From IMG/VR virus record IMGVR_UViG_3300048591_000212: 35,123 nt of DNA; one strand, given 5' to 3'. The notes beneath the pieces are model-generated. The model had not been told where the DNA came from and searched no databases. It saw only the letters and a list, made by a program, of their open reading frames with translations. Position numbers and translations under genes: made by a program. This document shows positions 1 to 35,123 of this stretch, piece after piece; the first letter of the stretch is position 1, and every line of letters begins with the position of its first letter. The stretch comes from a virus. Taxonomy: Duplodnaviria; Heunggongvirae; Uroviricota; Caudoviricetes.

Positions 1-2
1 AG

Positions 3-410
3 TGGTATCGAGATTGGGGATGGGTGGCTCCTGATGGAGATATTATTTCTGGTCTGATGCGAAAGGATATGACAACGCACGAACAGCTTTATAAGGATAT
101 TGTTGGTGAGACGAGATATAAGAAATATAAAAGAATCTCATTGTCAAATGCGCTCGTCAAGTATGGCTGGATTCGGTGGTTCACTTACAAAAATCCTGAT
201 GGATATTATGTTTTGACCTGTGTTGGCATTAATCACGAAGGAATAGACAAAAAAATCACCAAGCTCTATCGACACGTGAAAAAGGATATTTCATATATCG
301 AAATTGATCTGGTTCTAAGTAATAAGAAGACTCATAAGTTCTTTTCGGGTTCGAATCTGGAAGAGGTTCTTCGGGAATTTTCGGCGTATGTGAATAAGGG
401 AAAAGGATGA
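3..410 (+). CDS. 5'-truncated protein carrying the WGWxxPDG...H...GWIR domain
   Basis: Frame 3 is open from the window start (WYRDWGWVAPDGDIIS...HEQL...YGWIRW). The same motif occurs twice in the C-terminus of 1306..4290. Confidence 0.75.
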   Translation, partial: WYRDWGWVAPDGDIISGLMRKDMTTHEQLYKDIVGETRYKKYKRISLSNALVKYGWIRWFTYKNPDGYYVLTCVGINHEGIDKKITKLYRHVKKDISYIEIDLVLSNKKTHKFFSGSNLEEVLREFSAYVNKGKG

Positions 411-1309
411 AAACATTCAAAGAACACGCAAACATATATATAACCGAATCAGCAAGAAATAGTTATGAGGGAGTCTATGAGCCAATTAATAGTAAAGAAG
501 CTGTTCGGCTTCATGGTGACATTCTGAGGAAGTATTTTTCTGGTAAAAATAAAATATACCGTGGAGCTTTGGCGAAAAACTTTTTACCAGACAACAGTGT
601 TTATTATGGTCATGGAGAAAAGATACAAAGAAAGAGTGCATTTGCCGATAACAATCTTTATACAATTCTTATGTCAGAGATTTTGCCGTCATGGAGATCA
701 TATCCGAAGAGAAACAATTCATTTATTTGTACGAATAGTACCGAAAAGGCAGTTGACTACGGAAGAGTCTTTCACCATATTCCGTTGGAGAATCAAAAAA
801 TTGCTATATGTGCTGCCCCGGATTTGTGGGGAGCATTTGACTATATGAGGGATAAAATTGATGTTTATATTTTGAATGATTTCAATCATGAAATCTATAA
901 GTTTTTTTCGGTTATTATCGCTAAAGGTGGATTTTCCGAATACATTAAACTTACAGATGAAGTTTTTGATTCAAAGGATTCCACTATTAGATTATTTAAT
1001 ATGGTTGAAAACTATCTTAACACAAATAAAAACGCTGAAAAAATTTTGAAAGATGTTCCGAGCTTTTATCCAAAAGTCAGAAAAATTCTCAAAGTGATTG
1101 CTGATACACCAAACTTTTCTTTTATTGATTATTTTGATGATCTAATGAAACCAACAAACAATGATTTTGGTTTGAAAACTTTTGATGAATACATTACAAA
1201 TCATTCGTCCGATTCTGAATCAGAACTGTGGTTTAGTGGTAAATGCTTAGTGGTTGAATCAAACTTTGATACGATAAATTTTATGCGAAGGGAGCTTGAT
1301 TTGAAATGA
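407..1309 (+). CDS. Putative internal head protein, possible ADP-ribosyltransferase-like fold
   Basis: N-terminus MKTFKEHANIYITES resembles the T4 internal-protein capsid-targeting leader. IYRG / SFICTNS / ESELWF are spaced like an R-S-E ART triad (inference). ATGA coupling with the upstream gene. Confidence 0.55.
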   Translation: MKTFKEHANIYITESARNSYEGVYEPINSKEAVRLHGDILRKYFSGKNKIYRGALAKNFLPDNSVYYGHGEKIQRKSAFADNNLYTILMSEILPSWRSYPKRNNSFICTNSTEKAVDYGRVFHHIPLENQKIAICAAPDLWGAFDYMRDKIDVYILNDFNHEIYKFFSVIIAKGGFSEYIKLTDEVFDSKDSTIRLFNMVENYLNTNKNAEKILKDVPSFYPKVRKILKVIADTPNFSFIDYFDDLMKPTNNDFGLKTFDEYITNHSSDSESELWFSGKCLVVESNFDTINFMRRELDLK

Positions 1310-4290
1310 AAACATTCAAGCAAGTATTGACCGAGGCCCAGAACATAGACAAGGCCGTTGAAATTCTTCGGAATACCATCAAAGGAACCGAATGGGAGAA
1401 TCGTCTCTTTATAGCCGGGGGAGCTATTCGTGATGAACTTTTGGGAAAAGAAGTAAAGGACGTTGACTTTGTGGTTGATGGTGGCCCAGAAGCCGGAATG
1501 GATGCCGCAACCTTTATTGCCAAGAAACTCGGAGTATTCAAACAGGATTCAAATCCGGTTTTGTTTCCTACCTATGGCACAGCCAAGTTAACAATGAACG
1601 TGGATGGAGAGCCAATTGATATTGAATTTGTGGCACCCAGAACTGAAAAATACGAACCGGGCAGTCGAAAGCCTTTGGTGTCTCCGGGTACTCTCGACGA
1701 CGATGCTCACCGTCGAGATTTTACAGTAAATGCTCTTTTCAAAAATCTCACAACAAATGAAATTCTCGACCTGACGGGCAGAGGACTAACTGATCTCAAG
1801 AATAAGATTCTTCAGACAACCGGGAATGCCGACTGGATTTTCTCGGAAGATCCTCTGAGAATTCTGAGGGCCGTTCGGTTTGCCCTGAAGTACGACTTTC
1901 GGCTTCCTCTGGATGTTATTAAAGCAATCAAGAAAGCCTCACCTGATTTGGCAAATATTTCAGCCGAGAGAATTCAGGACGAATTAAAGAAGATTCTGGT
2001 TCTGGATAAGCCATCAAGAGCCATTCGTTTGTTCAAGATGACCGGAATTCTGAAGATGATTTTGCCGGAATTACAGGAATTGGTTGGCCTGAAACAAAAT
2101 ATGTACCATAAGGATGATGCTTTTTATCATACTTTGGAAGTTCTGGATAATACTCCTGCGGAATTTTCCAGAAGACTTTCAGCCCTGTTTCATGACATTG
2201 GAAAGGCCGCAACTCGTACCGAAAAGGACGGCAAGGTTCAGTTTATTGGACACGCCAATGTCGGTGCTGAGATAGCAAAGAAGGCAATGAAGAGATTGAA
2301 ATATCCGAATGATATTATTGATATGGTTGCCGATATGACAAAGTACCACATGGATCTAAAGTCTGCTGGACCTGAGGCCGAGTTATTAAAGGATTCTACT
2401 CTGAGAAAATTTGTATTTCGTGTGGCAGATAGACTTGAACCATTGTTAGATGTGATTCATGCCGACAATATTTCCCATACTCCAGAATATTCTATGCCGA
2501 AGCAGATTGAAATTATTCGAAAAAAGCTGGCAAACATGGATATTAATTCTATTTTGAATACCAAGTCGATTCTGGATGGAAATGAGATTAAGGAACTTGG
2601 TGCAGTCGGCAAGGAAATTCGTGAAATAAAGGACAGAATTCTGACCAAGGTTCTGGAAAATCCAGAATTTACTCGGCAACAGGCAGTCGGTTTGGCTAAG
2701 AATATGATTGATTCTTTTAGGAAAAAGAAGTTGTCTGAAAATACTCAAGAAGATGATCTTTGGGAGGTTAAGCGTGGAGCTTTGGATAAGAGAGATGAAA
2801 CCTATCGCCTAATGGTTGGTCTGCTTGGGGTTCAGGTAGACTCCCAGACCCGAAAGGTTTATTCTCCACCGGAATACATGATTCGGAGATTCAAGAAAAA
2901 GAAAATTACTGATACTCTGTACCAGACAATCAATTCGAATGGTTCTGAAATCTATACAATATGGAACGAAAAGACCGATATTCCGATTGCCTATCTAAAA
3001 CTACTGAAGGCCGACCTATTCGGAATTCCTGTGAAGAAAGTTAATATTGCCTTTGTACATCCGAGACATCAGGGCAAGGGAATTATGAAAGGAATATATA
3101 CCACTCTGATTCAGCAGCGGGGAATGACCTTTATTACAGGAGACTATCAATCCGCTGGTGCCGAGAAGCTATGGAAATCTCTCTATAATACCAATGAGAT
3201 TGAAGTATTTGCCATTAGCGAGGACGGAAAGATTTTGGAGGTAAGGCCGACGGCGAATGGTCTCGAAGGAATAAATGGCGAAGACTTGTTTGATTATAAT
3301 CGCGATTCATATAAAGATAACTATACTCTGGTAGCTACCATAAACAAGGAGAAATTCTCCGAGGGCCTGAATGAAGACATTTTTTCTTTTCATGAATACG
3401 ATGATTGGGGATTCATTAAGCCGGATGGATCTCTGCTGTCGGCGGTGTCTACTCCAGCAGTTAGAAAATTCGTTGATCGGAAAAACTCCAAGAACTTCTT
3501 TGTTCCCAGATTTGGGGCCATGCACTATGATGTTTTAGGAAAATTCTATTCATCATTTGATTTGAAAAAGAAACAGGAGCATAATTTTTTTGAGGCATTT
3601 AAGGAAGGATGGGTTCGGTATATCATTAATGATAATGAATTATTTCTGCACCTGAAGCCCGGAAGTATCGTTCCTGAAAATGTTCTGAAGGGAATTAGGC
3701 AGATGATATATCCGTTTTCAGTGGTCAATTTTGATTTTCAAAAGAATCTAAGGACCACAAAGAAAACGACCATTGAGCGGGCCAATCTGAACAAAATCAA
3801 GAATGTCATCAGTAATCATCCAGATGCAGCCGAGGCCCCAAAGAGAAAGTCCCTCAAGGAAGCCGACGCCCATCCGAAGCATAGAGAATGGGGCTGGATT
3901 CTTCCGAATGGTCAGATTCTTTCAAATAAGTCCACACCAGAAGTAATCGAATTCATTGAAGGAACACCTGATTTGGTTCATCATTTTGAGGTACTTCAGG
4001 AATTTACGAACTTTGATAGAATGTCGGACGTGCTGGAGGAGGGCGGCGTTCGCTTTATCGTAGAAGGAAATACTGCCTTTTTGGATATATATCCACCAGC
4101 AATCGAGCCGAGATTCATTTATACAAAAGCGACATTCTTGATAAATTGGGTATTTGTCAAAAAAGTCATAATCGGCTTCAATGACTATTCTGATTATTCT
4201 CAGGAAGGCTGGATGGAATTTAATTCCACGCCGAAGAGTCTACTGAATGATCTGAAGGAAATCAAGGCCAAGTACAATGAGGAAGAATAA
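1306..4290 (+). CDS. cca: CCA tRNA nucleotidyltransferase (class II, with HD domain) fused to a GNAT acetyltransferase and two repeated unknown domains
   Basis: Motifs GGAIRD..DVD, RRDFTVNAL, EDPLRILRAVRF and FHDIGK. GNAT motif A VHPRHQGKGIMK. Two DWGFIKPDG / EWGWILPNG domains. Confidence 0.9.
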   Translation: MKTFKQVLTEAQNIDKAVEILRNTIKGTEWENRLFIAGGAIRDELLGKEVKDVDFVVDGGPEAGMDAATFIAKKLGVFKQDSNPVLFPTYGTAKLTMNVDGEPIDIEFVAPRTEKYEPGSRKPLVSPGTLDDDAHRRDFTVNALFKNLTTNEILDLTGRGLTDLKNKILQTTGNADWIFSEDPLRILRAVRFALKYDFRLPLDVIKAIKKASPDLANISAERIQDELKKILVLDKPSRAIRLFKMTGILKMILPELQELVGLKQNMYHKDDAFYHTLEVLDNTPAEFSRRLSALFHDIGKAATRTEKDGKVQFIGHANVGAEIAKKAMKRLKYPNDIIDMVADMTKYHMDLKSAGPEAELLKDSTLRKFVFRVADRLEPLLDVIHADNISHTPEYSMPKQIEIIRKKLANMDINSILNTKSILDGNEIKELGAVGKEIREIKDRILTKVLENPEFTRQQAVGLAKNMIDSFRKKKLSENTQEDDLWEVKRGALDKRDETYRLMVGLLGVQVDSQTRKVYSPPEYMIRRFKKKKITDTLYQTINSNGSEIYTIWNEKTDIPIAYLKLLKADLFGIPVKKVNIAFVHPRHQGKGIMKGIYTTLIQQRGMTFITGDYQSAGAEKLWKSLYNTNEIEVFAISEDGKILEVRPTANGLEGINGEDLFDYNRDSYKDNYTLVATINKEKFSEGLNEDIFSFHEYDDWGFIKPDGSLLSAVSTPAVRKFVDRKNSKNFFVPRFGAMHYDVLGKFYSSFDLKKKQEHNFFEAFKEGWVRYIINDNELFLHLKPGSIVPENVLKGIRQMIYPFSVVNFDFQKNLRTTKKTTIERANLNKIKNVISNHPDAAEAPKRKSLKEADAHPKHREWGWILPNGQILSNKSTPEVIEFIEGTPDLVHHFEVLQEFTNFDRMSDVLEEGGVRFIVEGNTAFLDIYPPAIEPRFIYTKATFLINWVFVKKVIIGFNDYSDYSQEGWMEFNSTPKSLLNDLKEIKAKYNEEE

Positions 4291-4292
4291 TT

Positions 4293-5909
4293 ATGCCACA
4301 AGAGAAAATATACTATCTAAATCCGAACATCAAAAAGTCCAATGTCGTCGAACAGTTCACTGAAGAACAGGTTCAGGAATATATCAGGTGTTCTAAAGAT
4401 CCTATCTATTTCATTGAGAAATATGTGAAAATTATCTCAATTGATCATGGTCTGATTACCATAAAATTGGCCGAATTTCAAAAGGGACTGATAGATAAGT
4501 ATATGTCTAATCGTTTCAACATCATCACTGCTTCGAGGCAGGCATACAAGACAACTACAACTGTAGTATTTATGTTATGGTATTCAATATTTCATGATAA
4601 TAAGTTTATTGCTATTCTTGCAAATAAGGCCGAGACCGCCAGAGAAATTCTGGATAGAATCTATACTGCCTTGGAGCATGTGCCATTCTTTCTTCAGCCG
4701 GGTGTAAAGGAGTTAAATAAAGGCTCTGTTGAATTTGGAAATGGAACAAAGATTATGGCCTCGGCTACATCCAAAAGTTCTATTCGTGGTCGCTCGGTTG
4801 CTCTTTTGTATATTGACGAATATGCCTTCGTAGATAATGCGGAAGAATTTTTTAGGTCCACCTTTCCGACAATTTCATCTGGTGCCGAATCAAGAGTCAT
4901 TATTTCGTCAACTCCTCTCGGCCTAAACCATTTCTATAAATTATGGAAAGATTCAAACGAGGGCAGAAATAAGTTTGTTCCAACTCAGATTGAATGGTAT
5001 GACGTTCCGGGAAGGGATGAAAAATGGAAACAGGAGCAACTTGAGATTCTCGGAGAGCATGACTTCCGACAAGAATATGGAAATGAGTTCTTGGGGTCGG
5101 CGAATACTTTAATTGCTGGCTGGAAGCTCAAGGAAATGACACACGAGACTCCAATTCGATCCGACCTACATTATACAATAATCGAAGATCCCAAACCAGA
5201 TAATTCCTATATAGCAGTAGTGGATGGTTCCAGAGGAATCAATAATGATTATTCTACTATAACTGTTGTTAATATTACTGAATATCCTTTCCGAGTTGTC
5301 GCCACATATCGGAACAATGAGATTTCTACTCTGCTGTTTCCGAGACTGATTGTGGATTTTTGTAAAAAATACAATGATGCCTACTTATTAATTGAAAGAA
5401 ATAACATGGGCGATGCTATTGCCAAGGAATGTTATTACGAAGAGGGCTACGAAAATGTAATCTGTGCTAAGTCCGGTGGACGAAGGGGCCAGATTACTTC
5501 CCTTTCCCCAAAAAAGGACACTCTGCCGGGAGTTGAGATGACCAAATCAGTAAAGAGAATTGGTTGTTCAATTCTCAAAAATCTAGTAGAGGACGACAAA
5601 CTCATTTCCTTTACCGAGGACATTATTCTGGAATTGTATAATTTTGTTGGAAAGGCCGACACATTTCAGGCCGACGAGGATAAGCATGATGATTTGGTGA
5701 TGAATCTGGTTCTGTTCTGCTGGTTTGCCGACCAGCCACTATTTAAGGAAATTGCTGATATTAGTATTCGGGGCAAGATACGGGAGCCTGATCCAGAAAC
5801 CAAAATTCATATATACCAGTCACTCTCGGACGAAGACGAGGCAGTTAATTTATATAATGATGAATTGGCCGAGACCTTTCGATTGTTGGGTATAACTTCT
5901 CCTTCCTAG
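4293..5909 (+). CDS. gp17: Terminase large subunit (T4 gp17-like)
   Basis: DPIYFIEKY, Walker A-like SRQAYKT, Walker B LLYIDEYAF, SSTPLG, FRQEY, HDDLVM; located before the sheath gene. Confidence 0.95.
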   Translation: MPQEKIYYLNPNIKKSNVVEQFTEEQVQEYIRCSKDPIYFIEKYVKIISIDHGLITIKLAEFQKGLIDKYMSNRFNIITASRQAYKTTTTVVFMLWYSIFHDNKFIAILANKAETAREILDRIYTALEHVPFFLQPGVKELNKGSVEFGNGTKIMASATSKSSIRGRSVALLYIDEYAFVDNAEEFFRSTFPTISSGAESRVIISSTPLGLNHFYKLWKDSNEGRNKFVPTQIEWYDVPGRDEKWKQEQLEILGEHDFRQEYGNEFLGSANTLIAGWKLKEMTHETPIRSDLHYTIIEDPKPDNSYIAVVDGSRGINNDYSTITVVNITEYPFRVVATYRNNEISTLLFPRLIVDFCKKYNDAYLLIERNNMGDAIAKECYYEEGYENVICAKSGGRRGQITSLSPKKDTLPGVEMTKSVKRIGCSILKNLVEDDKLISFTEDIILELYNFVGKADTFQADEDKHDDLVMNLVLFCWFADQPLFKEIADISIRGKIREPDPETKIHIYQSLSDEDEAVNLYNDELAETFRLLGITSPS

Positions 5910-6001
5910 AAAACCTATTTTTCATAAATAGATAGACAGACAAATACAAGATACACAAAGAGATTTTTGATATATTGTAATCTATTTTAGGAGAAAAAAA
6001 T

Positions 6002-7693
6002 ATGACGACATTTTTTAATTCCCCACAAGTTGCCACAAGAGAGGTAGACCTAACTACTTCCGTTGTGGCACCTGCCTCTGGCACCGTGGCGATTGCTGGT
6101 GCCTTTACTTGGGGTCCGGTTAAACAAATTGTGAATGTTGGTTCAGAAGATGAAGTGGTGAGCATCTTCAGAAAACCAGATAATGATACAGCGGCAACCT
6201 TCTTCACCCTAGCAAATGCTCTTTCCTATACCGGAAATGCCAGAGTCGTTCGTGTTGGAGCATCTGGAATGATCAATGCAACATCCGGTTCGACTGGCGT
6301 TCTGGTAGAAAACGAAACTGATTATACTCAGAATCATTCTGCCGGAATTTCTGGAACAACATGGGTTGCAAAATATCCGGGTACTTTGGGAAATTCAATT
6401 GGGGTGTCAATCTGCGATCAGCAAAAGTTCGCTAATTGGTCCTTTGCTGGATTTTTCTCTTCGGCTCCGTCAACGAGTTCCTTTGCTGCCAGAACAAATG
6501 CCAATGCAAATGATGAATTACATATTGTGGTTTATGATGCAACCGGAGCAATTACCGGATCGGCAAATACGATTCTCGAAAAATATGAATTCGTTTCCAA
6601 GGCCGCTGGAGCCAAGACCGAAAATGGAGAAAATAACTATTACAAGGACGTAATTAACAGAAAGTCCGAATGGATCTGGTGGGGAAATCACCATGCTGGT
6701 GCTACCGCTCCCGGCGTGGCATGGGGTTCGACTGTTCCGGGGGCAACTGGCTTTGCTACCTTTGGGGCAACTGGCCCGATCTATCAGACCTTGGCTGGTG
6801 GTGTTGATGCAAATGTTCTTCAGTCGGCTCATGAAATCGCCGGATATGATCTGTTTAAGCCAGATAATGTTGAATATGATTTTCTGATGGCTGGTGGATC
6901 TCTACCAACAACGGTCGAATATCTGATCGATAATATTGCCGAAGTTCGTAAGGACGTTATTGTTACGCTGTCCCCTGAAAAGGATGACGTTGTGGATAAT
7001 TTCGAATCCGAGGTAACCGACACGACTGCTTTCAGAAATACTCTGAATTCTTCGACCTATGCGTTTTTGGATTCGGGCTGGAAGTACCAGTATGACAAGT
7101 ACAATGATGTGTTCCGCTGGATTCCTCTCAATGGTGATACCGCTGGCCTGATGGCTCGTGTTGATCCTTGGGTGTCTCCTGCTGGCCTAAATCGTGGATT
7201 CGTCAAGAATGTTTTCAAGATGGCATGGGAGCCTTCGAAGGCAGATCGGGATCTGATCTATCCGGTTGGTATTAATCCGGTAATGACTGTAGAGGGACAA
7301 GGAGTTGTTCTGTTTGGAGATCGAATGATGACTTCGAAACCTTCGGCCTTCAGAGACGTGAATGTTCGCAGATTGTTTATTCTTTTGAGAAAGGCAATCT
7401 CCAGAACTGCCCAATTCACTTTGTTTGAATTGAATAATGAATTCACGCGGGCGCGTTTTGTGGCAACCGTCGAGCCTTTCCTGAGAGACCTAAAGGGCCG
7501 TGGGGCAATCATCGATGGTCTGGTAAAATGTGACGACAAGAACAATACTCCACAGGTAATTAACACCAATTCATTTGTGGCTGATATTTTTATTAAGCCG
7601 CCACGCAGCATCAACTATATCCGACTGAACTTCATTGCGGTTCCAGAAGGAATTAGCCTGACAGAGATCGCAGGATCTAACCAATTATTCTAA
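6002..7693 (+). CDS. gp18: Tail sheath protein
   Basis: SPQVATREVDLT, GAFTWGP, KYQYDKYND..RWIPLNGD, SPAG..RG, NVRRLF. Confidence 0.95.
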   Translation: MTTFFNSPQVATREVDLTTSVVAPASGTVAIAGAFTWGPVKQIVNVGSEDEVVSIFRKPDNDTAATFFTLANALSYTGNARVVRVGASGMINATSGSTGVLVENETDYTQNHSAGISGTTWVAKYPGTLGNSIGVSICDQQKFANWSFAGFFSSAPSTSSFAARTNANANDELHIVVYDATGAITGSANTILEKYEFVSKAAGAKTENGENNYYKDVINRKSEWIWWGNHHAGATAPGVAWGSTVPGATGFATFGATGPIYQTLAGGVDANVLQSAHEIAGYDLFKPDNVEYDFLMAGGSLPTTVEYLIDNIAEVRKDVIVTLSPEKDDVVDNFESEVTDTTAFRNTLNSSTYAFLDSGWKYQYDKYNDVFRWIPLNGDTAGLMARVDPWVSPAGLNRGFVKNVFKMAWEPSKADRDLIYPVGINPVMTVEGQGVVLFGDRMMTSKPSAFRDVNVRRLFILLRKAISRTAQFTLFELNNEFTRARFVATVEPFLRDLKGRGAIIDGLVKCDDKNNTPQVINTNSFVADIFIKPPRSINYIRLNFIAVPEGISLTEIAGSNQLF

Positions 7694-7706
7694 GGAAAGA
7701 GAAACC

Positions 7707-7744
7707 ATTTATAGAAGGGAATTTCGAAATTCCCTTCTATAAAT
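7707..7744. repeat. Perfect 38-bp palindrome containing a late promoter (terminator/cruciform candidate)
   Basis: ATTTATAGAAGGGAATTT-CG-AAATTCCCTTCTATAAAT. Confidence 0.9.
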
Positions 7745-7745
7745 A
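7738..7745 (+). promoter_or_regulatory. T4-type late promoter TATAAATA
   Basis: Exact motif 20 nt upstream of the gp19 start. Confidence 0.8.
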
Positions 7746-7764
7746 AAAGAGGAAAACAAGAAAT

Positions 7765-8286
7765 ATGGCTTTTAATCTACCTAATTTTATTTCGTCATTG
7801 GTTGGAGAAGGCGCACGTCCTACTCTTTTTGAGGCAAGAATCTTCTTTGAAGGTTTCACTCAGGACAACTTCGCCTTCAAATGCAAGGCGACACAGCTTC
7901 CCGGAGTAACCACCGGGGTTATCGAAGTACCCTATTTTGGACGAAAGATCAAGGTTCCCGGCGACAAGACGTTTGTGGAATGGACGGTCACTGTTATTAA
8001 TGATGAATCCTTTGCGGCACGAAAGGCTTTTCAGTCATGGCAGTCTGGTATTAACCAGCATGTTGCGAATATTCGTACCAATACCAATCTGTATGCCGAT
8101 GCCGAGATTATTCAGTATGCCAAGACTGGCGAAGAATTAGAAAAATTCAAGCTAGTTGGTTGCTGGCCTGCGGATATTTCTCCGGTTGAAGTCTCTTGGG
8201 AATCGAATGATGCCCTTGAGGAATATACCGTGACGCTTCAGTACCAGTGGTGGGAACATCTGGGAACAACTGATTCGGCAAGCTAA
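7765..8286 (+). CDS. gp19: Tail tube protein
   Basis: GARPTLF, IEVPYFGRKIKVPGDKTFVEWTVTVINDE, VTLQYQWW. Confidence 0.95.
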   Translation: MAFNLPNFISSLVGEGARPTLFEARIFFEGFTQDNFAFKCKATQLPGVTTGVIEVPYFGRKIKVPGDKTFVEWTVTVINDESFAARKAFQSWQSGINQHVANIRTNTNLYADAEIIQYAKTGEELEKFKLVGCWPADISPVEVSWESNDALEEYTVTLQYQWWEHLGTTDSAS

Positions 8287-8291
8287 TAGCA

Positions 8292-8325
8292 TTGTTGAGT
8301 GTTGCGGAATATCGGCGCTCAACAA
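8292..8325 (+). promoter_or_regulatory. Hairpin in the gp19-gp20 intergenic region
   Basis: TTGTTGAGTGTTG / CGGCGCTCAACAA, a 13-bp stem whose G-U pairs favour the + strand. Confidence 0.6.
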
Positions 8326-8357
8326 CTACTCCACAGAGAAAAGGAACCACAATATAA

Positions 8358-9974
8358 ATGTCATTATTTGATTTTTTCGGCTTCGAGATAAAAAGAAAGG
8401 ATAATTCTGAGCAGAATCTTTCGGCTGTTGTTCCACAAACAGATACCGAGGGCGGGCAGATTATTGATAGAAATGCGAGTGCTTTTACTACTCTTTCTTA
8501 TAATCTTGACTTTACGGCAGAAGACTCGGCATCTCTGATAAACAAATATCGAGAACTTTCCATTCAGTCTGATGTTGAATCCGCAATTGACGAAATCATC
8601 AATGAGGCAATCTATATTGGAGAATTTGAATCTCCAATTTCATTAAATCTGGATAACCTGAAATTTTCTGATAATATTAAGGATCTGATTCAGAAAGAAT
8701 TTCAATATATTCTGAATCTTCTGAACTTCAATGAAAATGCCTATGAAATCTTCAAGAGATGGTATGTCGATGGCAGGCTCTATTTCAATATTGTGATCAA
8801 TCTAGACAAGCCCAAGGAAGGAATTCAGGAGCTTCGGTATATTGATCCTCGTAAGCTGAAGAAGATTAAAGAAGTAAAGAACGAGAAGATTGTGGGTAGT
8901 TCCATTATTCCGATTGATTTTAGAGAATATTATCTCTATGATGGTTTTTCAAAGGAGATTCCGGTTGATGCTGTGGCCTCGGCTACTTCTGGTTTGGTTG
9001 ATGATAAAAATTCGGCAATTGTTCTGTCCTACCTTCATGGAGCCATTAAGCCTTATAATCAGCTAAGAATGCTCGAAGATTCAATGGTCATTTATTACCT
9101 GTCGCGGGCCACCGAACGACGAGTCTTTAATGTGGAGGTTGACACGATTCCACAACACAAGGTCGAGCAGTACATGAATGCGATCATTCAGAAATTCAAG
9201 AATAAGATCGCCTATGACTCTCAGACAGGAAATCTTCGGGATGACGTGAAGACTCTTTCAATCATGGAAGACTTTTGGTTTCCAATGAGAGAGGGCAAGG
9301 GAACCACCGTCACTTCTCTGGCTGGTGGACAAAATCTAAATGATCTGTTGGCTTCTTCGGAATTTTTTCAAAGAAAATTCTATCGGTCTCTGAGAGTTCC
9401 AATGGGCCGAATTATTGGTGGAGAGAATTCGACATTTAATACTGGTCGGGCCACTGAAATTGCCCGCGAGGAACAGAAATTCAGCAAATTTATTAAGCGG
9501 CTCAGAATGAGATTTTCTTCTCTATTTACAGACATGCTAAGAGTTCAGTTGGTTCTGAAGAATATTATTTCAGCCGAAGAATGGAATCTCCTTGTTAACA
9601 ATAATTTGTACTATGATTTTAGACAGGACTCTCACTTTGCTGAATATAATGAATCAGAAATTGAGTCTCGTAGAATGGAACTCGCGGCTCAGGCCGAGGG
9701 TCTAAGGGATCATTTCAGTAAGAAGTATATTCAGAAGAATTTTCTTCGGCTGTCAGAAGAAGATATCAAGGAAATCGAAAAGGACAAGCTATTCGAAAAG
9801 AATAAGAAAAAGACACCAATTGAAGATGAAGAGACTATGGGTGATGACGAGTTTGGAGACTTCTCACCAGCACCGAGAACTCAGACATCATTTAACCAGC
9901 CGTCGGTTCCTCCGACTCCAGCTACCTCAGAACCGAAGGAGCCAGAGACGCCAACGCCAACACAGGAGACATAA
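8358..9974 (+). CDS. gp20: Portal protein
   Basis: FKRWYVDGRLYF, ELRYIDPRK, SYLHGAIKPYNQLRMLED, EDFWFP.REG. Confidence 0.95.
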   Translation: MSLFDFFGFEIKRKDNSEQNLSAVVPQTDTEGGQIIDRNASAFTTLSYNLDFTAEDSASLINKYRELSIQSDVESAIDEIINEAIYIGEFESPISLNLDNLKFSDNIKDLIQKEFQYILNLLNFNENAYEIFKRWYVDGRLYFNIVINLDKPKEGIQELRYIDPRKLKKIKEVKNEKIVGSSIIPIDFREYYLYDGFSKEIPVDAVASATSGLVDDKNSAIVLSYLHGAIKPYNQLRMLEDSMVIYYLSRATERRVFNVEVDTIPQHKVEQYMNAIIQKFKNKIAYDSQTGNLRDDVKTLSIMEDFWFPMREGKGTTVTSLAGGQNLNDLLASSEFFQRKFYRSLRVPMGRIIGGENSTFNTGRATEIAREEQKFSKFIKRLRMRFSSLFTDMLRVQLVLKNIISAEEWNLLVNNNLYYDFRQDSHFAEYNESEIESRRMELAAQAEGLRDHFSKKYIQKNFLRLSEEDIKEIEKDKLFEKNKKKTPIEDEETMGDDEFGDFSPAPRTQTSFNQPSVPPTPATSEPKEPETPTPTQET

Positions 9975-9977
9975 AAT

Positions 9978-10136
9978 ATGAAAAACGCAGAAAAAATCAA
10001 GGAACTTATTCGGAATATTAATGAAAAGAAAGGCACAGAAGTAGAACGCCTGTCTCGTCAGTTAATTTCGGAAAAGGTTTTTAATATTATCGAAAAGAAA
10101 AGAGAAGAAATCCGAGTGGGGTTTAACGGAAGATGA
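9978..10136 (+). CDS. Small prohead core protein (gp67-like by position), 52 aa, not in the ORF track
   Basis: MKNAEKIKELIRNINEKK...KKREEIRVGFNGR; AGGAG upstream; directly after the portal gene. Confidence 0.6.
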   Translation: MKNAEKIKELIRNINEKKGTEVERLSRQLISEKVFNIIEKKREEIRVGFNGR

Positions 10137-10549
10137 ATATTCTAAGAACGGCCTTTGTATTTTTGATTTTGGCTACTGTCTCGGCACTTGCCCAAGATCC
10201 AAGTCTTACAGTAAATGTGACTATTCCTGTTGGAACTGCTGTTTCGAGTCCGGTTACTCTAAGGGCCGGGTGTATTCCGGGAGCGATTATTATTCCTTCT
10301 GGCTGGACTGCGGCGAATCTAACTTTTAGGGTTTCGAATGATAATGGCACAACATGGGGAAATCTTCGAGATGAATTTAAGACTGAAATTGTTGTGTCTG
10401 TTCAGGATGCAAGTGATGTCATTCGATTAAATCCGGCAGACTGGTACTGGATGAGAAATCGTAGTCTGATAATTCGTTCTGGTACTTCTACTTCTCCGGT
10501 AAATCAGACGGGAACGGATAAGGTTCTGAAGGTGCTATGCGGCAGATAA
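10133..10549 (+). CDS. Beta-rich protein with an N-terminal signal peptide
   Basis: MNILRTAFVFLILATVSALA-Q signal-like N-terminus; PSGWTAANLTFRVS.DNG.TW motif. Confidence 0.75.
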   Translation: MNILRTAFVFLILATVSALAQDPSLTVNVTIPVGTAVSSPVTLRAGCIPGAIIIPSGWTAANLTFRVSNDNGTTWGNLRDEFKTEIVVSVQDASDVIRLNPADWYWMRNRSLIIRSGTSTSPVNQTGTDKVLKVLCGR

Positions 10550-12399
10550 TTCTTTCTTTAGTATTAACATTTGCATTAGTTTTTACTGGAACGGCTCAGA
10601 ATGTTGATAATATTCCTTTGCATTTTCTGAGCAAGTCCTCGAATACGGCCTTGGTTCGGAATGGTCTGACGGCGGGTTGGGATCTGCGGACGGGGAACCT
10701 GCTGCTGTTCTCGGAGGCGCTGGATAATGCGGCGTGGACAAAAACCCGCACAACGACACCCGCCGCAAACCAAATCATTGAAACAGCGACGACAGGCGCT
10801 CACCAGATTTCGCAGGCCATAACATTCGCCGCTGGCGCTTACTCGTACTCCGTCGATGTCAAGCCAAGCGGGAGAGATTGGGTGAAGGTTTTCGCTTTTG
10901 ACGGCACGGCATTTCCAGTCGCGTGGGTGAATACGGCTACCTGCGCCACTACGACAGTCACTGGGGCGACGGCAACCGCAACGGCAGTCGATGATGGATA
11001 CTGCCGAGTTGTTCTGAATTTTACAGCCAGCGCCGGAAGTGGCTTTGTTTATATGCAATTACTGCTTAACGGCTCCACTGATAGCTACGCTGGCGACATC
11101 ACAAAAGGCGTCCTGGTCCGCCGCGCCCAACTCAACTCCGGCACCACCCCCCTCCCCTACATAGCGACGGGGGATTTGCAGAGCGTGCCCAACCTTGTCC
11201 CCGGCGGCGCGGCGCTGCAACGGGGATCGGCGGCGGGGGTGGACACGAATGATCCCAGTATCGACCCCCTGTTCTGGTGGTTCGACTTGACCGACGATTT
11301 TGTGACTGGCGTTCCAGCGCTGGCCTCGCAGTACACGATTCTTGCGCTTCATGGATGGCCGAATACGCGCCTGCACGCCTACGATTCTGTCGGGAATGGA
11401 TGGCAGGATGGCGCTCCAAATTCGCTGGTGCAGGTGTTCCAGCCGCAATCGGCGGCGAGTGGTGCGGCGGGAACGAAACGATATGCCGCGCTCTCCCGCT
11501 ATTTCCAATACAACCGCGTGTTGAACCCCCGCGACCATCGACAGATGGGGCAATGGCTAAAGCCGTTTCTCTACCAGAAGACGGCCAACGTCATTCAGTA
11601 CGGGCACTACGGCAACAATCAGCCGACGATTCGCATGGACTGGACTGGCGGCGGCGCGGCGACGGTGGATTGGGGGGATGGGAGCGCGACGCAGAATCTC
11701 ACGTCAGGCGTCAACCTGCAAAAAACGGCGGCGTATTCTGGCGGGTTTCATATCGTGCGAGTGACGGTGCCGAGTGAGGCGGTAGTGACTCAATTCTACA
11801 ACAATTCGGCGCAGATGACGGGAAACCTGCCCGACATCTCCGGCCTGACGAATCTGGCGCAGTGGTACTCTTACGGCAACCAGCACACGGGGCCGCTGCC
11901 CGACATCTCCGGCCTGACGAATCTGACGGTGTGGTCCTCCCACACCAACCAGCACACGGGGCCGCTGCCCGACATCTCCGGCCTGACGAATCTGGCGGTG
12001 TGGTCCTCCCGCACCAACCAGCACACGGGGCCGCTGCCCGACATCTCCGGCCTGACGAATCTGGCGCAGTGGTACTCTTACGGCAACCAGCACACGGGGC
12101 CACTGCCAAATTTCTCAGCACTGAATAACCTCACAATCGTCGAAATACACAGCAACCAGCACGCAGGATTCTCCGGAACAATCGGCAGCCGCAAGCTCAC
12201 GCGATTCTGGGCATACAACAACTTACTTTCCAGTGCCAACGTAAACGCCATTCTCGCCGCCCTTGTGGTGGCTCAGGCTGGAGGCAATCCCGTTTGCGAT
12301 GTCAATTTGGGGGGCACCGGGAACGGCGCACCCACTGGGCAGGGACTCACGGACAAGGCCACGCTACAGGCGGCGGGCTGGACGGTGGCGACGAATTGA
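10537..12399 (+). CDS. Signal-peptide protein with a fibre/spike-like N-terminal domain and C-terminal leucine-rich repeats
   Basis: Signal-like N-terminus; NLLLFSEALDNAAWTK; VDWGDG; four 23-aa LPDISGLTNL...NQHTGP repeats; clearly GC-rich. Confidence 0.85.
   Translation: MRQIILSLVLTFALVFTGTAQNVDNIPLHFLSKSSNTALVRNGLTAGWDLRTGNLLLFSEALDNAAWTKTRTTTPAANQIIETATTGAHQISQAITFAAGAYSYSVDVKPSGRDWVKVFAFDGTAFPVAWVNTATCATTTVTGATATATAVDDGYCRVVLNFTASAGSGFVYMQLLLNGSTDSYAGDITKGVLVRRAQLNSGTTPLPYIATGDLQSVPNLVPGGAALQRGSAAGVDTNDPSIDPLFWWFDLTDDFVTGVPALASQYTILALHGWPNTRLHAYDSVGNGWQDGAPNSLVQVFQPQSAASGAAGTKRYAALSRYFQYNRVLNPRDHRQMGQWLKPFLYQKTANVIQYGHYGNNQPTIRMDWTGGGAATVDWGDGSATQNLTSGVNLQKTAAYSGGFHIVRVTVPSEAVVTQFYNNSAQMTGNLPDISGLTNLAQWYSYGNQHTGPLPDISGLTNLTVWSSHTNQHTGPLPDISGLTNLAVWSSRTNQHTGPLPDISGLTNLAQWYSYGNQHTGPLPNFSALNNLTIVEIHSNQHAGFSGTIGSRKLTRFWAYNNLLSSANVNAILAALVVAQAGGNPVCDVNLGGTGNGAPTGQGLTDKATLQAAGWTVATN
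11827..12102 (+). repeat. Four tandem 69-bp repeats encoding LRR units
   Basis: Units start at 11827, 11896, 11965 and 12034. Units 1 and 4 are identical except for the last base. Confidence 0.95.
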
Positions 12400-12407
12400 G
12401 GCGAACC

Positions 12408-12791
12408 ATGACCAAATACCTACTCATCCTCCTCCTGACCGCGCCCGCATGGGCGGAGGTCATTATAATCCAATGTGATAATAATTGTGAAAAAATGATA
12501 TCACAAATGAAAAAGACGGAAACAAAACCCGATAGCGGTCTAACTTTTGGAGAACCTGTTTGTGAACCAGAAAATTCCGAAAAGAGAAGATGTGGTTGGT
12601 CACATTCTTTTCAAAAAGAAGATACGACAGAAAAGAAATCTGATATAACTTGGTTATTTCAATCTATCTTACCTCTTGCTATCGAATTAAACTATGTTTC
12701 AAAGGATGATAATGAAGAGATCCAGAAGCAAAAACTTTCTAATTTTTGGAAAGTTTTGGATAAATTGCCCGAAGATTGGAAAAGAGAATAA
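12408..12791 (+). CDS. Cys-containing secreted-type hypothetical protein (likely start 12408)
   Basis: GAGG SD followed by MTKYLLILLLTAPAWAE signal peptide. Confidence 0.7.
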   Translation: MTKYLLILLLTAPAWAEVIIIQCDNNCEKMISQMKKTETKPDSGLTFGEPVCEPENSEKRRCGWSHSFQKEDTTEKKSDITWLFQSILPLAIELNYVSKDDNEEIQKQKLSNFWKVLDKLPEDWKRE

Positions 12792-12792
12792 T

Positions 12793-12800
12793 TATAAATA
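12793..12800 (+). promoter_or_regulatory. Late promoter TATAAATA
   Basis: Exact motif upstream of 12811. Confidence 0.75.
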
Positions 12801-12810
12801 ATATATTAAT

Positions 12811-13101
12811 ATGGAAGAAACTCTAGAAATTATCAACGAACGCCGAGTAAAGGTTGGTACTGGTGTTGTCCGAGTTGACCGAATTAGAAAAGGTAAGACT
12901 CAGAGAAAAAAACTAAAGTCAACTCGTAAGGGCTATAAAATGGTCGGTCGAAGATCCGTAAGACAGAATCCAACCGAGCGAAGAAAACGGAGAATTGGTA
13001 CTCGTCGGGCAACCCGTAAGCGGGCAGCGAAGATGAACCGGATTTTACTGAAGAGAAAGATTTCAATTAAAAGAGGAAAGAGACAAGGACTATACCGATG
13101 A
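12811..13101 (+). CDS. Basic prohead core protein (gp68-like)
   Basis: Extremely R/K-rich 96-aa protein between portal and protease. Confidence 0.6.
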   Translation: MEETLEIINERRVKVGTGVVRVDRIRKGKTQRKKLKSTRKGYKMVGRRSVRQNPTERRKRRIGTRRATRKRAAKMNRILLKRKISIKRGKRQGLYR

Positions 13102-13439
13102 ATATTAAAGAATTTAGAAAGCTATACGAGAAAGTTAAGTTGGATGAGGCAGCAAACGATAGGGTCGTTTGGTTGGTTGCTTCTGATGAAGAAATTGTTG
13201 CATCAGAGCCAACCAATTTTATGAGAATTACTGAAGAAATTTTCGAAAGATCAATGAAGAATGCTGATCTAATGTCGCCCGATATGGAATTAGAAAAGAC
13301 TCCAGATGCCAAAAAGTTTCTGTATTCGGTGAATACTGGCGATAGTGAAAATGAGGTTGCTTGGATTCTATCCACACCAAATTCTAAAAATTTTTTGGAA
13401 TCTATTGGCTGGAAAACCAAAAAGACGAATTATAGGTAA
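13098..13439 (+). CDS. Putative internal head protein
   Basis: Leader MNIKEFRKLYEKVKLDE-A shared with the next gene. Confidence 0.65.
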   Translation: MNIKEFRKLYEKVKLDEAANDRVVWLVASDEEIVASEPTNFMRITEEIFERSMKNADLMSPDMELEKTPDAKKFLYSVNTGDSENEVAWILSTPNSKNFLESIGWKTKKTNYR

Positions 13440-13445
13440 TCACAC

Positions 13446-13670
13446 GTGAATATTAAAGAATTTAGAAAGCTATACGAGAAAGTCAAGTTGGAAGAGTCCA
13501 ACCCCAAACCCGAAAAAATTATTCAAGAATTAGAAGACTTAAAGGCTTTCGTTGATGAAACATATAGAATGTGGAAAGAAGGCACAAAATTGGTGGAACT
13601 TGATGATGCTTTCGAAGATATTAAAATGGAAATTCAGAATATTATCAATCATAATACAAGCAAAAAATAA
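13446..13670 (+). CDS. Putative internal head protein (GTG start)
   Basis: Leader MNIKEFRKLYEKVKLEE-S. Confidence 0.65.
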   Translation: MNIKEFRKLYEKVKLEESNPKPEKIIQELEDLKAFVDETYRMWKEGTKLVELDDAFEDIKMEIQNIINHNTSKK

Positions 13671-13674
13671 GAAA

Positions 13675-14337
13675 ATGCCACTACTACTAAGACAGCTACT
13701 CACCGAATCAATTGAAGTAAGCAAGGATTCTGCGTCCAAAAATTACTTCATTGAAGGACCATTTATCGTTGCCGAGGCCCAGAATAAAAATGGCCGAAAG
13801 TATCCCAAGGCCGTCGTGGAACAGGAAGTTGAGAGATATCGTAAGGAATGCATCGATGATTCTCGTGCCTATGGTGAACTGATGCACCCGACTGGTTCAG
13901 ATCCTTCAATCAATTTTGACAGAGTTTCTCATCGAATTGTTTCTCTGGAACAACAGGGAGATGTCTGGATTGGAAAGGCAATTGTGGCCGATACCGACAA
14001 GGGGAAAATCGTCAAGGCCCTGATCGATATTGATGGAAAATTGGGAGTGTCTTCTCGCGGTCTTGGAACAATTCAGGAAGAGGGCGGTGTCCAGATTGTC
14101 CAGAATGATTTCAAATTAATCACCGCCGCCGATATTGTCTTTGAGCCATCGGCCCCCGGAGCATGGGTCGAGGCCGTGATGGAAGATGCAAAGGAATGGT
14201 ACTGTGATCTAAATGGTGAGTGGCATTATGTGATGGGCGAATACAAGAAAGAGATCCATGACACTCCAAAGAATCTTTTGGAAGAAAAGTACAAAGAGGT
14301 TTTTGTTAATTTTATCGAAAGGTTATCGAAATCCTAA
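13675..14337 (+). CDS. gp21: Prohead core protease (likely start 13675)
   Basis: IEGPF, NKNGRKYP, YGELMHP, DRVSH, GVSSRGLG, ADIVFEPSAPGA. Confidence 0.95.
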   Translation: MPLLLRQLLTESIEVSKDSASKNYFIEGPFIVAEAQNKNGRKYPKAVVEQEVERYRKECIDDSRAYGELMHPTGSDPSINFDRVSHRIVSLEQQGDVWIGKAIVADTDKGKIVKALIDIDGKLGVSSRGLGTIQEEGGVQIVQNDFKLITAADIVFEPSAPGAWVEAVMEDAKEWYCDLNGEWHYVMGEYKKEIHDTPKNLLEEKYKEVFVNFIERLSKS

Positions 14338-14341
14338 TTAT

Positions 14342-14349
14342 TATAAATA
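14342..14349 (+). promoter_or_regulatory. Late promoter TATAAATA
   Basis: Exact motif upstream of gp22. Confidence 0.8.
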
Positions 14350-14379
14350 CAAAAAGGAAATTACAGGAGATATCTAAAC

Positions 14380-15498
14380 ATGAAAATTTCAACGATTGAA
14401 AAAATCTTTGAAGGTCTGGATCTAAGCCCAGAAACAAAGAAAGCCATTAAAGAGAGTTTTGACTCTGCCGTTGCAGAAAAAGTCAATGCCATGCGCGAAG
14501 AAGAACTGGACTTGGACGAAGCCGAAGGCGACGAGAATTTGGTTCCCGATACCACAGAGGCGATTGGTCAATTTCTGAAGAATCTTCGCACAGATCCAGA
14601 ACTATTGAAAGTTATTCGTCCTTATGACAAGGATAATGAAGAAGTTACTATTACTGACATTCAGACTTCGTTTCGTAGAATGTTGGATAAGTCGAAGAAT
14701 GTCAAGCAGGACGATATTGCCCTTCAGTTCATTTTCACTATTTTTGATCTGATTGCAAACAATCAAACGGTCGCAAATGCCATTGCTCGTGCATTGGGTA
14801 AGCCGGGTTCCGAAGAAGAAATGGTTCCAGTCGAAGGCGATGAGATGGTTGCCGAAGCCGATGTTGACGTTATTGATGTTGAGGAAGAAGAGGACGAAGA
14901 GGAAGTTATTTCTGAGGCAATGGTCAGTGCCGTGGATTCCTACCTTTCCTATATTGCCGAGGAATGGATGACGGAGAACAAGCTGGCTGTCGAGAACGGA
15001 ATCAAGACCGAATTGGTCGAATCCTTCATGGTTGGCCTGAAGAATCTCTACAAGGAACACGCAATTGAGGTTCCCGATTCAGTTGACGTTGTTGAAAAGC
15101 TGAACGAAAAAATCGATATCATGGAAGAAAAACTGAATAAGTCAATCGAAAAGAATGTTCAATTGAGAGAATCCTTGGAAGAGGAGAAGCGTAAAGTTCT
15201 GGTCGAACAGGCTCGAATTGAGTTTGTGCTTGCCACATCTGATCTTCCGAAGTCCAAGATTGAGAAAATTCAGAAACTAGAAGAAAACTTCAAGTTTGAA
15301 ACTCTGGACGAATACAAGGAAAAGTTGGGTCTTCTGATCGAATCTGTGACGGATGAGGCTTCTGCTTCTAAGAAAGAAAAGACAATTCTGAAGGAAGAAG
15401 ACCTGAATACCTCTGGTGATTCGACGATCACCGAGGCCGAAGAAATCGATCCAAGAGTTGCGAAGTACGCCAAATTCATCAAGGGGGAGAGAGAATAA
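14380..15498 (+). CDS. gp22: Prohead scaffolding protein
   Basis: VDSYLSYIAEEWMTENKLAVENGIKTELVESFM; acidic coiled coil. Confidence 0.9.
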   Translation: MKISTIEKIFEGLDLSPETKKAIKESFDSAVAEKVNAMREEELDLDEAEGDENLVPDTTEAIGQFLKNLRTDPELLKVIRPYDKDNEEVTITDIQTSFRRMLDKSKNVKQDDIALQFIFTIFDLIANNQTVANAIARALGKPGSEEEMVPVEGDEMVAEADVDVIDVEEEEDEEEVISEAMVSAVDSYLSYIAEEWMTENKLAVENGIKTELVESFMVGLKNLYKEHAIEVPDSVDVVEKLNEKIDIMEEKLNKSIEKNVQLRESLEEEKRKVLVEQARIEFVLATSDLPKSKIEKIQKLEENFKFETLDEYKEKLGLLIESVTDEASASKKEKTILKEEDLNTSGDSTITEAEEIDPRVAKYAKFIKGERE

Positions 15499-15529
15499 TA
15501 TCTCTTCCTCTTTCAGAAAAACGGATTTT

Positions 15530-15537
15530 TATAAATA
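15530..15537 (+). promoter_or_regulatory. Late promoter TATAAATA
   Basis: Exact motif upstream of gp23. Confidence 0.8.
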
Positions 15538-15577
15538 AAGATACATATTGTAACAACAAAATATATAAGGAGTTAAT

Positions 15578-16849
15578 ATGGAAATCAAAGACCTTTTGAA
15601 GAAATGGCAACCTATTCTGGAAGCGAAAGAACTTCCTGAAATTAAGGACCAGTACCGCAAGGAATGTACTGCCATTCTTCTGGAAAATCAAGACAAGTGT
15701 AATCAGCGTGAAAATCAGGTGCTTGCAGAATCGGCTCCTGCTAACGTCACTGCTAATGTTTCGAAATATGATCCGGTGCTAATTCAGCTAATTCGGCGTA
15801 TGGCTCCAAATCTGATGGCCTATGACGTTTGTGGTGTTCAGCCCATGGATCTTCCGAATGGTATCGTCTTTGCCATGAGAGCAAAGTACGGAACCGGAGC
15901 AACCGGTCCTCTGTCTGCAACTGAGGCTCTGTACAATGAAGCAAATACCGCATGGTCTGGAACTGGTACTCATGGTGCCGATATCATTCCTTCCGGTATT
16001 GGTGGGGCAACTGGCGCATTGGCGTCGTTTGGCGTTGCTGCCGCAACCGCTTCGTTGGAAGGTGCTGCTCTGAATAAGATGGGTGTGACTATTGAGAAAG
16101 TAACCGTTGAGGCAAAAACTCGTGGTCTGTCCGCTGACTTCAGCTTGGAACTGGCGCAGGACATGAAAGCAGTTCACAAGCAGGATGCTGATACAGTAAT
16201 CAGTGACATTCTGAATACTGAATTGCTGTCCGAAATTAACCGTGAAGTTATTCGTACCATTTATAAAATTGCTAAGTTCGGGGCGCAGTCTCGTACAGCA
16301 AATGCTGGTGGTATTGACCTTGATGTGGATACCGATGGACGTTGGTCGGTGGAAAGATTCAAGGGTCTTCACTTCTATGTTGAATCCGAGGCCCATCAGG
16401 TCGCGAAGACGACTCGTAGAGGAAAGGGAAATATTATCATCTGTTCCGCAGATGTGGCTACTGCTCTGGCAATGTCTGGACAGCTAGACTATGCTCCTGC
16501 TCTTTCTACTGATCTGACTGTTGACGACACAGGAAATACATTTGCTGGTATTCTGAATAAGAAATACAAGGTTTATGTTGACCCTTACTTCTCGTCTGGC
16601 GATGCGACTTGGACGGACATTATGGTCGTTGGCTATAAGGGTTCTAATGCCCTTGATGCCGGATTATTCTACTGTCCTTACCAGCCACTAGTGAAGTTGA
16701 ATGCAGTTGACCCAACGAACTTTACTCCAGTGATGGGATTTAAGACTCGTTACGGTATGGTTGCCAACCCTCTCAATGGAGACGGAACAACTCTGGCTGC
16801 AAATAGCAACTTCTACTACCGCCGAGTGCTTATCAGCAACATTCTGTAA
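15578..16849 (+). CDS. gp23: Major capsid protein
   Basis: KWQPIL, LLENQ, CGVQPM, ELAQDMKAVH, EINREVIR, GLFYCPY, GFKTRYG; L-A-E cleavage site. Confidence 0.97.
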   Translation: MEIKDLLKKWQPILEAKELPEIKDQYRKECTAILLENQDKCNQRENQVLAESAPANVTANVSKYDPVLIQLIRRMAPNLMAYDVCGVQPMDLPNGIVFAMRAKYGTGATGPLSATEALYNEANTAWSGTGTHGADIIPSGIGGATGALASFGVAAATASLEGAALNKMGVTIEKVTVEAKTRGLSADFSLELAQDMKAVHKQDADTVISDILNTELLSEINREVIRTIYKIAKFGAQSRTANAGGIDLDVDTDGRWSVERFKGLHFYVESEAHQVAKTTRRGKGNIIICSADVATALAMSGQLDYAPALSTDLTVDDTGNTFAGILNKKYKVYVDPYFSSGDATWTDIMVVGYKGSNALDAGLFYCPYQPLVKLNAVDPTNFTPVMGFKTRYGMVANPLNGDGTTLAANSNFYYRRVLISNIL

Positions 16850-16881
16850 TTCAGGTGTCCGAAGAGACACCATTAAACACC

Positions 16882-16921
16882 GAAGGCCGGGAACTTGAAT
16901 TGTCCCGGCCTTCTCCTTTTT
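16882..16921 (+). terminator. Rho-independent terminator after gp23
   Basis: GAAGGCCGGGA / TCCCGGCCTTC stem followed by a T tract, at the convergence of the two gene blocks. Confidence 0.8.
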
Positions 16922-17282
16922 ATTCACTCGGAAAAAAACGCGGAACAATCCACTTCTGGTATCTATGTGAGTTCAATACTTCACGGCACACACATTTGAT
17001 TAAATCCTTGACAATTCCGTCATATTGGGAAACCGTTGGCCCCCAGTGACGAAGCCGGAATTGTAAATAGCGTAACAAAAATACAATTTCCAAGTCTGTC
17101 ATATCGTCGGCAGAACCATTACAATTCATTCTAATAGATTGACAAATATTCAAAAGACCAAAAGAAAAACACAGATTTTCTGTTTCTTGATCAAAATCTA
17201 ATTGACCACAGAATTCATATCTTTCGTTATCAATTCTGTTGAATATTCCCTTTTTGATCAGATGGTCATGAAGTTTATTCAT
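16920..17282 (-). CDS. Hypothetical protein
   Basis: ORF coupled to the upstream gene; likely start MNKLHD. Confidence 0.6.
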   Translation of the reverse strand: MNKLHDHLIKKGIFNRIDNERYEFCGQLDFDQETENLCFSFGLLNICQSIRMNCNGSADDMTDLEIVFLLRYLQFRLRHWGPTVSQYDGIVKDLIKCVCREVLNSHRYQKWIVPRFFPSE

Positions 17283-17646
17283 AGTATGTCCCCAAACAAA
17301 AATTTGCAAACGAATAAAATGTGCGCGGAAGTAATTTCGGGGAGACTAGATACTCAGCGATTTTCCAAATATGATATTCGAATTCGTGGTCATTACTAAA
17401 TTCTAGTTCGGTCTCCACAATATCAAAAATATAGTGAGCATATTCATGTAGGATCATGGATGCCACCATTGAAATATTTTGTTCGTTATTTCGTTCAGCC
17501 GTCGAATAGATGTGGATTCGTTGAGGGTCGTAGAAATAATAGCCACTTGGATACTTGTCCTTTCGGCGCGAATCCCAACGAATTTTCAGTGGCACAGCAG
17601 CCGAAACAATTTCTTGAATTCTGGAGAATTTTTCAAATTCTGTCAT
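17275..17646 (-). CDS. HExxH zinc metallopeptidase-like protein
   Basis: ILHEYAHY with a downstream E. Confidence 0.6.
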   Translation of the reverse strand: MTEFEKFSRIQEIVSAAVPLKIRWDSRRKDKYPSGYYFYDPQRIHIYSTAERNNEQNISMVASMILHEYAHYIFDIVETELEFSNDHEFEYHIWKIAEYLVSPKLLPRTFYSFANFCLGTYYE

Positions 17647-17651
17647 ATTTT

Positions 17652-18245
17652 TCAGTCGCCAATGAGACCCAAAAAGGATGGTCTTTTTTCGAGATTATTG
17701 AAATAATTCTCTACTCTTGTGTCAGTGACAGGGAGAAATTTTGCCCATCTTGACGGCAGCAGGTTCGCGAACGGAACTCTGTCGTATATGGTCACTCCAT
17801 AATAATCGTCATCAACTGGAGATTTGGTGGCTGCATATCTTCCTTTGTCGATTTGTTGGCTCTGGTTAAATCCCTTATACACTTCAAATAATTCTTCATC
17901 GAAGTTCAGAATATAGGCCCATTCACAAAACAGAGAATCAAGAAGAAAGTCTTTTGAGTTAATATACTCAGTGGAATGACCCGTGAGAAAATTAAAAATG
18001 TTTCCTTCGGTTATCATCGTCTTCCTATAAGTTTCATCATTAAAGAAAATTATGGGGCGCATATTACCAATATTTTGTCTGCATCTATTAAGGAAGATTG
18101 GATATCTTTTCTTCATGCTCCGATATGCGCTACGAAAATCCATAATGAGATTCTTTTCTAGCCCAGATGGATATGAATCATACTGATTATAGATAATCTT
18201 GTCTTCTCCATTAAGACGAAAACCATAGGCTCCTCGTGTACTCAT
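17652..18245 (-). CDS. Conserved-type phage protein (MxTR...Y.(H/Q).D(G/S)Y family)
   Basis: MSTRG...IYNQYDSYPSG...EWAYI; resembles 28826..29227. Confidence 0.7.
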   Translation of the reverse strand: MSTRGAYGFRLNGEDKIIYNQYDSYPSGLEKNLIMDFRSAYRSMKKRYPIFLNRCRQNIGNMRPIIFFNDETYRKTMITEGNIFNFLTGHSTEYINSKDFLLDSLFCEWAYILNFDEELFEVYKGFNQSQQIDKGRYAATKSPVDDDYYGVTIYDRVPFANLLPSRWAKFLPVTDTRVENYFNNLEKRPSFLGLIGD

Positions 18246-18247
18246 GA

Positions 18248-18601
18248 CTAAAAAATCTCCTCTTCAATAAACTGCGGCTGCATCCAGTATTCCACTTTTT
18301 CTCGAACCTCAAGTTCAATCTGCTCCTGAGTCTTCGCACCAGCCAACTGCGAGGCCCGCATCTTGATCCAATTTTTCAGGACTGGAGAGTTCGCCAGCCG
18401 ACGAAAAGCGATCTTTTCATTCTGAGCCTGAGACCTTTCATCGCAGGACTGTCCGGTTGCTCCCGACTCAATATGAGTAAATCGGACGCCAGTTTCTCTT
18501 CTATTGACGTTTTGCCCACCATTACCACCACACCGAAAGGTGTCTCGCTTCAGGTCTTTTTTGGTTATTGAAAAGAGTAGTTGCTTCGGCTTCATTCCCA
18601 A
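18248..18601 (-). CDS. Class I release-factor GGQ-domain protein (ArfB/PrfH-like peptidyl-tRNA hydrolase)
   Basis: CGGNGGQNVNRRETGVRFTH..SG..ERSQAQN. Confidence 0.85.
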   Translation of the reverse strand: MGMKPKQLLFSITKKDLKRDTFRCGGNGGQNVNRRETGVRFTHIESGATGQSCDERSQAQNEKIAFRRLANSPVLKNWIKMRASQLAGAKTQEQIELEVREKVEYWMQPQFIEEEIF

Positions 18602-19086
18602 TCTGGCTCCCTTTCAAATCGCAATCGAATTTGCGTCAGAATTTTTCCTAAAAGATTCTGACCTCTCCACATGTGAGGATAGAACCTTCGTTCATCGGTA
18701 TCACTGAGGCCAATTCCCCAGATCACATCAAGAGGAGACGCCTCGACAATAAGCGTTCCTTTGGTGTCTAGAAGAACATTTCGTGGATGACGACACTGTT
18801 TGAATTTGTAAATATTGATTGTCTTTACGATAATCTCTCTGAATCGAGTCCATCTTTCTTCATCAAAGTTTCGAACTCGCCTTCCAAGAACTTTTTGTTC
18901 CTTCGGCCCCAGAGCCTTCAGAATCAGATCGGCAGTATCGGCATCCTTAAACAATAGTGCCTTATGGTACATCGTGGCCTGTTCAGCACAATTGAACTCA
19001 ATTCCATTTATTTTGAATTTACAGGGATACCACTGAGACAGAGGGCCGCCCCGAAAGAAGGAAAATTTAGTGAATTGATCAATCAT
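18592..19086 (-). CDS. NADAR family protein (YbiA / T4 30.3-like)
   Basis: LSQWYP, AEQ..M..KA, EASPLDVIWGIG, GQNLLGKIL. Confidence 0.92.
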   Translation of the reverse strand: MIDQFTKFSFFRGGPLSQWYPCKFKINGIEFNCAEQATMYHKALLFKDADTADLILKALGPKEQKVLGRRVRNFDEERWTRFREIIVKTINIYKFKQCRHPRNVLLDTKGTLIVEASPLDVIWGIGLSDTDERRFYPHMWRGQNLLGKILTQIRLRFEREPDWE

Positions 19087-19119
19087 TTTTTATTCTCCCA
19101 AAAAGATATACAAATCATT

Positions 19120-19260
19120 CAATTCTTTTTTAATTAATTGAATCTGCTTCTTTTTGTTTTCATGGGAGGCTTCATAGATTTCATATTGAGTCTCACAATA
19201 CCTCAACCATTCATCGTTGCGCTCCCGTTCCTCGGCGTCCCACTGCGCCCAACCAGACAC
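19120..19260 (-). CDS. Small hypothetical protein (46 aa, GTG start)
   Basis: Fills the gap directly after the stop of 19262..19498. Confidence 0.4.
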
Positions 19261-19261
19261 T

Positions 19262-19498
19262 TTACTTCACCATACCTTTCAGTTCGGCCTTCACTCGACG
19301 AGCAACCTCGCCGCGCCAAGATCCAGCATTACACAAAAAGTACGAAACAACGGACCTTGCCGAGTCCATGAAGTAGTCATCCTCAATCGTCTGAAGAGAA
19401 CCCATTGCATCCAGATACGGAGCAGCGGCATAGTTCACATTCTTCCAGTCGCGGCGGATTTCCCGCGCAATCTCATAAAGGGGACGAACATCACTCAT
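19262..19498 (-). CDS. Hypothetical protein
   Basis: AAGGA SD followed by MSDVRPLYEIAREIRRDW. Confidence 0.75.
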   Translation of the reverse strand: MSDVRPLYEIAREIRRDWKNVNYAAAPYLDAMGSLQTIEDDYFMDSARSVVSYFLCNAGSWRGEVARRVKAELKGMVK

Positions 19499-19514
19499 AA
19501 TATAATCCTTTCTT

Positions 19515-19919
19515 TTACTGAATCGGACCTTCAAAGGACTTCAAAAACAACTCGGTGTTTTGAGATGTTTTTTGGAAATTCTTCTCAACGAAATCATAGA
19601 CGAACTGATCGACTCGATCCCGCATCAAATTCACATCAATATTATCGCCCATTGATCGAAGCTCGTTATTAATTCTAATTTGAAGTTCGATAACCTCGTC
19701 TGCTGTTGGGGCCGGAATAGAATTCTCTACACCATCACAGAAGTCCTGAGCATTCATTTCCATACAGGTTGAAACGAGTCGAATGGTCATGGAATTAGTG
19801 AATGCGTCCATGTCAACAACAAACTCGTCTCGAAAGGTGGCAGTCAGCTCCATGAGAGTCAACTGCCTAATCAAAAAGTTATAGAGCTTCTTTCTCAAAA
19901 ATGCTTTTGTAATAATCAT
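19515..19919 (-). CDS. Hypothetical protein
   Basis: Start moved downstream of tRNA-Tyr (MIITKAF). Confidence 0.65.
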   Translation of the reverse strand: MIITKAFLRKKLYNFLIRQLTLMELTATFRDEFVVDMDAFTNSMTIRLVSTCMEMNAQDFCDGVENSIPAPTADEVIELQIRINNELRSMGDNIDVNLMRDRVDQFVYDFVEKNFQKTSQNTELFLKSFEGPIQ

Positions 19920-19935
19920 AATATTTCTTTCATGG

Positions 19936-20024
19936 TGGTGGGTGGTCAAAGAATCGAACTTTGCGGGGTCACAAGGACCGCCAGATTTACAGTCTGGACC
20001 GTCTCCATATCGGTCTAATCACCC
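19936..20024 (-). tRNA. tRNA-Tyr(GTA), with encoded CCA followed by a second CCA
   Basis: CCAGA-CTGTAAA-TCTGG anticodon arm, long variable arm, TTCGATT T-loop. Confidence 0.9.
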
Positions 20025-20033
20025 ATGAGAGAG

Positions 20034-20105
20034 TGATCGAGCAGAGACTTGAACTCTGTTTTCCGGCTTTTCGGGCCGACGCATATCCGTACATGCTCCT
20101 CGATC
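20034..20105 (-). tRNA. tRNA-Phe(GAA), atypical C33, no CCA
   Basis: GATCGAG/CTCGATC acceptor, TCGGC-CCGAAAA-GCCGG anticodon arm, TTCAAGT T-loop. Confidence 0.8.
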
Positions 20106-20214
20106 ATGGTGGTGATCGTGGGGGCGATATGCCAGCGCATCAGTGTTGGAACCGATGCGCTTGTTAAACTCCTGAGTATGTGCGGTTAGCATGTTCTTTT
20201 TCCTATCTATATTT

Positions 20215-20243
20215 AGTATAGCACGAAACGGCTGCGTTGTCAA
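20215..20243 (-). promoter_or_regulatory. sigma70-type early promoter
   Basis: TTGACA-17-TATACT with an extended TG. Confidence 0.85.
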
Positions 20244-20283
20244 GCGTATTTTTTCTTCAATTTTTCAAAAAGTTCTTTCTCTT

Positions 20284-20652
20284 CTAGTTCGGCGGCTTCC
20301 TGACGTGCAATTTTTCCTCTTCTTGTTGTCTCAACTTTTCCTGATATTTTTGTTTTTCTGTTTCTTCCCAAGAGTTATCAAAAAGAAAGCTCAATGGAAC
20401 CCAAACATATCTCACTCTTTCATTTTCGTAAGTATCGATAATGTATGCCTCAAATCCGACTTCCGATTCATACGGTTCAATGAATTCAATATTGCCGACG
20501 TGGTGGTATCTTTTACCAATATTCCACATTCTGTAGTCGTGCAATTTCCAGACGATCTCTTCAACCATTATTTCTAGATTTGCCATTTCTTCCCTGAAAT
20601 GACTATAGCCTTCAATAATGGCCTGAATTTCTTCTTTGGATGGGGTTTTCAT
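20284..20652 (-). CDS. Hypothetical protein
   Basis: AAGGA SD; 122-aa ORF. Confidence 0.7.
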   Translation of the reverse strand: MKTPSKEEIQAIIEGYSHFREEMANLEIMVEEIVWKLHDYRMWNIGKRYHHVGNIEFIEPYESEVGFEAYIIDTYENERVRYVWVPLSFLFDNSWEETEKQKYQEKLRQQEEEKLHVRKPPN

Positions 20653-20668
20653 TATTTTTTCCTTTTAG

Positions 20669-20762
20669 CGGAAGAGGAAAGATTCGAACTTTCGTGGAAT
20701 CCTGCTCGGACCCCAAGACGATTAGCAGTCGTCCACCTTAAACCAGACTCGGCCACTCTTCC
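20669..20762 (-). tRNA. tRNA-Ser(GCT), no CCA
   Basis: GGAAGAG/CTCTTCC acceptor, GACGA-CTGCTAA-TCGTC anticodon arm, long variable arm. Confidence 0.92.
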
Positions 20763-20953
20763 TAGAGTTTTACTCGTTCACCATTACAGAGAATGTTGAG
20801 AAAGGGGGTGCCGTCCCAATCCAGTATTTCTTTATCCAATTCGTGTTCTCTGTATAATTTTCCACAAATCTGACAAACGCACTCACCATTGCTTCGATAA
20901 AAAAACCAAGTGGTGAAGGCTTCGGATCGATTGTCATCTTTTTCTTTATTCAT
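20762..20953 (-). CDS. Small CxxC zinc-binding hypothetical protein
   Basis: MNKEK...CVCQICGK..H; overlaps the ligase stop. Confidence 0.65.
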   Translation of the reverse strand: MNKEKDDNRSEAFTTWFFYRSNGECVCQICGKLYREHELDKEILDWDGTPFLNILCNGERVKL

Positions 20954-22055
20954 AATCCCTAAACGCAATTCCTCTGCCGAACTTTGGAATATCGGCATCA
21001 GTCTTTTGATTAAATCGAACAGTAAGCATTTTTCCGACATACTGATCTGCGATCTTGTACATTCTGCGCTTCTCAGCAATACTACACTTAGGATTAACCT
21101 TAAATGTTTCACCAGTTGCGGAGTCGAGACAGATCCAAATAACACAATCCGAGTACGAATCTTCTCCACTCATAAATCCAACAATCTTGTATTCTGCGTC
21201 CTCGAAATCCTTATATTTGAGAAGAGAATTGGTGCGCTTCCCAAACTCATAAGCACCATTCGGATTTCGATAAATGGTCCCCTCGTAGTCGTCTTCAGTA
21301 AATTGCCTATGATAAAACAGCATGTCCTCGAATGTCTTTACTTCAATCGTTCTTACCCGAATAATTGACGGAAAAGAATTAAGCTCCAAGAATCTTTCAC
21401 TTGAGAGCAATTCATTCCTTTCAAGAAAGGTCATGTCTGGCTCGTTCATGTCGATACAATCAAAGACATGAAATTCCAGAGAATTGGATTTTTCCTGATT
21501 CTTCTTCACCCAAGAAACAAGCGTCTGAAGAGATGTACCATGAATATACATTTCGCCATCCAGACAGATATTTGAATTTGCGGAAAGAAATTGACGCAAT
21601 TGTTTCTTAATATGCGGAACATTAAAATTCTTTCCTTCCCGACTCATGAGAACAACTTCTTCCTCTTCAACGTCCCAATATGCCAGACACCGAACGCCAT
21701 CCAGCTTTTTTTGGATAAATGCCGGAAATGAAATATTCTTGGCCTTGACATTCTTGTAGTCCTTCGCCAGCATTGGAAGAAATACTCCCTCTTGGGCGTC
21801 CTCTGGAGTCAGTGAATACTTTCGGTCCAGCTTTTTCTTCCAGAGACTCTGGGCATCGAGAAGTGCCTGTTCTTCTGGAGAAGTCTCATTTGACCTCCCG
21901 ATATTCTTGGCCTTACCCCACTTCTGAGTAAGAACCTTTCGGCCCTCTAGGGTTCCGGTTCGAATATCGATTCGTTTACCGGACACACTGATATCAAATG
22001 TGTGGAGCTTTCCGGTTCGGCTCTTGGTATACAAAGTTGGAAAAGTTCTATTCAT
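20946..22055 (-). CDS. lig: ATP-dependent DNA ligase
   Basis: PMLAK, KLDGVRC, LDGEMY, FHVFD, EGTIYR, LLKYK, C-terminal OB fold. Confidence 0.92.
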   Translation of the reverse strand: MNRTFPTLYTKSRTGKLHTFDISVSGKRIDIRTGTLEGRKVLTQKWGKAKNIGRSNETSPEEQALLDAQSLWKKKLDRKYSLTPEDAQEGVFLPMLAKDYKNVKAKNISFPAFIQKKLDGVRCLAYWDVEEEEVVLMSREGKNFNVPHIKKQLRQFLSANSNICLDGEMYIHGTSLQTLVSWVKKNQEKSNSLEFHVFDCIDMNEPDMTFLERNELLSSERFLELNSFPSIIRVRTIEVKTFEDMLFYHRQFTEDDYEGTIYRNPNGAYEFGKRTNSLLKYKDFEDAEYKIVGFMSGEDSYSDCVIWICLDSATGETFKVNPKCSIAEKRRMYKIADQYVGKMLTVRFNQKTDADIPKFGRGIAFRDYE

Positions 22056-22074
22056 AATAATTATCCTAAAGCGG

Positions 22075-22195
22075 CTCCCTCGCAAGGTTTCGAACCTTGA
22101 ACCTTCTGGTTATTCTTGAGAACATGAGTTTCGAACTCAAACAAGACCAAATCGTTCTCCACAGCCAGACGCTCTGCCAATTGAGCTACAAGGGA
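22075..22195 (-). tRNA. tRNA-Asn(GTT) interrupted by a 48-nt insert in the anticodon (22113-22160)
   Basis: TCCCTTG/CGAGGGA acceptor with G73, canonical D and T arms, TCTGG-CTGT[insert]TAA-CCAGA. Confidence 0.85.
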
Positions 22196-22205
22196 AGAAT
22201 CCGTA

Positions 22206-22616
22206 CTACCAATCAATTAAAATCAAATATTCGCCAGCTTCAAGAATTCCTCGTTCATAGAGATCCTGAGCCACGGTTTCGGGTCTTGGGAAAAAGACTC
22301 GATGCCACCATAATTCCGTAACAAAGTCAATATCTTTCCAATGAAGGTCACCCTTATTTTTAATTGGTGTACTTGGATCTCGCGCCAGCCATACTGGAAA
22401 TTTTACTCCACAAGTATCATTTGCATTGAGGTTTTCGTCAGCCCAATCCAATGCCTCACTCTCAACAAACTCGACTTCTTCTGGATTCGGCACGACCAAC
22501 TTCAGATGCCCCCGATCCAAACACCCAAATTGCTGCTGAACACAATACGGCTTTTTGTATGTCTGTTCGACCAAATCGTCCCACTCGTACATATCAAACA
22601 CATTCATTTTCTTCAT
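22206..22616 (-). CDS. Hypothetical protein
   Basis: 136-aa ORF ending GEYLILIDW. Confidence 0.75.
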   Translation of the reverse strand: MKKMNVFDMYEWDDLVEQTYKKPYCVQQQFGCLDRGHLKLVVPNPEEVEFVESEALDWADENLNANDTCGVKFPVWLARDPSTPIKNKGDLHWKDIDFVTELWWHRVFFPRPETVAQDLYERGILEAGEYLILIDW

Positions 22617-22628
22617 ATGATTTGCCTA

Positions 22629-22709
22629 AGAGAATGTTCTGTGGAATCGAACACCACTTCAAGTAAGTGCATTACCCGACAAGCCCCCCCAAACGGCTTG
22701 AACATTCTC
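22629..22709 (-). ncRNA. Non-canonical tRNA-like cloverleaf (Cys-like, GCA loop)
   Basis: 10-bp terminal stem GAGAATGTTC/GAACATTCTC, three arms, GTTCGATTC T-loop. Confidence 0.7.
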
Positions 22710-22716
22710 GAAATTT

Positions 22717-22848
22717 TATATATCACCCAACACCAACCCTGAAATTGGTGTTTAGAAGTTGAAACATTTCAAAGGTCCATGACTTCCTTTTACTCTATTA
22801 TCTAAGTCCTTACTCCTAGAAGGCTACACAGGCTTAGAGTGATATATA
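22717..22848 (-). ncRNA. Candidate structured ncRNA
   Basis: 12-bp closing helix TATATATCACTC/GGGTGATATATA with internal hairpins. Confidence 0.55.
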
Positions 22849-22849
22849 G

Positions 22850-22923
22850 TAACCTTGGCGGGATTCGAACCCGCGATCTCCAGATTGAAAGTCTGGCGGC
22901 TTGAGCCTCTTGCCTACAAGGTC
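22850..22923 (-). tRNA. tRNA-Glu(TTC), no CCA
   Basis: GACCTTG/CAAGGTT acceptor, CCAGA-CTTTCAA-TCTGG anticodon arm, GCGGG-TTCGAAT-CCCGC T arm. Confidence 0.92.
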
Positions 22924-22938
22924 ATCTGTTACTATTTT

Positions 22939-22967
22939 AGTATAGCACGAGATCAGTTGATTGTCAA
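22939..22967 (-). promoter_or_regulatory. sigma70-type early promoter
   Basis: TTGACA-17-TATACT. Confidence 0.85.
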
Positions 22968-22974
22968 GTTTTAT

Positions 22975-23874
22975 TTATATGTGGCAATCAACCAAAGTCA
23001 GGCGGGTATCGTCCGATAGGTTGTCCACGATATCATGAAACAATTGGTTGTATGCATCAATATCACCGTCCGCACTCATTCCCCACCATCCCATCTCGCC
23101 CTTCGCATACCAGTTGCCTTCGTACAGAAGAGCATAGGTACGATATGCGGTCTTGACTGCCTCCGCAACATACCTTTCCCTACCAACAGAAAACTGATCG
23201 ATACCGAAAAAGTATTCATGATTATGCTCAGATTCATGAACCTTTTTCACGATTGGTTGATTATCGTACTCGGCTTCGGCGACAGGACGATCCCCTCGAT
23301 ATACACCATTCGGACAGAAGATTTCCTTCCATGTTCGAAACAGCGGACCCTCTGTTGAAAATGGGCCAGCAATACTTTCAAACTTATCAAATTCCTCGGT
23401 GGCTCTTTCGTGAGCTTCCTTTCTCATGGCATCAAAATCGATATCGCCTTTTAGGGCAGAGTCGGCTCGAAGTCCTTGGCCCTTTTCGGAAGGATATACC
23501 AGAGAATCTTTTCCCATGACACAAGATTTGGAATCTTCCTTTAGGCGAAAGAATCCACTCCAGCGCCCTCCAATCTGGTACCAATCCCACTGTGCATTTG
23601 GATTTGTCCGACGAATTGCCCGAAAGCCGACCGCAGAATCATTAAATTCAATATAAGAATATTTTGAATTTTCTCCATAGTGATATTCGAATACTGTCTG
23701 TGGATCGCAGGGGTTTCCTTCGGCCTTGGCCTCCTCAATGTATTTTAGAATTTCTTCTGTGACATCAATGTCCTGAACATACTCGTCATCGACGCCAGTA
23801 CATTCAAATTCATGAAAGGGACGAAGCTGCTCTTCGACATTATCACCAACAACCATTACAGTAAAATGTGACAT
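22975..23874 (-). CDS. Conserved-type phage hypothetical protein
   Basis: AGGAG SD; MSHFTVMVVG...NPNAQWDWYQIGGRW...LVDCHI. Confidence 0.8.
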   Translation of the reverse strand: MSHFTVMVVGDNVEEQLRPFHEFECTGVDDEYVQDIDVTEEILKYIEEAKAEGNPCDPQTVFEYHYGENSKYSYIEFNDSAVGFRAIRRTNPNAQWDWYQIGGRWSGFFRLKEDSKSCVMGKDSLVYPSEKGQGLRADSALKGDIDFDAMRKEAHERATEEFDKFESIAGPFSTEGPLFRTWKEIFCPNGVYRGDRPVAEAEYDNQPIVKKVHESEHNHEYFFGIDQFSVGRERYVAEAVKTAYRTYALLYEGNWYAKGEMGWWGMSADGDIDAYNQLFHDIVDNLSDDTRLTLVDCHI

Positions 23875-23881
23875 AATTCTC

Positions 23882-24163
23882 CTAATATTCGTCGTATTTT
23901 TCAATCGGAACAAACGCCAGAGGAATAAAAACCAATTGTGATCCTTCTGGGTATCCCATAGAATTTGCTTTATTTATATATTCCGCAACTCTTTTATCCG
24001 AATTGCACTGAGGAGAACTGAAATTGGTTTTTCTGTGCGGAGGACCACCAATATAGAAAAGAGTCCGAGTCGGATCTCCGTCTACACAGCACCACCAATG
24101 ATTCTTTAGAACGCGCACAACTCCACTTGGCTCTCCAATTACATTTCTTTCAATATATTTCAT
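23882..24163 (-). CDS. Hypothetical protein
   Basis: 93-aa ORF in the operon. Confidence 0.65.
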   Translation of the reverse strand: MKYIERNVIGEPSGVVRVLKNHWWCCVDGDPTRTLFYIGGPPHRKTNFSSPQCNSDKRVAEYINKANSMGYPEGSQLVFIPLAFVPIEKYDEY

Positions 24164-24183
24164 AATTTTATTAGTGGAGGATT

Positions 24184-25500
24184 TTACTCCTCCACTACCT
24201 CTTCGCTTTCCATGTCGGCAACGCCCTTGTCCAAATCCTCGGATTCCTTTTTCAAGAACTCAAAGGACTTCAGCTTGTAGGCTTCGGCCTGCTCCAAGCG
24301 ATCCTTTCGGATCACAATTCCCTCGGCGGGCAACTTTTCATTAAACCAGCACTTCTTGCCATCCACATAGGTTTCCTCCAAGAAGGTCACAAATGCTTCC
24401 TGCCAGTCGCGCACGTCCGAAAAGGTGTTCGGAAGCAATTCCGACGCCTTACCATAGAAAACAGTAGGCACAGTTTCAAAACCCCAAGACTGACAAAATT
24501 CGATCATCTGAGGCCAAGACAATTCAACCACCTTACCGTCAACATTGGTAAAGGTCACGCGATACACAACAAACTTGTGCTGGTTCGGAACACAGCCGTA
24601 GTAGTAGCCGCCCTGAATGTTTCCACCATCGGGAGTGAACCCGACAATTTCACCGTACAGAGTGAACCCCTTCGGCAAGCGGTCAGCCACTTCATCCTTT
24701 ACCACAGAGTAAATATCTGAGGAGTAGTAAGAACCAGCCGAATTATTGGTCCATTCAGAGACGCCTTTAACAACCTTTCGAGAAGACCAGACAATTCCGT
24801 ATTCCTTTTCAACAACCGGAATACCAACAAAACGGGCAACCTTTTCAAACCACTTCAACTCTCGATTCACCAACAAGTTAGCAATCACAACCGAAGTTCC
24901 GTGCCACTTATCGGAAATAGAAATAACGTCATTCGGCTCAATCCGGTGAGAATTTCGGCGCAAGTTCGCGGTGTCATAATGAAACCGAAACTGCTCCACA
25001 GCAATTCGATCAGCCAACTTCTTCGTGGCCTTTTTGGTGTTCGGCTGACCGGGAGTACGAGCATTTCGCGGAACATACTTCCGGCAAATCTCGACTTCAC
25101 CCACTTCGTCAAATTCAGAACCAACAGGAAACTCAGCCAACGAAACATTCAAAAATTCCAATGACGCCAAAGGAATCCAGAAACCTTCAGACTTGTGGCC
25201 CCGGAACTTCATAGTCTTTACGCGACCATGCTGCTCAAAGAAACCAGTCTTTTCTGGATTGACGTTACCAAATTCCGGCTTACGGTACAGATTGTTGTTG
25301 GACAAGAACGCAGCCGACAATGCAGTTTCGGCAGGAAAGAACACACCAACCGTTCCCGGCTCGGTGTCCTTTGACACTACAACACGATAGCCAAAGATGA
25401 CAGCGTGCTTCACATTATCACAGTTCGGCAAGTCAACGAAAGTTTCAACCTTCGTGACGATTGCACAATAATTTTTATTTTTTGGTTCCTTGAAGGTCAT
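24184..25500 (-). CDS. ATP-dependent RNA ligase (Rnl2-like, DRB0094 type with N-terminal OB-like domain)
   Basis: Motif I DKWHGTS, III YGEIVG, IIIa FVVYRV, IV EGIVIR, V YKLKS; N-terminal K.RG.KSEG. Confidence 0.85.
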   Translation of the reverse strand: MTFKEPKNKNYCAIVTKVETFVDLPNCDNVKHAVIFGYRVVVSKDTEPGTVGVFFPAETALSAAFLSNNNLYRKPEFGNVNPEKTGFFEQHGRVKTMKFRGHKSEGFWIPLASLEFLNVSLAEFPVGSEFDEVGEVEICRKYVPRNARTPGQPNTKKATKKLADRIAVEQFRFHYDTANLRRNSHRIEPNDVISISDKWHGTSVVIANLLVNRELKWFEKVARFVGIPVVEKEYGIVWSSRKVVKGVSEWTNNSAGSYYSSDIYSVVKDEVADRLPKGFTLYGEIVGFTPDGGNIQGGYYYGCVPNQHKFVVYRVTFTNVDGKVVELSWPQMIEFCQSWGFETVPTVFYGKASELLPNTFSDVRDWQEAFVTFLEETYVDGKKCWFNEKLPAEGIVIRKDRLEQAEAYKLKSFEFLKKESEDLDKGVADMESEEVVEE

Positions 25501-25520
25501 TTCGTTTCCTTTTGAAAATT

Positions 25521-25636
25521 CTGGGGCTTTAGGACAGCCCCTTGCCGGAAAGATGGCTCTTCGCTAACGGGTTCTTTCCACACGCGGCATTATTCCTCGT
25601 ATGCTCAGGACTCTTTTAAGGGGTTCGTCCTATCCC
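25521..25636 (-). ncRNA. Structured 5' leader of the RNA ligase gene
   Basis: TAGGAC/GTCCTA, CCCCTT/AAGGGG and GGAAAGA/TCTTTCC helices, plus an alternative GGGGCT/AGCCCC hairpin. Confidence 0.55.
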
Positions 25637-25644
25637 ACTCTTTT

Positions 25645-25673
25645 AGTATAGCAGCTTGGAAGAGGTTTGTCAA
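25645..25673 (-). promoter_or_regulatory. sigma70-type early promoter
   Basis: TTGACA-17-TATACT. Confidence 0.85.
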
Positions 25674-26059
25674 GCCTCCGAGTCATAAAAAATTTCATAC
25701 AGAGAGTACTCACACTGGCGCTCATGGTTGCTGAAATGAGCCAGAAATGTCCAGTCATGGTACTCCCGTAGTCGATCAGCGATATCAATCTTGTCACCGT
25801 GGTCAAGTACAACAAACCACCGAGTTTTATAATCTGTGTATTTATCGCGATTCCATTCAAAATGAAGATTCACATAATCCAGAGTGTCACCAAAGTCATA
25901 CTCGCCACCAGCATTACCAAGCGAAGTAGTGACAAAATCAGCAAATAGGAACTTATCAGACGGGTCTAATTCATAAAAAGGAATTGGAATCATTGATACT
26001 TTCCTGAATCCATCGGTTGCCGGGTATGTCAGCCGGGTCATGTACATTTCTTTTTTCAT
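25670..26059 (-). CDS. Hypothetical protein
   Basis: ORF in the operon. Confidence 0.65.
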   Translation of the reverse strand: MKKEMYMTRLTYPATDGFRKVSMIPIPFYELDPSDKFLFADFVTTSLGNAGGEYDFGDTLDYVNLHFEWNRDKYTDYKTRWFVVLDHGDKIDIADRLREYHDWTFLAHFSNHERQCEYSLYEIFYDSEA

Positions 26060-26062
26060 AAT

Positions 26063-26305
26063 CTATTCCCTAACTTTACTGAAAGATCCAAGTTTGGACC
26101 CCATAGAGATAATTTCGTCTGGCTCCACATCGAACACTTTCCGAACATAGTCGGCCCCGGTCTTGGATGCGGTCTCAATTCTCAGATCACATGGACTATC
26201 CCAAGGCCACATCGTAGCTTGCATGTCGGTGGTGATAGTAATGGTATCATGACCACGAGCATTTTCCAGAACGACTATTTTCTGAATGTTGATTTCGAAT
26301 TTCAT
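26063..26305 (-). CDS. Hypothetical protein
   Basis: ORF in the operon. Confidence 0.7.
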   Translation of the reverse strand: MKFEINIQKIVVLENARGHDTITITTDMQATMWPWDSPCDLRIETASKTGADYVRKVFDVEPDEIISMGSKLGSFSKVRE

Positions 26306-26310
26306 AATTT

Positions 26311-27390
26311 TTAGAAAACCTTCAAAATCAGCGTATCATTGCCGAGTCGCCCGGTGGCCTCAAACGCCTGAGTGGACAGGCCGTTCAAAGTCTTGACGGA
26401 CGTGTTCAGATTGTTCTTCAGAAGAACCGGAAGTACCTGTTCCGGCTTCCGCAGCCGCTTCGCAAAGGAACGCTTTTCGTCAATATTTTGAATTGTCGTG
26501 CCCTTGATTTCCAGTTTCTTTCCGGCTTCGGCAACCAGATAGTTGACGGTACGGTACTTGTTGTTAAAGGTCAGAACGCCTTCGGCACCCAAAACTCGAT
26601 CAGGATTGACCGATTTCACTCCAAATTCGGGAGAATGAGAAAGATGCTTGACCTTCGCCAGAACCTTCTCCACTTTCACTTCCCGCCTCTTTCGTGGCTT
26701 ACGGGCCTTGCGCTGCATTCGAGTCTCGACGATGCCAGAAACAAACTCCACAAACCGCTTCTTCTGGGGCAGAGTGATATGAGAGTAGGCTTCCTTCAAA
26801 TCTTCGTCGGTGAAGGACTCACGCAACTCATTCAGGAGAACAGCAAACCGTTCCCGAAGGTCATGAGCCTGAGACGGCGAGGGGGAATGGTTTTTCAGCC
26901 ATTCGGACATATCGAAGAATTCCTTGTAGCCGGATTCGATATAGGAATCGATGCGACTCTCAAGGTCCGAGATCATCGACTGGAGACGAGGGTCAACCGT
27001 CTTTTCCTTGGCGACAGTAGTCTTGGCTTCGACCTTAGCCTGAATCTGAGCCTTCTGAATACGAGTCAGTTCATGAAAAGAGGCAACCAGCTTGTCCGCA
27101 ATGTAGTCACAGATGAATCCGCGCACATACATTCGGGCCAGCATCCCACAGGGAGTAAACTCCCTTTCATGAACCTTTTCGACCAGATTGGACTCGCCGG
27201 GAAAATCTTCGTTCAACCAGTCGATGAACCAAGTCTTGCGGGCATCGGCAGTCGAGTTCTTGGAGTACCAAGACATCGACTCTGCCAGCATCTTATCAAA
27301 TTCGGGTGTACCATGCTCAGGAACTTCGTTGTAGCTCGGTTCCTTGCCGTAGTAGACCTCATTCAGATTTGTGATTCGTTCTTTCGCCAC
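26311..27390 (-). CDS. T4-like-phage early hypothetical protein (likely leaderless GTG start)
   Basis: Long biased ORF with IKGTTIQN..KRLRKPE; GTG lies 6 nt after the -10 box. Confidence 0.8.
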   Translation of the reverse strand: MAKERITNLNEVYYGKEPSYNEVPEHGTPEFDKMLAESMSWYSKNSTADARKTWFIDWLNEDFPGESNLVEKVHEREFTPCGMLARMYVRGFICDYIADKLVASFHELTRIQKAQIQAKVEAKTTVAKEKTVDPRLQSMISDLESRIDSYIESGYKEFFDMSEWLKNHSPSPSQAHDLRERFAVLLNELRESFTDEDLKEAYSHITLPQKKRFVEFVSGIVETRMQRKARKPRKRREVKVEKVLAKVKHLSHSPEFGVKSVNPDRVLGAEGVLTFNNKYRTVNYLVAEAGKKLEIKGTTIQNIDEKRSFAKRLRKPEQVLPVLLKNNLNTSVKTLNGLSTQAFEATGRLGNDTLILKVF

Positions 27391-27396
27391 AAACCC

Positions 27397-27480
27397 ATCA
27401 TAGCACGTTCGGGTCTTGTTTGTCAAGCAGAAAGTTTCTGAATTTTTCCTCTTGACTTTGGTCCTCTGGGCTGCTATAAT
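27397..27480. promoter_or_regulatory. Divergent sigma70 promoter pair
   Basis: (-) TTGACA-18-TATGAT at 27426..27397; (+) TTGACT-17-TATAAT at 27452..27480. Confidence 0.8.
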
Positions 27481-27508
27481 AAATAGTGTCAACAAGGAAA
27501 GATACTTT

Positions 27509-27676
27509 ATGAATAAGAAGATTCAGACAATTCAACTTCCCAAACAGGTTCATCGGAATCTGGTCCATGATGTCTCATTTGGAAAATATCCTGCCAAGAC
27601 CTTCGTTGAACGGAAGGATAAGGAAAAAAATTTCCGTAAGGAAAAGTATCGGAAAAATTTCTTGAAGAACGCTTGA
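27509..27676 (+). CDS. Small basic protein (55 aa), weakly ArfA-like
   Basis: AAGGA SD; RNLVH...K...RKEKYRK. Confidence 0.6.
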   Translation: MNKKIQTIQLPKQVHRNLVHDVSFGKYPAKTFVERKDKEKNFRKEKYRKNFLKNA

Positions 27677-27701
27677 CGGGCAGACAGAAAGATGATAGGA
27701 T
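27673..27701 (+). promoter_or_regulatory. sigma70 promoter, leaderless
   Basis: TTGACG-17-TAGGAT-6-ATG. Confidence 0.75.
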
Positions 27702-27707
27702 AGAGAT

Positions 27708-27938
27708 ATGATGACGAACGAAACTTATTCTAAGGTTTCCAACGAGTTTGCTGACTTGTTTGAAGCATACGTGGATGAAGTCTGTGGTGCTAATATGGGC
27801 CGAAACCAAGCCGAACTGAACGAGCTTCGTGCTGAGTTCGTTGTCAAGCAGGATGCTATGCTTGCCAAATACGGCACCACCATGGAAGAGTTTGAGGAGA
27901 AGATGCTTTCAATGATCAATTGGGAATGTGGAAATTAA
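27708..27938 (+). CDS. Hypothetical protein
   Basis: Acidic 76-aa ORF. Confidence 0.7.
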   Translation: MMTNETYSKVSNEFADLFEAYVDEVCGANMGRNQAELNELRAEFVVKQDAMLAKYGTTMEEFEEKMLSMINWECGN

Positions 27939-27952
27939 TTATTTGGAGACTC

Positions 27953-27981
27953 TTGACAAACGCCGAAAGGAATGATAGAGT
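27953..27981 (+). promoter_or_regulatory. sigma70 promoter, leaderless
   Basis: TTGACA-17-TAGAGT-6-ATG. Confidence 0.75.
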
Positions 27982-27987
27982 AGAGAT

Positions 27988-28158
27988 ATGACATCACTAA
28001 ATGATATCTATATTAGCGGATGGGACGCATTTCACGCCGATCTCCGACGCAGTGACAATCCTTGGTGTCCGATTGAGGACGAGATGAAATATGAAACGTG
28101 GGATGATGGGTGGTCTGAAGCGGCAGACGAGTATTGGTATGGAGTTGGCGATGAATAA
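27988..28158 (+). CDS. Rmf/CrpP-like small protein (56 aa, not in the ORF track)
   Basis: MTSLNDIYISGWDAF...DNPW...WDDGWSEA. Confidence 0.65.
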   Translation: MTSLNDIYISGWDAFHADLRRSDNPWCPIEDEMKYETWDDGWSEAADEYWYGVGDE

Positions 28159-28333
28159 TGAAGACTGCTATCTCTCAGACGAAGACCTTGATGGAATCTT
28201 TCAAGGTGGATTTGGCGTCTTCAAAGCGGGATTCTCTCTAAGCGATAACCCTTGGGCGAATTATCACTCGCTTGCGGCTCAGGTGTGGGAGGACGGATGG
28301 CTTGATGCTGAAGATTCTGTTTTTGTGTATTGA
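28151..28333 (+). CDS. Rmf/CrpP-like small protein (60 aa)
   Basis: GGAG SD; GGFGVFKAG...DNPW...WEDGWLDA. Confidence 0.65.
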   Translation: MNNEDCYLSDEDLDGIFQGGFGVFKAGFSLSDNPWANYHSLAAQVWEDGWLDAEDSVFVY

Positions 28334-28609
28334 TAATGATCCCAGAAAGTGATAGAATATAAGTATGACACTCAAGAATTTAATTTTGTTGTTTTTGGCG
28401 TATGGATGGAGAATCGTTGTATCTTTCTTTATTCCTGTTTATTGGTATCAGAATTATCTGAAGTTTGATTCAAATGGTTTTGCATATCATAGGATCACCA
28501 TTCGAAAGAATCCGGGTTCATATTTTCGTGGAACCTACTGGCAACGCAAGAATCTTTTTGAAAAGTAGTTGACAATGATCCCAGAAAGTGATAGACTATA
28601 AGTATGACA
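28330..28609 (+). repeat. Duplicated 41-bp promoter-plus-start cassette (28330-28370 and 28569-28609)
   Basis: TTGA(T/C)AATGATCCCAGAAAGTGATAGA(A/C)TATAAGTATGACA, 2 mismatches. Confidence 0.9.
28365..28568 (+). CDS. Small membrane-type hypothetical protein
   Basis: Hydrophobic N-terminus; leaderless start. Confidence 0.65.
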   Translation: MTLKNLILLFLAYGWRIVVSFFIPVYWYQNYLKFDSNGFAYHRITIRKNPGSYFRGTYWQRKNLFEK

Positions 28610-28813
28610 AAGAAGCCTTACCAACTCTGTGTGATGTTCACCGCCAGCATGTTATCTCTCACGAGTGTTGTAGAAGCTCTGGTTGATATGAATGTGGATT
28701 TCAAGGTCACAAATTACTTGCGGCCCGACAGGAAGAAAGTTGCGTCGGTCACGGTGTTTTGTGAAAATGATGTCAAGTTTCAAAAAATTCAAAAAGAATT
28801 TAGTATGATTTGA
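28604..28813 (+). CDS. Hypothetical protein
   Basis: Leaderless start after the promoter. Confidence 0.65.
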   Translation: MTKKPYQLCVMFTASMLSLTSVVEALVDMNVDFKVTNYLRPDRKKVASVTVFCENDVKFQKIQKEFSMI

Positions 28814-28825
28814 TGGGAGAATATA

Positions 28826-29227
28826 ATGGCTACCCGATGCTTGATTGCTATTGAGAATGAGAACGGTCTGAATGACGTTATCTATTGTCACTTCGACGGC
28901 TATCTTGCTGGAGTCGGTGAGGTTCTGTTTAAGAACTATAATACTCCTGAGAGGGTTCGGGAGTTGATTGAGATGGGAGATCTGAGCTATCTCGGAAAGA
29001 CTCTTGATCCGGCTGACACTTCTGCCTACCATCGGGATCGCGGAGAGGATCTGAATGTGACTCGCGATGCTCCCAAGAATCTTCGGTACATGGCTCTTGA
29101 GGCGGATGCCGAGTATGTGTATGTTTTTCAAAACGGTGAGTGGTTCCATAGTAGTATTACCCGAAATGGTGGGGACAGGCGACTCAGTGAGATTGCTGGT
29201 CTGACGGGTTATCTGTCCCAAGTGTAA
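28826..29227 (+). CDS. Conserved-type phage protein (YCHxDGY family)
   Basis: GGGAG SD; MATR...IYCHFDGY...EYVYVF. Confidence 0.8.
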   Translation: MATRCLIAIENENGLNDVIYCHFDGYLAGVGEVLFKNYNTPERVRELIEMGDLSYLGKTLDPADTSAYHRDRGEDLNVTRDAPKNLRYMALEADAEYVYVFQNGEWFHSSITRNGGDRRLSEIAGLTGYLSQV

Positions 29228-29237
29228 AGTAGTTTTT

Positions 29238-29308
29238 GGCCTCGAAACTTTAAGGTGAAGTAACGGACTTTTAATCCGTAAAAGATGGGTCAGTACCATC
29301 CGGGGCTA
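29238..29308 (+). tRNA. tRNA-Lys(TTT), atypical T-loop GTCAGTA, no CCA
   Basis: GGCCTCG/CGGGGCT acceptor, ACGGA-CTTTTAA-TCCGT anticodon arm. Confidence 0.8.
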
Positions 29309-29310
29309 CT

Positions 29311-29601
29311 ATGATTAGACGAAGACTTGAAAATGTTTTCTCAGAAAAGGAAAAGATCCTTTTTGAGTATTTTGGTTTTAATGTGTTTGAGTTAGAGAGA
29401 GAAATCCAAAATCCACTCGTTTGTTGGGAAATATTGATTGAGCGGGCGATGTATAGATATGAGGACAGTCTTTGGGACTCCAGTCTTAGGAAGTACATGA
29501 TTGCTGTCTGTCGAGGGGCCAATTACCTTCAGGATAATGGAGATCTTCGGACGGAGGAGACTTTTGATTTGAACTTCGAGGAAATGTTAGGGGTAGAATA
29601 A
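29311..29601 (+). CDS. Hypothetical protein
   Basis: 96-aa ORF. Confidence 0.65.
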   Translation: MIRRRLENVFSEKEKILFEYFGFNVFELEREIQNPLVCWEILIERAMYRYEDSLWDSSLRKYMIAVCRGANYLQDNGDLRTEETFDLNFEEMLGVE

Positions 29602-29602
29602 T

Positions 29603-29818
29603 ATGAACACGTTTTTGACTATTGTTGTTGCAATCTTGGGTGTTTTTATTGGATTGATGGTATCCGCCGCAGTCTTGACATTTGGATGGAATCTGGCGAT
29701 GGTCCCCGTTTTTGGTTTCAAGACTATTGGATTTCTGCAAGCATTGGGGATGATTATCGTGTCGTCCTCGATTGGCGCGGCATTTAATATGTTGGCGGTT
29801 TCTTCTAATCATAAATAG
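29603..29818 (+). CDS. Small membrane protein
   Basis: Two or three hydrophobic segments. Confidence 0.75.
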   Translation: MNTFLTIVVAILGVFIGLMVSAAVLTFGWNLAMVPVFGFKTIGFLQALGMIIVSSSIGAAFNMLAVSSNHK

Positions 29819-29845
29819 AAGAGTAACCGAAAGATTATTGATTTT

Positions 29846-29916
29846 GGGGTCATAGTATAACGGGATTACTTTTCGTTTGCACCGAAAAAATTGGAGTTCG
29901 ATTCTCCATGGCTCCA
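29846..29916 (+). tRNA. tRNA-Ala(TGC), no CCA
   Basis: G3:U70 pair present; TTTCG-TTTGCAC-CGAAA anticodon arm. Confidence 0.9.
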
Positions 29917-29920
29917 CTAT

Positions 29921-30071
29921 GCGGCTGATTAATCGAAAATGGACGAGATGCCTCAAAACGAAGGGGTTTCATGAAAACCGTTCCAGAAGCACCGAATGGC
30001 TCTGAGAAGGTCTGTAGGGAAGCGGGTTCATCGGTTCATGAACACTGTGGGTTCGATTCCCACCAGCCGTA
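29921..30071 (+). ncRNA. About 150-nt RNA with a tRNA-type acceptor stem and T arm but an expanded core
   Basis: GCGGCTG/CAGCCGT-A acceptor, GTGGG-TTCGATT-CCCAC T arm, internal TTCATGAA/TTCATGAA helix. Confidence 0.75.
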
Positions 30072-30076
30072 CTTTA

Positions 30077-30152
30077 GCGAGTGTGGTGTTTAACGGTAAC
30101 ACGTCTGGCTTCCACCCAGAAATTGAGAGTTCGAATCTCTCCATTCGCTCCA
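30077..30152 (+). tRNA. tRNA-Gly(TCC) with encoded CCA
   Basis: GCGAGTG/CATTCGC-T-CCA; TCTGG-CTTCCAC-CCAGA anticodon arm. Confidence 0.95.
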
Positions 30153-30185
30153 TGAGATTGTGTAAATATTATTAATTAACGATTT

Positions 30186-30257
30186 TGCGACAGTGGAGTA
30201 TCAGTTAACTCAGATGGCTCATAATCATCAGAAGGGTGTGCAAATCCCCCGTCGCTA
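30186..30257 (+). tRNA. tRNA-Met(CAT), partly initiator-like, irregular stems
   Basis: GATGG-CTCATAA-TCATC anticodon arm; 1:72 mismatch; A11-U24; T-loop TGCAAAT. Confidence 0.65.
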
Positions 30258-30264
30258 CTATATT

Positions 30265-30445
30265 CCTTAGAATAGTCATGAATATTCTGAGGGGCTGGTG
30301 AAAGTAGGAGAAAGTATTGGTAGTTTAATGGTCAAAACACCGGGCGAAACTCGGAAATAAAGGTTCAAGTCCTTTCCAGAAATCCAGAAAATTTAAATTC
30401 TCATTGGCCGATGGGGGTTTAATTCGACAAACGCTTTCACCAGTT
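30265..30445 (+). ncRNA. Structured RNA with an embedded tRNA-like domain (30314-30386)
   Basis: GGCTGGTGAAAG/CTTTCACCAGTT helix encloses a D arm, a short anticodon-like arm, a TTCAAGT T arm and a long hairpin. Confidence 0.6.
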
Positions 30446-30453
30446 ATATTTTT

Positions 30454-30520
30454 TGCAGGGAGAACAGGTAATGAAAGTTTCATAATCTTTCCTCCGCAGA
30501 TTCGATTTCTGCTCCCGCTA
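30454..30520 (+). tRNA. Degenerate tRNA-Met(CAT)-like element with a reduced D arm
   Basis: GAAAG..TTCATAA..CTTTC arm; GCAGA-TTCGATT-TCTGC T arm; TGC(A)GGGA/TCCCGCT acceptor. Confidence 0.55.
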
Positions 30521-31288
30521 CGGCTTGTAACAGATCGAATGCGGTTTCTGGAGTGTATTCATCATCTCTGAAAATAATCACATTCCATCCGTTATTCCTT
30601 AGTACCTCAGTCTTTATTTTATCTCTTGTTTGGACTTGCAATAAAGAATGATTTTTCATTTTCATGTCTTTGTAGTGCCAAGGCCCATTCCATAAGACCG
30701 CAGTTTTGATGTCATGAATAACAATATCAGCATCCCAACCGTCCACCAATACTGTGTTATGATCACAATTATTAAAATACTTTTCACACAATTCGAATAG
30801 TTTGATCTCGTCTTTCGATCTTCTAATTTGTTTTTGTGCTGAAATTTTACCAGCCTCACATAACATAATATGTTTGCATATCGAAGAGTTACACATAACC
30901 CGTTTACTGTTTGGTAAATATATCCCGCAATATTTACACCAACTAATATTTGATTTTTTATAATTCGTTTGTGTTGATATTTTCTTAAAATTTCTCCCTG
31001 TTTCTTTCTGCGATCTTCCGACATTGGTGGTCGCAAGGAGTTGTTAATCTTAGCTGAACAAGTGAGAGAGCAGTATTTGTTATTTCGTTGATCATAGGGA
31101 AGAACGATTCCGCAACAGACACACGCTTTGGGTGACTCATTATATTTCAAAATATTAGAATTTCGAACAGTTTCTGCTTTATGAGTTCTTTGACATAGAG
31201 TAGAACAATACTTTCGAGGTCGGTTCTTTTGGGATTTAGTGATTGGGGTGTAAGGTTGGTTGCAATAAAAGCAAACGTAAGATGTCAT
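30480..31288 (-). mobile_element. Putative free-standing homing endonuclease (Zn fingers + Vsr/DUF559-like nuclease) split by a -1 frameshift near 30955
   Basis: AGGAG SD and ATG at 31288; CxxC..CSxxC repeats; the second frame reads WCKYCG...DADI...WNGPWHY...RDKIK...GWNVIIF; antisense within the tRNA cluster. Confidence 0.7.
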
Positions 31289-31297
31289 ATGTACTCC

Positions 31298-31387
31298 TAT
31301 AAATAATATTGTGAGGACACCCACGAAGTACTCCTCGTGGTTGGTTGCCGTCGCCAAACGACATCCTAACTCACATGAGTATTTATA
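31298..31387. promoter_or_regulatory. Branched inverted repeat bounded by late promoters on both strands
   Basis: TATAAATA (+ 31298; - 31387), TGTGAG/CTCACA, CCACGA/TCGTGG, GTCG/CGAC. Confidence 0.7.
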
Positions 31388-31399
31388 TGAAATAAGATC

Positions 31400-31428
31400 T
31401 TGACATGTTGGTTGTGTTGTGGTAATAT
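31400..31428 (+). promoter_or_regulatory. sigma70 promoter
   Basis: TTGACA-17-TAATAT-6-ATG. Confidence 0.7.
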
Positions 31429-31434
31429 AGAGAT

Positions 31435-31615
31435 ATGAACGGATCAACAAATCGTCGGTATGACAAAAGAGGGGTAGGTAAATTCTGTCGTGCTGTAGGC
31501 ATTGGCTGAATTCATTGTCCCTGCTGCCATCTTGGAACTTCGAAAGAATCGCGAGTTTGTTGGAATCGTTTGGACCGTCGTCGGTCCCGGCGCGAACTCT
31601 CCAAAGAAATCAAAG
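31435..31615 (+). ncRNA. Candidate structured RNA overlapping a 24-codon leaderless ORF
   Basis: GGTATGACA/TGTCGTGCT, GAGTTTG/CGAACTC, GGACCG-TCGT-CGGTCC. Confidence 0.45.
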
Positions 31616-31666
31616 AGATTTATACTGAGACTGAATAACTGGAACGCATTCTAAGTTTGAGTAAAT

Positions 31667-31831
31667 ATGAGTACAACCAAAGCAGAATTATTTTCAATTT
31701 TGGCAAAGTATGTTGACGGTCATAAGTATCATGTGAGCAACGATCCGTATTGGATGAATTATCATTTAATGAATCCAAAGTTGATTGAATACTTAGAAAG
31801 TGAATTGAAGAAAAGAAACGAAAAAGAATAA
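31667..31831 (+). CDS. Small hypothetical protein (54 aa, not in the ORF track)
   Basis: MSTTKAELFSILAKYVDG...ELKKRNEKE. Confidence 0.55.
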   Translation: MSTTKAELFSILAKYVDGHKYHVSNDPYWMNYHLMNPKLIEYLESELKKRNEKE

Positions 31832-31835
31832 ACCA

Positions 31836-31868
31836 CACTGCTTCGGTTCAAGTCCGAACTCTGCAACT
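31836..31868 (+). pseudogene. Isolated tRNA 3' half (T arm plus acceptor strand)
   Basis: TTCGG-TTCAAGT-CCGAA-CTCTGCA-A-CTA. Confidence 0.6.
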
Positions 31869-31870
31869 AT

Positions 31871-32098
31871 ATGAAATATTATACATGCGAAGTCAGAAAA
31901 CCAAATAATCCACGAGTGGCTTTTATGGCAGTCGTTTCTGATAGTGACCACCAAGAAGATATTCGAAAAATTATTCATGAAAATTATGGTTCCCACCTAT
32001 TAGTTGATAATATTCAGTCAAAGTGTGCCGATGGAGTAACATTTCAACTCTCAGGTGATTTGGTGGCGGTAGCACTTGACAAGTCTTCCAGAATGTGA
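31871..32098 (+). CDS. Hypothetical protein
   Basis: 75-aa ORF. Confidence 0.6.
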   Translation: MKYYTCEVRKPNNPRVAFMAVVSDSDHQEDIRKIIHENYGSHLLVDNIQSKCADGVTFQLSGDLVAVALDKSSRM

Positions 32099-32104
32099 TA
32101 TCAT
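32076..32104 (+). promoter_or_regulatory. sigma70 promoter
   Basis: TTGACA-17-TATCAT. Confidence 0.75.
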
Positions 32105-32125
32105 TTAGGTGAGAGGTATAACAAC

Positions 32126-32362
32126 ATGTATGATGATGAACTGGCAGCTAAAGAAGAACTCATTTCTAATCTCGCTGAAGATATTCAATTTTTAGAATAT
32201 AGAAATGATGAACTACGAAACGAAAATTCAGAATTACTGAAAATGTTTCGTGAACTTTATGGGCTGATTCTTCCAGATTACGAAGGCCCGCCCCCAGTTG
32301 ACGTGGCTCTTGGAGAAATGAAAGAGCGCATTAAAGAACTTCAGAAAAGTAATATATCATGA
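32126..32362 (+). CDS. Coiled-coil hypothetical protein
   Basis: GAGG SD. Confidence 0.7.
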   Translation: MYDDELAAKEELISNLAEDIQFLEYRNDELRNENSELLKMFRELYGLILPDYEGPPPVDVALGEMKERIKELQKSNIS

Positions 32363-32625
32363 GATCAATCGAAGAACTCAGACCGATCATTCAGAGCTTG
32401 TATGGTGACGGATTCCCGATCACTTATGCTCAACCGTTAGTTAAAGTTTGTCATTGGTTCTGGGATACTGGCGGAATGATGGAAGCACATGGACAAATGA
32501 GATGTCCTCCCCCATCGGATAATGAGTTGTGGCCCATTCCACCGAAAGCAATCGAAGCCGGAATAATTAGTGAAGAGTGGTCCTCTTATGCTAAGAAAGT
32601 TTGGAATGATTTTTGGAGAATGTGA
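32359..32625 (+). CDS. Hypothetical protein
   Basis: ATGA coupling with the upstream gene. Confidence 0.7.
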   Translation: MRSIEELRPIIQSLYGDGFPITYAQPLVKVCHWFWDTGGMMEAHGQMRCPPPSDNELWPIPPKAIEAGIISEEWSSYAKKVWNDFWRM

Positions 32626-32626
32626 A

Positions 32627-32827
32627 ATGAAACATCGTGATTTTATGGGTAAGTTGATCGAAGTTGATGACGTTCTTGTTGTGACCAAGCACACTCGTAC
32701 TAGTGTGGCTCTAAAGCTGGCTCAGGTGCTAAAGATCTCCGACAAGAGCATCAAGGTAAAGAACCTGAAAGGCGAAGATGAATTTATTGTTTACTCGACG
32801 GCAAATTGTGTAAAGGTAGAGGTATAA
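32627..32827 (+). CDS. Small SH3-like beta hypothetical protein
   Basis: GGAG SD; MKHRDFMGKLIEVDDVLVV. Confidence 0.65.
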   Translation: MKHRDFMGKLIEVDDVLVVTKHTRTSVALKLAQVLKISDKSIKVKNLKGEDEFIVYSTANCVKVEV

Positions 32828-32828
32828 T

Positions 32829-33320
32829 ATGTTAAACTCGATTATGATTGCTTTGATGCTGGCTATTACTCCAGCGTCCACTGATTTTTGTAAGACCTAT
32901 CCAACTTTATGTTCGGCTGATGGTTTGAATAGAACAAACTCGTATAAGACAACCAGTACCGGGGCGGTGATGCCAGCATGGTATAATGAGGATTTAACTG
33001 CTCTCGCTCGAAATAGTCAAGCACAAGAACCTTCTCCAGTTCCAGATAATTCTGTTATTGTTTGGAAATTAGTTGGTGGTACTTTGCCTCCCGGCCTTTC
33101 TTTGTCTGCTGACGGCAAAATTACAGGAATGCCAACTATGGCGGGAAGATGGTTAATTAAAGTCAACGCAACGACTGAAACAGGAGTATATGATGAAAAG
33201 GATTTTACTATCATCATTAATCCTCTCTTCACTATCACCACAACCGAAATTCCAAATCCTGTTTTGGGTTCACCATTTAGTTTTTCTTTCACTAGTGATC
33301 TGAAGAAAGAATTGAATTAG
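32829..33320 (+). CDS. Signal-peptide protein with a putative Ig (He_PIG-like) domain
   Basis: WKLVGGTLPPGLSLSADGKITGMPT.AG; ITTTEIP. Confidence 0.8.
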   Translation: MLNSIMIALMLAITPASTDFCKTYPTLCSADGLNRTNSYKTTSTGAVMPAWYNEDLTALARNSQAQEPSPVPDNSVIVWKLVGGTLPPGLSLSADGKITGMPTMAGRWLIKVNATTETGVYDEKDFTIIINPLFTITTTEIPNPVLGSPFSFSFTSDLKKELN

Positions 33321-33323
33321 AAT

Positions 33324-33584
33324 ATGAAATTTTATAGAATTCTAGATAAAATATCTGGTAAGTTTCTCGGTGCTGGCGGAAAGGATAGTGACAAGGAAGG
33401 AAAGGTCTGGAATCAAAGAACTATCAAACTTGCTATTAACAATATGTCTGGTTGGTATGGAAAATATTCTGATAAACATTTTCTTCGTGATTGTGAATTG
33501 ATCGAGTATGATCTGGTAGAAACTGGTATGAGAATGAATCCGATTGAGTTTTATATGGACAGTAAGAAGAAAAAGACTAAATAG
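33324..33584 (+). CDS. Hypothetical protein
   Basis: 86-aa ORF. Confidence 0.7.
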   Translation: MKFYRILDKISGKFLGAGGKDSDKEGKVWNQRTIKLAINNMSGWYGKYSDKHFLRDCELIEYDLVETGMRMNPIEFYMDSKKKKTK

Positions 33585-33595
33585 TGTATTGTGTC

Positions 33596-33647
33596 GCCCT
33601 CTTCGTTTAGTGGTAGGACTGCGGATTCCAAACCCGCAAGCAGGGCA
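33596..33647 (+). pseudogene. tRNA-Trp(CCA) lacking the T arm
   Basis: GCCCTCT, GTTT-AGTGGTA-GGAC D arm, GCGGA-TTCCAAA-CCCGC anticodon arm, then AAGCAGGGC. Confidence 0.65.
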
Positions 33648-33815
33648 GGTCGATGTTGATAATCTGGAATATGAACTTCGGAATGATCCAGAATTTGATA
33701 TGATTGACGAAGAGTTCTTTTTACATGTGTGTAGTGAGGAAACGGCTTCGTGGGTCTTAAATAACTGTTTGAATTATAAGATAATTGATTTCAGGATTAA
33801 AGAAAATGGAGTATT

Positions 33816-34862
33816 ATGAAAGAAGATGTTTTCTGTGTCAATTGCAAATATTTTGATGATAGTTTACTTGGTGGGTATGGAGACAACATTCGCTATCGGA
33901 AATGTAAAAAGCCAATTCAGACCAAAAATATCGGCTCATACCCCGTATTAGGTGACACGGCAGTAGAGTCCAAAGAGCGAAGGTTCATGTCTCAGAGAAA
34001 TGTAGATCTAAGATGTGGACATTATGTGTATATTCCAGAGAACGCGAAGTCTTTGAAGAGAAAGTTGGTTGAATGGTTTTGTGGAGTGAGGACTCAGGCA
34101 ATCGCAGCGATCCTAGAGAAAATTGATTCGGTGGCTCCGATTCTGGATGAAATGAGCGAACTCTCACTCCCGAAGTGGCCCCAGATGATCGTCCGTGGTC
34201 TGTCTGTTACTCAAGAACAGGCCAAGGAAGTGATTCGGAGGACGGATAAATCTTTTGGCCCATTCGAAATCGGAAATTTGTATTCTAAATTCCCGGCCCG
34301 AATCTGTGAGAAAATCGGGCATCCAGTTGAGGAGGCAGGTGATATTGGCGTTTTATATCAGTATGATAGGTGGCTGGATTGGTCCCAAAAATGGGGCTAT
34401 ATTCAATGTGATTTTGTATACAATAATTGGATTGAGAAGTACTGTGTTCATGGCCCTGCTGGTTGGATGAATCCAGATGGAAAGATTCAGTATGGTTTCA
34501 ACGTCGGAAAGTGGCCTTCAATTGATTGTCTGCTCCAAGAATGGAAAGTTTTGGCGAAGGAATTTCCTTTTATTAATCTTTTTGTGATTTTGATGAGCGG
34601 AGAATATTGTGAAGATGGGACCGTCCCGGTTGTCGGAATTCGAGTGAAGGACGGAAGTGCCAGACTGTTTGATCCGGCTGATGTTGATTGGTCAAATTTT
34701 GATATCTTCGGAAGTCCTATTTCCGAGGATCAACTTGACGATAATATCTATCGGCTCATGGATCAGGGAGGCCGTTCGAAGGCAGACGAGGTTCCGGGGT
34801 GGTGTGCTATCCCGCTTGAGTGGTTTGACGAGTGGGGAGAAAAATTCTTCAAGAAGGCTTGA
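33816..34862 (+). CDS. Hypothetical protein (N-terminal CxxC region, Trp-rich C-terminal domain)
   Basis: GGAG SD; 348-aa ORF. Confidence 0.75.
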   Translation: MKEDVFCVNCKYFDDSLLGGYGDNIRYRKCKKPIQTKNIGSYPVLGDTAVESKERRFMSQRNVDLRCGHYVYIPENAKSLKRKLVEWFCGVRTQAIAAILEKIDSVAPILDEMSELSLPKWPQMIVRGLSVTQEQAKEVIRRTDKSFGPFEIGNLYSKFPARICEKIGHPVEEAGDIGVLYQYDRWLDWSQKWGYIQCDFVYNNWIEKYCVHGPAGWMNPDGKIQYGFNVGKWPSIDCLLQEWKVLAKEFPFINLFVILMSGEYCEDGTVPVVGIRVKDGSARLFDPADVDWSNFDIFGSPISEDQLDDNIYRLMDQGGRSKADEVPGWCAIPLEWFDEWGEKFFKKA

Positions 34863-34887
34863 CAAACGCTGACCGAAGTGATATACT
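34859..34887 (+). promoter_or_regulatory. sigma70 promoter
   Basis: TTGACA-17-TATACT. Confidence 0.85.
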
Positions 34888-34894
34888 AAATAAT

Positions 34895-35123
34895 GTAAGG
34901 GATGGAGAGAACGTCGAAGCCGAGTAAGGGCTAATCGTAGAACGGCGGGACTGCCCTGTTAGTTCAAGGATGCTGGTTAATTGAATTCCAGTAAGACGTT
35001 CTTTGGGTTTGAGAGGATGCCGACATAAAAACCGTCTAAGGTATCCAGATTGGGTTGGAATAATGTGGAGATGTATAATCTTCCGGCACCCAATGTCCTC
35101 TCAAGTAACAAACCGTTCGTTCT
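34895..35123 (+). ncRNA. 5' part of a large structured ncRNA (cut off by the window end)
   Basis: No long ORF; AGAACGTC/GACGTTCT, TTGAGAGGA/TCCTCTCAA, ATTGGGT/ACCCAAT helices. Confidence 0.6.

Follow-up and report, generated by a model that had tools for sequence, protein, structure and literature searches.

A CCA-adding enzyme behind a T4-type leader: a probable head-cargo polyprotein in an uncultured T4-like phage

A single open reading frame of 994 amino acids (positions 1306-4290, plus strand), located in a 35,123-nucleotide stretch of DNA from an uncultured T4-like phage (the window), probably encodes a head-cargo polyprotein. The protein begins with MKTFKQVLTEA, and four modules follow in one chain, a CCA-adding/HD enzyme, a GNAT acetyltransferase and two copies of a WGW domain, as an initial annotation of this DNA had proposed (Table 1). 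In the mechanism that we favour, the protein would be synthesized late, on a transcript common with the terminase, and its ten-residue leader would direct it to the prohead's scaffolding core. The gp21-type S77 protease would then remove the leader past E10 and cut at the module borders, E478, E686/E690 and E852, yielding a 53-kDa CCA-adding/HD enzyme, a 24-kDa GNAT protein and two small WGW-domain proteins. These pieces would remain in the DNA-filled head and exit along with the DNA when the next cell is infected. The benefit would be that addition or restoration of the tRNA 3'-CCA is available from minute zero, with the phage's own tRNAs and host tRNAs damaged at their 3' end as substrates, and the acetyltransferase would be delivered alongside. 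We regard packaging into the head as highly probable and cleavage at the internal sites as likely; the chances of ejection and early function of the pieces appear about even. The injected CCA enzyme might also play a role against tRNA-targeting defences.

The start codon of the ORF shares the tetranucleotide ATGA with the stop codon of the gene upstream, and a gap of 2 nt separates its own stop codon from the gene for the large terminase (TerL), which confirms the position before gp17 claimed for it. The ORF and the terminase gene are translationally coupled. In a second assembly, the corresponding protein (P0002) differs by eight substitutions, with its architecture, its length (994 aa) and its sites unchanged.

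Table 1. Features of the 994-aa ORF and of related genes in the window; a slash after Glu marks a predicted cut.
Feature	Coordinates	Strand	Details
Leader MKTFKQVLTE	1306..1335	+	Capsid-targeting type, 10 residues; predicted cut past E10
Class II CCA-adding enzyme with HD domain	1336..2739	+	Residues 11-478, 52.7 kDa; by Pfam, PHROG and motifs
GNAT acetyltransferase module	2740..3375	+	Residues 479-690, 24.4 kDa
WGW domain, copy A	3376..3861	+	Residues 691-852; uncharacterised
WGW domain, copy B	3862..4287	+	Residues 853-994; uncharacterised
Junction 1	2731..2739	+	LSE478/N, within KKKLSE478/N (nt 2725-2742)
Junction 2	3355..3375	+	FSE686/GLNE690/D, two neighbouring sites (nt 3355-3378)
Junction 3	3853..3861	+	LKE852/A, within RKSLKE852/A (nt 3844-3864)
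Other cargo gene, 3' end only	3..410	+	5' end beyond the window; third WGW domain
Neighbouring cargo gene, 300 aa	407..1309	+	Leader MKTFKEHANIYITE/S; phrog_12810
Large terminase gp17	4293..5909	+	Adjoins the 994-aa gene on its downstream side
Head-core-position protein, 113 aa	13098..13439	+	Leader MNIKEFRKLYEKVKLDE/A
74-aa protein	13446..13670	+	Leader as in the 113-aa neighbour, body unrelated
Prohead protease, T4 gp21 family (Peptidase_S77)	13675..14337	+	N-terminus MPLLLRQLLTE/S
Scaffolding core protein, gp22 type	14380..15498	+	
Major capsid protein gp23	15578..16849	+	Propeptide end VLAE51/S

Pfam searches with the 994-aa protein returned PolyA_pol (PF01743) at residues 34-169 (80.4 bits, cut-off 23), PolyA_pol_RNAbd (PF12627) at residues 197-257 (57.9 bits, cut-off 22) and HD (PF01966) at residues 290-379 (46.1 bits, cut-off 22), the latter with the motif FHDIGK. 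The PHROG for tRNA nucleotidyltransferase (phrog_2244) matches with an E value of 1e-64. Class II CCA-adding enzymes carry the motifs GGxVRD, DxD, RRD and EDxxR, and the translation of the domain contains GGAIRD (residues 38-43), DVD, HRRDFTVN and SEDPLRILR. Solved structures in the PDB that match it at E 5e-33 include CCA enzymes and poly(A) polymerases alike. Taken together, these comparisons identify residues 11-478 as a predicted class II CCA-adding enzyme with an HD domain.

The direct Pfam match of the GNAT region is weak (E 0.16). Residues ~540-680 match P0122, P0124, P0139 and other homologues, with E values from 2e-11 (P0122) to 1e-5. P0122 in turn scores 40.6 bits against PF00583, P0124 and P0139 also pass the Pfam GNAT cut-offs, and the segment HQGKGIMK of the 994-aa protein aligns with the QGxGxG column of GNAT motif A (Q/R-x-x-G-x-G/A). 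The assignment of residues 479-690 to GNAT is confirmed transitively, by sequence comparison through these intermediate homologues. The two WGW copies are homologous to each other (BLASTP E 1e-11, 33% identity), and a third copy is present in the 5'-open ORF at the edge of the window. An AF2 model of copy B has a pLDDT of 60.5, and a fold comparison of this copy returned no convincing match.

The leader was compared with those of T4, read from its genome (NC_000866), which are MKTFKEF...ITE/A for ipI and MKTYQEFIAE/A for ipII and ipIII. MKTFKQVLTE/A agrees with these, as had been claimed, and its residues 1-5 are the same as in IPI. It has an aromatic residue at position 4, a hydrophobic one at position 7, L at 8 and E at 10, and its end, L8-T9-E10 before A11, has the form (L/I)-x-E followed by a small residue. 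To target the head, the ten N-terminal residues of IPIII are enough, with positions 4 and 7 acting in targeting and positions 8 and 10 directing processing (PMC9026906), and MKTFKQVLTE fits this published rule at all four positions. The PHROG match of residues 1-28 to 'internal virion protein' is weak (E 0.017).

Similar leaders stand on other cargo. The adjacent 300-aa gene product begins with MKTFKEH..ITE/S, and P0130, a homologue of the 5'-open ORF encoded directly past a small terminase (TerS) gene, begins with (V)IKTFKEFSINE/A. In the relative that encodes P0130, MKTFKQILRE/Y heads an unrelated 157-aa cargo, and in marine relatives a MIKLKxLLxE leader is found on many different cargos. 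The MKTFK-type leaders of separate cargo genes show synonymous codon differences. Near-identical leaders on unrelated cargo genes indicate that the leader is portable, and this, together with its resemblance to the T4 leaders, argues for the head-cargo reading. Indirect experimental support comes from Atu_ph07, in which ESI-MS/MS of virions identified every paralogue of the 300-aa neighbour (gp55-gp65, with M[KR]WxQLTE leaders; PMC6102473 Table S5). The leaderless CCA enzyme of Atu_ph07, gp18, is absent from the virion protein list (PMC6102473).

The leader also bears on a rival explanation, in which the protein would be an ordinary cytoplasmic multidomain tRNA-maturation enzyme that acts on CCA-less phage tRNAs in the infected cell, its extension and linker motifs being kept for folding, solubility or translation initiation, with the capsid irrelevant. 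Such an enzyme would have a job that needs no packaging, as five of the seven tRNA genes in the window do not encode the CCA. Leaderless CCA enzymes are common in cultured phages, none of which, in the collection searched, has a leader-bearing CCA homologue of this type; A/T-rich MK.. starts are frequent, and one leader-bearing homologue (P0169) lies in a non-structural region. However, the leader is common to the unrelated neighbours and the T4 internal proteins, 36 close homologues without the leader extension still retain the CCA domain, and where other domains stand N-terminal to the CCA domain, the same motif reappears internally, ahead of it. Fusion partners such as a lysozyme or SleB-type wall hydrolase and ART-PolyVal would be senseless for tRNA maturation, and a protein synthesized late, with the terminase, would be poorly timed to mature tRNAs within that cycle. 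We consider a purely cytoplasmic enzyme unlikely.

Between the modules, the candidate cleavage sequences KKKLSE, EGLNE and RKSLKE were located where the initial annotation had placed them, with an extra FSE686 beside GLNE690. The [LIVMF]xE motif alone is weak evidence, because 25 such motifs occur in the whole protein. The three internal sites exceed chance in that they coincide with borders set independently by aligned free-standing homologues. At junction 1, an 88%-identical free-standing CCA homologue (P0158) stops three residues beyond the aligned site, the M[KR][LIF]xE starts of free-standing GNAT homologues align there, and [LI]xE is kept in this column where homologues carry a different C-terminal cargo. 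At junction 2, free-standing GNAT homologues end slightly upstream, at the ..LVAT.. column (residues ~675-683), and the WGW motif begins eight residues downstream of the junction. Junction 3 lies nine residues ahead of the EWGW of copy B; in the free-standing relative P0130, the leader end INE/A lies six residues ahead of DWGW. This match of the internal sites with the ends of free-standing CCA, GNAT and WGW homologues is a second argument for head cargo.

A third comes from about 240 metagenomic CCA-domain homologues. [LIVMF]xE stands directly ahead of the CCA domain in 96 of the 102 homologues with an internal domain and in 93 of the 98 with an N-terminal domain, against a background of 10.9%, the counts being phylogenetically non-independent. 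Past the CCA domain, [LI]xE is conserved and is followed by divergence into unrelated cargo, which by Pfam comprises lysozyme, Hydrolase_2, NUDIX, ART-PolyVal, deaminase, 2H, AAA_33 and GNAT domains. An alignment of homologues had been put forward as a test of the polyprotein claim, and the claim withstood it, leader and L-x-E junctions being conserved and the domain cargo variable. That hydrophobic-x-Glu flanks the CCA domain across homologues with varied cargo is what would be expected of modules loaded and separated in the head.

Loading by the leader might also be followed by removal of the leader alone, the 110-kDa protein staying intact as a 'polyvalent' effector and the internal LxE motifs being linker features left by gene fusion. 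Polyvalent proteins have been described as large, multidomain and virion-delivered (PMC5512222), and the internal junctions do resemble relic leaders of once-separate genes (IKLKDLLLE/G in P0015; M[KR]LxE starts of GNAT proteins). Unselected relic leaders would decay, yet 94% of the internal junctions retain hydrophobic-x-Glu at <50% identity. Moreover, gp22, gp67, gp68 and Alt are cut by T4 gp21 at internal and C-terminal sites that are accessible (PMC5694885; PMC9026906), and ejection would be easier for pieces of 17-53 kDa than for a chain of 110 kDa. Delivery in one piece thus seems improbable.

Cleavage into separate pieces could be carried out by the phage's own proteins. The gene annotated as gp21 encodes an S77 protease both by Pfam (PF03420, 107.8 bits) and by alignment with T4 gp21 (35% identity, ELxHP and GVSSRGLG blocks conserved). 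The gp22-type core protein matches PF25623 with 166 bits, and gp23 is 43% identical to T4 gp23, with the previously claimed VLAE site at its propeptide end. The presence of protease, gp22 and gp23 in the same phage adds to the case for a head-cargo polyprotein. N-terminal LxE propeptide-like starts are found on all head-core genes of the window, and the 113-aa and 74-aa genes have in common a 50-nt leader cassette that is 96% identical. The homologues P0011 and P0085 adjoin gp13 in T4-type structural modules, and the neighbours of P0085 also bear leaders; these locations, and that of the 994-aa gene next to gp17, again favour head cargo. P0169, a free-standing CCA enzyme, is surrounded by small non-structural genes, and a position in a structural module is therefore not universal for leader-bearing CCA enzymes; the T4 ip genes, too, lie outside the structural modules.

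T4 core proteins with the same site type are cleared from the head (PMC5694885), and the 994-aa protein might likewise serve mainly as a prohead core or scaffold filler that, as happens to gp22, gp67 and gp68, is broken down and expelled, with no enzymatic role after injection. This is very improbable, as the protein retains an intact HD domain and GNAT motif A as well as the CCA enzyme's catalytic motifs, and its LxE sites cluster at the borders, folded domains normally being spared. The varied enzymatic cargo selected across hundreds of homologues points to a function after delivery.

Our literature search found no paper describing a head-targeted, cleavable CCA-enzyme polyprotein. We tentatively suggest, at somewhat less than even chances, a general modular cargo-polyprotein system of aquatic T4-like and huge phages, in which any enzyme module with hydrophobic-x-Glu borders and a leader of roughly 10 residues in front is loaded into the prohead, diced by the gp21-type protease and injected, with CCA or tRNA-end-repair enzymes among the commonest cargos. 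If so, these phages would enter the cell already equipped to mature and repair tRNA 3' ends and could pre-empt tRNA-targeting abortive infection ahead of phage gene expression. Should the head-cargo reading of the 994-aa protein hold, the T4 internal-protein paradigm would widen from small inhibitors and Alt to enzyme kits made as cleavable polyproteins, and tRNA 3'-end synthesis and repair would join the phage-injectable activities. It would also account for hundreds of environmental CCA-enzyme genes fused to wall hydrolases, NUDIX, ART, deaminase, 2H or GNAT domains. In uncultured T4-like and huge phages, the sequence rule (leader plus hydrophobic-x-Glu borders) would predict injected cargo and hence proteins that may counter defences. 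The phrog_12810 family and the WGW domain would become candidate injected effectors, and the T4 protein-packaging platform would gain leaders and linkers of natural origin.

Among known systems, T4 IPI, IPII, IPIII and Alt have leaders of 10-19 residues with a MKT(F/Y) start and an (I/L)-x-E end before A or S, and in T4, as here, an S77 protease and a gp22 core are encoded and the cargo behind the conserved leader is diverse and fast-changing. T4 Alt, an enzyme that is packaged and has a propeptide at either end, provides a precedent (PMC5694885; PMC9026906). Unlike the T4 internal proteins, which are single small proteins, the 994-aa protein joins four modules in one chain with a cut site per border, and its tRNA CCA-adding/HD cargo is not known as a T4 head protein. 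The cargo genes lie between gp16 and gp17, unlike those of T4. Polyvalent proteins (PMC5512222) similarly combine unrelated conflict-type domains in one chain, are encoded near virion genes and are predicted to enter the cell together with the DNA; here, CCA/HD, GNAT and two WGW domains share a chain, and architectures vary among homologues. In contrast to those proteins, loading and dicing would apparently rely on the T4 capsid-targeting/gp21 system rather than on embedded MuF or zincin modules. None of the polyvalent signature modules (MuF, zincin or other peptidases, ART-PolyVal) was found in the 994-aa protein by Pfam, PF18760 being confined to the distant homologues P0089 and P0115-P0118, and CCA-adding enzymes are not mentioned by Iyer, Burroughs, Anand, de Souza and Aravind (2017; PMC5512222).

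The giant phages phiKZ, 201phi2-1 and SPN3US also use a gp21-related prohead protease that cuts past the Glu of a short motif; they possess paralogues with identical N-terminal propeptides, and their virion RNA polymerase is packaged and ejected (PMC5694885; PMC9026906). Their motif, however, is (A/S/G)-x-E, their propeptides often exceed 100 residues, and tRNA enzymes are unreported among their processed head and ejection proteins. Free-standing class II CCA enzymes of phages and bacteria have the same catalytic head, RNA-binding and HD domains and the same motifs, but lack the leader (alignment begins near residue 30) and the C-terminal cargo. An INE[IM]K tail that many free-standing CCA homologues conserve close to their C-terminus could be a structural helix instead of a cut site.

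The window is the late gene module of a T4-like myophage that has not been cultured. PHROG and Pfam searches recognised the tail sheath, tail tube and portal proteins, an S77 gp21-type prohead protease, a gp22-type scaffold and gp23, in addition to the large terminase subunit TerL (gp17). The gp23 protein shares ~50% identity with its counterparts in marine cyano-, pelagi- and methylophilales phages and 43% with T4 gp23; for the protease, the identity to T4 gp21 is 35%, and the ELxHP and GVSSRGLG blocks align. The T4 late-promoter word TATAAATA is present in eight copies, compared with 1.06 expected. As the initial annotation had stated, the gene encoding the CCA-enzyme polyprotein (the target) lies in the late module directly before gp17, and ATGA start/stop overlaps connect the three genes 5' of TerL. 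Because of these overlaps, and because positions 1-7737 contain no copy of TATAAATA, the three genes most likely share a transcript with the terminase genes, started from a promoter beyond the left end of the window. The product of a gene expressed late with terminase would be better suited to the next infection than to the current one.

Locations of the features discussed, in the window and in contigs of relatives
Feature	Contig	Location	Remarks
5'-open ORF	window	3-410	third WGW copy at its end
Leader-bearing 300-aa protein	window	407-1309	phrog_12810
Target	window	1306-4290 (+)	one uninterrupted 994-aa frame
TerL	window	4293-5909	PHROG and Pfam
Late-promoter word TATAAATA	window	7738, 12793, 14342, 15530 (+) and four more	just 5' of gp19, basic 96-aa gene, gp22, gp23
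Two ORFs between portal and protease	window	10133-12399	signal-peptide-like N-termini
Basic 96-aa protein	window	12811-13101	11 nt 3' of TATAAATA
50-nt direct repeat	window	13099-13148 and 13447-13496	5' ends of 113-aa and 74-aa genes
RF-1/GGQ-domain protein, DNA ligase, Rnl-type RNA ligase	window	18248-25500 (-)	near tRNA genes
Seven tRNA genes	window	19936-30258	ARAGORN
NUMOD3 homing-endonuclease-like gene and short TerL frame	L009	307-639 and 2379-2916	NUMOD3 gene on opposite strand, between two cargo genes
Peptidoglycan hydrolase genes	L012	864-1976, 2620-2922, 8849-10273	Peptidase_M23, PG_binding_1
1233-aa protein	L003	727-4428	LR756501, 735-kb huge phage

The four-domain build proposed for the target (CCA/HD, GNAT and repeats A and B) was borne out. 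PolyA_pol head, RNA-binding and HD domains span residues 34-379, far over the Pfam thresholds, the catalytic motifs of CCA enzymes are readable in the translation, and alignments to solved CCA enzymes begin at about residues 15-33. For residues 480-994, an exhaustive HMMER search returned only 36 relatives, nearly all covering residues ~540-680; several of these exceed the Pfam GNAT cut-offs, so that the GNAT identity of the second module can be taken to hold transitively. Residues 691-852 and 853-994 are the same domain twice (E 1e-11), named WGW, with invariant W, G, P, S, H, G and R residues. An assembly artefact as the origin of the fusion was ruled out by P0002, a near-identical 994-aa protein from another assembly that differs by 8 substitutions. 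An AF2 prediction of residues 460-994 from the single sequence reached a pLDDT of 37, and a model of WGW copy B from a 5-row alignment an only moderate 60.5. The latter model had no Foldseek match in the PDB at E <= 0.001, its top VIA-align score (Z = 5.5, gelsolin-like) lies under the noise level of 7-8 for this tool, and the ESM Atlas neighbours of the domain are weak PD-(D/E)XK similarities (TM 0.4-0.5). The WGW domain is accordingly given no fold assignment. A word-indexed homologue search with WGW-B gave no matches, and a scan of the C-terminal half of the target against viral and metagenome contigs found no relatives.

The target begins MKTFKQVLTE↓A (arrow, predicted cut) and the product of the preceding gene MKTFKEHANIYITE↓S, which compares with MKTFKEFTSTTTPVSTITE↓A for ipI and MKTYQEFIAE↓A for ipII and ipIII as read from the T4 genes (NC_000866). 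No other real ORF of the window starts with MKTF. In IPIII the first 10 residues are enough for head targeting, with positions 4 and 7 serving targeting and 8 and 10 processing (PMC9026906, a review of Black's work); F4, V7, L8 and E10 of the target fit this rule, in support of the T4-internal-protein-type leader assigned initially. Among relatives, an unrelated 157-aa protein begins MKTFKQILRE↓Y, a WGW-domain protein encoded directly 3' of the small terminase gene begins (V)IKTFKEFSINE↓A, and a free-standing CCA enzyme, 88% identical and encoded directly 5' of TerL, begins MKNFKDFLLE↓N. Leader-bearing cargo genes therefore make up a variable island between gp16 and gp17, and the synonymous codons by which the leaders differ point to selection on the leader peptide. 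On L009, the contig of the closest relative, two cargo genes are separated by a NUMOD3 homing-endonuclease-like gene. The TerL reading frame is only 120 aa long there, with a Cys-rich ORF after it, an arrangement suggesting that a mobile element has inserted into gp17.

A search restricted by length gave 853 homologues that have the CCA part alone in common with the target. The extra domains flanking this part include phage lysozyme, Hydrolase_2, NUDIX, ART-PolyVal, cytidine/dCMP deaminase, GNAT, 2H/LigT, AAA_33 and others, and a leader of ~10 residues (MIKLKxLLxE type) opens most of the proteins regardless of which domain comes next. Internal CCA domains are directly preceded by ..NKxL[LV]ME↓[AGS].. 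or IKLKDLLLE↓G. Counted in an 11-residue window N-terminal to the first helix, [LIVMF]xE precedes 96 of 102 internal and 93 of 98 N-terminal CCA domains, against a background of 10.9%; these counts, from ~240 homologues, are phylogenetically non-independent, although the proteins are mostly <50% identical and differ in their flanking domains. Where the CCA part ends, [LI]xE is again kept across homologues, with complete divergence beyond it. The expectation that leader and L-x-E junctions are conserved while the cargo varies thus held in the alignment. Thirty-six close homologues have no leader at all and start 21-32 residues ahead of GGxVRD, so that the leader is a separable add-on.

No leader-bearing CCA enzyme was found among the cultured phages searched. 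The gene for P0169, a free-standing leader-bearing CCA homologue, is located in a non-structural region, as are the T4 ip genes, and this rules out a position in the structural module as a universal trait of leader-bearing CCA genes. In many of the free-standing homologues P0215-P0277, a tail of the form ..INE(I/M)K(R)xMxxxx is conserved ~10 residues short of the stop; it may be either a structural helix or a C-terminal propeptide as in T4 Alt. In the database, the CCA part is matched best by the C-terminal domain of the 1233-aa L003 protein, which starts MITKFKLFEY and contains a deaminase-like module, repeated DPYGEEDWE linkers and NMLNE↓A ahead of the CCA domain. On L012, a 188-kb contig with a leaderless CCA enzyme, peptidoglycan hydrolases begin MKVKITE, MKMIITE and MKYIITE, probably another lineage-specific leader, on wall-degrading cargo.

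Since the target holds 25 [LIVMF]xE motifs overall, chance sites are to be expected. The three proposed junctions are special among them in that they match the ends or starts of free-standing CCA, GNAT and WGW homologues. In the alignments, E478 coincides with the end of the free-standing CCA enzyme P0158 and with M[KR][LIF]xE at the N-termini of free-standing GNAT homologues; E686/E690 lie just past the column where free-standing GNATs end and 8 residues ahead of the WGW motif; and E852 lies 9 residues ahead of the second WGW motif, with the leader E of the homologue P0130 placed likewise. The claim that LxE-type sites separate the domains therefore agrees with independently set borders. Computed masses of the predicted products are 1.2 kDa for the leader and 52.7, 24.4, 18.9 and 16.5 kDa for the pieces.

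Within the window, N-terminal hydrophobic-x-Glu starts are found on every head-core gene (the basic 96-aa, 113-aa and 74-aa proteins, gp21, gp22 and gp23) and are absent from sheath and portal. The 113-aa and 74-aa genes, just 5' of gp21 where T4 has gp67/gp68, have in common a 96% identical 50-nt 5' cassette encoding MNIKEFRKLYEKVKL(D/E)E↓, beyond which their bodies are unrelated. With this repeat the phage appears to have a portable leader of a second class, and the repeat resembles the identical propeptides of SPN3US gp53/gp54 (PMC5694885). The 96-aa protein (MEETLE↓IINE↓R...) is extremely basic, rich in Arg and Lys, and may act inside the head to condense DNA. Neither of the two ORFs between portal and protease has a PHROG or Pfam match, which is unusual for a head operon; one, of 620 aa, contains LRR-like tandem PDISGLTNLxxWxSxxNQHTGPL repeats.

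The leader-bearing 300-aa protein encoded before the target has no Pfam match and no PDB sequence match below E 0.5. The T4-core jumbo phages Atu_ph07 and RsoM2USA encode tandem paralogues of this phrog_12810 protein, whose leaders are of the kind M[KR]W[HEDQ]QLTE↓ and MTTFKEYLTE↓. Accession numbers mapped to gene numbers identify the Atu_ph07 paralogues as gp55-gp65, and gp54-gp65 were all present in virions by ESI-MS/MS, with 3-15 unique peptides each (PMC6102473 Table S5). The CCA enzyme of the same phage, gp18, is leaderless, beginning 23 residues before GG, and is absent from that table. For a packaged CCA enzyme, the one direct proteomic record found is weak: a protein with a CCA nucleotidyltransferase domain, represented by 1 peptide among the early proteins of a podovirus SU10 preparation (PMC4281155), is most likely carry-over.

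The nearest mechanism to the packaging, cleavage and ejection proposed for the target is that of T4 IPI-III/Alt, and the nearest architecture is that of the polyvalent proteins. The description of the latter by Iyer et al. (PMC5512222) makes no mention of CCA enzymes and places the T4-like Alt-family ARTs outside genuine polyvalent proteins. Full-text literature searches that paired a capsid-targeting sequence with CCA enzymes, polyproteins or cyanophage internal proteins turned up no account of the arrangement. The CCA enzyme has an ordinary job in this phage, since the 3' CCA is encoded only in the Tyr and Gly tRNA genes and is missing from 5 of 7; a role in counter-defence is speculation. 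The RF-1/GGQ-domain protein, DNA ligase and Rnl-type RNA ligase encoded near the tRNAs indicate that RNA-repair and translation-rescue genes are also found outside the head cargo.

Follow-up and report, generated by a model that had tools for sequence, protein, structure and literature searches.

In textbook accounts, protein-dependent tRNA splicing is a feature of archaea and eukaryotes; the only tRNA introns that these accounts ascribe to bacteria are self-splicing group I introns. Archaeal and eukaryotic tRNA splicing employs an EndA/Sen endonuclease together with an RtcB or Trl1 ligase, and the bulge-helix-bulge motif, in which cleavage occurs within the bulges, consists of two 3-nt bulges around a 4-bp helix. 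To our knowledge, EndA is absent from bacteria. Group I introns require a P3-P9 catalytic core and a guanosine-binding site.

The closest described introns are those of the Lak megaphages. "Enigmatic", highly conserved introns in Lak tRNAs, one of them predicted to encode a tRNA, were described by Devoto et al. (2019, Nat Microbiol; PMC6784885). These introns are 79-114 nt long (Table S6 of that paper), with a hairpin leader at the 5' end and then a tRNA-like domain that stops 2-4 nt before the 3' exon (PMC6784885). A full-text search of the literature identified this paper as the single precedent for such introns and returned no published mechanism for them.

Here we analyzed a 48-nt insert in the anticodon of a tRNA-Asn gene, located in a 35,123-nt stretch of viral DNA that we refer to as the window. 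Like the Lak introns, the insert lies in the anticodon loop of a phage tRNA, has an acceptor stem and a TTCGAAT-type T arm next to the 3' exon, is near-invariant in sequence between genomes and belongs to no Rfam family. The leader of the Lak introns is a hairpin of about 25 nt, and in some of them the inner tRNA is nearly complete, whereas the window insert has no leader, starts at inner position +1 and, at 48 nt as against 79-114 nt, lacks the D and anticodon arms. Its stems are visibly different from those of the Lak introns, as judged by reading Table S6 rather than by alignment. The phages differ as well, Lak being a 540-kb gut megaphage and the window phage a T4-like phage of about 181 kb from an aquatic sample. 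The insert is best read as a minimal version of the Lak-like class of tRNA introns, present in a new type of phage. A preliminary description of the locus had proposed a new type of tRNA intron, a claim that was too broad, as introns with tRNA-like domains were already on record from Lak tRNAs (PMC6784885).

Comparison with the better characterized intron classes was also informative. Archaeal and eukaryotic tRNA introns are likewise short, lie in the anticodon loop, have exons that are held by the mature tRNA domain and are joined by a ligase, the last of these being what we propose for the window insert. However, those introns have a bulge-helix-bulge and interrupt the tRNA between positions 37 and 38, whereas the window insert has no such motif, lies between positions 35 and 36, is tRNA-shaped and apparently recognized as such, and belongs to a phage of a bacterial host. 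Group I introns such as that of the cyanobacterial tRNA-Leu(UAA) also lie within the anticodon of a bacterial-type tRNA and have a patchy distribution suggesting mobility, but they are at least 200 nt long and contain a catalytic core, as against the 48 nt found here. An intron of this size in a bacterial virus would need proteins for its removal, and its form, extending from tRNA position +1 to 76, suggests that these are ordinary tRNA-processing enzymes.

The split tRNA-Asn gene and its junctions

The 121 nt of the split gene, read from 22195 down to 22075 (minus strand), include every arm of a tRNA. The outer body has a 7-bp acceptor stem (TCCCTTG/CGAGGGA) with U1-A72 and the discriminator G73, a D arm with a 4-bp stem (GCTC/GAGC) and the loop AATTGGCA, a 5-bp anticodon stem (TCTGG/CCAGA), a variable loop of 5 nt and a T arm with a 5-bp stem (CAAGG-TTCGAAA-CCTTG). 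Between the strands of the anticodon stem are 55 nt, corresponding to a 7-nt loop plus 48 nt. The 5' exon (22161..22195, minus strand) comprises the 5' strand of the acceptor stem, the D arm, the 5' strand of the anticodon stem and C32 U33 G34 U35. The 3' exon (22075..22112, minus strand) comprises U36 A37 A38, the 3' strand of the anticodon stem, the variable loop, the T arm, the 3' strand of the acceptor stem and G73. This arrangement agreed with the preliminary description, in which an intact tRNA-Asn body had its GT|T anticodon split by 48 nt, and the insert sequence was exactly as quoted there. Asparaginyl-tRNA synthetase uses G34 U35 U36 and G73 as identity elements, and U1-A72 is typical of bacterial tRNA-Asn. 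The identity set was present in full in the exons, as was U1-A72.

The split gene was called neither by ARAGORN with default settings nor by the Rfam tRNA model; ARAGORN in intron mode recovered it with a 48-nt intron. After removal in silico of the 48 nt in the GT|T register (k=4), standard ARAGORN called a tRNA-Asn(gtt). If the gene is functional, its being missed by both default tools would mean that standard tRNA finders undercount phage tRNAs. No second tRNA-Asn gene was found in the window by ARAGORN in default or intron mode. The gene sequence was identical in an independent JGI assembly (L126), which excludes an assembly artefact. Among public runs searched with 21400-22900, no RNA run matched and a single DNA run contained a small proportion of the words of the query.

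Six registers of the insert would leave a 7-nt loop, and these would produce Ile(AAU), Ile(GAU), Asn(GUU) or His(GUG) anticodons. To place the junction, a covariance model (R1) was built from the split gene and run on related phages; its best uninterrupted matches included three tRNA-Asn(GUU) genes, at L136:5695-5767, L122:2940-3011 (from G001) and L120:3682-3754 (from G002). Alignment with these three genes using MAFFT opened a single 48-nt gap, precisely between GT and TAA, and the anticodon arm of the L120 gene was the same, base for base, as that of the joined exons. The last base of the insert is A in the window and G in the copy of the gene on the related contig L125. In the Ile registers (AAU and GAU, including the one called by ARAGORN itself) this difference would alter the anticodon, and these registers were rejected. 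Under established identity rules, G73, U1-A72 and the lack of G-1 exclude tRNA-His, and the tRNA body is homologous to Asn genes. Those features and the alignment with the Asn homologues refuted the GTG (His) register that the preliminary description had kept as an alternative. Because the homologue alignment, the A/G difference at the last base and the identity rules concur, the predicted identity of the tRNA is Asn, with the interruption placed after U35, between positions 35 and 36.

Structure and conservation of the insert

The insert, or intron (22113..22160, minus strand), was delimited by the gap in the homologue alignment, by conservation and by the grammar test described below. All its parts are on the minus strand. 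It begins with the 5' strand of an inner acceptor stem, GGAGAAC (22154..22160, inner positions +1 to +7), followed by an unpaired linker of 13 nt containing GG (22141..22153), which stands in place of the D and anticodon arms and has one G-to-A change in L125. The inner T arm (22124..22140) consists of a U.U layer and four Watson-Crick pairs, with the loop TTCGAAA closed by a G-C pair. The 3' strand of the inner acceptor stem, GTTCTCA (22117..22123), follows directly on that of the inner T stem, so that the two stems form a coaxial stack of 12 layers. A 4-nt tail, AGAA (AGAG in L125; 22113..22116), made up of a discriminator-like base and 3 nt, ends at inner position 76. Of the seven layers of the inner acceptor, six are Watson-Crick pairs and the first is a G.A mismatch. 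From the T loop to inner position 72 the inner 3' strand has the length found in all tRNAs, 12 nt. By this numbering the insert corresponds exactly to tRNA positions +1 to 76 minus the D and anticodon arms, that is, to a mini-tRNA.

The minimum-free-energy fold of the insert consisted of the GAGAAC/GTTCTC stem and the TGAG-TTCGAAA-CTCA hairpin, which were the elements recognized in the preliminary description. Its estimate of about 12 for the acceptor/T stack also agreed with the coaxial arrangement, the 12 layers including the G.A and U.U layers, but the tiny GG-containing arm that it drew was an unpaired 13-nt linker in all low-energy folds. The folding energy of the insert was unremarkable (z about -0.9). 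A script encoding the acceptor/T-arm grammar accepted 3 of 2,000,000 random 48-mers of the window's composition and, across the window itself, only the insert and one spot within tRNA-Glu. When applied to the inserts of the window, of L125 and of the jumbo-phage fragment L202 considered below, the script returned x=4 and tail=4 in each case; all three inserts extend from inner +1 to 76, with a T loop of the type TTCRANN and a 4-nt tail. Together, these analyses confirmed that the interruption is real and well beyond chance.

The insert did not conform to any of the established intron classes. Group I introns are about 200 nt or longer, as against 48 nt, and no match to their catalytic core was found in Rfam; a group II intron was rejected on the length of the insert and the lack of an Rfam match, and the known families of self-cleaving ribozymes were likewise unmatched in Rfam. 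The scan of 21900-22400 against Rfam, taken up to E = 10, returned nothing but a sub-threshold tRNA match. These results bear out the statement in the preliminary description that the insert is too short for a group I or II intron. The intron cannot self-splice. The absence of a clear bulge-helix-bulge, also remarked on there, was upheld: constrained and suboptimal folds yielded a 3-bp helix with bulges of 1 nt and 4 nt, none of the constrained folds allowed the motif to be drawn, and in the canonical 37/38 register the loop bases were, by inspection, unable to pair.

Conservation of the gene was examined in a related phage, whose neighbourhood was read from contigs of a single public run with related DNA. 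The ATP-dependent DNA ligase gene directly downstream of the split tRNA (20946-22055) has a homologue that is 73% identical on the Logan contig L125, and positions 8-128 of this contig contain the same split tRNA. The two copies differ at 8 of 121 positions, six of them among the 73 exon nucleotides and two among the 48 of the insert (46/48 identical), where the changes are the one linker base and the last base of the tail. The exon changes include two compensatory pairs (5-68, from T-A to C-G, and 50-64, from A-T to T-A) and one further change from G-C to G.U, and all 31 of 31 pairs of the proposed structure are standard in both known copies. At the same time, the ligase genes of the two phages are 72% identical in DNA and 45% identical at four-fold sites, which are saturated. 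At the neutral rate, the probability of two or fewer changes in 48 nt was 6e-14. The neighbouring tRNA-Ser has strongly diverged between the two phages, the gene ORF136 (upstream of the split tRNA in the window) is absent from L125, and a 612-nt HNH endonuclease gene has been inserted in L125 between the split tRNA and the ligase gene. The split tRNA was retained in L125 despite these changed flanking genes.

The compensatory exon changes show selection for tRNA structure after the two copies separated. Part of the low divergence of the whole tRNA (8/121) could nevertheless derive from recent lateral transfer and not from selection. The inner stems have no differing position between the window and L125, so that no covariation was visible in them with two copies. 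A covariance search for homologous inserts had been suggested in the preliminary description; different inner stems were visible only across families, in the comparison with L202.

These data also bear on whether the gene is defunct. A decayed pseudogene is very unlikely because L125 keeps 46 of 48 insert bases together with two compensatory exon pairs. In a variant of that explanation, a small mobile element or tRNA fragment was inserted and the similarity reflects recent transfer between two phages. This variant draws on the fact that only two lineages have the insert, scans of other public collections having been empty, and on the HNH homing-type endonuclease gene beside the split tRNA in L125, which makes local gene conversion plausible. 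However, it would have to accommodate two compensatory double changes in the exons after the copies separated, an insert in which the divergence (2/48) does not exceed that of the exons (6/73), an inner structure of a precision accepted in 3 of 2,000,000 random 48-mers, and the recurrence of the design with a different sequence in the L202 jumbo phage. We consider it highly improbable and, given the compensatory exon changes, the least likely of the alternatives to a functional tRNA.

Occurrence of the design in other phages

Sequence searches for further copies were unproductive. Within IMG/VR there were no matches to the exact insert, to its 21-nt inner core or to the exons separated by a gap of 38-58 nt. 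The junction pattern matched metagenome contigs nine times, in each case by chance in coding DNA without tRNA context. Bacterial and archaeal genomes had no match to the inner core and a single match to the exons with a gap, on an Armatimonadota contig, which was judged a chance match. ARAGORN in intron mode found no real split tRNA at 65 loci surrounding RNA-ligase relatives or 41 loci surrounding MCP relatives, and the intron calls that it made in the tRNA arrays of those loci were chimeras of neighbouring tRNAs.

A scan of IMG/VR for the design, defined as two T loops 37-51 nt apart, returned 80 loci, among which there was one clear further case, in a jumbo phage represented by the identical fragments L202, L236 and L250. 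These have a 47-nt insert in a tRNA-Arg(UCU), also between positions 35 and 36. The layout in L202 comprises 4 loop nucleotides, a perfect 7-bp inner acceptor stem, a 12-nt linker with GG, a 5-bp T arm, a 7-nt acceptor strand and a 4-nt tail (CTCC), after which the 3' exon starts with TAA. The geometry is that of the window insert, whereas every stem sequence differs, as do the outer tRNA (Arg instead of Asn), the tail (CTCC instead of AGAA) and the bases at -1/+1 (C/C instead of U/G). The three fragments had no MCP match to the window phage and, as far as the fragments show, are unrelated to it. In these fragments, which are 34-62% complete, PF09414, PF09511 and the RNA ligase of the window were unmatched, and the PF09511 control matched nowhere. 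What the window and L202 inserts have in common is architecture, not sequence. Uninterrupted alleles were present in L120, L122 and L136, which suggests gain or loss of the insert and hence mobility. If the inserts are introns, they would constitute a new class of mobile RNA element that spreads between tRNA genes.

The jumbo-phage case was relevant to a further explanation, in which the RNA is never spliced. It would then be a stable, tRNA-like RNA of 121 nt that acts as a decoy for anticodon nucleases or defence proteins, or as a processing signal in a transcript of ORF136, the tRNA and the ligase. Conservation and compensatory changes demand only a structured RNA and not a decoding tRNA, other odd tRNA-ended RNAs occur in the same phage (29921-30072 and 22629-22709), and host anticodon nucleases are known to target phage tRNAs (PMC10264068). 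On the other hand, the joined exons form an exact tRNA-Asn (G34 U35 U36 A37 A38) with the anticodon arm of an uninterrupted homologue, and the same geometry at the same loop position in the tRNA-Arg of an unrelated phage points to an inserted element rather than a decoy. We regard an unspliced RNA as distinctly unlikely, although less so than the insertion of a mobile element into a dead gene.

Neighbouring genes and proposed excision

PHROG matches indicated that the source is an uncultured, T4-like tailed phage with a contractile tail. The matches in the window included the large terminase (4293-5909), tail sheath (6002-7693), portal (8358-9974) and major head protein (15578-16849), as well as prohead protease and scaffold genes. 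The window covers 35 kb of a genome of about 181 kb, as given by the protein index. INPHARED yielded no matches in near mode and, in distant mode, matches to tRNA-Glu only, and thus no close relatives. At least nine conventional tRNA genes were present in the window, and one of these, a class II tRNA-Tyr of 89 nt, points to a bacterial host. The window also encodes equipment for tRNA end processing, in the form of a protein of 994 aa (1306..4290, plus strand) in which the N-terminal 450 aa constitute an HD-domain CCA-adding enzyme, and its RNA-handling genes include those for a protein with an RF-1/PrfH-like domain and a NADAR protein.

An ATP-dependent RNA ligase is encoded at 24184..25500 on the minus strand, the strand of the split tRNA, about 2 kb upstream of it. 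The protein matched PF09414 (E = 5e-11) and the RNA ligase family phrog_968 (E = 3.5e-64). It has an OB fold (PF21189) at residues 14-111 and its nucleotidyltransferase domain at residues 259-401, and there was a weak match to TIGR02306 (DraRnl). A PDB sequence search with this protein returned no matches. Based on the N-terminal OB domain and the weak TIGR02306 match, the predicted architecture is DraRnl-like rather than T4 Rnl2-like. The preliminary description had named an Rnl2-type ligase 2 kb upstream; the PF09414 match and the location were right, but the domain order, with the nucleotidyltransferase C-terminal, is not that of Rnl2. DraRnl-type ligases are known for sealing nicks in duplex RNA and not for anticodon-loop repair.

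Based on these observations, we favour, with moderate confidence, the reading that this is a functional phage tRNA-Asn(GUU) with a small protein-dependent intron, the mini-tRNA shape of which marks the cuts made by RNase P and a second endonuclease before a ligase joins the exons. We infer splicing itself, the enzymes acting and the chemistry of the ends. RNase P would cut at inner +1, leaving U35 with a 3'-OH, and a second, hydrolytic endonuclease would act on the 3' side of the 4-nt tail, so that U36 would carry a 5'-phosphate. Both exons would be held in register by the acceptor and anticodon stems of the outer tRNA, and an ATP-dependent RNA ligase would seal the nick, for which the phage enzyme at 24184-25500 is the obvious candidate. 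Such 3'-OH and 5'-phosphate ends, as produced by hydrolytic cuts, are substrates of ATP-dependent RNA ligases, to which the ligase in the window would be suited. It is most likely the inner mini-tRNA shape, and not the surrounding tRNA, that marks both cut sites, because in the window and in L202 both ends of the insert are ends of the inner mini-tRNA.

The two junctions fit this scheme unequally. Bacterial RNase P recognizes the stack of acceptor and T arm and cuts 5' of position +1, preferably where -1 is U and +1 is G. A count of 12 layers along the stack, starting from the inner T loop, places inner +1 at the 5' junction. The bases on either side of this junction are the preferred U and G, although this match may be a coincidence given the C/C found in L202. 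The 3' junction falls after inner position 76; the canonical cut of RNase Z, after position 73, would be 3 nt short of it. A cut by RNase Z after 73 would leave three extra bases, and hence a 10-nt loop, so that another enzyme or another mode of cutting would be needed. We know of no bacterial enzyme with an established, sequence-independent cut after position 76. Cleavage behind an encoded CCA has been reported for some RNase Z/BN enzymes, and the context GAA|UAA, being single-stranded and A/U-rich, would suit an RNase E-type cut. Excision by RNase P and RNase Z, as put forward in the preliminary description, therefore fits the 5' junction, which coincides with inner +1, but not the 3' junction, 3 nt past the RNase Z site.

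Two known systems provide partial models. As in mascRNA at the 3' end of MALAT1 and in mitochondrial tRNA punctuation, a tRNA-shaped element would recruit end-processing enzymes, which we use as a working analogy; in those cases, however, the flanks are not religated, whereas here precise rejoining would be needed and the 3' cut lies 3 nt past the RNase Z site. In the anticodon-loop repair of T4 (PrrC; Pnkp and Rnl1) a phage RNA ligase likewise reseals a break in an anticodon loop. There the substrate is damaged host tRNA-Lys with cyclic-phosphate and 5'-OH ends, as opposed to the programmed maturation of a phage tRNA proposed here, and the window ligase is of another family than T4 Rnl1, with no Pnkp found in the window.

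A more general proposal is that there is a third route of tRNA splicing in bacteria and phages, in which a mini-tRNA intron is excised by the universal end-processing machinery and a phage ligase rejoins the exons. RNase P would act at inner +1, together with an endonuclease that measures to inner position 76. This proposal is tentative, and we consider it doubtful at present. The Lak introns count against the scheme of RNase P cleavage that we favour, since their 5' leader means that a simple RNase P cut cannot make the end of the 5' exon there.

The same observations could be explained by splicing through a dedicated phage or host endonuclease that recognizes the inner mini-tRNA, instead of RNase P/Z-type enzymes. 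The ends might then be a 2',3'-cyclic phosphate and a 5'-OH, which would be healed, for example by the HD-domain phosphoesterase of the CCA enzyme and a kinase, and then ligated, or be joined directly by a host RtcB. The position of the 3' cut, away from the canonical RNase Z site, and the Lak leader, which RNase P alone could not remove, would both be consistent with such an enzyme, as would the HD-domain CCA enzyme and several proteins without assigned function beside the RNA genes. However, Pfam, PHROG and NCBIfam scans of about 30 ORFs in the window returned no splicing-endonuclease candidate: EndA, HEPN, PIN and metallo-beta-lactamase domains were all absent from the scanned ORFs, and no polynucleotide kinase was found in these 35 kb of the approximately 181-kb genome. 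A dedicated endonuclease appears unlikely, if slightly less so than an RNA that is never spliced.

If ordinary tRNA-processing enzymes and a phage ligase do remove such introns, phage RNA ligases would gain a housekeeping role in tRNA maturation, beyond the repair of damage, and the presence of RNA ligases and CCA enzymes in many large phages would be explained. Protection of the gene against nearby homing endonucleases, or against defences directed at the anticodon, might be a further role of the inserts. Because an HNH gene adjoins the split tRNA in L125, we speculate that the insert protects the gene from an HNH homing endonuclease that targets uninterrupted tRNA-Asn DNA, by analogy with the collaborative homing known for group I introns and free-standing endonucleases. 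The locus provides a compact substrate for biochemistry, namely a 121-nt pre-tRNA with an unambiguous junction, a candidate ligase 2 kb away and a natural variant in L125.

Other tRNA-like sequences were observed in the window. ARAGORN called one of the two odd tRNA-ended RNAs, at 29921-30072, as a tRNA-Tyr with a 57-nt intron; we rejected it as an instance of the same element, as its D arm and anticodon stem were poorly formed and the 57 nt contained no T loop. The other is at 22629-22709. The T-arm-like hairpins in the window belonged to tRNA genes, to tRNA-like RNAs or to a tRNA 3' fragment (31842-31858), with the exception of one 4-bp match within a coding gene.

Minihelix inserts in jumbo-phage tRNA-Arg(UCU)

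An insert of the kind found in the tRNA-Asn of the window was also identified in a tRNA-Arg(UCU) of a jumbo phage. Three IMG/VR jumbo-phage fragments carried a tRNA-Arg(UCU) split by a 47-nt tRNA-shaped insert (L202:7549-7672, minus strand; L236:2300-2423, plus strand; and L250:5485-5608, minus strand), and the geometry of this insert was the same as that of the insert in the tRNA-Asn. The sequence of the split tRNA-Arg(UCU) was identical in all three fragments, which derived from different samples.

A further candidate in the window, a 152-nt RNA gene (29921-30072, plus strand) flanked by tRNA-Ala and tRNA-Gly, was rejected as a split tRNA of the minihelix type because its insert has no T loop. 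The intron mode of ARAGORN reported this gene as Tyr(gta) with a 57-nt intron, a call that looks forced. The RNA has an acceptor stem of 7 bp, a canonical T arm and an extra hairpin of 6 bp, with no convincing D arm or anticodon arm.

Gene turnover around the split tRNA-Asn

Comparison of the window with L125, the Logan contig of a relative carrying the same split tRNA-Asn, indicated that the surrounding protein genes turn over while the RNA genes are retained. ORF136 (22206-22616, minus strand) is absent from L125, in which an HNH endonuclease gene (L125:172-603, plus strand; phrog_35854, E = 6.6e-30) has been inserted, with the split tRNA on one side and the DNA ligase gene on the other. The non-coding stretch from ORF136 to tRNA-Glu (22626-22848, minus strand) retained ~94% identity in the contig of the relative, despite flanking genes that have diverged or are missing. 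This stretch probably holds more small RNA genes; two T-arm-like hairpins lie within it on the minus strand (~22707-22691 and ~22652-22640).

Other tRNA features and neighboring genes

L120, from a comparison phage related to that of the window, contains a tRNA whose 3' part, ~46 nt from the anticodon loop through the 3' end, recurs downstream of it as a perfect tandem repeat (L120:3847-3965, equivalent to G002:168846-168964; plus strand). This duplication is the kind that integration or recombination within a tRNA gene would leave behind. ARAGORN also identified tRNAs with a CTA anticodon, the amber-suppressor type, in the related phage L136 (5034-5183, plus strand) and in L202 (531-604, minus strand), a hint of TAG recoding in both phages.

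Three unusual RNA- or translation-related genes of the window adjoin tRNA clusters (18248-18601 and 18592-19086, minus strand; 1306-4290, plus strand). One encodes an RF-1 domain protein of 117 aa, nearest to PrfH/ArfB-type factors, another a NADAR domain protein, and the third a 994-aa protein in which a CCA-adding/HD N-terminus is joined to ~550 aa without assigned function. Two plus-strand tRNAs not called by ARAGORN were matched by Rfam (29238-29308, with an odd T loop, and 30314-30383). Directly past a gene end, a lone T-arm hairpin without a tRNA body (31842-31858, plus strand) is a possible tRNA 3' fragment.
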